Below, in pieces: positions 1-61,303 of a stretch of 61,303 nt of DNA. The number at the start of each line of letters is the position of its first letter. The first letter of the stretch is position 1. A model generated the notes under the pieces. The model made no database searches. It was not told the origin of the DNA and saw only the letters and a list, made by a program, of their open reading frames with translations. A program made the position numbers and the translations under genes. The stretch is from Macrostomum lignano (taxonomy: Eukaryota): positions 1 to 61,303 of the forward strand of contig NIVC01003538.1 of the NCBI GenBank assembly GCA_002269645.1, read 5' to 3'.

Positions 1-3000
1 GCTAGCCAGGAGCGTCTGCCTCATCCAGCAGGGCAACACCCTACCAGTTCACTTCGCGAATGTCACGGACTCCGAGCTGCGGCTGCGGAAGGGAGCTGTC
101 ATCGGCTGGTTTCGACCATCAGATCCGGCTCAAGAGGTTCTGGTAGCCAGCATCGAAGAGCAAGCGTCGGTTTTACGACCCAGCTGCGATCCATGGGACC
201 CAGAGGCGGCACTGAACCAGCACGGCTCCAAGCAGCTCACGGGGCAGACAAAGCGAGTTTCCTAAGATTGGTGAATCGATACGCAGATGTTTTCGCAGAG
301 AGTACAGCGCGCCTCGGGACGACGGACATCGTGCAGCATGAAATTGAGACCACCGGAACAGCCGTAAAACAGCCTCCGCGACGGCTACCGCCACATTGGC
401 GCGGCGAAGTCGACCGACAAATCGACGAGCTTTTGGCAACGAAGATGATTGAACCGACCCAATCGCCGTGGAGTTCGCCAGTGGTCTGTGTCCGTAAGAG
501 AATGGGGAACTGCGACTGTGTGTCGACTACAGAGAGTTGAATCAACGAACTGTCAAGGACGCCATAGCAATCCCGCGTGTCGATGACGCACTTGAAGCGC
601 TCGGAGGTGCGGCTGTATTTTCGACGCTCGACCTTTGCTCCGGCTATTGGCAAGTTAAGGTCAAAAGGGAGGATCAAGAAAAGACTGCTTTTGTCATTCC
701 GCATCGGGGGCAATTCGCGTTCAAGGTGCTGCCCTTCGGATTGACCAATGCGCCGGCGACATTCACAAGGTTGATGAATATGGTACTACACGACCTTCTG
801 TGGAAAATGGCGCTCGTCTACATCGACGATATCATCATTTGGTCCCGAACTGTCAGCGAGCATCTAACGAATCTCGAGGCGGTATTCCAGCGCCTGCGCG
901 CAGCCAACTTGAGGCTAAAGCCATCTAAGTGCAGATTCCTGGCCGATGAGGTCAAATTCCTTGGCCACGTCGTGTCAAAGGACGGAATCGATGTCGACCC
1001 GGAGAAGATCAAGGAAGTCCGTGACTGGAGCATTCCAAGAAATGCAAAAGACCTTCAGTCGTTCCTGGGTCTGGCTGGTTACTACCGAAACTTCATACCA
1101 GAATTCTCGATAGTCGCTGCACCACTTTTTGATCTGACAAAGAAAGACAAGCCGTTCAGTTGGAGAGAGGAACACGATGAGGCCTTCAAAAAGCTGAAAG
1201 AAGAATTGACCGGTTGCCGCGTGATGGCCTACCCGAACTTCGACCCCACGGCTGGTGAGTTCATCTTGGATACCGATGGAAGTACCCGACAGGGTCTCGG
1301 AGCAGTCTTGTCGCAGGTACAAGAAGACGGGTCAGAGCGGGTTATTGCGTACGGGAGTCGGCGTCTGCAAGGGGCCGAATTCAACTATTGCACGACACGA
1401 ATCGAGCTCCTGGCGCTGGTGACATTCGCAGAGAGGTTCCGGTACTATCTACTTGGCCGGAGGTTCCGGGTGCGCACCGACCACGCAAGTCTGCAGTGGC
1501 TCCGAAGTATGAGGCAGCCGGAAGGCCAGTTGGCTCGGTGGATGGAGAGGTTGGCGCCATTCGACTTCGCAGTGGAGCATCGGCCAGGGGCGCGTCATCA
1601 GAATGCGGACGCGCTGTCACGCAAGCCGCCGCGACGACATCCCGAAATGGATAACTGCCCGTCGTGCCGGACTGATGACCTCCCGGGGTCAGGGTAACGA
1701 CGCTGCTCGGGTTGCTCAGCCGAGATGAGCTGGCAGCAGCACAAGCTGTGGACAACGACATCGCTCCAGTTTACCAGTCGATGCACGCCGGCCGAGCAAA
1801 CAGAGCCACCTCGGGGTGCGTCACCAACGACCCGAGCCATCTGGGCACAAAAGCCTCGGCTGGAAATTGTGGACAACACCCTCGTCATCAAGGATCTGGG
1901 ACGTCACCCACCGCGGGCTGTTCTCCCGAAGAAATTGATCCCCGACGCTCTGCAGACGCTGCACTCTGGACCAGGAGGTGGACACTTCGGCGTAGCAAAG
2001 ACTCTGGAGAAAGTCAGGAACCGATTCTGGAGACCCGGCTTGAAGCGAGAGGTCGAGGAGTTTGTGCGAAGGTGTGACGACTGTAACCGGAGCAAGCCCG
2101 GGATGCGGCGGAAGGCCCCATTGGAGCCGATTCCCAGCAGCCATGTGTTTGAAAGAGTGATGGTGGATTTGATTGGACCACTGCCAACCAGCGTCCGAGG
2201 CAACAAATACATACTGACGATGCAGGACGCGTTCAGTAAGTGGCCAGTGGCAGTACCGGTGCCAGATCAGACGGCCAGCACCTGTGCAAGGGCAATGCTC
2301 GAGGAGTGGGTCTGTCACTACGGAGCCCCAGGAACAATCCACTCGGATCAGGGAGCCAATTTCGAGTCGCAATTGATCGGCCAGCTGTGCGAAAGTCTGA
2401 ATATCCGAAAGACGCGTACGACCGCCTATCACCCCTCTGGAAACGGCCAAGTGGAAAGCTTCAATAAGACGCTGACTGCAGTGATCCGGGCGCACCTGGT
2501 GAAGGAGCCGGATCAGAGGCGGTGGGACGAATTCGTTGCCCCGGCGCTCATGGCGTATCGCTCCAGTGTGCACCGCGGCACCGGCTACTCACCCTTCTTC
2601 CTTCTGCATGGTCGCGAGATGTCTCTGCCAGTTGACTTGGGAGTGGCGCGCCCACTGGACATCGAACCGTACTGCGAGGAAGTCCAGAACCTGCGGGAGA
2701 CGCTCGTGGAAGCCCATCGGGTGGTGCGTGAGAGAATAACGTCATATCAACGAGTGCAGAAAGACTGGTACGACCGGAAGGTGAAGGGTCGAGAATTCGT
2801 GGCTGGCGACGAGGTGTTCGTCTACAACCCCGTGTTGAAGGCCGGTGCCAAAGCGAAGCTCCACTCACCCTGGACCGGACCTGCCGTAGTTCTCGAGAAG
2901 CTGTCGGAGACGCGCTATAGGATTCGACAGGAAGGTCGACGGAAGCCGATCAAGGTGGTGCACTTTAACAACCTCCTGCCTCGGTACCGGAAGTACCCGG

Positions 3001-3281
3001 TCGACGGCACCGGTGGCCCTCGGCGTCCTGCACCAAGGAGGTACCACCCAGGTCCTGCTCAAGAGACGGAATCCGTCAGGGAGGACTCGCAGGAATCGGA
3101 CGATGAGGATGAGGAGCGATGGTGGCGACATTCCGGGCGGGTTCGAGAGGAGGGAGAACCAATGGATGTGCAGCAGCCAGGAGTGCAGCCGCAGCCGGAA
3201 GCGCCAGTTGAAGTCATCGAAGGTCGACCCCAGAGGGATCGAAGGGTTCCGCAGCGTTATGGAACGCCCGTTTATTATTAA
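1..3281 (+). CDS. pol: Gypsy pol (partial; RT, RNase H, integrase), copy A, with small indels relative to copy B at ~500, ~1683 and ~1800
   Basis: ORFs 193-540, 537-1697 and 1725-3281 join into RT (YIDD), RNase H (LDTDGS) and integrase (H..H..CDDC zinc finger, DLIGP, SDQG, VESFNKT); near-identical to 7880-11164. Confidence 0.9.
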
Positions 3282-3312
3282 GAGCGCGGCGGATCTCCTG
3301 CGTGCGCAATGT

Positions 3313-3460
3313 CGCGTCATCACCTGCGTCATCAACATTTGGTTCGAAGCATCATCCGCGTCATCACCTGCGTCATCAACATTTGGTTCGAAGCATCATC
3401 CGCGTCATCACCTGCGTCATCAACATTTGGTTCGAAGCATCGTCTGCGTCATCACCCGCG
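3313..3460 (+). repeat. 44-bp tandem repeat (3 units plus a partial) between pol and ORF3, copy A
   Basis: Unit CGCGTCATCACCTGCGTCATCAACATTTGGTTCGAAGCATCATC. Confidence 0.9.
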
Positions 3461-3662
3461 TTATTGAAAACTGGGCTCGTGTTATTGCCTCTGCTTCACA
3501 AACAAAAATATATATTTCCCCTCTTAAGGCCCGTCAGTGGAGGTCCCACCTGCCCAACCCTGCCATCAGGGATGAAGGATCGGCGCCCCAAAGAGGCTCG
3601 AAGGAACCATTGCCCTGCTCTCAAAAGTGAGTCGTGGTTGTTGCAGGCACTGCTTTCCGGGC

Positions 3663-4543
3663 ATGGACCTCTACGCCGAGTTTGGTGTCAGCCCCTTCGC
3701 GACGGAGGAGGAGCTGCGACGTGCGTACCGCCGTGAGAGCCTGCGACGGCACCCCGACAAGTGTGGACCCGGTGGAACGGAGAATTTCCAGAGGCTGCAG
3801 CATGCGAGTGCGGTCCTGCTGTGTCCGTTTCGACGAGCGCTGTACGACCGGTTCGGGCAGGATGCCGTTAGCAACCCGCTCGAGTGCGCCCGGTATTTTG
3901 TCCCGCCGGATGGGATGTGCGTCCCGGAGGAGTTTGTCGTAACGATTGAAGACGAAACAGAAGAGTCAGACGAGGACAGGGAGTCGGAGGAAGCGAGCGT
4001 GGTGGTTGCGGCGGCGAGGAGACTGCTCAGAGCTGCTGTGAAATCACGCAGTCAGAGGAAGAAGAGCTCTTGAATGAATTCGACGGCGAAACTTCGATGT
4101 CAGAAGACGAACCGGAGCTCGTCATCGACCAACGGGAGTCGCCAGCGTGGCTGATGAGGAGCGAGCCGAGTACCGAGGTGGAATACACCTGGAGCGGGGA
4201 GGCAACGCAGCGAAGAGCTCGAATCCGGTCGGAGCTTCGGCACGCTTTGTTGTCGGGGAGTCCAGCTGCGATGTTCCGGCTTTTGACTGAAATGGTGGGA
4301 CTGTGCGGCAGCGAGCGGCTGGATCATCGACGCGAAATCGCCGAGCTTTTGGCTCAGACTGTCAAGTTCATTCTCCGTGACATCAGCGCCAAGTGTCGGG
4401 GTCATGCTCGGCGTGTCTGGCGGCGGCCTGCCTTCAAGCGAAGCACTCGGTTCGTCATGAGTGTTGCGATCCCTCAGTTTGAACTAATCGACGGAGGACG
4501 CGTGTTGGGGTTGTTGCGCCGGGCGGCGGAGGTGGCGGTCTAG
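3663..4543 (+). CDS. Retrotransposon ORF3: J-domain (DnaJ/Hsp40-like) protein, copy A; HPD intact, split by a 1-bp difference at ~3986
   Basis: ATG 3663: MDLYAEFGVSPFATEEELRRAYRRESLRRHPDKCGPGGTENFQRLQHASAVLLCPFRRALYDRFG follows the J-domain consensus (helix I DxY..LGV, helix II ELRRAYR, HPDK loop, helix III, terminal YD..G). Confidence 0.85.
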
Positions 4544-4674
4544 GGGGTTCTGGGGCAGAATGCCAGGGCGGGCAAGAGACCTTCACTCCTTCATTTCATC
4601 CCATCTCTCCTCTGATCGTCGTTGTGATCCCTCTGTTTGGCACTGGGAGCGGCCCGAAGGAAGGGCGGGGAACA

Positions 4675-5150
4675 CTCTCGGCCATGCCCGACGCTCTCGG
4701 TCGTTGCCCGGCATTCTCGGCCGCTGCCCGGCATTCTCGGCCGCTGTCCGGCACTCTCGGCCATGCCCGGCGTTCTCGGTCGCTGCCCGGCATTCTCGGC
4801 CGCTGCCCGGCATTCTCGGCCGCTGTCCGGCACTCTCGGCCATGCCCGGCGTTCTCGGTCGCTGCCCGGCATTCTCGGCCGCTGCCCGGCATTCTCGGCC
4901 GCTGTCCGGCACTCTCGGCCATGCCGGCGTTCTCGGTCGCTGCCCGGCATTCTCGGCCGCTGCCCGGCATTCTCGGCCGCTGTCCGGCATTCTCGGCCAT
5001 GCCGGCGTTTTCGGCCACAGTCCGGCATTCTCGGCCGTGCCCGGTGTTCTCGGCCATGCCCGGCGTTTTCGGCCACAGTCCGGCATTCTCGGCCGTGCCC
5101 GGTGTTCTCGGCCTGTCCGACATCCTCGCCCTGTCCTGCGCTCTCGGCCG
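4675..5150 (+). repeat. GC/CpG-rich ~20-bp minisatellite with a ~79-bp higher-order period, in the element 3' UTR (copy A)
   Basis: Subunits such as CGGCATTCTCGGCCGCTGCC; lacks stop codons, hence the many spurious ORFs. Confidence 0.9.
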
Positions 5151-5244
5151 CTGCCTGACACTCTTGGTCTCTTTCATTCAGTTTCATTTCATTACATTTT
5201 TTTTTCATTTTCATTCAGTCAAAGCGCGTCGTTTTCTTTTTTTT

Positions 5245-5254
5245 AGGGGGAGGG
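5245..5254 (+). other. Polypurine tract (copy A)
   Basis: AGGGGGAGGG directly before the LTR start TGTTGT, preceded by a T-tract. Confidence 0.85.
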
Positions 5255-6218
5255 TGTTGTGACCTGTGTCACAGTGCTCCCTGGTGCAAGTGCACTTTGA
5301 TAGTTGTTGACTTTGGTAGTTGATTATTGTTACCCCCCCCCCCCCCGGCTCAAGCCAGTCTGGAGCTATGAGCCCTTTGGCTGAGCCTCTGCTCTCTTTC
5401 TCTCTCTCTCTCGCCTTGGCTGTTTAGCCCTTTGGCTAGCCGTGCTGATTGGCTGGGCCTCTGCTCTCTCTCCCTCTCCCTGGCCGTGCGCGCTTCCACC
5501 CTCCCCTCGCCGCAGCCAATCAGCTGTCAATCAGCTCCATTGTTTAAGCCCTTTCTCCCCCCCTTGTTTGCGCCCCTGCCCCTTTTTACTCGTTATTTAA
5601 GGCGACGCTCAGACCCCGCCCCTTTTCTCACCGTGCCTGCGCCCATTTGCGCCCACCGCGATAAATAAACGAACGTGACCAGCGATCAGCCGTAAAGACG
5701 GTCTCTTACTGCGAAGACTCAATTTATTGCAATCGATCGGCCTTCCCGTGTATGAGTGCTATAATCGACCCGGCCCGGTAAGCTGTCGAGACAATTGCCT
5801 GTGTTCCTCGGGGTCGCTCTCCTGATCTCTCTCTCTCTCACTCTCTCCTCAGTCTGACTCACCAGGCTGTCGAGTGGCCGACCGCCCGCAGCCCTCTCTC
5901 TCTTCCTTGACTCACCAGGCTGTCGAGTGGCCGCCCGCCCACAGCCCTCTCTCTTTTCCTTGATCACCAGGCTGTCGAGTGGCCGACCGCCCGCAGCCCT
6001 CTCTCTCTTCCTTGACTCACCAGGCTGTCGAGTGGCCGCCCGCCCACAGCCGCCCCTCCCCTCTCTCTCGACTTCTCAACCTTGACCTCCCCCGAAGTGT
6101 CCGTACGCCTCGGGGTCGCCGATCGAGCTCGTAAGCCCTGGGCAGTCTAGTACCCGAACCCCGACACCGCTACCCGTCGCCCAACCCGGCCGTGCCAGCG
6201 AGGAAGGGGGATACAACA
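5255..6218 (+). repeat. Gypsy LTR shared by copies A and B (964 bp)
   Basis: TGTTGT...ACAACA inverted termini; near-identical to 13141-14102; CCAAT boxes, TATTTAA ~5593, AATAAA 5664, four ~53-bp internal repeats at 5856-6052. Confidence 0.95.
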
Positions 6219-6219
6219 T

Positions 6220-6237
6220 TGGCGCCCGAACAGGGAC
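6220..6237 (+). other. Primer binding site complementary to the 3' 18 nt of tRNA-Lys(UUU)
   Basis: TGGCGCCCGAACAGGGAC, 1 nt after the LTR end; same 18-mer as the tRNA-Lys3 PBS of HIV-1. Confidence 0.9.
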
Positions 6238-6261
6238 TGCTCAGTTTGCTTGTGAGCTGTC

Positions 6262-7242
6262 ATGGCGAATGTGGACGAACTGATTCGGCTGCTAGCCGAG
6301 CGTCTGCGAGCGGATGGACCAGCCCAGCCACCGAGACTCCCGAAGCCCGTGAAGTACACGTCAAGCATGAATTTTCGACTCTGGCTGCGCTCTTTCAACG
6401 CTTATTGCGACTCCGCCGAGATTGACGAGGAGCATCGCCGCGAGCACTTGATGAGCATGCTGGATCTCGCTACGGCGTACGCTGCGGTCGATAATCTGAA
6501 CCTGCCGGGACCCGACGATCCTGTGGATCCGCTGGACTACGAGGGATTCACCGCCCGGTTGGAGGCTCGCTTCTCCCGGTACCGGACAGAGCAGGACAGC
6601 AAGGTCGAGCTAAAAACCCGAGATCAGAAGGATGGCGAGTCGTTGGAGGCCTACGCAGATGCTCTCCTTGAACTGGTGCGCTGTGCCTACCCGGCGGCAA
6701 CTGCCGAGCTGCAGGACGACCTCGCGAAGGATCGCTTCATGCAAGGGGTGAGACTCTCCGACCTCCAGCGAGAGAAGCTCTACCTGCAGCAGCCCGAAGG
6801 TCTGGTGGCAGCACAACGCGCGGTGAGGCAGCTCGAGGCGGCGTCCAAGGCGGCGAAGGGACCGAGATCGGCTGGAGCAACTGGCAGCGGCCACCGAGGA
6901 GTCTTCGTGGTGAGCGGCGCGGCGGAATCTGTGCCTCGGGAGGATGGAGCCTACTCCCAAGAAAAGGACAAAGAGCTCGAGGAGTTGAAGAAACTGGTGA
7001 GGCAGCTTCAAGGCAAAGTGGTTCAGCTCGAGTCGCTGAGAGCGGAACCGCATAGCAGCGCCGCAGCTCGACCGACCGACTCCGACGAAGGCGACCATCA
7101 GAAGCCTCGACGAACGGGAGGAATTCGCTGCTTCTTCTGCAACAAGCCAGGGCACATCGCGACTAACTGCCCAACCCGTCAGCAACAGGGAAACGGCAAG
7201 GGGAACTTCCGCAGGGGCGAGGGAGTTCCGCCGAGACAGTAG
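6262..7242 (+). CDS. gag: Gypsy Gag (326 aa) with a CCHC zinc knuckle
   Basis: Intact ORF right after the PBS; CFFCNKPGHIATNC knuckle; capsid-like region (QKDGESLEAYADALLELVRCAYP). Confidence 0.92.
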   Translation: MANVDELIRLLAERLRADGPAQPPRLPKPVKYTSSMNFRLWLRSFNAYCDSAEIDEEHRREHLMSMLDLATAYAAVDNLNLPGPDDPVDPLDYEGFTARLEARFSRYRTEQDSKVELKTRDQKDGESLEAYADALLELVRCAYPAATAELQDDLAKDRFMQGVRLSDLQREKLYLQQPEGLVAAQRAVRQLEAASKAAKGPRSAGATGSGHRGVFVVSGAAESVPREDGAYSQEKDKELEELKKLVRQLQGKVVQLESLRAEPHSSAAARPTDSDEGDHQKPRRTGGIRCFFCNKPGHIATNCPTRQQQGNGKGNFRRGEGVPPRQ

Positions 7243-7249
7243 AGGCCCC
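7188..7249 (+). promoter_or_regulatory. -1 programmed ribosomal frameshift signal (slippery heptamer plus putative H-type pseudoknot)
   Basis: G GGA AAC at 7188-7194 in Gag phase; pol frame is -1 and open from 7167; stem 1 7202-7210/7221-7229; stem 2 GGGGC 7214-7218/GCCCC 7245-7249. Confidence 0.75.
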
Positions 7250-10200
7250 AACCCGAGACGAAGATGCAGCCCCGGAGCGACGTGCAGCAGGATGTCCGGC
7301 GGACTGCTCAAGAGATAGAGATCAACCTGCAACAGCTTTTAATCCCGTGTCAATCTACGTGTCGGTAAAAATTGGCGAGATTGAGTTGCCGTGTCTGTTG
7401 GATTCGGGCTCGGTCATGTCGCTGGTGAACGAGAGGACCTGGCGGCAGTTGAGCAAGTCGGTTCGAGTTGAACTCAGCCCTTCGGAAACCCACCTGATCT
7501 CAGCGAACGGAACTCCCATGAATGTGTTAGGATGCGCGTCGCTTCCCCTACAGTTCGGATCAGAAACTTTACAGACGCCAATTGCGGTGGTCCAAGGGGT
7601 CGGCTACGAACTGTTGCTAGGCACCGACTTCTTACGCCGCCACCGGTGCCAAATCGATTTCGCCGGAGGAGTTTTCCGCGTGAACGGTTCACGTGTGCCA
7701 ATCCGAGAGACCAAGCACAAACCAGTCGTCTGCCGGTTGTACCTGAACGAAAACTTGATCATTCCGGCCAATCACGAACGGACCGTCTCAGCCAGGATTC
7801 GGAGAACAGCGACACAGAATTCCGGAGTGCTCGGCGTCGCCGAGCCAGACGAAAAACTGAAGAGCGATGAGAGACCAATGCTAGCCAGGAGCGTCTGCCT
7901 CATCCAGCAGGGCAACACCCTACCAGTTCACTTCGCGAATGTCACGGACTCCGAGCTGCGGCTGCGGAAGGGAGCTGTCATCGGCTGGTTTCGACCATCA
8001 GATCCGGCTCAAGAGGTTCTGGTAGCCAGCATCGAAGAGCAAGCGTCGGTTTTACGACCCAGCTGCGATCCATGGGACCCAGAGGCGGCACTGAACCAGC
8101 ACGGCTCCAAGCAGCTCACGGGGGCAGACAAAGCGAGTTTCCTAAGATTGGTGAATCGATACGCAGATGTTTTCGCAGAGAGTACAGCGCGCCTCGGGAC
8201 GACGGACATCGTGCAGCATGAAATTGAGACCACCGGAACAGCCGTAAAACAGCCTCCGCGACGGCTACCGCCACATTGGCGCGGCGAAGTCGACCGACAA
8301 ATCGACGAGCTTTTGGCAACGAAGATGATTGAACCGACCCAATCGCCGTGGAGTTCGCCAGTGGTCTGTGTCCGTAAGAAGAATGGGGAACTGCGACTGT
8401 GTGTCGACTACAGAGAGTTGAATCAACGAACTGTCAAGGACGCCATAGCAATCCCGCGTGTCGATGACGCACTTGAAGCGCTCGGAGGTGCGGCTGTATT
8501 TTCGACGCTCGACCTTGCTCCGGCTATTGGCAAGTTAAGGTCAAAAGGGAGGATCAAGAAAAGACTGCTTTTGTCATTCCGCATCGGGGGCAATTCGCGT
8601 TCAAGGTGCTGCCCTTCGGATTGACCAATGCGCCGGCGACATTCACAAGGTTGATGAATATGGTACTACACGACCTTCTGTGGAAAATGGCGCTCGTCTA
8701 CATCGACGATATCATCATTTGGTCCCGAACTGTCAGCGAGCATCTAACGAATCTCGAGGCGGTATTCCAGCGCCTGCGCGCAGCCAACTTGAGGCTAAAG
8801 CCATCTAAGTGCAGATTCCTGGCCGATGAGGTCAAATTCCTTGGCCACGTCGTGTCAAAGGACGGAATCGATGTCGACCCGGAGAAGATCAAGGAAGTCC
8901 GTGACTGGAGCATTCCAAGAAATGCAAAAGACCTTCAGTCGTTCCTGGGTCTGGCTGGTTACTACCGAAACTTCATACCAGAATTCTCGATAGTCGCTGC
9001 ACCACTTTTTGATCTGACAAAGAAAGACAAGCCGTTCAGTTGGAGAGAGGAACACGATGAGGCCTTCAAAAAGCTGAAAGAAGAATTGACCGGTTGCCGC
9101 GTGATGGCCTACCCGAACTTCGACCCCACGGCTGGTGAGTTCATCTTGGATACCGATGGAAGTACCCGACAGGGTCTCGGAGCAGTCTTGTCGCAGGTAC
9201 AAGAAGACGGGTCAGAGCGGGTTATTGCGTACGGGAGTCGGCGTCTGCAAGGGGCCGAATTCAACTATTGCACGACACGAATCGAGCTCCTGGCGCTGGT
9301 GACATTCGCAGAGAGGTTCCGGTACTATCTACTTGGCCGGAGGTTCCGGGTGCGCACCGACCACGCAAGTCTGCAGTGGCTCCGAAGTATGAGGCAGCCG
9401 GAAGGCCAGTTGGCTCGGTGGATGGAGAGGTTGGCGCCATTCGACTTCGCAGTGGAGCATCGGCCAGGGGCGCGTCATCAGAATGCGGACGCGCTGTCAC
9501 GCAAGCCGCCGCGACGACATCCCGAAATGGATAACTGCCCGTCGTGCCGGACTGATGACCTCCCCGGGGTCAGGGTAACGACGCTGCTCGGGTTGCTCAG
9601 CCGAGATGAGCTGGCAGCAGCACAAGCTGTGGACAACGACATCGCTCCAGTTTACCAGTCGATGCACGCCGGCCGAGCAAACGAAGAGCCACCTCGGGGT
9701 GCGTCACCAACGACCCGAGCCATCTGGGCACAAAAGCCTCGGCTGGAAATTGTGGACAACACCCTCGTCATCAAGGATCTGGGACGTCACCCACCGCGGG
9801 CTGTTCTCCCGAAGAAATTGATCCCCGACGCTCTGCAGACGCTGCACTCTGGACCAGGAGGTGGACACTTCGGCGTAGCAAAGACTCTGGAGAAAGTCAG
9901 GAACCGATTCTGGAGACCCGGCTTGAAGCGAGAGGTCGAGGAGTTTGTGCGAAGGTGTGACGACTGTAACCGGAGCAAGCCCGGGATGCGGCGGAAGGCC
10001 CCATTGGAGCCGATTCCCAGCAGCCATGTGTTTGAAAGAGTGATGGTGGATTTGATTGGACCACTGCCAACCAGCGTCCGAGGCAACAAATACATACTGA
10101 CGATGCAGGACGCGTTCAGTAAGTGGCCAGTGGCAGTACCGGTGCCAGATCAGACGGCCAGCACCTGTGCAAGGGCAATGCTCGAGGAGTGGGTCTGTCA

Positions 10201-11164
10201 CTACGGAGCCCCAGGAACAATCCACTCGGATCAGGGAGCCAATTTCGAGTCGCAATTGATCGGCCAGCTGTGCGAAAGTCTGAATATCCGAAAGACGCGT
10301 ACGACCGCCTATCACCCCTCTGGAAACGGCCAAGTGGAAAGCTTCAATAAGACGCTGACTGCAGTGATCCGGGCGCACCTGGTGAAGGAGCCGGATCAGA
10401 GGCGGTGGGACGAATTCGTTGCCCCGGCGCTCATGGCGTATCGCTCCAGTGTGCACCGCGGCACCGGCTACTCACCCTTCTTCCTTCTGCATGGTCGCGA
10501 GATGTCTCTGCCAGTTGACTTGGGAGTGGCGCGCCCACTGGACATCGAACCGTACTGCGAGGAAGTCCAGAACCTGCGGGAGACGCTCGTGGAAGCCCAT
10601 CGGGTGGTGCGTGAGAGAATAACGTCATATCAACGAGTGCAGAAAGACTGGTACGACCGGAAGGTGAAGGGTCGAGAATTCGTGGCTGGCGACGAGGTGT
10701 TCGTCTACAACCCCGTGTTGAAGGCCGGTGCCAAAGCGAAGCTCCACTCACCCTGGACCGGACCTGCCGTAGTTCTCGAGAAGCTGTCGGAGACGCGCTA
10801 TAGGATTCGACAGGAAGGTCGACGGAAGCCGATCAAGGTGGTGCACTTTAACAACCTCCTGCCTCGGTACCGGAAGTACCCGGTCGACGGCACCGGTGGC
10901 CCTCGGCGTCCTGCACCAAGGAGGTACCACCCAGGTCCTGCTCAAGAGACGGAATCCGTCAGGGAGGACTCGCAGGAATCGGACGATGAGGATGAGGAGC
11001 GATGGTGGCGACATTCCGGGCGGGTTCGAGAGGAGGGAGAACCAATGGATGTGCAGCAGCCAGGAGTGCAGCCGCAGCCGGAAGCGCCAGTTGAAGTCAT
11101 CGAAGGTCGACCCCAGAGGGATCGAAGGGTTCCGCAGCGTTATGGAACGCCCGTTTATTATTAA
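7188..11164 (+). CDS. pol: Gypsy pol (protease, RT, RNase H, integrase), copy B, with one 1-bp deletion relative to copy A at ~8515
   Basis: Protease LLDSGS, RT YIDD, RNase H, HHCC/DDE integrase and WTGP motif; ORFs 7347-8624 and 8606-11164 join if the T present in copy A (GACCTTTGC) is restored. Confidence 0.93.
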
Positions 11165-11191
11165 GAGCGGGCGTGAGTGCGTGCGCAATGT

Positions 11192-11339
11192 CGCGTCATC
11201 ACCTGCGTCATCAACATTTGGTTCGAAGCATCATCCGCGTCATCACCTGCGTCATCAACATTTGGTTCGAAGCATCATCCGCGTCATCACCTGCGTCATC
11301 AACATTTGGTTCGAAGCATCGTCTGCGTCATCACCCGCG
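11192..11339 (+). repeat. 44-bp tandem repeat, copy B
   Basis: Same unit as 3313-3460. Confidence 0.9.
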
Positions 11340-11541
11340 TTATTGAAAACTGGGCTCGTGTTATTGCCTCTGCTTCACAAACAAAAATATATATTTCCCC
11401 TCTTAAGGCCCGTCAGTGGAGGTCCCACCTGCCCAACCCTGCCATCAGGGATGAAGGATCGGCGCCCCAAAGAGGCTCGAAGGAACCATTGCCCTGCTCT
11501 CAAAAGTGAGTCGTGGTTGTTGCAGGCACTGCTTTCCGGGC

Positions 11542-12423
11542 ATGGACCTCTACGCCGAGTTTGGTGTCAGCCCCTTCGCGACGGAGGAGGAGCTGCGACG
11601 TGCGTACCGCCGTGAGAGCCTGCGACGGCACCCCTACAAGTGTGGACCCGGTGGAACGGAGAATTTCCAGAGGCTGCAGCATGCGAGTGCGGTCCTGCTG
11701 TGTCCGTTTCGACGAGCGCTGTACGACCGGTTCGGGCAGGATGCCGTTAGCAACCCGCTCGAGTGCGCCCGGTATTTTGTCCCGCCGGATGGGATGTGCG
11801 TCCCGGAGGAGTTTGTCGTAACGATTGAAGACGAAACAGAAGAGTCAGACGAGGACAGGGAGTCGGGAGGAAGCGAGCGTGGTGGTTGCGGCGGCGAGGA
11901 GACTGCTCAGAGCTGCTGTGAAATCACGCAGTCAGAGGAAGAAGAGCTCTTGAATGAATTCGACGGCGAAACTTCGATGTCAGAAGACGAACCGGAGCTC
12001 GTCATCGACCAACGGGAGTCGCCAGCGTGGCTGATGAGGAGCGAGCCGAGTACCGAGGTGGAATACACCTGGAGCGGGGAGGCAACGCAGCGAAGAGCTC
12101 GAATCCGGTCGGAGCTTCGGCACGCTTTGTTGTCGGGGAGTCCAGCTGCGATGTTCCGGCTTTTGACTGAAATGGTGGGACTGTGCGGCAGCGAGCGGCT
12201 GGATCATCGACGCGAAATCGCCGAGCTTTTGGCTCAGACTGTCAAGTTCATTCTCCGTGACATCAGCGCCAAGTGTCGGGGTCATGCTCGGCGTGTCTGG
12301 CGGCGGCCTGCCTTCAAGCGAAGCACTCGGTTCGTCATGAGTGTTGCGATCCCTCAGTTTGAACTAATCGACGGAGGACGCGTGTTGGGGTTGTTGCGCC
12401 GGGCGGCGGAGGTGGCGGTCTAG
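11542..12423 (+). CDS. Retrotransposon ORF3: J-domain protein, copy B (293 aa, uninterrupted; HPD reads HPY)
   Basis: ATG 11542; J-domain, acidic tract, then a helical/basic C-terminal region; CAC CCC TAC versus CAC CCC GAC in copy A. Confidence 0.85.
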   Translation: MDLYAEFGVSPFATEEELRRAYRRESLRRHPYKCGPGGTENFQRLQHASAVLLCPFRRALYDRFGQDAVSNPLECARYFVPPDGMCVPEEFVVTIEDETEESDEDRESGGSERGGCGGEETAQSCCEITQSEEEELLNEFDGETSMSEDEPELVIDQRESPAWLMRSEPSTEVEYTWSGEATQRRARIRSELRHALLSGSPAAMFRLLTEMVGLCGSERLDHRREIAELLAQTVKFILRDISAKCRGHARRVWRRPAFKRSTRFVMSVAIPQFELIDGGRVLGLLRRAAEVAV

Positions 12424-12556
12424 GGGGTTCTGGGGCAGAATGCCAGGGCGGGCAAGAGACCTTCACTCCTTCATTTCATCCCATCTCTCCTCTGATCGTC
12501 GTTGTGATCCCTCTGTTTGGCACTGGGAGCGGCCCCGAAGGAAGGGCGGGGAACAC

Positions 12557-13040
12557 TCTCGGCCATGCCCGGCGCTCTCGGTCGTTGCCCGGCATTCTCG
12601 GCCGCTGCCCGGCATTCTCGGCCGCTGTCCGGCACTCTCGGCCATGCCCGGCGTTCTCGGTCGCTGCCCGGCATTCTCGGCCGCTGCCCGGCATTCTCGG
12701 CCGCTGTCCGGCACTCTCGGCCATGCCCGGCGTTCTCGGTCGCTGCCCGGCATTCTCGGCCGCTGCCCGGCATTCTCGGCCGCTGTCCGGCACTCTCGGC
12801 CATGCCCGGCGTTCTCGGTCGCTGCCCGGCATTCTCGGCCGCTGCCCGGCATTCTCGGCCGCTGTCCGGCATTCTCGGCCATGCCCGGCGTTTTCGGCCA
12901 CAGTCCGGCATTCTCGGCCGTGCCCGGTGTTCTCGGCCATGCCCGGCGTTTTCGGCCACAGTCCGGCATTCTCGGCCGTGCCCGGTGTTCTCGGCCTGTC
13001 CGACATCCTCGGCCCCTGTCCTGCGCTCTCGGCCGCTGCC
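12557..13040 (+). repeat. GC-rich ~20-bp minisatellite with a 79-bp higher-order repeat, copy B
   Basis: The same 20-mer recurs at 12601 and 12680. Confidence 0.9.
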
Positions 13041-13140
13041 TGACACTCTTGGTCTCTTTCATTCAGTTTCATTTCATTACATTTTTTTTTCATTTTCATT
13101 CAGTCAAAGCGCGTCGTTTTCTTTTTTTTAGGGGGGAGGG

Positions 13141-14102
13141 TGTTGTGACCTGTGTCACAGTGCTCCCTTGGTGCAAGTGCACTTTGATAGTTGTTGACTT
13201 TGGTAGTTGATTATTGTTACCCCCCCCCGGCTCAAGCCAGTCTGGAGCTATGAGCCCTTTGGCTGAGCCTCTGCTCTCTTTCTCTCTCTCTCTCGCCTTG
13301 GCTGTTTAGCCCTTTGGCTAGCCGTGCTGATTGGCTGGGCCTCTGCTCTCTCTCCCTCTCCCTGGCCGTGCGCGCTTCCACCCTCCCCTCGCCGCAGCCA
13401 ATCAGCTGTCAATCAGCTCCATTGTTTAAGCCCTTTCTCCCCCCCTTGTTTGCGCCCCTGCCCCTTTTTACTCGTTATTTAAGGCGACGCTCAGACCCCG
13501 CCCCTTTTCTCACCGTGCCTGCGCCCATTTGCGCCCACCGCGATAAATAAACGAACGTGACCAGCGATCAGCCGTAAAGACGGTCTCTTACTGCGAAGAC
13601 TCAATTTATTGCAATCGATCGGCCTTCCCGTGTATGAGTGCTATAATCGACCCGGCCCGGTAAGCTGTCGAGACAATTGCCTGTGTTCCTCGGGGTCGCT
13701 CTCCTGATCTCTCTCTCTCTCACTCTCTCCTCAGTCTGACTCACCAGGCTGTCGAGTGGCCGACCGCCCGCAGCCCTCTCTCTCTTCCTTGACTCACCAG
13801 GCTGTCGAGTGGCCGCCCGCCCACAGCCCTCTCTCTTTTCCTTGATTCACCAGGCTGTCGAGTGGCCGACCGCCCGCAGCCCTCTCTCTCTTCCTTGACT
13901 CACCAGGCTGTCGAGTGGCCGCCCGCCCACAGCCGCCCCTCCCCTCTCTCTCGACTTCTCAACCTTGACCTCCCCCCGAAGTGTCCGTACGCCTCGGGGT
14001 CGCCGATCGAGCTCGTAAGCCCTGGGCAGTCTAGTACCCGAACCCCGACACCGCTACCCGTCGCCCAACCCGGCCGTGCCAGCGAGGAAGGGGGATACAA
14101 CA
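13141..14102 (+). repeat. Gypsy 3' LTR (962 bp); PPT at 13130-13140
   Basis: TGTTGT...ACAACA; near-identical to 5255-6218; no PBS follows. Confidence 0.95.
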
Positions 14103-14758
14103 CCTGTGTAAAAATTAGTAATAATAAATAATAATAAAATGTCTATGGCCTTAAATTAGTTAAATTATCACTTGTGGAGCCAGGACTGGTTAAATGCTTT
14201 GGTTTAGTATACTTTAAGTGTCTTAGTCTGATTAAAAATAACAGTAAAATAAAACCCTCTCTCTAGCCGCCTTTATTATCGATTTTTTGCCTCGCCATCC
14301 GACCCCTAGCTATAACCCCTTCTAGGGACAGGATAATGTACATTGCAGACCCTATCGCAGTTTAAGGGTTGGTTGGGCCTGTCCTCTCTTCAATTTTAGT
14401 ATCACACCCTGCCAAGGCGCCAACCTCCTCCGGAGATAAGCTAGCCTGTACATCGATAACCCCTCCTCCCTCTTTTACAACCTCCCAAAGGCTCTCTTAA
14501 GTCCTGTTGGAACGAAATTAATCCCAAAGATTTTTTATAACTTGTCGCGATTTTATGAAATGAAGCCCAGTACCACCATGCTTGAGCAGAAGATGTTTTT
14601 CGAACAAGCACTACTTGTATGTACTTATCTGTCATCTATGTAATTCTTAAAGTAAACAGACGTATCTTACTTCTAAAAGTAATAAAGTACATGTAAGATT
14701 TTACGATGCGATTTTCTGTGTGTAATGTGAAATGACAAAGCCAAGGGATATAGTCTCA

Positions 14759-15687
14759 CCGAATGCAGTGGTTCGAGTACAGCTTGCTAAGCCGTGCTTT
14801 CTTGCTGACGTATCGCATAAAATTCTGCATATAATTTATACCCCGATTAATACTGGTAGAATAGCCTCTACCGTTGCGCGCCGGTTTAGGGAATAGCGAG
14901 TTGTCATTAGTAAATTCCGGCAATAGGTTGATGTATGACTTCAGCTGCTCTAAGCCCGTGTACATTCGCACCGACCCACAGGCATTCCTGCTGGTTCCGC
15001 CAGGTGTTAAATCTGTGTAGAAGCCTTCATCCTGCTCCAGAGTTGCGAATTCACGACCCTCTTCGTCGATAGAGAACACTAGGTGGTCGCGTCTTATTAG
15101 CTTTTGCTGGGCCTGTTGGTTATGCCTCTGCTGGTGCTGCGATGGGGTGCAGCCAAAATGGTAGAACAACGCGAATAGCGCTCCATCTTGTAGACGCTCC
15201 TCCATCGAGTAACCTCCGGCACTGCTGCCATTGAAATAGTCTTCAAGCAGTTGACGGTCAGCGTGCAGCATTGGCGCATAGTGTCGCACGGAGCTGCCAC
15301 TGGAGCTAGCATATTCCGAGCTCGCTGGCCCAACATCCGGTTGGAGGTCATGAACACCGGATTTCCGGGCAGGATTAGCGGTCGACCCAGCACCACATCG
15401 AAATAGCGCTGAATCCCAGCCCGGATGCAGATTAGCGACGACGGGGAATACAATTTATCTTGCTTCGTTCGCAACGTGAAATAGAAGAAGCGCAGGTACT
15501 CGTTGACGGCTCTCTCGTCGATTGTACGCAGATCAACTTTGGTATTTTTACTGTGAACAAACTGCACAAATCGGGTGCCGTGTTCTATCATCTGCTCTCG
15601 ACTGGAGGGTGCAACGGTGCTTAGTATTTCAGCGCTAACTCTAACGAGGTTCTCCGTTGCTCCTGTCTGCTGTTTTACAGAGGACAT
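14759..15687 (-). CDS. Crypton/DUF3504-like tyrosine-recombinase-fold protein (ZMYM/QRICH1/KCTD1-type), with a probable 1-bp frameshift at ~15317
   Basis: YLRFFYFTLRTKQDKLYSPSSLICIRAGIQRYF, FALFYHFG, IDEEGREF and SKLYSNHCIR resemble Crypton-derived domains; the two ORFs join as QRAR/EYASSSGSSVRHY; ends at CG|GTGAGA, a possible splice donor. Confidence 0.65.
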
Positions 15688-16374
15688 TTTCTAAAGTGAA
15701 GAATCGCTGTGTAAAACAAAACCTCTTGTTGACGGGCAGCTTAACTAAGTGAAGATTTCGATAGCTTTACTTGCTTGATATTGTGCGCAGGGCAGGGGGT
15801 GATATTGGGGGAGGGTCGGAGGGAGGATAGTCTATGGCCATGCCTGGTTTTTTGACACAAAATTTAACTTCGGGTGGTGGTTAGACCATAGATCTATGGG
15901 GCGTTTCTTAGCTTTCTGATCTTTTTTATCTCGCTTCGATTTCTTCCGCGACTGCTGAGGCGGTCACAATCTCTCTCGGGCGCTTTGTCTGCGGAACGTT
16001 GACCAAACATCTCGGTATAATGGATAAATAATCAGCGGTCCCAGTGCGTGATAACGATTGTCTGGCGAGCGCCGGTAGGCGCGAGCCATAGACAAATCGT
16101 TGTCACGTGCTGCGACCGCTGATTCTTTGCATTTTTTTCTGTTTGACGATCCTACAGACAATGCATTGTTTGTAGTAGTGGATTGTTCTGCATTAAAAAT
16201 GTGAATAATGATCGTCAAATTGCTAAACAATGGGAAAGTATACACATTTACCAGCTACGTTGATAGACGTTTAAAACGGTGGCGGACGTCTCACCGACGT
16301 CGGATTCCTGTAAGGGTGGCAGGCAAGATTTTGGCAGCATTTTGCCGCCAATATAAAGCGCTTATAGTTGCTAG

Positions 16375-16855
16375 CAGCGGTGTCGGAACATATTTCAAAG
16401 TGGGGGGGGCTATATATTGGTGGGAGGCCACATTGCTGCGATCTAAGGGCACCCTGGCCTACTCTCGCTGTTATGTCAGTTTGTGACATTGTTACAACCA
16501 GGCTAATTATATTCAATTCTGTTTTGAAAGTGGCCAAAAGAGACGCCAAAGTACAAGAGGCGACACGTACTGTACATTCTTTGCAGTTCTTACATATGTG
16601 CATTGATCTCTAAGGTGTGGATAGCAACGGTGCGGCCCTCTCGCTCTACCCTTATCTCCCAAGACCACAGACCATGCAATAAGTATAACTTAAGTATAAC
16701 CAATAAGTTATACCTATTGGTCTGCGCCCAAGACTCAGAAAAGCCAAGGCCCAACAAACCCTAACACTAACTTAAAATTAAAAAATGACACATGCAGGAT
16801 TATGCTAAAAGGTGGGGGCTCCCCCAGGCCCCCTTCCCAGGTTCCGACACCGTAT
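16375..16855. mobile_element. Putative non-autonomous DNA element (MITE-like)
   Basis: 12-bp inverted repeat CGGTGTCGGAAC (16378-16389) / GTTCCGACACCG (16841-16852) with inner G and C runs; no TSD seen. Confidence 0.35.
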
Positions 16856-17592
16856 CCCTTTGGGTACGGCACTGAATAAACGGCATTAAAATACTCGTGC
16901 ATCTGAAGCAATTATTGCCCAAGAGCACTTTACCGTTTAGCGAAGTACGTCATGATCGACGTAGGTAGTACATTAATACATGTACATATAACAGATTATA
17001 AAAAAGACGAAAATATTTGTATTGAGCTTAAATTAAATTATATACTCCCATTAAGCGAACAGTTGGCCGTGGCGGATCCAGGATGCTTTTAAAGTAGGGT
17101 GGGGCAAATTGGTCCAACTTTTTTGGAACCGTCACTTTCGTCAGTCAGTAGTGAATCAGTTTAACATCCCAAAATGAAATTTCTTTATTATACAAAATCA
17201 GCCGCGGATCCAGAAAATTTCAAACGGGGCACAGGATTTCTACATGTAGGTACATGTATGTAGCACATGACAATGTATATAACCCATAGAAAAAACTAAA
17301 ATAAACTCATAAAAACTGTCATGAATCAGACCTAGTCCATGGCCTAAATCAGCAACTGTATCAATTTATCAAATATACTTAATTAATGATTGTGAACCAT
17401 GGCGTGGAGTTAAACTGGGCCTATTACTGCAGACTGCAAGGTGATTAAAAATAATTTAACCGAATAATAATTGGTCATGTTCATGTAAAATCTGAGAATG
17501 AGATATTGTCGATAAATCAATACCTAATATATAGATTTAATTTAGATTTGTAAATGTTTAAAACAGTTTACGTCTAAAACCCGGAAAGAAAA

Positions 17593-17610
17593 GAAGTTTC
17601 TAGAAAGTTC
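17593..17610. promoter_or_regulatory. Heat-shock element, 4 perfect alternating units
   Basis: GAA-gt-TTC-ta-GAA-ag-TTC, followed within ~6 nt by TATTTAAA. Confidence 0.55.
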
Positions 17611-17632
17611 GTGGCTATTTAAATTGAAATAC

Positions 17633-19121
17633 TGTAAAATAATGAATTGCCGATACTAACACTTGAACTTTTAGCCGTCGAGAGTGCCAAGTCAGAGCGC
17701 GAACTCTTATTAACAATCGATGATTTATATTTATATTGGTTACTTATCAGTCATTAAAACAAAAGTTTCATTATAAAATTATCTTGCAAAATAACATAAA
17801 TTACATACAGTAAAAAGTACAGTGAGATAAATACAATATAAATACTATAATACCAATACAACCTAATAAGAGTAAATACGAAATTATTTACTTTTAAATT
17901 ACATACGCAGATATGTTACATTATCTTCCTCTTAGAAAAGACAATGTCCACATTGTCAAAAGTACAATTAACAAAAGAGTAGAATACAAAGTATAGAAAA
18001 TAACTATTAAATATACAGTACATGCTAAATTTTGAGCAAAAAAAAGATTGAACTCGCATTCCCAACAAGACATCGCAATGAGGTGACAGAACACATTTTA
18101 AAACAATGGTCTGGACCAAAAGAGAAGCTAGTTAACCAACACAAAAACCAGAACCCAACAGGGTTAGCAGAGCCCTGGGTTCTCCCCACCACAACCAGTG
18201 CAGAGCACAGCATGAATGAAGCAAAAAACACTTTTTTAATGAAAGGAATTGCCTGTGCACACTATTGTGATACACTGCCATTGGGTGAAACCTTACAAAA
18301 CACAGAAGAAAATACAGTACAACATTGAAAAATTATTTGAAAAGTAAAGTACATCATGGCAATTGCCAAAATACAGTATAAAGTACATATGAAGGAATTA
18401 CAGTAAGTATATAAATTAACAATTAAGTACAATTACATTAAAATCAATCAACAAAGCATAGGAATTGGAAAATGCAGCTTCCTGGTTCTGGACTTTAGAA
18501 CAGCATAATTACAAATTTAAAAACAAAATTTTGCTCTGAACTGGGTACACATCTACATTCTACAGCTAGTATTGTATTTGAACATAGATGCTTTTAAGAA
18601 AACAAATATAATATTCGAAATCACTCAGCGACTGACAGTATCTGCAGCACCTGTCCTTTGGCAGCATCTTCGGCACCTGTGATTTTGTTGGCCTGGCTGA
18701 CATACTGGTTGGCGTCGGCTAGCTGGACGCGCGCTGCATGCTGATGTGATTGGCTGCGTTGCTGTACATTTGCGGTCGATCAGAAGATTCAGCGGAGTCC
18801 TTCATGGAATCCGAGTTCTGGTGTGGTCGCCATTGTAACGAAATGAATCGCCGATACTAACACTTGAACTTTTAGCCGTCGAGAGTGCCAAGTCAGAGCG
18901 CGAACTCTTATTAACAATCGATGATTTATATTTATATTGGTTACTTATCAGTCATTAAAACAAAAGTTTCATTATAAAATTATCTTGCAAAATAACATAA
19001 ATTACATACAGTAAAAAGTACAGTGAGATAAATACAATATAAATACTATAATACCAATACAACCTAATAAGAGTAAATACGAAATTATTTACTTTTAAAT
19101 TACATACGCAGATATGTTACA
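17633..19121 (-). mobile_element. Non-autonomous LTR retroelement (TRIM-like, 1.49 kb)
   Basis: 288-bp LTRs at 17633-17920 and 18834-19121 (TGTAAC..GTTACA); minus-strand PBS TGGCGACCAC at 18832-18823 (tRNA-Arg-like); PPT AAGAGGAAGATAA at 17933-17921; 4-bp TSD ATAC; no coding capacity. Confidence 0.85.
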
Positions 19122-21318
19122 ATACACGAGTATGCCGATCTACCGGTCCGGTAGGTACGGTACCGACCTTAAAAATTACTGACGCTGCTATAACGCCGAT
19201 TCGCAACACAGCACAGAGTAGATCAGGCAAAGTATCTGCCAATATCAGCAGCTCTAGTTTGCTGGCCGTTCTTTAAAAACATGTTCATTGTAAACAGTAG
19301 GTAGAAGGTAGATGAATTTATGTCAAAAGTCATGGATGTGATCTTTGATGGATAGGCCTATTCATCAGACAGATGATAAGACCTGTCCATGTGACATGTC
19401 CATGGCGGCATGACCATGGACAGACTAGGCGCTAGGCCAAGGCCTACTAAAAATGTCAGGAGAGTCAGTCAGTCAGGATGCTATAGCATCTTTATTGCAC
19501 AAAAAACCTATTATATTATATAGGGGTTCTTGTTCTTGGCTCCCTGAAATCTTTTTTTAATCTTAGGCCTATTGTTTCTATTTGGCATTTGTTACTAATA
19601 CCATGGGCTTTTTTGTAGGGATATTATTTTTTCTAACTTTCTATTCTACCAATTATATAGTAGGCCTAAACAAGAATACAATCCACTTTAGTAACAATAA
19701 CAGGCAACAGCCATTTTGGGAACAGCCACTTCAGGAACAAAGTACAAAGCAGATTTAAGACTGTCAACACTTTATTTGTTTGCATTGCAATTATTATTTT
19801 ATATTATGTAACTTAGTATCGCTTCTTACATAGGTATAGGAATGTTTCAAAAAGTGGGGGGCCAGGTTCAATGGCAGATTTAGGGGGGGGGAGGTACATA
19901 CATAGGATGCATGCCCTCGTCAAGTTAGATTTTTTATATGGAAAATACACATGGCCAATTATTTTCAGAATCCATCATATTAGCATTCATTTTATTAAGT
20001 GCTACAGGCATTCATTTTGGCACCAAAGATACTCATTTTAATGTTATAGACCTATTCATTTCATTTCAACATTACAGGCACTTATTGTAGTGCTATAGAC
20101 ACTCATTTTAGCATTGCAAGCACTCCTTTTAGCACCACAGGCACGCATTTTAGTGTTGCATGTATTCATTTTGTTTTGGCATTGCAGACAAGGCATTATG
20201 TTTTGTCACCTTACAGCAAAGTGCATTTATGCAAAGTAGCAAAAGTCAAAAATAAGCAAAAAGTTTACATTTTACATTTATAATATGGAGGGCCAGGATA
20301 CCATTATTGGCCTTCCCATTTTAGGCCTAATAGTAATACTATAAGCTATAGTAGACTATAAGCTATAGTTATATTATAGATAAAAAAATATTATTGGTCT
20401 AAGCAAGTCTTATTCCTATGTTATAACATTATTCCAGGATATATTTAGGTATATCTACTTTATAATCTCTTTATTTACTCTATTTGTAGATCCAGAGGGG
20501 GAGAAGTAGGCCTAGGTCTTGGAGGGCAGCTGCCCTCACTTTTGCCATGCCATAGTTGAAATTATATATAATAAAGTGGGGAATACTGCAATTTAAATTA
20601 AAGTCTAAGGCTTTCTTGGACCAATCTATCCTTTCATTTAAAAATCCTAGATCTACCACTGATTTGCACATATTAGACCTTAAGGATTTCTTTTAATCTA
20701 GGCATTACTGGGATCAAAAGGGTAAAGGCTTATTTATAATTTACTCTTAGGTGATATTCTGTCTATTAAGTAAGTCTATTATTGACATTGTTTTATATCT
20801 AAATAAGATGATTTCTTTGATTATAAATTTAGAAATAATGTTAAGATAGATAGTAAATCTTATTAGGCTTAACTTTTTTATTTTTTTGGTATTTTAACTA
20901 ATTAAGTTCAATATTAAAATCATGACTTTTCTCTTCTTGACTTACTTGACTTAGCTATGGGGAAGTCCATCGACAGCATAGAATCAAGGGTTGTCTATTT
21001 TGTTAGCCTTTGAAGTGTGACGTTGCTAGTTTAAGGTGGTCCCACAAAAGGGCTGTTGGACTATAGTTCCCCTTGCAATTTCTCGTTTAAATTTCTCCAA
21101 TAGTTTATTTTAACATTTACTTGTAGTAGCGTGCAAATAATCTGTATCAATTGCTAATTCACTGTGTATTTGGTAGGCCTTGCATTCGTCTGTAAATTTT
21201 AGCACCATCGATAATTTCAAGTTCTCTTGCCAGCCAATGAAAACTCTCCGTGTTTTATGCTAACCCTTCTGCGCTCTTTATTAACCCCCACCTGATGGCA
21301 GGCTGGGGGCCTCCTCAT

Positions 21319-21395
21319 TTCTGGCTTTTGGCTCCTGCCTTCTGGCTTCTGGCTCCTGCCTTCTGGCTTCTGGCTCCTGCCTTCTGGCTTCTGGC
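21319..21395. repeat. 21-bp tandem repeat, ~3.5 copies
   Basis: TTCTGGCTTCTGGCTCCTGCC units. Confidence 0.85.
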
Positions 21396-23094
21396 TTCGG
21401 GTGTCTGGCTCTTGTTTTCCTTCTCTCTCTGCTGGCTGCCTCGAGCCTCCTTATCTCTCGCCATGGCTCCTCTGTCTAGGCCAGCCTGTTTACACACTGT
21501 ACTCCACTGTGTACTGCCACGGCTAATGCCACTCTCACTGCTACTTATCTGCCTGTTTACTTACTACTCACTACCTCCACTGTGCTCATTGCCATCACTC
21601 ACTATGTTGCATCGCCATTGTATCCTTTGCCTGCCACTCAACTTCATATCCTAATCACTTTCAAAACCATTGTTGCAGCCGCCAGTGCCCAGAACACTAT
21701 AAGTTTTGTATTGACATTAACCAGTCTAATATTGATCTCGACAATAAATTAGCTACAGCAGTTTCCTGCCCTTATACGCTAAGTACTCCGTTACACAATC
21801 TGCTTTGCAAGAATTGACTTCGATTCATTTTGGGACTACAACAACTTACAACAATTCTCGTCAATGGCCCTTTTAAGGGTCATAACCTCTACGCCAATAA
21901 CGTGACAGAAGGCTTAAAAATAGGCAAAAACATAGGTCTATTCAAAGTAGTCCATTAGTCTATCTTGCCAATGGTTTGATTTTCTCTATGGACTATATTC
22001 CACATTCTTAAATCTGTTACATAGTTTATTCCAAAGAAAATGACCCCTATGCTATAATTTTTTTGCAAAAAATATTGCAAATGATATATATATTTAAAAG
22101 TTAAATATTATACCAAATTTTATCTCATAACTTTTAGCTCCAAATTTTAAGCCTTTTAAACAAAAGAATCTTAAAGTGAATAAATATTAATTGTTGTATA
22201 GTGTATCCTGTTTTCTATTTATTTTTTTAGTATTATTTTTTTATTATAAAGTTTTTTTAGTATTGCCATTATGGCTATGCCATATATTGGCACAGTGGCA
22301 TGCAAATTTACCATAGTATAGCTATTATGCTATACTAGATAATAGATAAATATGCCAAGCATATTTTCAGGTCCACTATATCTTAAAAATTTTGTAGCAT
22401 ACATGTAAGATTTGCAAAACAGGGACTTATCTATGATTAATTTCAGAAAAAATAGCTTAATCAATTTCCATAAACTGTATACTATTGTCAATTCAATTAG
22501 AAATTTTACTACTATTGTGCATGTATCACATGGCTAAAAAATGCTACACATAAAAAGATATTTTATTTGAAAAAATGCTTCTTTTGCAAAGGTCAAATTA
22601 ACTTTTCCACTTAAAATGTATTTTTATAAGAATTTTGAAAAAAACTAAGTGACTAAATTCTGATTGTAATGATAGATTATTATTGTATCACAATAGACCT
22701 AAGCTTATCATTTATTGTTGATGAGTTTATTGGTTTATAGGCTATTTTATAGGTTAAAACATGTGTGCATGATTTGCCCTGATTTACACTGGCCATGCAA
22801 CTTACTTTTTGACCAAAATTGATTTACCTATGAAAGAAACCAATCAAATATGAAATCTTACCAATCATTTGTAAGTATTTGTTAAGTATATAACAAAGGC
22901 TAATAATATAATTTGTTATGTATCATTTTTTAGCCATTCAAAAGTGTTATGCTAAAAGTCAATCAGCTATACCAAATTGATAGTCAAGTTGCTTTTTCAA
23001 TTATGTTTTTTTGAAAATGTTATAAAATTCTAATTTGCCATTTCTTTCAATTTTCTATTCCATTAACTGATGCTGCTAATCTGCATTGCAATAG

Positions 23095-23470
23095 AAGTCT
23101 CCAACTCCTATCAAGTTGTTGTCAATGCCAGACAATCAGCTTGAGGCAATTCAGTCAGCAGCTTCTATACTACTCATCTGCTAGTAGGATCAGTAGTAGT
23201 ATAAACGAATGGCGTATTGCATTTGTATTAGGCAAGCCAGGCAGTGGAAAGGGCACTCAAGGTCAGCTCTTGGCCAGTCGTCTGGGCCTTCACCATCTGT
23301 CAGCTGGAGAGCTGCTGAGAAGTGAACTAAAGCGCCTGTCTGACACACCAACTGGTCAGGACATTGCAAACCGAATGCTCACTGGCAAGATTGTACCGTC
23401 CGAGATCACTTGTCGGTTATTGTTGGATAACATGGCTGCCAGTGCTGTCAGTAGCGGTGCTTGTAAAACA
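23095..23470 (+). CDS. CMPK1: UMP-CMP kinase (adenylate kinase family), coding exon; start codon not located
   Basis: FVLGKPGSGKGTQ P-loop, HLSAGELLRSE, GKIVPSEIT; donor GTAAGT at 23471; putative acceptor AG at 23093-23094. Confidence 0.8.
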
Positions 23471-23559
23471 GTAAGTAAGTCTATTTGCATTATTTTTGTA
23501 TTAGAGTTTTGGTAAGTATAATTGAATCTTAGTTGAGGCAAATCTTCCGGTTTTGCGCC

Positions 23560-24100
23560 CTAGATCTAGAATCAGATCTCAGAATCTCACCCTAGATCTA
23601 GAATCAGGTCTCTAAATCTCACCCTAGATCTCGAATCAGCTCTCATAATCTCACCCTAGATCTAGAATCAGATCTTAGAATCTCACCCTAGATCTAGAAT
23701 CAGATCTCTGAATCTCACCCTAGATCTAGAATCAGATCTCTGAATCTCACCCTAGATCTAGAATCAGATCTCACAACCTCACCCTAGATCTATAATCAGG
23801 TCTCAAAATCTCACCCTAGATCTCGAATCAGCTCTCATAATCTCACCCTAGATCTCGAATCAGCTCTCATAATCTCACCCTAGATCTAGAATCAGGTCTC
23901 AAAATCTCACCCTAGATCTCGAATCAGCTCTCATAATCTCACCCTAGATCTAGAATCAGCTCTCTGAATCTCACCCTAGATCTAGAATCAGCTCTCATAA
24001 TCTCACCCTAGATCTAGAATTAGATCTCAGAATCTCACCCTAGATCTAGAATCAGCTCTCAGAATCTCACCTTAGATCTAGTATCAGATCTCTGAATCTC
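23560..24100. repeat. ~32-bp minisatellite in the kinase intron, ~17 copies
   Basis: CAGATCTCTGAATCTCACCCTAGATCTAGAAT units. Confidence 0.9.
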
Positions 24101-24138
24101 ACTCTACAAAACCTTTCCATTGACTGTAATGCCAGCAG

Positions 24139-24519
24139 GCAGCCAGCTTCATAATTGATGGATTTCCGCGCAATCTGGACAATTGGCTTGGCTGGCAAGG
24201 GTGCTGCCCACCTGACAGCGTCAGTAATGCAGCAGATTTGCCAGCGAACCTGTCAGTAGCCGGCGTGCTACTGTTTGATGTGTCAGACGAAACCTGTTTG
24301 AGTCGATGCCTTGAGCGCTCCGGCAGCGTCGGTGTCGGATGTCGAGCCGACGACAATGCGACAACTTTAGCCAAGAGATTGCAGTCGTACTCGGCCGATA
24401 CGGAGCCTGTAGTTGGAGAGTTTCAGCGGCTGGGTCTGCTTCATCGGATTGATGCCAGCGGAGGTGTGGAAACGGTCTATCAACTGGCCAAGTTGGCTTG
24501 CGAGAAAATGCGGTTGTGA
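24139..24519 (+). CDS. CMPK1: UMP-CMP kinase, last coding exon
   Basis: Acceptor CAG at 24136-24138, phase 0; FIIDGFPRNLDNWLGW, R.DDN..T..KRL..Y, HRIDASG; stop TGA at 24517-24519. Confidence 0.85.
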   Translation, partial: AASFIIDGFPRNLDNWLGWQGCCPPDSVSNAADLPANLSVAGVLLFDVSDETCLSRCLERSGSVGVGCRADDNATTLAKRLQSYSADTEPVVGEFQRLGLLHRIDASGGVETVYQLAKLACEKMRL

Positions 24520-24629
24520 ATTTATTTGTAGAATTTGACATTTTAGGAGAAGCTGAATTGCTTGGAGTTGATTTTTAGCTTTAGCTATAAGATTGAAGTC
24601 TTGTTGTTTAACTGAGAGAATATCATAGA

Positions 24630-27545
24630 TTATATCAGTGAGAATGGCTCTAATCTCATAGATTATCAGTGAGAATGGCTCTAATCTTATAGATTATCAG
24701 TGAGTATGGCTCTAATCTCATAGATTATCAGTGAGAATGGCTCTAATCTCATAGATTATCAGTGAGAATGGCTCTAATCTCATAGATTATCAGTGAGAAT
24801 GGCTCTAATCTCATAGATTATATCAGTGAGTATGGCTCTAATCTCATAGATTATCAGTGAGAATGGCTCTAATCTCATATATTATCAGTGAGAATGGCTC
24901 TAATCTCATAGATTATCAGTGAGAATGGCTCTAATCTTATAGATTATCAGTGAGAATGGCTCTAACATCATAGATTTTTTATCAATGAGAATGGCTCTAA
25001 TCTCATGGATTATCAACGGGAATGGCTCTAATCTCACAGATTATCAACGGGAATGGCTCTAATCTCACAGATTATCAGTGAGAATGGCTCTAATCTCATA
25101 GATTATCAGTGAGAATGGCTCTAATCTCATAGATTATCAGTGAGAATGGCTCTAATCTCATAGATTATCAGTGAGTATGGCTCTAATCTCATAGATTATA
25201 TCAGTGAGTATGGCTCTAATCTCATAGATTATATCAGTGAGAATGGCTCTAATCTCATAGATTATCAGTGAGAATGGCTCTAATCTCATAGATTATCAGT
25301 GAGAATGGCTCTAATCTCATAGATTATCAGTGAGTATGGCTCTAATCTCATAGATTATATCAGTGAGTATGGCTCTAATCTCATAGATTATATCAGTGAG
25401 AATGGCTCTAATCTCATAGATTATCAGTGAGAATGGCTCTAATCTCATGGATTATCAACGGGAATGGCTCTAATCTCATAGATTATCAGTGAGAATGGCT
25501 CTAATCTCATGGATTATCAGTGAGAATGGCTCTAATCTCATGGATTATCAGTGAGAATGGCTCTAATCTCATGGATTATCAGTGAGAATGGCTCTAATCT
25601 CATGGATTATCAGTGAGAATGGCTCTAATCTCATGGATTATCAGTGAGAATGGCTCTAATCTCATGGATTATCAGTGAGAATGGCTCTAATCTCATGGAT
25701 TATCAGTGAGAATGGCACTAATCTCATAGATTATCAACGGGAATGGCTCTAATCTCATAGATTATCAGTGAGAATGGCTCTAATCTCATGGATTATCAGT
25801 GAGAATGGCTCTAATCTCATGGATTATCAGTGAGAATGGCTCTAATCTCATGGATTATCAGTGAGAATGGCTCTAATCTCATAGATTATCAGTGAGAATG
25901 GCACTAATCTATAGATTATCAACGGGAATGGCTCTAATCTCATGGATTATCAGTGAGAATGGCTCTAATCTCATAGATTATCAGTGAGAATGGCTCTAAT
26001 CTCATAGATTATCAGTGAGAATGGCTCTAATCTCATAGATTATCAGTGAGAATGGCTCTAATCTTATAGATTATCAGTGAGAATGGCTCTAATCTCATAG
26101 ATTATCAGTGAGAATGGCTCTAATCTCATAGATTATCAGTGAGAATGGCTCTAATCTCATAGATTATCAGTGAGAATGGCTCTAATCTCATAGATTATCA
26201 GTGAGAATGGCTCTAATCTCATAGATTATCAGTGAGAATGGCTCTAATCTCATAGATTATCAGTGAGAATGGCTCTAATCTCATGGATTATCAGTGAGAA
26301 TGGCTCTAATCTCATAGATTATCAACGGGAATGGCTCTAATCTCATGGATTATCAACGGGAATGGCTCTAATCTCAGATTATCAGTGAGTATGGCTCTAA
26401 TCTCATAGATTATCAACGGGAATGGCTCTAATCTCATGGATTATCAGTGAGAATGGCTCTAATCTCATGGATTATCAGTGAGAATGGCTCTAATCTCATG
26501 GATTATCAGTGAGAATGGCTCTAATCTCATAGATTATCAACGGGAATGGCTCTAATCTCATGGATTATCAGTGAGAATGGCTCTAATCTCATGGATTATC
26601 AGTGAGAATGGCTCTAATCTCATGGATTATCAGTGAGAATGGCTCTAATCTCATGGATTATCAACGGGAATGGCTCTAATCTCATGGATTATCAACGGGA
26701 ATGGCTCTAATCTCAGATTATCAGTGAGTATGGCTCTAATCTCATAGATTATCAACGGGAATGGCTCTAATCTCATAGATTATCAGTGAGAATGGCTCTA
26801 ATCTCATAGATTATCAGTGAGAATGGCTCTAATCTCATAGATTATCAGTGAGAATGGCTCTAATCTCATGGATTATCAGTGAGAATGGCTCTAACATCAT
26901 AGATTATCAGTGAGAATGGCTCTAACATCATAGATTATCAGTGAGAATGGCTCTAATCTCATAGATTATCAGTGAGAATGGCTCTTATCTCAGATTATCA
27001 GTGAGAATGGCTCTAATCTCATGGATTATCAATGAGAATGGCTCTAATCTCATAGATTATCAGTGAGAATGGCTCTAATCTCACAGATTATCAGTGAGAA
27101 TGGCTCTAATCTCATGGATTATCAGTGAGAATGGCTCTAATCTCATGGATTATCAGTGAGAATGGCTCTAATCTCATGGATTATCAGTGAGAATGGCTCT
27201 AATCTCATAGATTTTCAGTGAGAATGGCTCCAATCTCATAGATTATCAGTGAGAATGGCTCCAATCTCATAGATTATCAGTGAGAATGGCTCTAACATCA
27301 TAGATTATCAGTGAGAATGGCTCTAATCTCATGGATTATCAGTGAGAATGGCTCTAATCTCATAGATTATCAGTGAGAATGGCTCTAATCTCATAGATTA
27401 TCAGTGAGAATGGCTCTAATCTCATAGATTATCAGTGAGAATGGCTCTAATCTCATAGATTATCAACGGGAATGGCTCTAATCTCACAGATTATCAGTGA
27501 GAATGGCTCTAATCTCACAGACTATATCAGTGAGAATGGCCCTAA
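24630..27545. repeat. 31-bp minisatellite, ~94 copies, between the kinase and CHORDC1
   Basis: GCTCTAATCTCATAGATTATCAGTGAGAATG units with recurring variants (CATGG, CAACGGG). Confidence 0.95.
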
Positions 27546-27892
27546 AATCAGAGACTACCAATGGGATATCAGAGATTATCAATAGAAATGGCTCTTTAAA
27601 ATACAGTAAAAATTGCTTACACTTACAATGAAGCCGCTGTTAAAAGTCACAAAATTCAGCAATCCTATTTAAAATAAATGATTACTTCTTTGCGTACAAT
27701 TTTCATTTACGAAATTCTATTTAAAAAATAAATACATGATTTAAAACTGTTTGCGTTTGACTAGAAATTGTGTTTATTTTTTATTATTTTACCAAAAAAT
27801 GCCGTCTATACTACTAGTTGAATTTACAGAAAGTAAGTAGCTACATCGAATTGTATTGAATTTCATGCTTAATCAATCTACAATTAATTGCA

Positions 27893-28237
27893 ATGCAATA
27901 CTGCTACAACAAAGGCTGCGATCAGCAGTTCGACCCAACTAAAAACTCGGACAACGCTTGCGTATTTCATCCCGGCGCGCCGGTGTTTCACGATGGCGGC
28001 AAGAAATGGTCCTGCTGCAACAAGAGCTCGGTAGACTTCACCACCTTCCTGCAGATCAAAGGCTGCTCCAAGGGGCCGCATAATCCCGTCAAGCCGCCGC
28101 CTCCACCGAAGCCGGAGAGAAGTGCTGAGATCTACAATGAGCCTGTGCTGGTGCGGAGACCCGCGGAGGCTGCCAGCAATGGAGAGGCTGCCAGTCGGCC
28201 GCCAGTTGATGAAGAAAAATTGCCGCTTAATAAACAG
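27893..28237 (+). CDS. CHORDC1: CHORD-containing protein 1 (Hsp90 co-chaperone), exon 1 (CHORD-I)
   Basis: [11 protein letters not shown].....C.FHPG.PVFHDG.K.WSCC.K...DF..FL.I.GC..G.H; donor CAG|GTGAGG at 28238. Confidence 0.92.
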
Positions 28238-28599
28238 GTGAGGATTCTTAGAATTAAGTGAGGTTTGGGCTCGGGGAATTTGCTATGAAATCGGCCTTTA
28301 AACATTCTTAGAATCATATTAATTCATTTGTAGAATCGCTCTTAGAACATTTTTAGAAGTGCTCGTGAATGTTTCTTAGAAGCATGTTTAACTTATTCTT
28401 AGAATCGCTTTTTAAATGATTCTTAGAATCGCCATTAACTCATTCACAGAACCGAAATATCATTCTTAGAATCATACTTAAATAATTCTTAGAATCATAC
28501 TTAAATCATTCTTAGAATCATAAATAAATCATTCTTAGAATCATACTTAAATCTTTCTTAGAATCATACTTACATCATTCTTAGAATCATAAATAAATC

Positions 28600-31500
28600 T
28601 TTCTTAGAATCGCCCTCAACTCATTCCTATAATCGCCCTTAACTCATTCTTAGAATCGCCCTCAACTCATTCTTAGAATCGCCCTCAACTCATTCTTAGA
28701 ATCGCCCTCAACTCATTCTTAGAATCGCCCTCAACTCATTCTTAGAATCGCCCTCAAGTCATTCTTAGAATCGCCCTCAACTCATTCTTAGAATCGCCCT
28801 TAACCCATTCTTAGAAAGAATCGCCCTCAACTCATTCTTAGAATCGCCCTCAACTCATTCTTAGAATCGCCCTCAACTCATTCTTAGAATCGCCCTCAAC
28901 TCATTCTTAGAATCGCCCTCAACTCATTCTTAGAATCGCCCTCAACTCATTCTTAGAATCGCCCTGAACTCATTCTTAGAATCGCCCTCAACTCATTCTT
29001 AGAATCGCCCTCAACTCATTCTTAGAATCGCCCTCAACTCATTCTTAGAATCGCCCTCAACTCATTCTTAGAATCGCCCTCAACTCATTCTTAGAATCGC
29101 CCTCAACTCATTCTTAGAATCGCCCTCAACTCATTCTTAGAATCGCCCTCAACTCATTCTTAGAATCGCCCTCAACTCATTCTTAGAATCGCCCTCAACT
29201 CATTCTTAGAATCGCCCTCAACTCATTCTTAGAATCGCCCTCAACTCATTCTTAGAATCGCCCTCAACTCATTCTTAGAATCGCCCTCAACTCATTCTTA
29301 GAATCGCCCTCAACTCATTCTTAGAATCGCCCTTAACCATTCTTAGAATCGCCCTCAACTCATTCTTAGAATCGCCCTCAACTCATTCTTAGAATCGCCC
29401 TCAACTCATTCTTAGAATCGCCCTCAACTCATTCTTAGAATCGCCCTCAACTCATTCTTAGAATCGCCCTCAACTCATTCTTAGAATCGCCCTGAACTCA
29501 TTCTTAGAATCGCCCTCAACTCATTCTTAGAATCGCCCTCAACTCATTCTTAGAATCGCCCTCAACTCATTCTTAGAATCGCCCTCAACTCATTCTTAGA
29601 ATCGCCCTCAACTCATTCTTAGAATCGCCCTCAACTCATTCTTAGAATCGCCCTCAACTCATTCTTAGAATCGCCCTCAACTCATTCTTAGAATCGCCCT
29701 CAACTCATTCTTAGAATCGCCCTCAACTCATTCTTAGAATCGCCCTCAACTCATTCTTAGAATCGCCCTCAACTCATTCTTAGAATCGCCCTCAACTCAT
29801 TCTTAGAATCGCCCTCACTCATTCTTAGAATCGCCCTTAACTCATTCTTAGAATCGCCCTCAACTCATTCTTAGAATCGCCCTCAACTCATTCTTAGAAT
29901 CGCCCTCAACTCATTCTTAGAATCGCCCTCAACTCATTCTTAGAATCGCCCTCAACTCATTCTTAGAATCGCCCTCAACTCATTCTTAGAATCGCCCTCA
30001 ACTCATTCTTAGAATCGCCCTCAACTCATTCTTAGAATCGCCCTCAACTCATTCTTAGAATCGCCCTTAACTCATTCTTAGAATCGCCCTTAACTCATTC
30101 TTAGAATCGCCCTCAACTCATTCTTAGAATCGCCCTCAACTCATTCTTAGAATCGCCCTCAACTCATTCTTAGAATCGCCCTCAACTCATTCTTAGAATC
30201 GCCCTCAACTCATTCTTAGAATCGCCCTCAACTCATTCTTAGAATCGCCCTCAACTCATTCTTAGAATCGCCCTTAACTCATTCTTAGAATCGCCCTCAA
30301 CTCATTCTTAGAATCGCCCTTAACTCATTCTTAGAATCGCCCTTAACTCATTCTTAGAATCGCCCTTAACTCATTCTTAGAATCGCCCTCAACTCATTCT
30401 TAGAATCGCCCTCAACTCATTCTTAGAATCGCCCTCAACTCATTCTTAGAATCGCCCTCAACTCATTCTTAGAATCGCCCTCAACTCATTCTTAGAATCG
30501 CCCTCAACTCATTCTTAGAATCGCCCTCAACTCATTCTTAGAATCGCCCTCAACTCATTCTTAGAATCGCCCTCAACTCATTCTTAGAATCGCCCTCAAC
30601 TCATTCTTAGAATCGCCCTCAACTCATTCTTAGAATCGCCCTCAACTCATTCTTAGAATCGCCCTCAACTCATTCTTAGAATCGCCCTCAACTCATTCTT
30701 AGAATCGCCCTCAACTCATTCTTAGAATCGCCCTCAACTCATTCTTAGAATCGCCCTTAACTCATTCTTAGAATCGCCCTCAACTCATTCTTAGAATCGC
30801 CCTCAACTCATTCTTAGAATCGCCCTCAACTCATTCTTAGAATCGCCCTCAACTCATTCTTAGAATCGCCCTCAACTCATTCTTAGAATCGCCCTCAACT
30901 CATTCTTAGAATCGCCCTCAACTCATTCTTAGAATCGCCCTCAACTCATTCTTAGAATCGCCCTCAACTCATTCTTAGAATCGCCCTCAACTCATTCTTA
31001 GAATCGCCCTCAACTCATTCTTAGAATCGCCCTCAACTCATTCTTAGAATCGCCCTCAACTCATTCTTAGAATCGCCCTCAACTCATTCTTAGAATCGCC
31101 CTCAACTCATTCTTAGAATCGCCCTCAACTCATTCTTAGAATCGCCCTCAACTCATTCTTAGAATCGCCCTCAACTCATTCTTAGAATCGCCCTCAACTC
31201 ATTCTTAGAATCGCCCTCAACTCATTCTTAGAATCGCCCTCAACTCATTCTTAGAATCGCCCTCAACTCATTCTTAGAATCGCCCTCAACTCATTCTTAG
31301 AATCGCCCTCAACTCATTCTTAGAATCGCCCTCAACTCATTCTTAGAATCGCCCTCAACTCATTCTTAGAATCGCCCTCAACTCATTCTTAGAATCGCCC
31401 TCAACTCATTCTTAGAATCGCCCTCAACTCATTCTTAGAATCGCCCTCAACTCATTCTTAGAATCGCCCTCAACTCATTCTTAGAATCGCCCTCAACTCA

Positions 31501-34500
31501 TTCTTAGAATCGCCCTCAACTCATTCTTAGAATCGCCCTCAACTCATTCTTAGAATCGCCCTCAACTCATTCTTAGAATCGCCCTCAACTCATTCTTAGA
31601 ATCGCCCTCAACTCATTCTTAGAATCGCCCTCAACTCATTCTTAGAATCGCCCTCAACTCATTCTTAGAATCGCCCTCAACTCATTCTTAGAATCGCCCT
31701 CAACTCATTCTTAGAATCGCCCTCAACTCATTCTTAGAATCGCCCTCAACTCATTCTTAGAATCGCCCTCAACTCATTCTTAGAATCGCCCTCAACTCAT
31801 TCTTAGAATCGCCCTCAACTCATTCTTAGAATCGCCCTCAACTCATTCTTAGAATCGCCCTCAACTCATTCTTAGAATCGCCCTCAACTCATTCTTAGAA
31901 TCGCCCTCAACTCATTCTTAGAATCGCCCTCAACTCATTCTTAGAATCGCCCTCAACTCATTCTTAGAATCGCCCTCAACTCATTCTTAGAATCGCCCTC
32001 AACTCATTCTTAGAATCGCCCTCAACTCATTCTTAGAATCGCCCTCAACTCATTCTTAGAATCGCCCTCAACTCATTCTTAGAATCGCCCTCAACTCATT
32101 CTTAGAATCGCCCTCAACTCATTCTTAGAATCGCCCTCAACTCATTCTTAGAATCGCCCTCAACTCATTCTTAGAATCGCCCTCAACTCATTCTTAGAAT
32201 CGCCCTCAACTCATTCTTAGAATCGCCCTCAACTCATTCTTAGAATCGCCCTCAACTCATTCTTAGAATCGCCCTCAACTCATTCTTAGAATCGCCCTCA
32301 ACTCATTCTTAGAATCGCCCTCAACTCATTCTTAGAATCGCCCTCAACTCATTCTTAGAATCGCCCTCAACTCATTCTTAGAATCGCCCTCAACTCATTC
32401 TTAGAATCGCCCTCAACTCATTCTTAGAATCGCCCTCAACTCATTCTTAGAATCGCCCTCAACTCATTCTTAGAATCGCCCTCAACTCATTCTTAGAATC
32501 GCCCTCAACTCATTCTTAGAATCGCCCTCAACTCATTCTTAGAATCGCCCTCAACTCATTCTTAGAATCGCCCTCAACTCATTCTTAGAATCGCCCTCAA
32601 CTCATTCTTAGAATCGCCCTCAACTCATTCTTAGAATCGCCCTCAACTCATTCTTAGAATCGCCCTCAACTCATTCTTAGAATCGCCCTCAACTCATTCT
32701 TAGAATCGCCCTCAACTCATTCTTAGAATCGCCCTCAACTCATTCTTAGAATCGCCCTCAACTCATTCTTAGAATCGCCCTCAACTCATTCTTAGAATCG
32801 CCCTCAACTCATTCTTAGAATCGCCCTCAACTCATTCTTAGAATCGCCCTCAACTCATTCTTAGAATCGCCCTCAACTCATTCTTAGAATCGCCCTCAAC
32901 TCATTCTTAGAATCGCCCTCAACTCATTCTTAGAATCGCCCTCAACTCATTCTTAGAATCGCCCTCAACTCATTCTTAGAATCGCCCTCAACTCATTCTT
33001 AGAATCGCCCTCAACTCATTCTTAGAATCGCCCTCAACTCATTCTTAGAATCGCCCTCAACTCATTCTTAGAATCGCCCTCAACTCATTCTTAGAATCGC
33101 CCTCAACTCATTCTTAGAATCGCCCTCAACTCATTCTTAGAATCGCCCTCAACTCATTCTTAGAATCGCCCTCAACTCATTCTTAGAATCGCCCTCAACT
33201 CATTCTTAGAATCGCCCTCAACTCATTCTTAGAATCGCCCTCAACTCATTCTTAGAATCGCCCTCAACTCATTCTTAGAATCGCCCTCAACTCATTCTTA
33301 GAATCGCCCTCAACTCATTCTTAGAATCGCCCTCAACTCATTCTTAGAATCGCCCTCAACTCATTCTTAGAATCGCCCTCAACTCATTCTTAGAATCGCC
33401 CTCAACTCATTCTTAGAATCGCCCTCAACTCATTCTTAGAATCGCCCTCAACTCATTCTTAGAATCGCCCTCAACTCATTCTTAGAATCGCCCTCAACTC
33501 ATTCTTAGAATCGCCCTCAACTCATTCTTAGAATCGCCCTCAACTCATTCTTAGAATCGCCCTCAACTCATTCTTAGAATCGCCCTCAACTCATTCTTAG
33601 AATCGCCCTCAACTCATTCTTAGAATCGCCCTCAACTCATTCTTAGAATCGCCCTCAACTCATTCTTAGAATCGCCCTCAACTCATTCTTAGAATCGCCC
33701 TCAACTCATTCTTAGAATCGCCCTCAACTCATTCTTAGAATCGCCCTCAACTCATTCTTAGAATCGCCCTCAACTCATTCTTAGAATCGCCCTCAACTCA
33801 TTCTTAGAATCGCCCTCAACTCATTCTTAGAATCGCCCTCAACTCATTCTTAGAATCGCCCTCAACTCATTCTTAGAATCGCCCTCAACTCATTCTTAGA
33901 ATCGCCCTCAACTCATTCTTAGAATCGCCCTCAACTCATTCTTAGAATCGCCCTCAACTCATTCTTAGAATCGCCCTCAACTCATTCTTAGAATCGCCCT
34001 CAACTCATTCTTAGAATCGCCCTCAACTCATTCTTAGAATCGCCCTCAACTCATTCTTAGAATCGCCCTCAACTCATTCTTAGAATCGCCCTCAACTCAT
34101 TCTTAGAATCGCCCTCAACTCATTCTTAGAATCGCCCTCAACTCATTCTTAGAATCGCCCTCAACTCATTCTTAGAATCGCCCTCAACTCATTCTTAGAA
34201 TCGCCCTCAACTCATTCTTAGAATCGCCCTCAACTCATTCTTAGAATCGCCCTCAACTCATTCTTAGAATCGCCCTCAACTCATTCTTAGAATCGCCCTC
34301 AACTCATTCTTAGAATCGCCCTCAACTCATTCTTAGAATCGCCCTCAACTCATTCTTAGAATCGCCCTCAACTCATTCTTAGAATCGCCCTCAACTCATT
34401 CTTAGAATCGCCCTCAACTCATTCTTAGAATCGCCCTCAACTCATTCTTAGAATCGCCCTCAACTCATTCTTAGAATCGCCCTCAACTCATTCTTAGAAT

Positions 34501-37500
34501 CGCCCTCAACTCATTCTTAGAATCGCCCTCAACTCATTCTTAGAATCGCCCTCAACTCATTCTTAGAATCGCCCTCAACTCATTCTTAGAATCGCCCTCA
34601 ACTCATTCTTAGAATCGCCCTCAACTCATTCTTAGAATCGCCCTCAACTCATTCTTAGAATCGCCCTCAACTCATTCTTAGAATCGCCCTCAACTCATTC
34701 TTAGAATCGCCCTCAACTCATTCTTAGAATCGCCCTCAACTCATTCTTAGAATCGCCCTCAACTCATTCTTAGAATCGCCCTCAACTCATTCTTAGAATC
34801 GCCCTCAACTCATTCTTAGAATCGCCCTCAACTCATTCTTAGAATCGCCCTCAACTCATTCTTAGAATCGCCCTCAACTCATTCTTAGAATCGCCCTCAA
34901 CTCATTCTTAGAATCGCCCTCAACTCATTCTTAGAATCGCCCTCAACTCATTCTTAGAATCGCCCTCAACTCATTCTTAGAATCGCCCTCAACTCATTCT
35001 TAGAATCGCCCTCAACTCATTCTTAGAATCGCCCTCAACTCATTCTTAGAATCGCCCTCAACTCATTCTTAGAATCGCCCTCAACTCATTCTTAGAATCG
35101 CCCTCAACTCATTCTTAGAATCGCCCTCAACTCATTCTTAGAATCGCCCTCAACTCATTCTTAGAATCGCCCTCAACTCATTCTTAGAATCGCCCTCAAC
35201 TCATTCTTAGAATCGCCCTCAACTCATTCTTAGAATCGCCCTCAACTCATTCTTAGAATCGCCCTCAACTCATTCTTAGAATCGCCCTCAACTCATTCTT
35301 AGAATCGCCCTCAACTCATTCTTAGAATCGCCCTCAACTCATTCTTAGAATCGCCCTCAACTCATTCTTAGAATCGCCCTCAACTCATTCTTAGAATCGC
35401 CCTCAACTCATTCTTAGAATCGCCCTCAACTCATTCTTAGAATCGCCCTCAACTCATTCTTAGAATCGCCCTCAACTCATTCTTAGAATCGCCCTCAACT
35501 CATTCTTAGAATCGCCCTCAACTCATTCTTAGAATCGCCCTCAACTCATTCTTAGAATCGCCCTCAACTCATTCTTAGAATCGCCCTCAACTCATTCTTA
35601 GAATCGCCCTCAACTCATTCTTAGAATCGCCCTCAACTCATTCTTAGAATCGCCCTCAACTCATTCTTAGAATCGCCCTCAACTCATTCTTAGAATCGCC
35701 CTCAACTCATTCTTAGAATCGCCCTCAACTCATTCTTAGAATCGCCCTCAACTCATTCTTAGAATCGCCCTCAACTCATTCTTAGAATCGCCCTCAACTC
35801 ATTCTTAGAATCGCCCTCAACTCATTCTTAGAATCGCCCTCAACTCATTCTTAGAATCGCCCTCAACTCATTCTTAGAATCGCCCTCAACTCATTCTTAG
35901 AATCGCCCTCAACTCATTCTTAGAATCGCCCTCAACTCATTCTTAGAATCGCCCTCAACTCATTCTTAGAATCGCCCTCAACTCATTCTTAGAATCGCCC
36001 TCAACTCATTCTTAGAATCGCCCTCAACTCATTCTTAGAATCGCCCTCAACTCATTCTTAGAATCGCCCTCAACTCATTCTTAGAATCGCCCTCAACTCA
36101 TTCTTAGAATCGCCCTCAACTCATTCTTAGAATCGCCCTCAACTCATTCTTAGAATCGCCCTCAACTCATTCTTAGAATCGCCCTCAACTCATTCTTAGA
36201 ATCGCCCTCAACTCATTCTTAGAATCGCCCTCAACTCATTCTTAGAATCGCCCTCAACTCATTCTTAGAATCGCCCTCAACTCATTCTTAGAATCGCCCT
36301 CAACTCATTCTTAGAATCGCCCTCAACTCATTCTTAGAATCGCCCTCAACTCATTCTTAGAATCGCCCTCAACTCATTCTTAGAATCGCCCTCAACTCAT
36401 TCTTAGAATCGCCCTCAACTCATTCTTAGAATCGCCCTCAACTCATTCTTAGAATCGCCCTCAACTCATTCTTAGAATCGCCCTCAACTCATTCTTAGAA
36501 TCGCCCTCAACTCATTCTTAGAATCGCCCTCAACTCATTCTTAGAATCGCCCTCAACTCATTCTTAGAATCGCCCTCAACTCATTCTTAGAATCGCCCTC
36601 AACTCATTCTTAGAATCGCCCTCAACTCATTCTTAGAATCGCCCTCAACTCATTCTTAGAATCGCCCTCAACTCATTCTTAGAATCGCCCTCAACTCATT
36701 CTTAGAATCGCCCTCAACTCATTCTTAGAATCGCCCTCAACTCATTCTTAGAATCGCCCTCAACTCATTCTTAGAATCGCCCTCAACTCATTCTTAGAAT
36801 CGCCCTCAACTCATTCTTAGAATCGCCCTCAACTCATTCTTAGAATCGCCCTCAACTCATTCTTAGAATCGCCCTCAACTCATTCTTAGAATCGCCCTCA
36901 ACTCATTCTTAGAATCGCCCTCAACTCATTCTTAGAATCGCCCTCAACTCATTCTTAGAATCGCCCTCAACTCATTCTTAGAATCGCCCTCAACTCATTC
37001 TTAGAATCGCCCTCAACTCATTCTTAGAATCGCCCTCAACTCATTCTTAGAATCGCCCTCAACTCATTCTTAGAATCGCCCTCAACTCATTCTTAGAATC
37101 GCCCTCAACTCATTCTTAGAATCGCCCTCAACTCATTCTTAGAATCGCCCTCAACTCATTCTTAGAATCGCCCTCAACTCATTCTTAGAATCGCCCTCAA
37201 CTCATTCTTAGAATCGCCCTCAACTCATTCTTAGAATCGCCCTCAACTCATTCTTAGAATCGCCCTCAACTCATTCTTAGAATCGCCCTCAACTCATTCT
37301 TAGAATCGCCCTCAACTCATTCTTAGAATCGCCCTCAACTCATTCTTAGAATCGCCCTCAACTCATTCTTAGAATCGCCCTCAACTCATTCTTAGAATCG
37401 CCCTCAACTCATTCTTAGAATCGCCCTCAACTCATTCTTAGAATCGCCCTCAACTCATTCTTAGAATCGCCCTCAACTCATTCTTAGAATCGCCCTCAAC

Positions 37501-40500
37501 TCATTCTTAGAATCGCCCTCAACTCATTCTTAGAATCGCCCTCAACTCATTCTTAGAATCGCCCTCAACTCATTCTTAGAATCGCCCTCAACTCATTCTT
37601 AGAATCGCCCTCAACTCATTCTTAGAATCGCCCTCAACTCATTCTTAGAATCGCCCTCAACTCATTCTTAGAATCGCCCTCAACTCATTCTTAGAATCGC
37701 CCTCAACTCATTCTTAGAATCGCCCTCAACTCATTCTTAGAATCGCCCTCAACTCATTCTTAGAATCGCCCTCAACTCATTCTTAGAATCGCCCTCAACT
37801 CATTCTTAGAATCGCCCTCAACTCATTCTTAGAATCGCCCTCAACTCATTCTTAGAATCGCCCTCAACTCATTCTTAGAATCGCCCTCAACTCATTCTTA
37901 GAATCGCCCTCAACTCATTCTTAGAATCGCCCTCAACTCATTCTTAGAATCGCCCTCAACTCATTCTTAGAATCGCCCTCAACTCATTCTTAGAATCGCC
38001 CTCAACTCATTCTTAGAATCGCCCTCAACTCATTCTTAGAATCGCCCTCAACTCATTCTTAGAATCGCCCTCAACTCATTCTTAGAATCGCCCTCAACTC
38101 ATTCTTAGAATCGCCCTCAACTCATTCTTAGAATCGCCCTCAACTCATTCTTAGAATCGCCCTCAACTCATTCTTAGAATCGCCCTCAACTCATTCTTAG
38201 AATCGCCCTCAACTCATTCTTAGAATCGCCCTCAACTCATTCTTAGAATCGCCCTCAACTCATTCTTAGAATCGCCCTCAACTCATTCTTAGAATCGCCC
38301 TCAACTCATTCTTAGAATCGCCCTCAACTCATTCTTAGAATCGCCCTCAACTCATTCTTAGAATCGCCCTCAACTCATTCTTAGAATCGCCCTCAACTCA
38401 TTCTTAGAATCGCCCTCAACTCATTCTTAGAATCGCCCTCAACTCATTCTTAGAATCGCCCTCAACTCATTCTTAGAATCGCCCTCAACTCATTCTTAGA
38501 ATCGCCCTCAACTCATTCTTAGAATCGCCCTCAACTCATTCTTAGAATCGCCCTCAACTCATTCTTAGAATCGCCCTCAACTCATTCTTAGAATCGCCCT
38601 CAACTCATTCTTAGAATCGCCCTCAACTCATTCTTAGAATCGCCCTCAACTCATTCTTAGAATCGCCCTCAACTCATTCTTAGAATCGCCCTCAACTCAT
38701 TCTTAGAATCGCCCTCAACTCATTCTTAGAATCGCCCTCAACTCATTCTTAGAATCGCCCTCAACTCATTCTTAGAATCGCCCTCAACTCATTCTTAGAA
38801 TCGCCCTCAACTCATTCTTAGAATCGCCCTCAACTCATTCTTAGAATCGCCCTCAACTCATTCTTAGAATCGCCCTCAACTCATTCTTAGAATCGCCCTC
38901 AACTCATTCTTAGAATCGCCCTCAACTCATTCTTAGAATCGCCCTCAACTCATTCTTAGAATCGCCCTCAACTCATTCTTAGAATCGCCCTCAACTCATT
39001 CTTAGAATCGCCCTCAACTCATTCTTAGAATCGCCCTCAACTCATTCTTAGAATCGCCCTCAACTCATTCTTAGAATCGCCCTCAACTCATTCTTAGAAT
39101 CGCCCTCAACTCATTCTTAGAATCGCCCTCAACTCATTCTTAGAATCGCCCTCAACTCATTCTTAGAATCGCCCTCAACTCATTCTTAGAATCGCCCTCA
39201 ACTCATTCTTAGAATCGCCCTCAACTCATTCTTAGAATCGCCCTCAACTCATTCTTAGAATCGCCCTCAACTCATTCTTAGAATCGCCCTCAACTCATTC
39301 TTAGAATCGCCCTCAACTCATTCTTAGAATCGCCCTCAACTCATTCTTAGAATCGCCCTCAACTCATTCTTAGAATCGCCCTCAACTCATTCTTAGAATC
39401 GCCCTCAACTCATTCTTAGAATCGCCCTCAACTCATTCTTAGAATCGCCCTCAACTCATTCTTAGAATCGCCCTCAACTCATTCTTAGAATCGCCCTCAA
39501 CTCATTCTTAGAATCGCCCTCAACTCATTCTTAGAATCGCCCTCAACTCATTCTTAGAATCGCCCTCAACTCATTCTTAGAATCGCCCTCAACTCATTCT
39601 TAGAATCGCCCTCAACTCATTCTTAGAATCGCCCTCAACTCATTCTTAGAATCGCCCTCAACTCATTCTTAGAATCGCCCTCAACTCATTCTTAGAATCG
39701 CCCTCAACTCATTCTTAGAATCGCCCTCAACTCATTCTTAGAATCGCCCTCAACTCATTCTTAGAATCGCCCTCAACTCATTCTTAGAATCGCCCTCAAC
39801 TCATTCTTAGAATCGCCCTCAACTCATTCTTAGAATCGCCCTCAACTCATTCTTAGAATCGCCCTCAACTCATTCTTAGAATCGCCCTCAACTCATTCTT
39901 AGAATCGCCCTCAACTCATTCTTAGAATCGCCCTCAACTCATTCTTAGAATCGCCCTCAACTCATTCTTAGAATCGCCCTCAACTCATTCTTAGAATCGC
40001 CCTCAACTCATTCTTAGAATCGCCCTCAACTCATTCTTAGAATCGCCCTCAACTCATTCTTAGAATCGCCCTCAACTCATTCTTAGAATCGCCCTCAACT
40101 CATTCTTAGAATCGCCCTCAACTCATTCTTAGAATCGCCCTCAACTCATTCTTAGAATCGCCCTCAACTCATTCTTAGAATCGCCCTCAACTCATTCTTA
40201 GAATCGCCCTCAACTCATTCTTAGAATCGCCCTCAACTCATTCTTAGAATCGCCCTCAACTCATTCTTAGAATCGCCCTCAACTCATTCTTAGAATCGCC
40301 CTCAACTCATTCTTAGAATCGCCCTCAACTCATTCTTAGAATCGCCCTCAACTCATTCTTAGAATCGCCCTCAACTCATTCTTAGAATCGCCCTCAACTC
40401 ATTCTTAGAATCGCCCTCAACTCATTCTTAGAATCGCCCTCAACTCATTCTTAGAATCGCCCTCAACTCATTCTTAGAATCGCCCTCAACTCATTCTTAG

Positions 40501-42822
40501 AATCGCCCTCAACTCATTCTTAGAATCGCCCTTAACTCATTCTTAGAATCGCCCTTAACTCATTCTTAGAATCGCCCTTAACTCATTCTTAGAATCGCCC
40601 TCAACTCATTCTTAGAATCGCCCTCAACTCATTCTTAGAATCGCCCTCAACTCATTCTTAGAATCGCCCTCAACTCATTCTTAGAATCGCCCTCAACTCA
40701 TTCTTAGAATCGCCCTCAACTCATTCTTAGAATCGCCCTCAACTCATTCTTAGAATCGCCCTCAACTCATTCTTAGAATCGCCCTCAACTCATTCTTAGA
40801 ATCGCCCTCAACTCATTCTTAGAATCGCCCTCAACTCATTCTTAGAATCGCCCTCAACTCATTCTTAGAATCGCCCTCAACTCATTCTTAGAATCGCCCT
40901 CAACTCATTCTTAGAATCGCCCTCAACTCATTCTTAGAATCGCCTCAACTCATTCTTAGAATCGCCCTTAACTCATTCTTAGAATCGCCCTCAACTCATT
41001 CTTAGAATCGCCCTCAACTCATTCTTAGAATCGCCCTCAACTCATTCTTAGAATCGCCCTCAACTCATTCTTAGAATCGCCCTCAACTCATTCTTAGAAT
41101 CGCCCTCAACTCATTCTTAGAATCGCCCTCAACTCATTCTTAGAATCGCCCTCAACTCATTCTTAGAATCGCCCTCAACTCATTCTTAGAATCGCCCTCA
41201 ACTCATTCTTAGAATCGCCCTCAACTCATTCTTAGAATCGCCCTCAACTCATTCTTAGAATCGCCCTTAACTCATTCTTAGAATCGCCCTCAACTCATTC
41301 TTAGAATCGCCCTTAACTCATTCTTAGAATCGTCCTCAACTCATTCTTAGAATCGCCCTTAACTCATTCTTAGAATCGCCCTTAACTCATTCTTAGAATC
41401 GCCCTTAACTCATTCTTAGAATCGCCCTCAACTCATTCTTAGAATCGCCCTCAACTCATTCTTAGAATCGCCCTCAACTCATTCTTAGAATCGCCCTCAA
41501 CTCATTCTTAGAATCGCCCTCAACTCATTCTTAGAATCGCCCTTAACTCATTCTTAGAATCGCCCTTAACTCATTCTTAGAATCGCCCTTAACTCATTCT
41601 TAGAATCGCCCTCAACTCATTCTTAGAATCGCCCTCAACTCATTCTTAGAATCGCCCTCAACTCATTCTTAGAATCGCCCTCAACTCATTCTTAGAATCG
41701 CCCTCAACTCATTCTTAGAATCGCCCTCAACTCATTCTTAGAATCGCCCTTAACTCATTCTTAGAATCGCCCTTAACTCATTCTTAGAATCGCCCTCAAC
41801 TCATTCTTAGAATCGCCCTCAACTCATTCTTAGAATCGCCCTCAACTCATTCTTAGAATCGCCCTCAACTCATTCTTAGAATCGCCCTCAACTCATTCTT
41901 AGAATCGCCCTCAACTCATTCTTAGAATCGCCCTCAACTCATTCTTAGAATCGCCCTCAACTCATTCTTAGAATCGCCCTCAACTCATTCTTAGAATCGC
42001 CCTCAACTCATTCTTAGAATCGCCCTCAACTCATTCTTAGAATCGCCCTTAACTCATTCTTAGAATCGCCCTCAACTCATTCTTAGAATCGCCCTCAACT
42101 CATTCTTAGAATCGCCCTCAACTCATTCTTAGAATCGCCCTCAACTCATTCTTAGAATCGCCCTCAACTCATTCTTAGAATCGCCCTCAACTCATTCTTA
42201 GAATCGCCCTCAACTCATTCTTAGAATCGCCCTCAACTCATTCTTAGAATCGCCCTCAACTCATTCTTAGAATCGCCCTCAACTCATTCTTAGAATCGCC
42301 CTCAACTCATTCTTAGAATCGCCCTCAACTCATTCTTAGAATCGCCCTCAACTCATTCTTAGAATCGCCCTCAACTCATTCTTAGAAAGAATCGCCCTTA
42401 ACTCATTCTTAGAATCGCCCTTAACTCATTCTTGGAATCGCCCTCAACTCATTCTTAGAATCGCCCTCAACTCATTCTTAGAATCGCCCTCAACTCATTC
42501 TTGGAATCGCCCTCAACTCATTCTTAGAATCGCCCTCAACTCATTCTTAGAATCGCCCTCAACTCATTCTTAGAATCGCCCTCAACTCATTCTTAGAATC
42601 GCCCTTAACTCATTCTTAGAATCGTCCTCAACTCATTCTTAGAATCGCCCTTAACCCATTCTTAGAAAGAATCGCCCTTAACTCATTCTTAGAATCGCCC
42701 TTAACTCATTCTTAGAATCGCCCTCAACTCATTCTTAGAATCGCCCTCAACTCATTCTTAGAATCGCCCTCAACTTATTCTTAGAATCGCCCTCAACTCA
42801 TTCTTAGAATCGCCCTCAACTC
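28600..42822. repeat. 23-bp satellite, ~620 copies (~14.2 kb), filling CHORDC1 intron 1
   Basis: TTCTTAGAATCGCCCTCAACTCA; core ~30800-40500 appears invariant by eye; degenerate precursors at 28244-28600. Confidence 0.97.
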
Positions 42823-42840
42823 GCTCCCTCTGAAATCCAG

Positions 42841-43401
42841 GTGGACTCCCGGTTGCTAGCCGAGCTGGACAAAACAGCCGAGCGTCGCAGGGCCGAAGCC
42901 GAGAAGGCCGCCGCCAGCGGTTCCGCCCAGCAACCAGACTCCGCTGCCTCGGCCTCATCCGACAACGGCAGCGTTGCCATGGGAACCGGTTGCAAAAACT
43001 CGGGCTGCCGGGCCACTTACTCCGGGCCACAGTCGGACAGGCAGGTCTGCTACTACCACCCGGGCGGCCCCGTGTTCCACGAGGGCATGAAGTACTGGAG
43101 CTGCTGCCAGAGGAAGACGACAGAGTTCGATAATTTCATGTCTCAGGAGGGCTGCGAGCAGGGCAAGCACTGCTGGACTAAACCGAACTCTAAAGGGGAC
43201 GATAGCAAGGATGGTCCTGCCAGCGTCCATTGCCGCTGCGACCATCATCAGGGCAAGGCCGGTTACATCACGCTTGATGTGTTTGCAAAGCTGTGTGTCC
43301 CAGAGGAATGCGTCATCGAAGCTAATCGGGTCTGCTGCTCTGTCAAGCTGGTGTTTGCAGCTGGGCAGAGCCGGTTTCAGCGCGACTTTGTGCTCTACGA
43401 T
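42841..43401 (+). CDS. CHORDC1: CHORDC1 exon 2 (CHORD-II and start of the CS domain)
   Basis: Acceptor CAG at 42838-42840, phase 0; CKNSGC...C.YHPG.PVFHEGMKYWSCCQRKT.EFDNF..QEGC..GKH; donor GTGAGC at 43402. Confidence 0.92.
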
Positions 43402-43429
43402 GTGAGCACTTACTCATTTCATTGTTGTC

Positions 43430-44265
43430 TAATCGTATATGAGATTCCAGTGTCTAATCTTATATGAGATTCCAGTGTCTAATCTTATATGAGATTCCAG
43501 TGTCTAATCTTATATGAGATTCCAGTGTCTAATCCTATATGAGAGTCCAGTGTCTAATCTTATATGAAATTCCAGTGTCTAATCTTATATGAGATTCCAG
43601 TGTCTAATCTTATATGAGATTCCAGTGTCTAATCTTATATGAAATTCCAGTGTCTAATCTTATATGAGATTCCAGTGTCTAATCTTATATGAGATTCCAG
43701 TGTCTAATCTTATATAAGATTCCAGCGTCTAATCTTATATGAGATTCCAGTGTTTAATCTTATATAAGATTCCAGTGTCTAATCTTATATGAGATTCCAG
43801 TGTCTAATCTTATATGAGATTCCAGTGTCTAATCTTATATGAGATTCCAGTGTCTAATCCTATATGAGATTCCAGTGGCTAATCTTATGAGATTCCAGTG
43901 TCTAATCCTATATGAGAGTCCAGAGTCTAATCCTATATGAGATTCCAGTGTCTAATCCTATATGAGAGTCCAGAGTCTAATCCTTTATGAAATTCCAGTG
44001 TCTAATCTTATATGAGATTTCAGTGTCTAATCTTACATAAGATTCCAGTGTCTAATCTTACATGAGATTCCAGTGTCTAATCTTATATGAGATTCCAGTG
44101 TCTAATCCTATATGAGAGTCCAGAGTCTAATCCTATATGGGGAGTCCAGTGTCTAATCTTACATGAGATTCCAGTGTCTAATCCTATATGAGATTCCAGT
44201 GGCTAATCTTATGAGATTCCAGTGTCTAATCGTATGTGAGATTCCAGGGTCTAATCTTATATAAG
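43430..44265. repeat. 25-bp minisatellite in CHORDC1 intron 2, ~33 copies
   Basis: GAGATTCCAGTGTCTAATCTTATAT units. Confidence 0.92.
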
Positions 44266-44368
44266 ATTCGAAGTCATTCACATTTTCCTTATTTGCACGT
44301 ACATTTTATGACCTTAATTAAGCTTGATTTATTGTCCTAATAGCCATTCAACCCCCCCCCTCTCGCAG

Positions 44369-44473
44369 GTGATTGACCCGTCGCAATCCTGCGTGAATAT
44401 CCGACCGACCAAGGTGGAAATTCTGCTCAAAAAAGTCAACGCGGCCAATTGGCCCTCGCTCGAGCTGGTCTGA
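44369..44473 (+). CDS. CHORDC1: CHORDC1 exon 3 (end of the CS domain)
   Basis: Acceptor CAG at 44366-44368; VIDPSQSCVNIRPTKVEILLKKVNAANWPSLELV*; spliced total 336 aa; AATAAA at 44545. Confidence 0.88.
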   Translation: MIDPSQSCVNIRPTKVEILLKKVNAANWPSLELV

Positions 44474-45224
44474 GGGGGGAAGCCTGTTCGATCTGACCTT
44501 GACCTTGATTGACCTATAGAAAGTTATTGATTGATTGGCGGAATAATAAAGCTATACAGTGCACTTTTGTGTTAAAGAATCAATAGCAATAATCAGCTAC
44601 CCGCTTGACAACAACACAAAAAACCAAAATTTAGCAGTTAAACAGTTTGCCTAGCAACTTTGCATGGTTCCTCTTGCTCTTAGTTAGCTCTATTAATATC
44701 GACGTGTATGGGACGACAGCTCTCTAAAATTGAAATAAACTGGCTTTTATATTATAAATATTATTATTTATTACTTCAGTGTGTTACTCCAGACATTGAA
44801 ATGCCTGTCAGTAGTTTTGTATCATTTTCCACATTTTTCCACATGCTTACAGTCATGTGTGATCTTTAAGACTCAAAGCAGGACTTAACACCCCGTTGAA
44901 AACGTTCTCGTGACAAAAATGGTTGAAGAGTCGTTGCAAACAACACACTAGTGACTCTTAGCGGCTCTTGTGACTTTTGAACGACTCAAACGACTGCAAT
45001 GCGACTGAGAGGAGACTGTTGAGTCACGAGAGATGACACTTGTCAACATCACGCGAGTTGTAGAATCTAATTAAGAGTCGCGAAAAGGCAATAAAGTCAA
45101 TGTGAAACAATAATGGCAATTTTCATGGGTAATCACATCCGAGTTTATGACTCTGTTTTCGAGCTTGTAAATGTGACAGAATGGTTTTCAACGATGTAAA
45201 GTTTGGTGCCTGTGAAATTTCGAA

Positions 45225-45510
45225 CTTGTGAAGATTCGAGCTTGTGAAGATCCAATCTTATGAAGCTTCGAGCTTGTGAAGATCCAATCTTATGAAGCTT
45301 CGAGCTTGTGAAGATCCAATCTTATGAAGCTTCGAGCTTGTGAAGATCCAATCTTATGAAGCTTCGAGCTTGTGAAGATCCAAACTTATGAAGCTTCGAG
45401 CTTGTGAATATTCGAGCTTGTGAAGCTTCAAGCTTGTAAGATTCGAGCTTGTGAAGCTTTGAGCTTTGGTAGATTCGAACTTGTGAAGCTTCGAGCTTTT
45501 GAAGATTCGT
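45225..45510. repeat. 32-bp/16-bp tandem repeat
   Basis: TTCGAGCTTGTGAAGATCCAATCTTATGAAGC about 5 times, then 16-bp half units. Confidence 0.85.
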
Positions 45511-45557
45511 GATTATAAAATTTGAGGTTATCTCAAGTTATTAAAGTTAATCTTAAT

Positions 45558-46260
45558 TAGGGATTGCAATCCCGGGATCCCGGACACTTTTTGGCCTGAC
45601 GGAATCCCGGGATTAGGGGCTCGGGATCCCGGGATTGGAAACTTTTTTTATATAGTGGGTGATATCCAGGAAATGTCAAAATGTTTGTATTTTAAATACA
45701 TTACACAAGTAACATTCGCGCGTCGTGATCATGAGTCGTGATCGTGACGTGACTCTCGATTCTCGAATCGTGATACAATACAAATTATACAATACATGCG
45801 AGTCTCAAACTTGTGTTGTGTTTGTGTATTTGACTATTTTTGTAACTTTTGAGGTTGTGTAACTTTTGTTATGTACATAAAAGCATTGAAAAATGTCTGG
45901 GAGATAATTTTGCATGCATATGTATTACGATTACGAGCTCGTAAGTTACAAGTGTAGAAAATAACAAATCAAGAAAAGAAATCATTATATATTAGATAAT
46001 AGATACTCGGTAATGCTGTTAAGTCGAGAAATATAAAATGTATTACTGCTTTACACATTCGTGTTCTCGTTTTTTTTAGTAAAATCAAATAGAAAAGTTA
46101 TTACTTTAAAAAAAACGTTTTAAAAAGCGGGTTTTCTGGCCTTCTATCGGCAAAAATATTTTAAATGTAAATCCCGGGATTGGGTCCGGGATCCCGGGAT
46201 TGAGTCATTGCTTCGTCCGGGATCCCGGGATCATAGAACAGCCGGGATTTGCAATCCCTA
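45558..46260. mobile_element. hAT-type MITE (703 bp)
   Basis: TIRs TAGGGATTGCAATCCCGG / CCGGGATTTGCAATCCCTA; subterminal CCCGGGAT repeats; 8-bp TSD ATCTTAAT / GTCTTAAT (7 of 8 match). Confidence 0.75.
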
Positions 46261-46680
46261 GTCTTAATCGACCATGTGAAGTTTTGGAGCTTGTGAAAGC
46301 GGCAGAGAAGGAGAGTAAACATGCAGAGACGAGGGCAGATGAATATACTAATGAAATGACTAATAATAAAGTCTAGTCTTAAAAGGATCCATGCAAACAA
46401 ATGCCATGAAAGTATACAGTGTACTCGTATTTTTACTTCTTGGACTTACATCATTGCCAGAGAAAGTCTACAAAACTGCTACTCGTAGTTAGTTGAAATT
46501 GTTTTAAAATCTGTCGAGCTAGTATTGTCTCTGGCCAATCCTCATTTAAATGGTCGCTTCTCTGATCTTCAAGGTTCCGCTCTAGATGCACACGTTTAGT
46601 TATTTATGCTGATTAGAAATCCATGTTGATTTGAAAGCAACTGAAATTGCTACATCCGTACATATTTGTAAAGTCGCGGG

Positions 46681-46876
46681 ATGGTTCGCGACCGCAGTTG
46701 GATCGAACTCCTGGGCGCCAAGGCCATCAGACGGAAGAGTCTGACAGAGGCGCAGTCTCTGGACACTCCGCTCAACCGGTGCCTGTCTGTGTGGCATCTG
46801 ACCTTCTTCGGGGTGGCGCACATGGCCGGTGCCGGGATTTATGTTCTGTCCGGGACAGTCATCAAGGAGTACGCTG
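46681..46876 (+). CDS. Cationic amino acid transporter (SLC7A1-4/slimfast-like), exon 1
   Basis: L.RCLS..HLTFFGVAHMAGAGIYVLSGTV; donor G|GTGAGT at 46877. Confidence 0.85.
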
Positions 46877-46914
46877 GTGAGTGGCGCGCCTGAACGTGTG
46901 CATGTTGTGTGCTT

Positions 46915-47330
46915 TTAAGCGCCGTTTTATCATTACCGGTATTTTGGCGCCATTTTTATTATCACCGGTATTTTGGCGCCATTTTTATAATCACCGGTAT
47001 TTTAACGCCATTTTTTATTATCACCGATATTATGGCGCCGTTTTTATCGTCACCGGTATTTGGCTCGGTTTTTATCATCACCGGTATTTTGGCGCCATTT
47101 TTTATCACCACCTGTATTTTAGCGCCGTTTTTTATCGTCACCGGTATTTTGGCGCCATTTTTATCATCACCGGTATTTTAACGCCATTTTTTATCACCAC
47201 CTGTATTTTGGCGCCGTTTTTATCATCACCGGTATTTTGGCGTCGTTTTTTATCATCACCGGTATTTTGGCGCCGTTTTTATCAAACCGGTATTTTGGAG
47301 CCATTTTATCATCACCGGTATTTCGCGCCA
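46915..47330. repeat. ~29-30-bp minisatellite in transporter intron 1
   Basis: TTTTATCATCACCGGTATTTTGGCGCCAT-like units. Confidence 0.85.
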
Positions 47331-47371
47331 GATGATGCCCGATTTCACACTCCAAATATGCTATTATTCAG

Positions 47372-47574
47372 GCCCAGCCGCCAGCCTCAGCTTCACTCTG
47401 TGCGCCATCGCCTCGCTCTTCACCGGCATGTGCTACGTTGAGTTCGCCAGCCTGGTGCCCAAGGCGGGCAGCTCCTACACCTACACCTACTGCGTTCTGG
47501 GAGAGCTGCCAGCCTTTATTGTTGGCTGGACTATGCTGCTGGACTATATTCTCAGCATGGCAACTGTTGCTAAG
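47372..47574 (+). CDS. Cationic amino acid transporter, exon 2
   Basis: GPA..LSF...AIASLF.GMCY.EFAS.VPKAGSSY.Y.Y..LGEL.AFIVGW..LL.Y; acceptor at 47370-47371, donor GT at 47575. Confidence 0.88.
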
Positions 47575-47701
47575 GTGCCATTAGTGCTTGCATAGTTGCA
47601 TGAAATGAAAAAATTGCTGTATAATCCTGACAATTACCCAAACCTGACCCGAATTTAGCTAAAACCTAATAGCATAATACTGATTACACCTGCCCCAATT
47701 A

Positions 47702-47933
47702 GGCCAGATGTGCAACCGACAGCTCAGCCGCAGCTATTGCGCGGCGCATCTGAAGGCTGCGTACGGCTGTTCAGCCCAAGGATTGGGGGGGGGGGGTCGC
47801 CCCACACTCTCAATTGCCCCAGGCATCCATTTTACAGCTGGGTGAACTGAAGCAGTTCAGAGTTAAACGTCTAGCTCAAGGACACAAATTGTTCCGAGTG
47901 GGATCGGGAATCGAACACCTGACCTTTCAGTTT
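47702..47933 (-). mobile_element. CORE-SINE copy, 5' truncated
   Basis: Reverse complement of most of 48300-48537. Confidence 0.75.
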
Positions 47934-48261
47934 TACCACTATCGAGGAGAAAATCGCAATATTCGCTCCGCCTGGGTGACGGCCAGTGACCAACGAAGTC
48001 AGAGCTGATGCAGACACATATGGTCGATGTGCTGATGAAATTTGGAGGCTTGGCAAGGCCGCACTGAGGCGCAGTGCTGATTGCCGCACAGGAGTTTACA
48101 TGGTAAAAGGCCGACCCTCTGGCAGAATTTCTGAATATCTCGACTGTCTGTCCCTCGGCTGTCTACTTGATTCTTGTTTGCGTAGGTGCCCAACAAAAAG
48201 TTCTTGTATTTGGTTCCGGCGCAGCAATAAAATGTCAAGGGGATTCTTCCTTGGTCTTATA

Positions 48262-48540
48262 GGGGCTTGTAGCCTAGTGGGTTAGAGCGTCAGACTCACA
48301 ACTTAAAGGTCGGGGGTTCGATTCCCGATCCCACTGGAACAATTTGTGTCCTTGAGCAAGACGCTTAACTCTGCATTGCTTCAGTTCACCCAGCTGTAAA
48401 ATGGGTGCCAGCATTAGCTGGGGTAATTGAGGCTGTGTGTAGCGACCCCAGAGACGTCCTTGGACTGAACAGCCGTACGCAGCCTTCAGATGCGCCGCGC
48501 AATAGCTGCGGCTGAGCTGTCGGTTGCACATCTGGCCGAA
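48262..48540 (+). mobile_element. tRNA-derived CORE-SINE (MIR-like core)
   Basis: A box TAGTGGGTTAGAG and B box GGTTCGATTCC, then GTGTCCTTGAGCAAGACGCTTAAC...CAGCTGTAAAATGGG, similar to the MIR CORE domain. Confidence 0.78.
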
Positions 48541-48576
48541 AAATTTAACGCACAGTTTCACAAGCCATCCGACAGG

Positions 48577-49423
48577 CATTCAGCGGCACAGTGGACTCTC
48601 TGAGCAAGCAGAAGATCAGCAACTTCGTGTCTGCAAATCTTGGCACTCTGCCAAAAGCTTGGTCAATCTTTGACGAGACCTGGGACCTGCTGGCTGTGGC
48701 TTGATCCTAGTCTTGGCCCTGCTGCTCATCGGCGGAGCAAAGTTCTCAATGTCGGTTAACGCTGGACTGAGCACTGCTCAGCTGCTGTGCCTGATCACCG
48801 CCACAGTTGCCTGCTTCATCTACGGCTCCCTTGACAACTGGACTGCCGGCAGCGGCTTCTTCCCCTTCGGCGGCGTCGGCGTGGTGGAAGGCGCCAGCAT
48901 CGCCATGTTCGCTTTCTCGGGCTTCGAGAGCGTCGGCTCGGCAGCGGAGGAGTGTAGCAACCCGAAGCGGGACCTGCCCAGGGCTCTGCTAGCGAGCCTG
49001 TCGGCTGTCAGTGTGGTGTACGTCGTGGCCTGCTTGGGCCTGTCATTCGTTCAGCCCTACTGGAAGCTCAACGTTGCTGCACCATTTGTGGTGGCTTTCT
49101 CCGGACATCCGTGGTCAAATGGTGGAGTCATCCGCCAGCCCTGCTGGCCACGCGTTTCGCTGCACGGGCTGGTGGCTTTGCCGCGGCTCGTATCGTGGCA
49201 TCACCGCCGCGGTTGGCACTTGCTGGCACGTTGCCTGCGAGGAAAGGTTAGATCGGAGAGGAGTGTTGGAGTGAGTGTACGGTATAGACTGGAAGGTTGC
49301 TTCTTTCTCCGGACATCCGGGAGCCAAATGGGCGGAGGTCACCGACAACCAAAGTTAATGTACGCCCTGGCATCTGACGGGGTCATCTTTGGTGCCTTTG
49401 CTAACGTTAATGAGAGAGTGCAG
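48577..49423 (+). CDS. Cationic amino acid transporter, exon 3 (1-bp frameshift at ~48700; garbled segment ~49110-49350)
   Basis: AFSG.VDSL, GFFPFGG.GVVEGA...MFAFSGFE....AEEC.NPKRDLP, LMYALASDG; acceptor at 48575-48576, donor at 49424. Confidence 0.7.
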
Positions 49424-49479
49424 GTGCGCGAGATGGAGAGGCTGGAGTGACGGGCAGATAGTGGTTGAAGTCTGAAGCT

Positions 49480-49930
49480 ATAAGGTAGAGATTCGGTGGA
49501 CAAACAGCCTAATAAGGTAGAGATTTGGTGGACAAACAGCCTAATAAGGTAGAGATTCGGTGGACAAACAGCCTAATAAGGTAGAGATTTGGTGGACAAA
49601 CAGCCTAATAAGGAAGAGATTCGGTGGACAAACAGCCTAATAAGGTAGAGATTTGGTGGACAAACAGCCTAATAAGGTAGAGATTTGGTGGACAAACAGC
49701 CTAATAAGGAAGAGATTCGGTGGACAAACAGACTGATAAGGTAGACATTCGGTGAACAAACAGACTGATAAAGTAGAGATTCGGTGGACAAACAGACTGA
49801 TAAGGAAGAGATTCGGTGGACAAACAGACTGATAAGGTAGAGATTCGGTGGACAAAACAGACTAATAAGGTAGAGATTCGGTGGACAAACAGACTGATAA
49901 GGTAGAAATTCGGTGGACAAACAGACTGCC
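49480..49930. repeat. 32-bp minisatellite in transporter intron 3, ~14 copies
   Basis: TAAGGTAGAGATTCGGTGGACAAACAGCCTAA units. Confidence 0.9.
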
Positions 49931-49999
49931 AGGCAGAGGTCAGTGGAATGACTCAAAGAAGCCAGCAGTGCAGTGAATTGCCAACTCTCCCTCACGCAG

Positions 50000-50543
50000 G
50001 TGCCTCTGCTCGGCTTAGCCTTTGGCGCAGTCGTATCGAGTGTACTGGCCCTGCTGTTCAGACTCAACTTCCTAGCCGAGATGGTCAGCATGGGCACCCT
50101 GGTGTCGTACTGCTTCATCGGGGTCGACCTATTCGTGCTGCGCTACTTGCACTTTGCAGAGCTGCCTGGCGACTCGCCGGTTCAACTGAGAGCCTGGGCT
50201 GCCAACGGATTTCTGGCTCGATGCGTTCCAGGACTCGCCAGGGTTCGGTGGCTTCGCAGACTGTTTTTAGCGTTCCTGCTGGGTTGCGTCTGGCTGGCCA
50301 CCACCCTGTCAGTCATTATCAAAGGCACTCAGCTCTGGCGCTGGGCCTTTCTTGCACCGCCAGGACTCGCCCTGATCTTCTCTGGAGCCCTGCTGACTGC
50401 CTTCAAGCCGTACGACGTGCCTGGAATGTACATGTCGCCTGGCCTGCCGCTGGCGCCTCTGTTGGCAGTTCTGATCAATGTCCTGCTGCTGTCCAGGCTG
50501 TCAATCAGATCCTGGATTCGATTCTTCTGCTGGCTTTTCCTTG
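50000..50543 (+). CDS. Cationic amino acid transporter, exon 4
   Basis: L.EM.SMGTL.SY......VLRY and YMSPGLPLAPLL.VLINV.LL..L....WIRF; acceptor at 49998-49999, donor at 50544. Confidence 0.82.
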
Positions 50544-50587
50544 GTTTGCGACTGGTTTTGCTTCTAGGGGCATTTGAAATTTTGCTC

Positions 50588-51390
50588 TACTGTGTCTGGT
50601 CTCATCCTTACTGTGTCTGGTCTCATCCTTACTGTGTCTGGTCTCGTCCTTACTGTGTCTGGTCTCGTCCTTACTGTGTCTGGTTCCATCCTTACTGTGT
50701 CTGGTTCTATCCTTACTGTGTCTGGTTCCATCCTTACTGTGTCTGGTTCTATCCTTACTGTGTCTAGTCTCATCCTTACTGTGTCTGGTTCCATCCTTAC
50801 TGTGTCTGGTCTGATCCCACTGCCCCACTTGTCTCTCCCACTGCCCCAATTGTCACTCCCACTGCCCCAATTGTCACTCCCTCAACCCCAATTGTCACTC
50901 CCTCAGCCCCAATTGTCACTCCCACTGCCCCACTTGTCACTCCCACTGCCCCAATTGTCACTCCCTCAGCCCCAATTGTCACTCCCTCAACCCCAATTGT
51001 CACTCCCACTGCCCCAATTGTCACTCCCTCAGCCCCAATTGTCACTCCCTTAACCCCAATTGTCACTCCCACTGCCCCACTTGTCACTCCCACTGCCCCA
51101 CTTGTCACTGCCACTGCCCCACTTGTCACTCCCTCAGCCCCAATTGTCACTCCCACTGCCCCAATTGTCACTCCCACTGCCCCACTTTTCACTCCCACTG
51201 CCCTAATTGTCACTCCCACTGCCCCAATTGTCACTCCCACTGCCCCAATTGTCACTCCCACTGCCCGAATTGTCACTCCCACTGCCCCACTTGTCACTCC
51301 CACTGCCCCAATTGTCACTCCCACTGCCCCACTTGTCACTCCCACTGCCCCAATTGTCACTCCCACTGCCCCAATTGTCACTCCCACTGC
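50588..51390. repeat. Two adjacent 21-bp minisatellites in transporter intron 4 (50588-50810 and ~50815-51390)
   Basis: TACTGTGTCTGGTCTCATCCT about 10 times, then CCCCAATTGTCACTCCCACTG about 27 times. Confidence 0.9.
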
Positions 51391-51438
51391 AGTCCTAAGT
51401 CACTCTCTTGTGCAATTCGCTCCTCACCATCGCCACAG

Positions 51439-51641
51439 GCCTGCTGATGTACATTCTCTACGGCGTGAAGCACAGCAAGGCCAAGTCAGTGGACGACTAT
51501 CCGGACAGCAACCAGGATAAAGCAGTCAAAGACTCAAGGCCTGACGTCATTGGTGACCAACTGGCTGACACACCTGCCGCTGACAAGGACAAAACTACTT
51601 CTGAACCAGAGAATGAAGAGAAAAAGCAATCTGAAACTTGA
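51439..51641 (+). CDS. Cationic amino acid transporter, last exon
   Basis: G|GC LLMYILYGVKHS (CAT C-terminal motif); phase 1 matches the donor at 50544; TGA at 51639-51641. Confidence 0.82.
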
Positions 51642-52102
51642 AAAATAGTTGTATATTGTCAGTCAAAATTAGTTAATCTCGCCAGAACCAGAAACATATA
51701 AGGAGCATGTAAATTATCAAGACTGTGCTTACGTACTCTACGAGCTACAGGGTGTGCTTTCGATGACAGATGTCACAGATCGTTTAATAAAATAAACCAG
51801 CAGATATGCTTTTCAGTAGTGAAGCACGACAGTGCCAATTATTTTAGAGTGAAATTATTAATATTCAACAGTATAGTTACAGGGCTGTGTTGAGGTCAAG
51901 GATGTGGGCAAAAACAATCGGATAGGGTACCATGAACATCTGCAGTAGAAGGCACAGAATATGGTAGAAGGGCAGGAAAATTCGGAGTTTTCTAGCCCAA
52001 TTCGTATATGGAAAAACTCTATTTAGCGCTGTGCATGCGTACATAAGAGCATACATAAGAAAATCCAGGGGAGTCTTCTACGGCAGCTGTCCATGACAGA
52101 TG

Positions 52103-52212
<110 letters not shown>

Positions 52213-52324
52213 TGTTGTTTATAGTATATAGCTCGTACTTTTGTACTTTTAGTACTTTATATAGTAATTGTCAGATACATAATATTGATTAATATTGTTA
52301 ATGCAAATAGCTGTGCGTATCCCT

Positions 52325-52337
52325 TTCTAGAAAGTTC
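52325..52337. promoter_or_regulatory. Heat-shock element (3 perfect units) in the Copia 5' LTR; also at 56816-56828 in the 3' LTR
   Basis: TTC-ta-GAA-ag-TTC followed by AATAAATA. Confidence 0.5.
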
Positions 52338-52624
52338 AATAAATATCCAATACAGTATCGTACCGATATATCTATGGTTGTTAGTTCATATCGCAAATAC
52401 GCTTATACTTTAAGTGCCCCCCCCCAAACTGCTCAATTTTTCATCTTGTGTATTTCTTTTTGTTCAAACTGATAAAATACACTTAATTAAAAGAAGCAAG
52501 TTTCAACAGGTTATGGGCCCAGCACGCTTCCACTGCGAGTACTTCGATGTACTAGATCATTCTGGTAATCTGGTTCTTCGTGCCATTTGGAAACTTGATC
52601 GCTCGGTCGATCAGTTACGTTGCT

Positions 52625-55600
52625 ATGGCTGCAAGCGAAGAAAAATGGCACATAGAGAAGCTCACGAAGGACAATTGGATGACGTGGAAAATCCAAATGA
52701 AACATTGCTTAGTCGCAAGAAGACTCTGGGGCATAGCTACCGGAGAAGATGTTCTTCAGCAAGACGCAAATGAAGCACGACGCAATGAATTCAAGGAACA
52801 GCAACAGCGAGCAGCAGCAATGATAGTTCTGTCTCTCAGCAGTGAGTACATCTACCTTGTGACTACATGCGATGATGATCCGAGGCAGATGTGGCAAATT
52901 TTATGTGGTCATTTCGAACGTGACTCGACTGCCAACAAGTTGTTTTTGAAGAAAAAACTATTTAGACTGCAGATGACTGATGGGACTCCAGTTCAGGAGC
53001 ACATTCGCTGTCTGAAGGAGTTAACTGACAAGCTGGCGTCCATTAATGCTGCTGTGTCTGACGAAGACCAGGTTGTGATTCTTCTTAGCAGTCTACCTGA
53101 CAGCTACAGTCATCTGGTTACGGCTCTGGAGACCCGAAAGGAAGAGGAGCTGACTTTGCTGACGGTTCAACAAGCACTGCTTAATGAAGAAATGAAACGA
53201 AGTGAAACTATGAAATACGAATCCCGTGACTCGTAATCTGCTCTTCGTGTTGACAAATTTAAGGGACGCAGACCAATTAAGTGCTACACATGTGGCAAGG
53301 AAGGACACTTCAGTAGAGAGTGCAGGTTCAACGTGAGCAACAGGCAGCAAAACTCAAAATCGACTCTGCATAAAGCAAAAACTGCAGAAAGTACGAGTCA
53401 TTCGAATCCGAACCTGGACAATGAGATAGCCGATAGTGCCGCTACATTTCTTACCTCTGAAGAAACTGGTCCTCAGGACACAACCGCACGGTGGATAATT
53501 GACTCTGGTGCGACAAGACATATGACCTGTCAAAGGAATGCTCTAAAAGACTACACTGAATTCGATGAACCGGAAAATGTAGGGCTCGGAGACGGGCGAA
53601 CAGTTCAAGCTTACGGAACTGGACGAGTGGACATCGTCACGAGACTCCCTGGTGGTGAGCGTTCTAACGCAGTACTTGGATCTGTACTTTTCGTACCTAG
53701 ACTAGCCTGCAATCTGTTCAGTGTACGTGCGGCTACACTTAAGAACAATGCCATTCAGTTTGGTCACACTAGGTGCTGGATTCGAAACCAAACAAGGAAG
53801 CTAGTAGGCTTTGGAACACTAGTTGATCGATTGTACCAACTTGAGTGATGTAGATTGCAACTTAGCTACAGCTGCAGTAACGACTACAAAGTCAGAGCTC
53901 GAAACTGCCAATTTGTGGCATCAACGTCTAGGACATCTCCACAGAAATCAACTCGAACAACTATTCAAGAAAAGGTACGTCGAGGGTACTGACACTTCCA
54001 TTGTGAGTGATACGAATTTTTGTGAAGCGTGCGTTGAAGGAAAGGCACATCGAAAGAATCACAAATCAGTGGGAGAAATTCGCTCATCAGAAGTACTGCA
54101 ACTTGTGCACAGTGACATTTGTGGACCAATGCAGACGCAGTCGTTTGGCGGGAATCGATTTTTTGCGACTTTCATCGATGACTTCTCTCGCATTGTGAAG
54201 GTCTATTTTCTGAAGACTAAGTCTGAAGTCTTCCAGAAGTTTAAGGAATTCGAAGCGCAGGTGACTAATGAGACTGAAAAAAACAATAAAAGTTCTCCGA
54301 ACTGATGGTGGAGGAGATTACATGTCCAAGGAATTTTCTGCGTTTTTACTTGCAAAAGGAATTCGACACGAAATTTCGGTTGCCCACACACCAGAACAGA
54401 ACGGTGTTGCTGAAAGAATGAACCGTACTCTCATCGAATCTGCTAGAACAATGATAACTCATGCTGGTCTTAGCAATGCTTATTGGGCAGAAGCCATCAA
54501 CACAGCCGCGTATATCCGCAACAGAGTCCCGACGAACTCGGTAGCGCCAATGATGACACCCTACGAAAGATGGTGTGGACGAAAGCCAAACATCTCACAC
54601 CTTCGAACGTTTGGCTGTGTAGCTTATGCTCACATTCCTACAGTAGAGAAACAAAAACTTGATAAGAAGACTACCAAGCTTAGGTTCGTTGGCTACAGTG
54701 ACAATCAAAAGGGCTACAGATTGTTTGACGAAAGAACTAGGAAAACAGTTGTTCGTTACGATGTCATCTTCAATGAGGGAGACTTCGGAAAGTTGAATGA
54801 TTTCCAGCAGAACAATGAAAAGATAAATTCACATATGGAAGTGAACCTCGACGAGCACAACAGCCGAACAACTCCGAATGAAGAAATTGAAACTGAAATC
54901 CAAAAAATTCTGCCAACGACCACGCGACAAAGGAAAACCCCAGAGCGTTTTCAATACAATGAGAACTTCGAAGTAGCTAGCCTAAGTACAACAGAGCCAC
55001 AACATCGTGCTTTTCGAGCCATGGAGATTTTGGAACCCAGATCGATTGACGAGGCTTGGAGTTGTGACAATGCGAAGGAATGGAAAGAAGCAACAGACTC
55101 GGAATACAACTCTCTGATAGAAAATGATACGTGGGAATTAGTTTCTCTTCCAGAAGGACGAAAGACTGTTGGCTGCAAGTGGGTATTCAAAGTGAAGCAT
55201 GACAGCTGCGGAAACATTGAACGATTCAAAGGACGCCTGGTTGCCAAAGGGTATTCTCAACAACCTGGAGTGGATTATGACGAGACGTTTTCTCCTGTGG
55301 TAAGATTATCATCAATCCGTACTATACTGGCATTCGCAACTCAACGAGAAATGCACATTCATCAAATGGATGTGGTCACTGCATTTCTAAACGGACATTT
55401 AACAGAAGAAATCTTCATGGATCAACCACCCGGATACGTTAAATGCGACGAAGAGAATTTAGTCTGCAAGCTGAAAAGATCGCTATATGGTCTAAAGCAA
55501 TCACCCCGGTGTTGGAACAAGGCCCTCTGTGATTACCTAATCTCGATTGGATTCAAGGAAAGTGGAGCAGACCCATGTGTGTTCACTCGCAAACTTGGAA

Positions 55601-56586
55601 ACATGTCAATCATTGCGGTTTATGTTGACGACTTGGTGATGGCTACTGATACTATGGTTGAAATGCAGAGTATCAAGGAGGAATTCACTCGACGATTCAA
55701 GATAAAAGATATGGGAGAGCTTCATTACTGTTTAGGAGTGACAATAGTGATTGACTCAGAGAGACGATTTCTTCAACTTCATCAGAAGCAATACATTATG
55801 CAACTACTGAAGAATTTTAAAATGTTGGAAGCAAACCCAGCCACAACTCCAATGGATTCAAGCGTCAAGCTAGTTGAAAACGATGGCTACAGCAAATTCG
55901 TGGATCCAAAGGCCTATCAATCAATTGTAGGCAGCCTATTGTACGCAGCGATCGCTACACGGCCAGACATTGCTCAAGCAGTGGGAGCAGTATCGAAATT
56001 CAATTCCAAACCAACTGAGGCTCATCTCACCGCTGCCAAGAGAATTCTTCGATACCTGAAAGGCTCATCGGACGTCGTTCTGAAATATGAGAAGTCTGGA
56101 AGTAACGAGATCATTGGCTACTCAGACGCTGATTGGGCGTCGGACTTGGATAGCAGACGCTCAGTCACTGGAAGTGTCTTCATTATGGCCGGTGGAGCAG
56201 TAACATGGTTAAGTCAAAAGCAAACCACGGTGGCGTTGTCAACGACAGAAGCTGAGTACATGGCCCTTGCCTCTGCGACACAGGAGGCAATATGGCTTCG
56301 TCGACTTTTAAGCGATTTGGGTGCCAATGTCACTGGGTCAACTGTAATTAAGGAAGACAATCAAGGAGCCATTGCAATGTCAAAAAATCCGATTCGACAC
56401 AAGCGGACAAAGCATATTGACATCCGCTATCATTTTATTCGAGATGCTATTCAAGCTGGTACTGTGAAACTGGAATACTGTCCGACAAAGGAAATGCTGG
56501 CGGACATTCTAACAAAGCCAATTCCCAGGCATCAGTTTGAAAATCTGCGATCAATGCTTGGTATTAAGTGTATGGATATGAATTGA
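52625..56586 (+). CDS. Copia gag-pol polyprotein (Gag-PR-IN-RT-RH) with frameshifts at ~53235, ~53845 and ~54285
   Basis: CYTCGKEGHFSREC, IIDSGAT, LWHQRLGH, VHSDICGP, NGVAERMNRT, MDVVTAFLNG, YVDD, YSDADWA, ADILTK, in Copia order. Confidence 0.9.
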
Positions 56587-56997
56587 AGTAACTGGAGTAA
56601 CTGAAGTAACTAATGTCATTGTCATCCATTTTGAATATCAGAGACTACTGAGTAATCTACCGCGATTAACTTAAATCTTCCAATGATAAGTTTCTGACAA
56701 TTAAGTGGGAGTGTTGTTTATAGTATATAGCTCGTACTTTTAGTACTTTATATAGTAATTGTCAGATACATAATATTGATTAATATTGTTAATGCAAATA
56801 GCTGTGCGTATCCCTTTCTAGAAAGTTCAATAAATATCCAATACAGTATCGTACCGATATATCTATGGTTGTTAGTTCATATCGCAAATACGCTTATACT
56901 TTAAGTGCCCCCCCAAACTGCTCAATTTTTCATCTTGTGTATTTCTTTTTGTTCAAACTGATAAAATACACTTAATTAAAAGAATCAAATTTCAACA

Positions 56998-57463
<466 letters not shown>

Positions 57464-57577
57464 ACCAGAGCTCAGCAGCCAATGTGCTGCAGTCCAATGT
57501 CCCCAAGCGAAGCACGAGGTCGCAGCCCGCTCAGTCGCCAAGGACAACTTAAGTATATGTTACTTCAGTTGTCCTTG

Positions 57578-58594
57578 TCAGTCGCAAGCGGCCTCCAGCG
57601 TCTCAAACTCGGACAAGCTGAGCTGTCTGTTGGCCAAGCCGAAGCACAGAACCCGGCCGTCCAGGGTGGCCGTGGAGTCGCCGTACTTGCCGCCGATCCG
57701 AGTCTCCGTGGAGGCCGACACCGCCGGGAGGTTGCCATCGTTGCTAGTCGCGTACATCGTGGCGTTGTTGAAGACGCGGAAGGCGCTGCCGTCGTAGCTG
57801 AAACCGACAGACACCCAGCCGGCGGCTATCGGGGTCTTCAGCACCGCCTGCGTCGTGGTTTGGCTCCGCTGCGCGTAGAGCCTGCAGCCCACGGTGAACT
57901 TGCCGTCAGCTGCCTCAGACATGAAGGTCACAGCCTTGCCGCTGGACTCCGAGGTCTGCAGGTAGCTCACCTCCTGGCCTCTGGGCCTCCTGTCCACCTT
58001 TATGTAGACCGAAAATTTCCCGCTTGAGAACAGCGACTCAAGATTGCCGCCACCCGGGATGCTGACATTCGCGTGCGACTCGGTGCTGGGGTTCAGCACC
58101 AGGCCGGAGGCGTTCCTGACGGCGCCAAATCTCAGGCCTGCCACCGCCTGCTGGACGGTGCCATTGCCTGCCAGGTTGTCCAGCGAGTACCGGAAGCTGT
58201 ACCACAGCGTCAGGCTGGCCTGGAGGGTCGCAGGCAGCTGCTGGGCTGGACTGGGCCGTTTGGTGAATGTCAGACAGTCAGCGGACGGCGTCGCCGACCG
58301 GCCCCAGCGGTCCTGCCACTGCCAGCCGGAGGCTGTCCAGCAGGACGCGGCGGTTTTGTTGTAGTGAACAGCTGAGCAGTTGGGCCTGACTGCGCACTCC
58401 ACTATGCAGGAGTTCGGCCGAGTCACTCCGGACACTGGCACGTCCAGGACTGACCAGTCGGACAGAGCGCTCGGACAGATTGGCTGTGAATCGAATCTGC
58501 TGCTGCTGCTGCTGCTGCTATTCTGAGCGCAGACTGCGGAGCTGGCGAGGATCAGAATGACAAGCCGGTCAGCATTGCTTGATGACGGCATCAT
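57578..58594 (-). CDS. Secreted protein: signal peptide, PAN/apple-like Cys domain, concanavalin A/LamG-like domain (338 aa, single exon)
   Basis: Hydrophobic LVILILASSAVCA; C...C....C.AV.Y......C; WVSVGFSYDG...RVF.N, RIGG, LDG.......NR.LS..E; TATATAAA ~65 nt upstream on the minus strand. Confidence 0.65.
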   Translation of the reverse strand: MMPSSSNADRLVILILASSAVCAQNSSSSSSSRFDSQPICPSALSDWSVLDVPVSGVTRPNSCIVECAVRPNCSAVHYNKTAASCWTASGWQWQDRWGRSATPSADCLTFTKRPSPAQQLPATLQASLTLWYSFRYSLDNLAGNGTVQQAVAGLRFGAVRNASGLVLNPSTESHANVSIPGGGNLESLFSSGKFSVYIKVDRRPRGQEVSYLQTSESSGKAVTFMSEAADGKFTVGCRLYAQRSQTTTQAVLKTPIAAGWVSVGFSYDGSAFRVFNNATMYATSNDGNLPAVSASTETRIGGKYGDSTATLDGRVLCFGLANRQLSLSEFETLEAACD

Positions 58595-59691
58595 TGTGCT
58601 GGATGCTGGAAACTGATGCCGAAATTCTTGAGAGGAAAGTTTCTGACTTTTTCCATTTTATATAACAGCCCTGCATTGCGTGTACGGTGGATTGTTTAAC
58701 CAGGTAAACACCGAAACTCCGCTACTATAAACTCTGCGCATTGGCTGTTTCCGTTTACCTGGTGGCCACTCTCTCCCGTCAGGGGCCACTCAGCAACCGG
58801 AGCGGGACAATGGCCCAATTCTGAGGCCATCACAACGCTCTCAATGCGAATTAGCTAATTAGATTGTACCGTGTGGCCCTCTCTTCCTTTCTCCCTGTCT
58901 CTATTCAGATTGTGGATTACCTTTGTGGAACAAATTAGTTGTCATGGTAACATTGATTGTGATGTCAATTATTTTCGCATCTGTATGTAGTTATAGTCTC
59001 TAAAGGCCATATACATGTACACACGAGCCGGGCGAAATTTTAAGGGCCAATTCATCTCAAATTCTAAAGCTAGATTGAGCCTGTGAAAGAAAGGCACTAA
59101 TTTAAGCATAAACGTAAGATTTTTATTGATATTTTACCATATAATTTTACCATAGAAGTCACACAGTCAGTGCCACGTTCTGTGTTGGGGGGGGGTGGGG
59201 CGGAATACACTCGTGGGGGTTGCGACCATAGACTATTAAAAAACCACGCTAGACAAATAAGTCTTCTGTGCACCCTGTGTGAGAGTGTGTATGAGTGCGC
59301 TCCGGAGTTCGGCGGAACGGGCAGGACTGCCGTCAGCGCTGGGTGTGGGAGACGATTTCGCTGAAGGCGCGGCGCGTACGTTGCGTCAAGGTGCCCCGCA
59401 ACCCTTCTCCGAATATAATTTTTATATTATTACGTCTATAGTTTTGTTTTTCTTTCACTAAAAACTGACAACGAATCTTACAGAGAAGAGAACAGAAAAT
59501 TGCAACAAAATCTTCTTCAAAGTGAAGGGTAAGCGGCAGCTACTTGTCTATGGCATATCCTGAACCAGTGGATAAGCGACAATCTTGCATGTATTGGGTA
59601 CCTGTAAGCGGGTTAATAACAGTTGATGCGGGTGTGGGGGGTATTATTGTCACATAAAAATGAGTTTATATTTGGTCTTAAGAGTGCATGG

Positions 59692-60312
59692 CTACACGGG
59701 AGTGACAGTGGTGTAAGTCTCCTGTCCGGCCAGCTGCCAGCCTGTGATGTCGGACAGCCTGGCCAGTACCGGATACCAGACGGCGTCAATCTGCAGAAAC
59801 ATCCTGGTGGTCCTGATGCGATAGAAAATGTCCCGGTATTCGTTCACTTCGTTCATTGCGCTGACTAGCAGGGCTATGATGAAGTTGAGCACGAGAACGG
59901 CGAACACCAGCACGAAGATCAGATGCACAACGCTGGCCTCCGAGTTGCCAATCTGGTCGCGCTTGGCAACCAGTTCCGACGGCTTCTCCATGTTCAGGCT
60001 GACAGTGAAAGCGTAGTACACTTGCCGGAGATGGTGAGAATAGTAATGCGTGAGGTTCTCGAGTTTCTCCCGGTCCTGGTGCGTGTGCACCGAAGCGAAG
60101 CTGACCGAATAGAAGATGCTGGAGAAAACCCACAGCACTACCAGGTAGATGGCTGCAAACGATAGAAATCTTGAGAACATGCAGCGGAAAGCGTGCACAA
60201 CCGGACCGAGGTGCGGTATCATCTCCAGGTAGTACACCAGCAGGATGTGCAGGAACAGGTAGCACAGGTGGAATATCACTCTCAGAATTAGAAATATATC
60301 CGTGATGTGATC
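59692..60312 (-). CDS. TRP-like cation channel, last exon (S4-S5, pore, S6 and TRP-helix-like segment)
   Basis: HLGPVVHAFRCMFSRFLSFAAIYLVV..FS.IFY, VLNFIIALLVSAMNEV...DIFYRIR; acceptor CAG|GAT. Confidence 0.65.
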   Translation of the reverse strand, partial: DHITDIFLILRVIFHLCYLFLHILLVYYLEMIPHLGPVVHAFRCMFSRFLSFAAIYLVVLWVFSSIFYSVSFASVHTHQDREKLENLTHYYSHHLRQVYYAFTVSLNMEKPSELVAKRDQIGNSEASVVHLIFVLVFAVLVLNFIIALLVSAMNEVNEYRDIFYRIRTTRMFLQIDAVWYPVLARLSDITGWQLAGQETYTTVTPV

Positions 60313-60526
60313 CTGCAAATGGTGACAGGGGAGGCAAGTGATACTGTAGAAATGCGTTCGAGCTGCTGAGAATTCCATAGAATGAAGTATAGGGGGTTGT
60401 GAAGTCTCCGGGGGGTTGTGAAGTCTCGGGGGTTGTGAAGTCTCGGGGGTTGTGAAGTCTTGGGGTTGTGAAGTCTCCGGGGGGTTGTGAATGTGAAGCG
60501 CTCCCAATGTTATGGTCGCGAACTCA

Positions 60527-60958
60527 CCCTGCTCAAAATACTCCTGTAGTGGATCAGATAGTCGTACAGAGGACTCTGAGGGCACGGCAGGGTGCTTATG
60601 CGCACCGAGCACAGAATCACGGAGAACAGGATGAGGCAGAACCGGCACAGATAGGACAGCCAGTCCTGGTCCATCCAGCCAGTCTCCACCGAGTTCAGGA
60701 ACCGTTTGTACACCAGCTGACCCTGCCGACGCATCCGTAGCTTGATCCAGACTCTCTGGCAGATGGTCAGGGCGTGCCACAGCACCAGGAACACGCTCAC
60801 AGCCACGTAGGTGTAGCGGATAGTCGAAAACAGGCTGCACACATCTTGGCTGGCGTGGGTACCACTGGTTGCCAGGGCTAGGTGCTCGGTTGTCGATTCG
60901 TTTGTACTCGACGCATTTTTGCTGTAAAGATTTGTGAAACTGGTGAAGGTTTTTCTGT
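60527..60958 (-). CDS. TRP-like cation channel, penultimate exon (extracellular loop and TM segments); upstream exons lie outside the window
   Basis: Open frame RKTFTSF...NAS..NES...YVAVSVFLVLWHAL...LILFSVILC; donor AGG|GTGAGT, phase 0, matches the next exon; the 214-bp intron holds ~18-bp repeats. Confidence 0.6.
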
Positions 60959-61035
60959 CTGTAGTTATTAATGGAATATCATCATTTGTCTGTCACAAAG
61001 TTGGTTATTCGGTACGCCTTACGAGTACAGTAAAA

Positions 61036-61303
61036 AATTGACTGTTCAGGACATCTTAAGGTCAGAAATTTGACTGTTCAGGACATCTTAAGGTCAGAAA
61101 TTTGATTGTTCAGGACATCTTAGAGTCAGAAATTTGATTGTTCAAGACATCTTAGAGTCAGAAATTTGATTGTTCAAGACATCTTAGGGTCAGAAATTTG
61201 ACTGGTCAGGACATCTTAGGGTCAGAAATTTGACTGTTCAGGACATCTTAGGGTCAGAAATTTGATTGTTCAAGACATCTTAGGATCAGAAATTTGATTG
61301 TTC
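61036..61303. repeat. 32-bp minisatellite, runs off the window end
   Basis: AAATTTGATTGTTCAGGACATCTTAGGGTCAG units. Confidence 0.9.

Follow-up and report, generated by a model that had tools for sequence, protein, structure and literature searches.

The J-domain-coding open reading frame (ORF3) of Macrostomum lignano Gypsy retrotransposons was shown to be an accessory gene that is conserved in one Gypsy clade and has a single origin. Seven divergent Gypsy families in this genome (F1–F7; reverse transcriptase (RT) 55–63% identical) harbor a J-domain ORF after integrase and inside the LTRs, and their products share one architecture, in which a J-domain is followed by an acidic linker and a basic domain of five helices. 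The ORF was first noticed in two tandem F1 elements at the start of a 61 303-nucleotide stretch (GenBank assembly GCA_002269645.1, contig NIVC01003538.1; hereafter, the window), where an initial annotation had taken it for transposon cargo; its env position in seven families and the purifying selection acting on it bear this out. The following features were assigned, all on the + strand.

1..3281, +, pol of tandem copy A, its start cut by the contig start, with RT, RNase H and integrase; small indels break the frame
3313..3461, +, 44-bp tandem repeat of copy A, between pol and ORF3
3641..3646, +, predicted 3' splice acceptor of copy A, 16 nt upstream of the ORF3 ATG (motif only)
3663..4073, +, N-terminal part of ORF3 copy A, 136 aa, J-domain with HPD; out of frame past a 1-nt gap near 3985
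3950..4543, +, C-terminal half of ORF3 copy A (helical domain), in another frame
4673..5155, +, 20/79-bp tandem repeats of copy A, between ORF3 and the polypurine tract (PPT)
5255..6218, +, middle LTR common to both units, 964 bp, TG...CA, with a purine tract in front
5699..5731, +, host spliced-leader exon (33/35 nt) inside the middle LTR, shortly 3' of AATAAA at 5664
5778..5783, +, candidate splice donor in the LTR (inferred)
6220..6237, +, primer-binding site, presumably of the tRNA-Lys type
6262..7242, +, gag with a CCHC knuckle
7167..11164, +, pol copy B, with protease, RT, RNase H and integrase in two frames, split near 8515
11192..11340, +, 44-bp tandem repeat of copy B
11520..11525, +, predicted 3' splice acceptor of copy B (motif only)
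11542..12423, +, ORF3 copy B, 293 aa, open frame
12554..13040, +, 20/79-bp tandem repeats of copy B
13141..14102, +, 3' LTR, containing a second spliced-leader copy (13581–13613)
14103..14106, +, right flank, 4 nt, identical to the flank on the left of the tandem copy at L034

The elements have the hallmarks of Ty3/Gypsy LTR retrotransposons, namely gag, a pol with protease, RT, RNase H and integrase, TG...CA LTRs, a primer-binding site, a PPT and a target-site duplication. Small indels disrupt pol in both window copies. The four nucleotides at 14103..14106 are likely the target-site duplication of a single tandem insertion, and a 4-bp duplication was found at 9 of the 11 F1 loci having both ends. 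The integrase C-terminus of the window pol carries no chromodomain, which separates it from chromoviruses.

As had been described, both tandem units contain an ORF in sense orientation and without introns, located after the stop of pol and before the PPT and 3' LTR. However, copy A is not the single ORF (3663–4543) initially reported, because it lacks 1 nt near 3985 when aligned with copy B, and its frame stops at 4073 after 136 aa. The Pfam DnaJ model (PF00226) matched residues 2–62 above the curated cut-off in both copies (copy A, E = 1.1e-13; copy B, E = 2.7e-11), and the fold matched solved J-domains at 1.2–1.7 Å; ORF3 is accordingly a J-domain protein by profile and fold, with F7 below the profile cut-off. 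In copy B, the J-domain (2–62) is followed by a helical extension to ~98, an acidic disordered linker (~100–175) and the basic five-helix domain (179–292). The order of acidic tract and helical/basic domain given initially was thus correct, and the size of the latter is about 115 rather than ~130 aa. Copy A has the HPD motif noted earlier, and copy B has HPY. Among 25 loci scanned, HPD was found in 21 (18 distinct F1 places including copy A) and HPY in one, with the motif absent or uncovered in three. HPY is private to window copy B, and the HPD allele appears in contigs of all four runs compared. Neither window copy is typical, copy A combining HPD with a frameshift and copy B an open frame with HPY.

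ORF3 resembles class C J-domain proteins (DNAJC) in having a J-domain without the G/F, zinc-finger and DnaJ C-terminal domains, and differs from them in being element-borne and in its C-terminal bundle. PF01556, a feature of class A/B DnaJ, matched the host locus L079 and no ORF3. No env family matched ORF3, whose J-domain, acidic linker and soluble basic bundle do not describe an env glycoprotein. The C-terminal domain, which the first annotation could not recognize, has a pI of 9.6–12.0 in 11 of 11 proteins and a confidently predicted structure (pLDDT 92) with no named relative. It belongs to no sequence family in Pfam, PHROGs or PDB; Foldseek retrieved nothing from PDB or BFVD at E 0.001, the Atlas yielded no usable match, and the full ORF3 model retrieves generic bundles only (Z up to 8.3). 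This five-helix domain constitutes a new protein family, although absent matches do not establish a new fold.

In the pol tree, F1–F7 and three lineages without the J-domain lie on one side of a branch with support of 99/98. This clade is sister to N3, whose LTR is the one printed for Mlig-id38 (Gmr1/Osvaldo), in a tree built without GyDB references. J-domain and pol co-occur within LTRs throughout F1–F7, and the J-domain has been lost three times (F1b, N1 and N2), in lineages that all keep near-identical LTRs. HPD is retained in F1–F6 at about 30–48% identity and is invariant in 10 of 10 aligned rows. By contrast, F7, with 15 full-length matches at ≥97%, lacks HPD and scores 18 bits with PF00226, below the cut-off. 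In a tree of J-domains, L149 and 13 rows from elements or external proteins group with an SH-aLRT of 96, away from 25 host J-domains; this tree points to no particular host parent.

ORF3 is under purifying selection. Its dN/dS was 0.08–0.34 across nine within-family or near-relative comparisons (0.34 in F7; saturated between-family values were left out), with no neutral decay, and the J region gave 0.10–0.13 for three pairs whose dS exceeded 1. RT values were 0.03–0.07, i.e. ORF3 is less constrained than RT. A one-off host capture is ruled out by the seven families and the selection, and a host gene lying beside the element was also rejected: the J matches without nearby pol (L079/L080, L081–L083 and L125–L128) are host genes. 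None of the three outcomes set in advance as counting against the annotation (no PF00226 match, absence or neutral decay elsewhere, a one-off capture) occurred. Similar proteins also exist outside the M. lignano genome. One homologue search returned a single generic DnaJ, and others scored 8000 candidates only; metagenome and viral scans yielded nothing or 48 generic DnaJ loci.

An acceptor-type motif occurs within 22 nt of the ORF3 start in 9 of 12 loci, compared with a background of 6.5%, which suggests a splice acceptor producing an env-like spliced mRNA. In F4, there is no ATG at the acceptor, and the LTR donor is preceded by A in 7 of 8 loci; splicing would create the start codon from this A. 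No LTR-to-ORF3 joint appeared among the contig matches listed, in which contigs cover F1 and F5 elements and RNA is not separable from DNA. Trans-splicing of the spliced leader onto the ORF3 acceptor is disfavored because the leader would place its AUG in the wrong frame in F1, F4, F6 and F7, and heat-shock control of F1 was rejected, as no canonical HSE was found in the window or F1 LTRs. As a separate observation, the F1 LTR carries a host spliced-leader copy.

Several families carry additional modules in ORF3. A chromodomain was found in F5 only (PF00385, E = 1.4e-12; among solved structures, Swi6/HP1 matched best), and it retains two of the three cage aromatics at the positions that we assigned to the cage. 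A degenerate TatD fold is present in F4 and F7, within one sub-clade. When F7 was compared with 2gzx, the Glu was kept and two His and the Asp were replaced (three of four compared positions, in a weak alignment with E = 0.09), at positions that we take to bind metal; on the same weak alignment, F7 does not have the residues of an active TatD nuclease. A SIM-like hydrophobic–acidic motif occurs in 8 of 12 ORF3 proteins (missing in F5, F6, F7 and P0013), by a pattern defined after viewing the sequences and present in 5–33% of shuffles.

We tentatively propose, at somewhat less than even confidence, that ORF3 acts in the nucleus as an anti-silencing adaptor, which would recruit host Hsp70 to the silencing complexes bound to the element. 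ORF3 would be expressed from an env-like mRNA spliced from the LTR donor to the acceptor just upstream; its basic bundle may bind nucleic acid, and the acidic SIM-like linker, or the F5 chromodomain, may contact SUMOylated or heterochromatin proteins. HPD would then stimulate Hsp70, loosening the bound complex, and lineages lacking ORF3 would depend on supply in trans or on another route. Polyomavirus large T antigen likewise joins an N-terminal J-domain to a targeting part, and Hsc70 dismantles the host complex; large T belongs to a DNA virus, and its target and C-terminal domains are unrelated. In plants, J-proteins act with Hsp70 on transposable element (TE) chromatin, and TE-encoded anti-silencers exist, according to the available part of one report (PMC8616336). 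Both parallels in it are functional analogies: VANC21 is an anti-silencer encoded by a DNA transposon (VANDAL21), with no sequence relation implied, and SILENZIO, which works with MBD5/6 and Hsp70, is a host repressor rather than an activator, which counts against the adaptor reading. So does multi-copy F7, which keeps ORF3 without HPD, and the losses in F1b, N1 and N2 also argue, together with F7, against a strict need for the J-domain. The weaker constraint on ORF3 than on RT, the confinement of the chromodomain to F5 and its incomplete cage, and the limits of the SIM-like pattern weigh against the adaptor as well. In its broadest form, which we regard as doubtful, the clade would encode a targeted Hsp70 'disassemblase', in which exchangeable reader modules (the chromodomain, the SIM or the inactive nuclease) sit on one J scaffold and silencing complexes are removed from the element; it would be the first animal retrotransposon anti-silencer of its type, reaching beyond this species, with the F1 spliced leader serving as mRNA camouflage.

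Alternatively, ORF3 might be a particle or RNP chaperone, its basic bundle holding element RNA or Gag/Pol while the J-domain enlists Hsp70 in assembly, uncoating or the activation of RT. Hepadnavirus RT needs Hsp40/Hsp70, HPD is conserved across six families and the bundle could bind RNA. However, close relatives without the J-domain transposed recently (F1b RT is 88% identical, with LTRs 99.7% alike), and a chromodomain and SIM-like motifs misfit a purely cytoplasmic role; we regard this reading as rather unlikely. Judged from such domain content, the chromodomain, TatD fold, SIM-like motifs and basic C-terminal domain together favor host restriction as the target over Gag assembly or RT activation.

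Less probable still, ORF3 could counter piRNA defense post-transcriptionally, by shielding element RNA or jamming chaperone-dependent PIWI loading, with the inactive TatD fold and the F7 J-domain, which lacks HPD, as binders or decoys. The replaced TatD positions in F4 and F7 folds would suit this, as would the inactive nuclease folds that function in piRNA biogenesis (PMC5408684, available part), but TatD is confined to one sub-clade. It is improbable that ORF3 steers integration by anchoring the pre-integration complex on chromatin, in the manner of the integrase chromodomains of chromoviruses: the HP1-like chromodomain of F5 and an acidic linker that could bind histones fit, but ORF3 is not fused to integrase, and the flanks of F1 insertions have no common target motif beyond the 4-bp duplications. 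That the J-domain is a passenger of an old capture, with the helical domain alone mattering or the ORF3 benefit small and replaceable, would accommodate three losses and one HPD-less family but is very improbable given the low J-region dN/dS and the invariant HPD.

Accessory ORFs of LTR elements are already known. In the available part of PMC5408684, bdelloid rotifer LTR elements carry non-env ORF3s (DEDDy exonuclease, GDSL esterase) that are likewise family-specific and modular, occupy the env position, have been both acquired and lost, are expressed through splicing and include a 3'–5' nuclease fold; this part has no mention of J-domains and reports no clear departure from neutrality within genomes, unlike the purifying selection on Macrostomum ORF3. 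Orchid Gypsy elements with an AlkB demethylase ORF (PMC9289625) and planarian Burro elements (PMC6431247) are also Gypsy lineages with fixed host-like domains, and the available parts of both texts do not mention DnaJ, J-domain, Hsp70 or TatD. The Gmr1/Osvaldo Ty3/Gypsy elements of M. lignano (PMC12801592) are alike in Gag, protease–RT–RNase H–integrase pol, LTRs and 4-bp duplications; the available part of that study mines RT, RNase H and integrase, describes no third ORF and has DnaJ in transcript annotation rows only. The DARTS paper does not mention DnaJ. Neither a J-domain retrotransposon nor a spliced leader inside an LTR was found in the literature searched, which excluded Repbase and subscription journals.

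The literature searched likewise offered no example of a conserved, putative Hsp70 co-chaperone whose chromatin and nuclease-fold modules are interchangeable. Because M. lignano is a tractable host (RNAi, transgenesis, pluripotent stem cells), anti-silencing or chaperone use by an animal retrotransposon becomes directly testable, with natural contrasts at hand between HPD and HPY, in the family that lacks HPD and in the sister lineages that lack ORF3.

The left edge of the window falls within a tandem Gypsy array, in which internal region A, an LTR, internal region B and a second LTR follow one another. Its features are as follows.

5255–6218, LTR between internal regions A and B
13141–14102, LTR after internal region B
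5689–5731 and 13571–13613, host spliced-leader (SL) exon region in these LTRs, after the polyadenylation signal
28390–42822, 14-kb satellite made of 627 copies of a 23-bp unit (99% matches), with several further minisatellites nearby
48674–50767, host gene piece, amino-acid permease
52556–56586, Ty1/Copia element, gag-pol across several frames
57578–58657, host gene piece, PAN/Laminin-G
59692–60978, host gene piece, ion-transport protein

Between the two units, copies A and B, there are 3 substitutions and 19 small indels, and a sense ORF (ORF3) starts 378 nt downstream of the pol stop. In copy B, ORF3 encodes 293 aa and matches the Pfam DnaJ domain PF00226 at residues 2–62 (E 2.7e-11) with an HPY motif, and copy A matches the same domain (E 1.1e-13) with HPD. 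Because a 1-nt gap near 3985 causes loss of frame in copy A, with a stop at 4073, the initial annotation of a J ORF in both copies holds for the gene and not for two intact ORFs.

We searched the Macrostomum lignano genome, scoring 134 of 213 candidates, and obtained at least 152 matches, host DnaJs among them. In F1, the family of the window element, a 293-aa ORF3 with ATG and HPD was present in 12 of the 16 loci fetched, the others comprising one without ATG, one with an in-frame deletion across the motif and two cut by frameshifts. LTR pairs were 97–99.9% alike, and a 4-bp duplication flanked 9 of the 11 loci having both ends. Of the remaining two, L037 is without it, and L034 is a tandem locus with a left flank identical to the right flank of the array in the window. 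F1 is a young, dispersed family. Among rearranged copies, L089 has the J-domain fused in frame behind RNase H (gene model P0006), and L085 carries an internal tandem duplication.

Five more families were found via weaker matches and a seventh via an RT search (best 150 of 3716 candidates), and all seven (F1–F7) share one architecture inside the LTRs: gag, PR-RT-RH-IN and then the J ORF. RT identity of the other families to the window element was 55–63%. We inspected 40 further loci, 34 of them picked by RT, and among these found relatives without J, namely F1b (RT 88%), N1, N2 (TatD tail only), N3 and N4. In a tree of RT, RNase H and integrase (14 rows, one per family), F1–F7, F1b, N1 and N2 were separated from N3, N4 and a distant element with support of 99/98; a shorter tree left the same grouping unresolved. 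The simplest reading is one gain of the J ORF and three losses. The N3 LTR is that printed for Mlig-id38, a Gmr1/Osvaldo family. In a quick tree (104 columns), element J-domains with their extension clustered apart from 25 host J-domains (SH-aLRT 96), and no host parent was resolved among them. N2 (L115–L118) is an F4 derivative, and another F5-like J ORF behind a pol-like tail (L149:2586–3100, minus strand of C255) is probably an eighth family. Primer-binding sites after the 5' LTR (L031, L060, L065, L067, L074, L084, L105) are of at least four types in the clade, a diversity read as repeated primer switching.

ORF3 dN/dS was 0.08–0.34 in nine within-family or near-relative comparisons (Fisher p < 2e-4 in all), saturated between-family values being left out; in the RT controls the ratio was 0.03 and 0.07, with saturation in one of the two. 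HPD was invariant in 10 aligned ORF3 rows; it is missing from F7, yet that family had 15 full-length matches. In the predicted structure, a confident J-domain with extension is followed first by an acidic, disordered linker and then by a five-helix domain, which reached pLDDT 92 when modelled alone, is basic in 11/11 sequences and had no named relative in Pfam, PHROGs, PDB sequences or Foldseek (PDB, BFVD; E 0.001). F5 contains an inserted HP1/Swi6-like chromodomain, and F4 and F7 an appended TatD-like fold (28.6 and 23.3 bits, respectively; cut-off 27), whose active-site positions appear replaced in F7. The TatD-fused loci (L105:6620–8293, L109, L129, L130) are degenerate in this fold. A SIM-like pattern, defined post hoc, occurred in 8/12 ORF3 proteins and in 5–33% of shuffles.

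The acceptor motif [T/C]TNCAG, reported in PMC8629364, lay within 22 nt of the ORF3 start in 9/12 loci, compared with 6.5% of background windows; in the other three, AG abuts the ATG or is separated from it by 1 nt. Every family has a candidate GT(A/G)AG donor in the LTR or leader. F4 ORF3 has no ATG and begins with TG directly after the acceptor, and its LTR donor is preceded by A in 7/8 loci; cis-splicing of A to TG would create a start codon. Against such splicing, no LTR-to-ORF3 joint was listed among the contigs, which may be RNA or DNA, of four F1 and four F5 runs. Public databases annotate F5 ORF3 as a separate 328-aa protein.

The F1 LTR also contains 33 of the 35 published nt of the host SL, directly 3' of AATAAA. 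This copy was found in 15/16 F1 loci (all 35 nt in L043) and above chance level in none of 44 other loci; contig depth was 28,000–98,000 at this stretch and 10–40 elsewhere. It may have been left by a template switch to a trans-spliced mRNA, or it may serve as a functional mimic.

Among 1.84 billion representatives searched, proteins P0008, P0010 and P0013 combine J and helical domains, and P0025 has the helical domain. P0010 and P0013, the two compared, were at most 46–49% identical over long stretches to anything in the M. lignano genome, which makes other source organisms likely. Within the M. lignano genome, L127 (C575 and four similar places) is a multi-copy ORF of ~1,400 aa that has a J-domain at its N-terminus; no pol lies close to it.

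The window element belongs to the Ty3/Gypsy elements with a non-env ORF3, which are a known kind (PMC5408684, PMC9289625, PMC6431247). No J-domain ORF3 was found in the open-access literature searched, a set that holds neither Repbase nor the 2020 classification of this species' LTR elements, or in PMC12801592, a recent paper on M. lignano LTR elements, and its five supplements. Row 695 of supplement 2 of that paper lists a DnaJ-only transcript (score 65.2, up 2.3-fold in heat); F3 ORF3, at 65.3 on a newer Pfam, is a candidate match by score only.

The shared core consists of J-domain, acidic linker and basic bundle, the exchanged add-ons being a heterochromatin reader in one case and a dead nuclease fold in the other. 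We tentatively favor ORF3 as an adaptor against host defence, at somewhat under even odds and with every functional step inferred. That it is a particle chaperone is conceivable, if doubtful; interference with piRNAs is unlikely, and integration targeting improbable. That the J-domain is a mere passenger is very improbable. As an adaptor, ORF3 would hold the element's own nucleic acid or chromatin and would make Hsp70 loosen the silencing complex.
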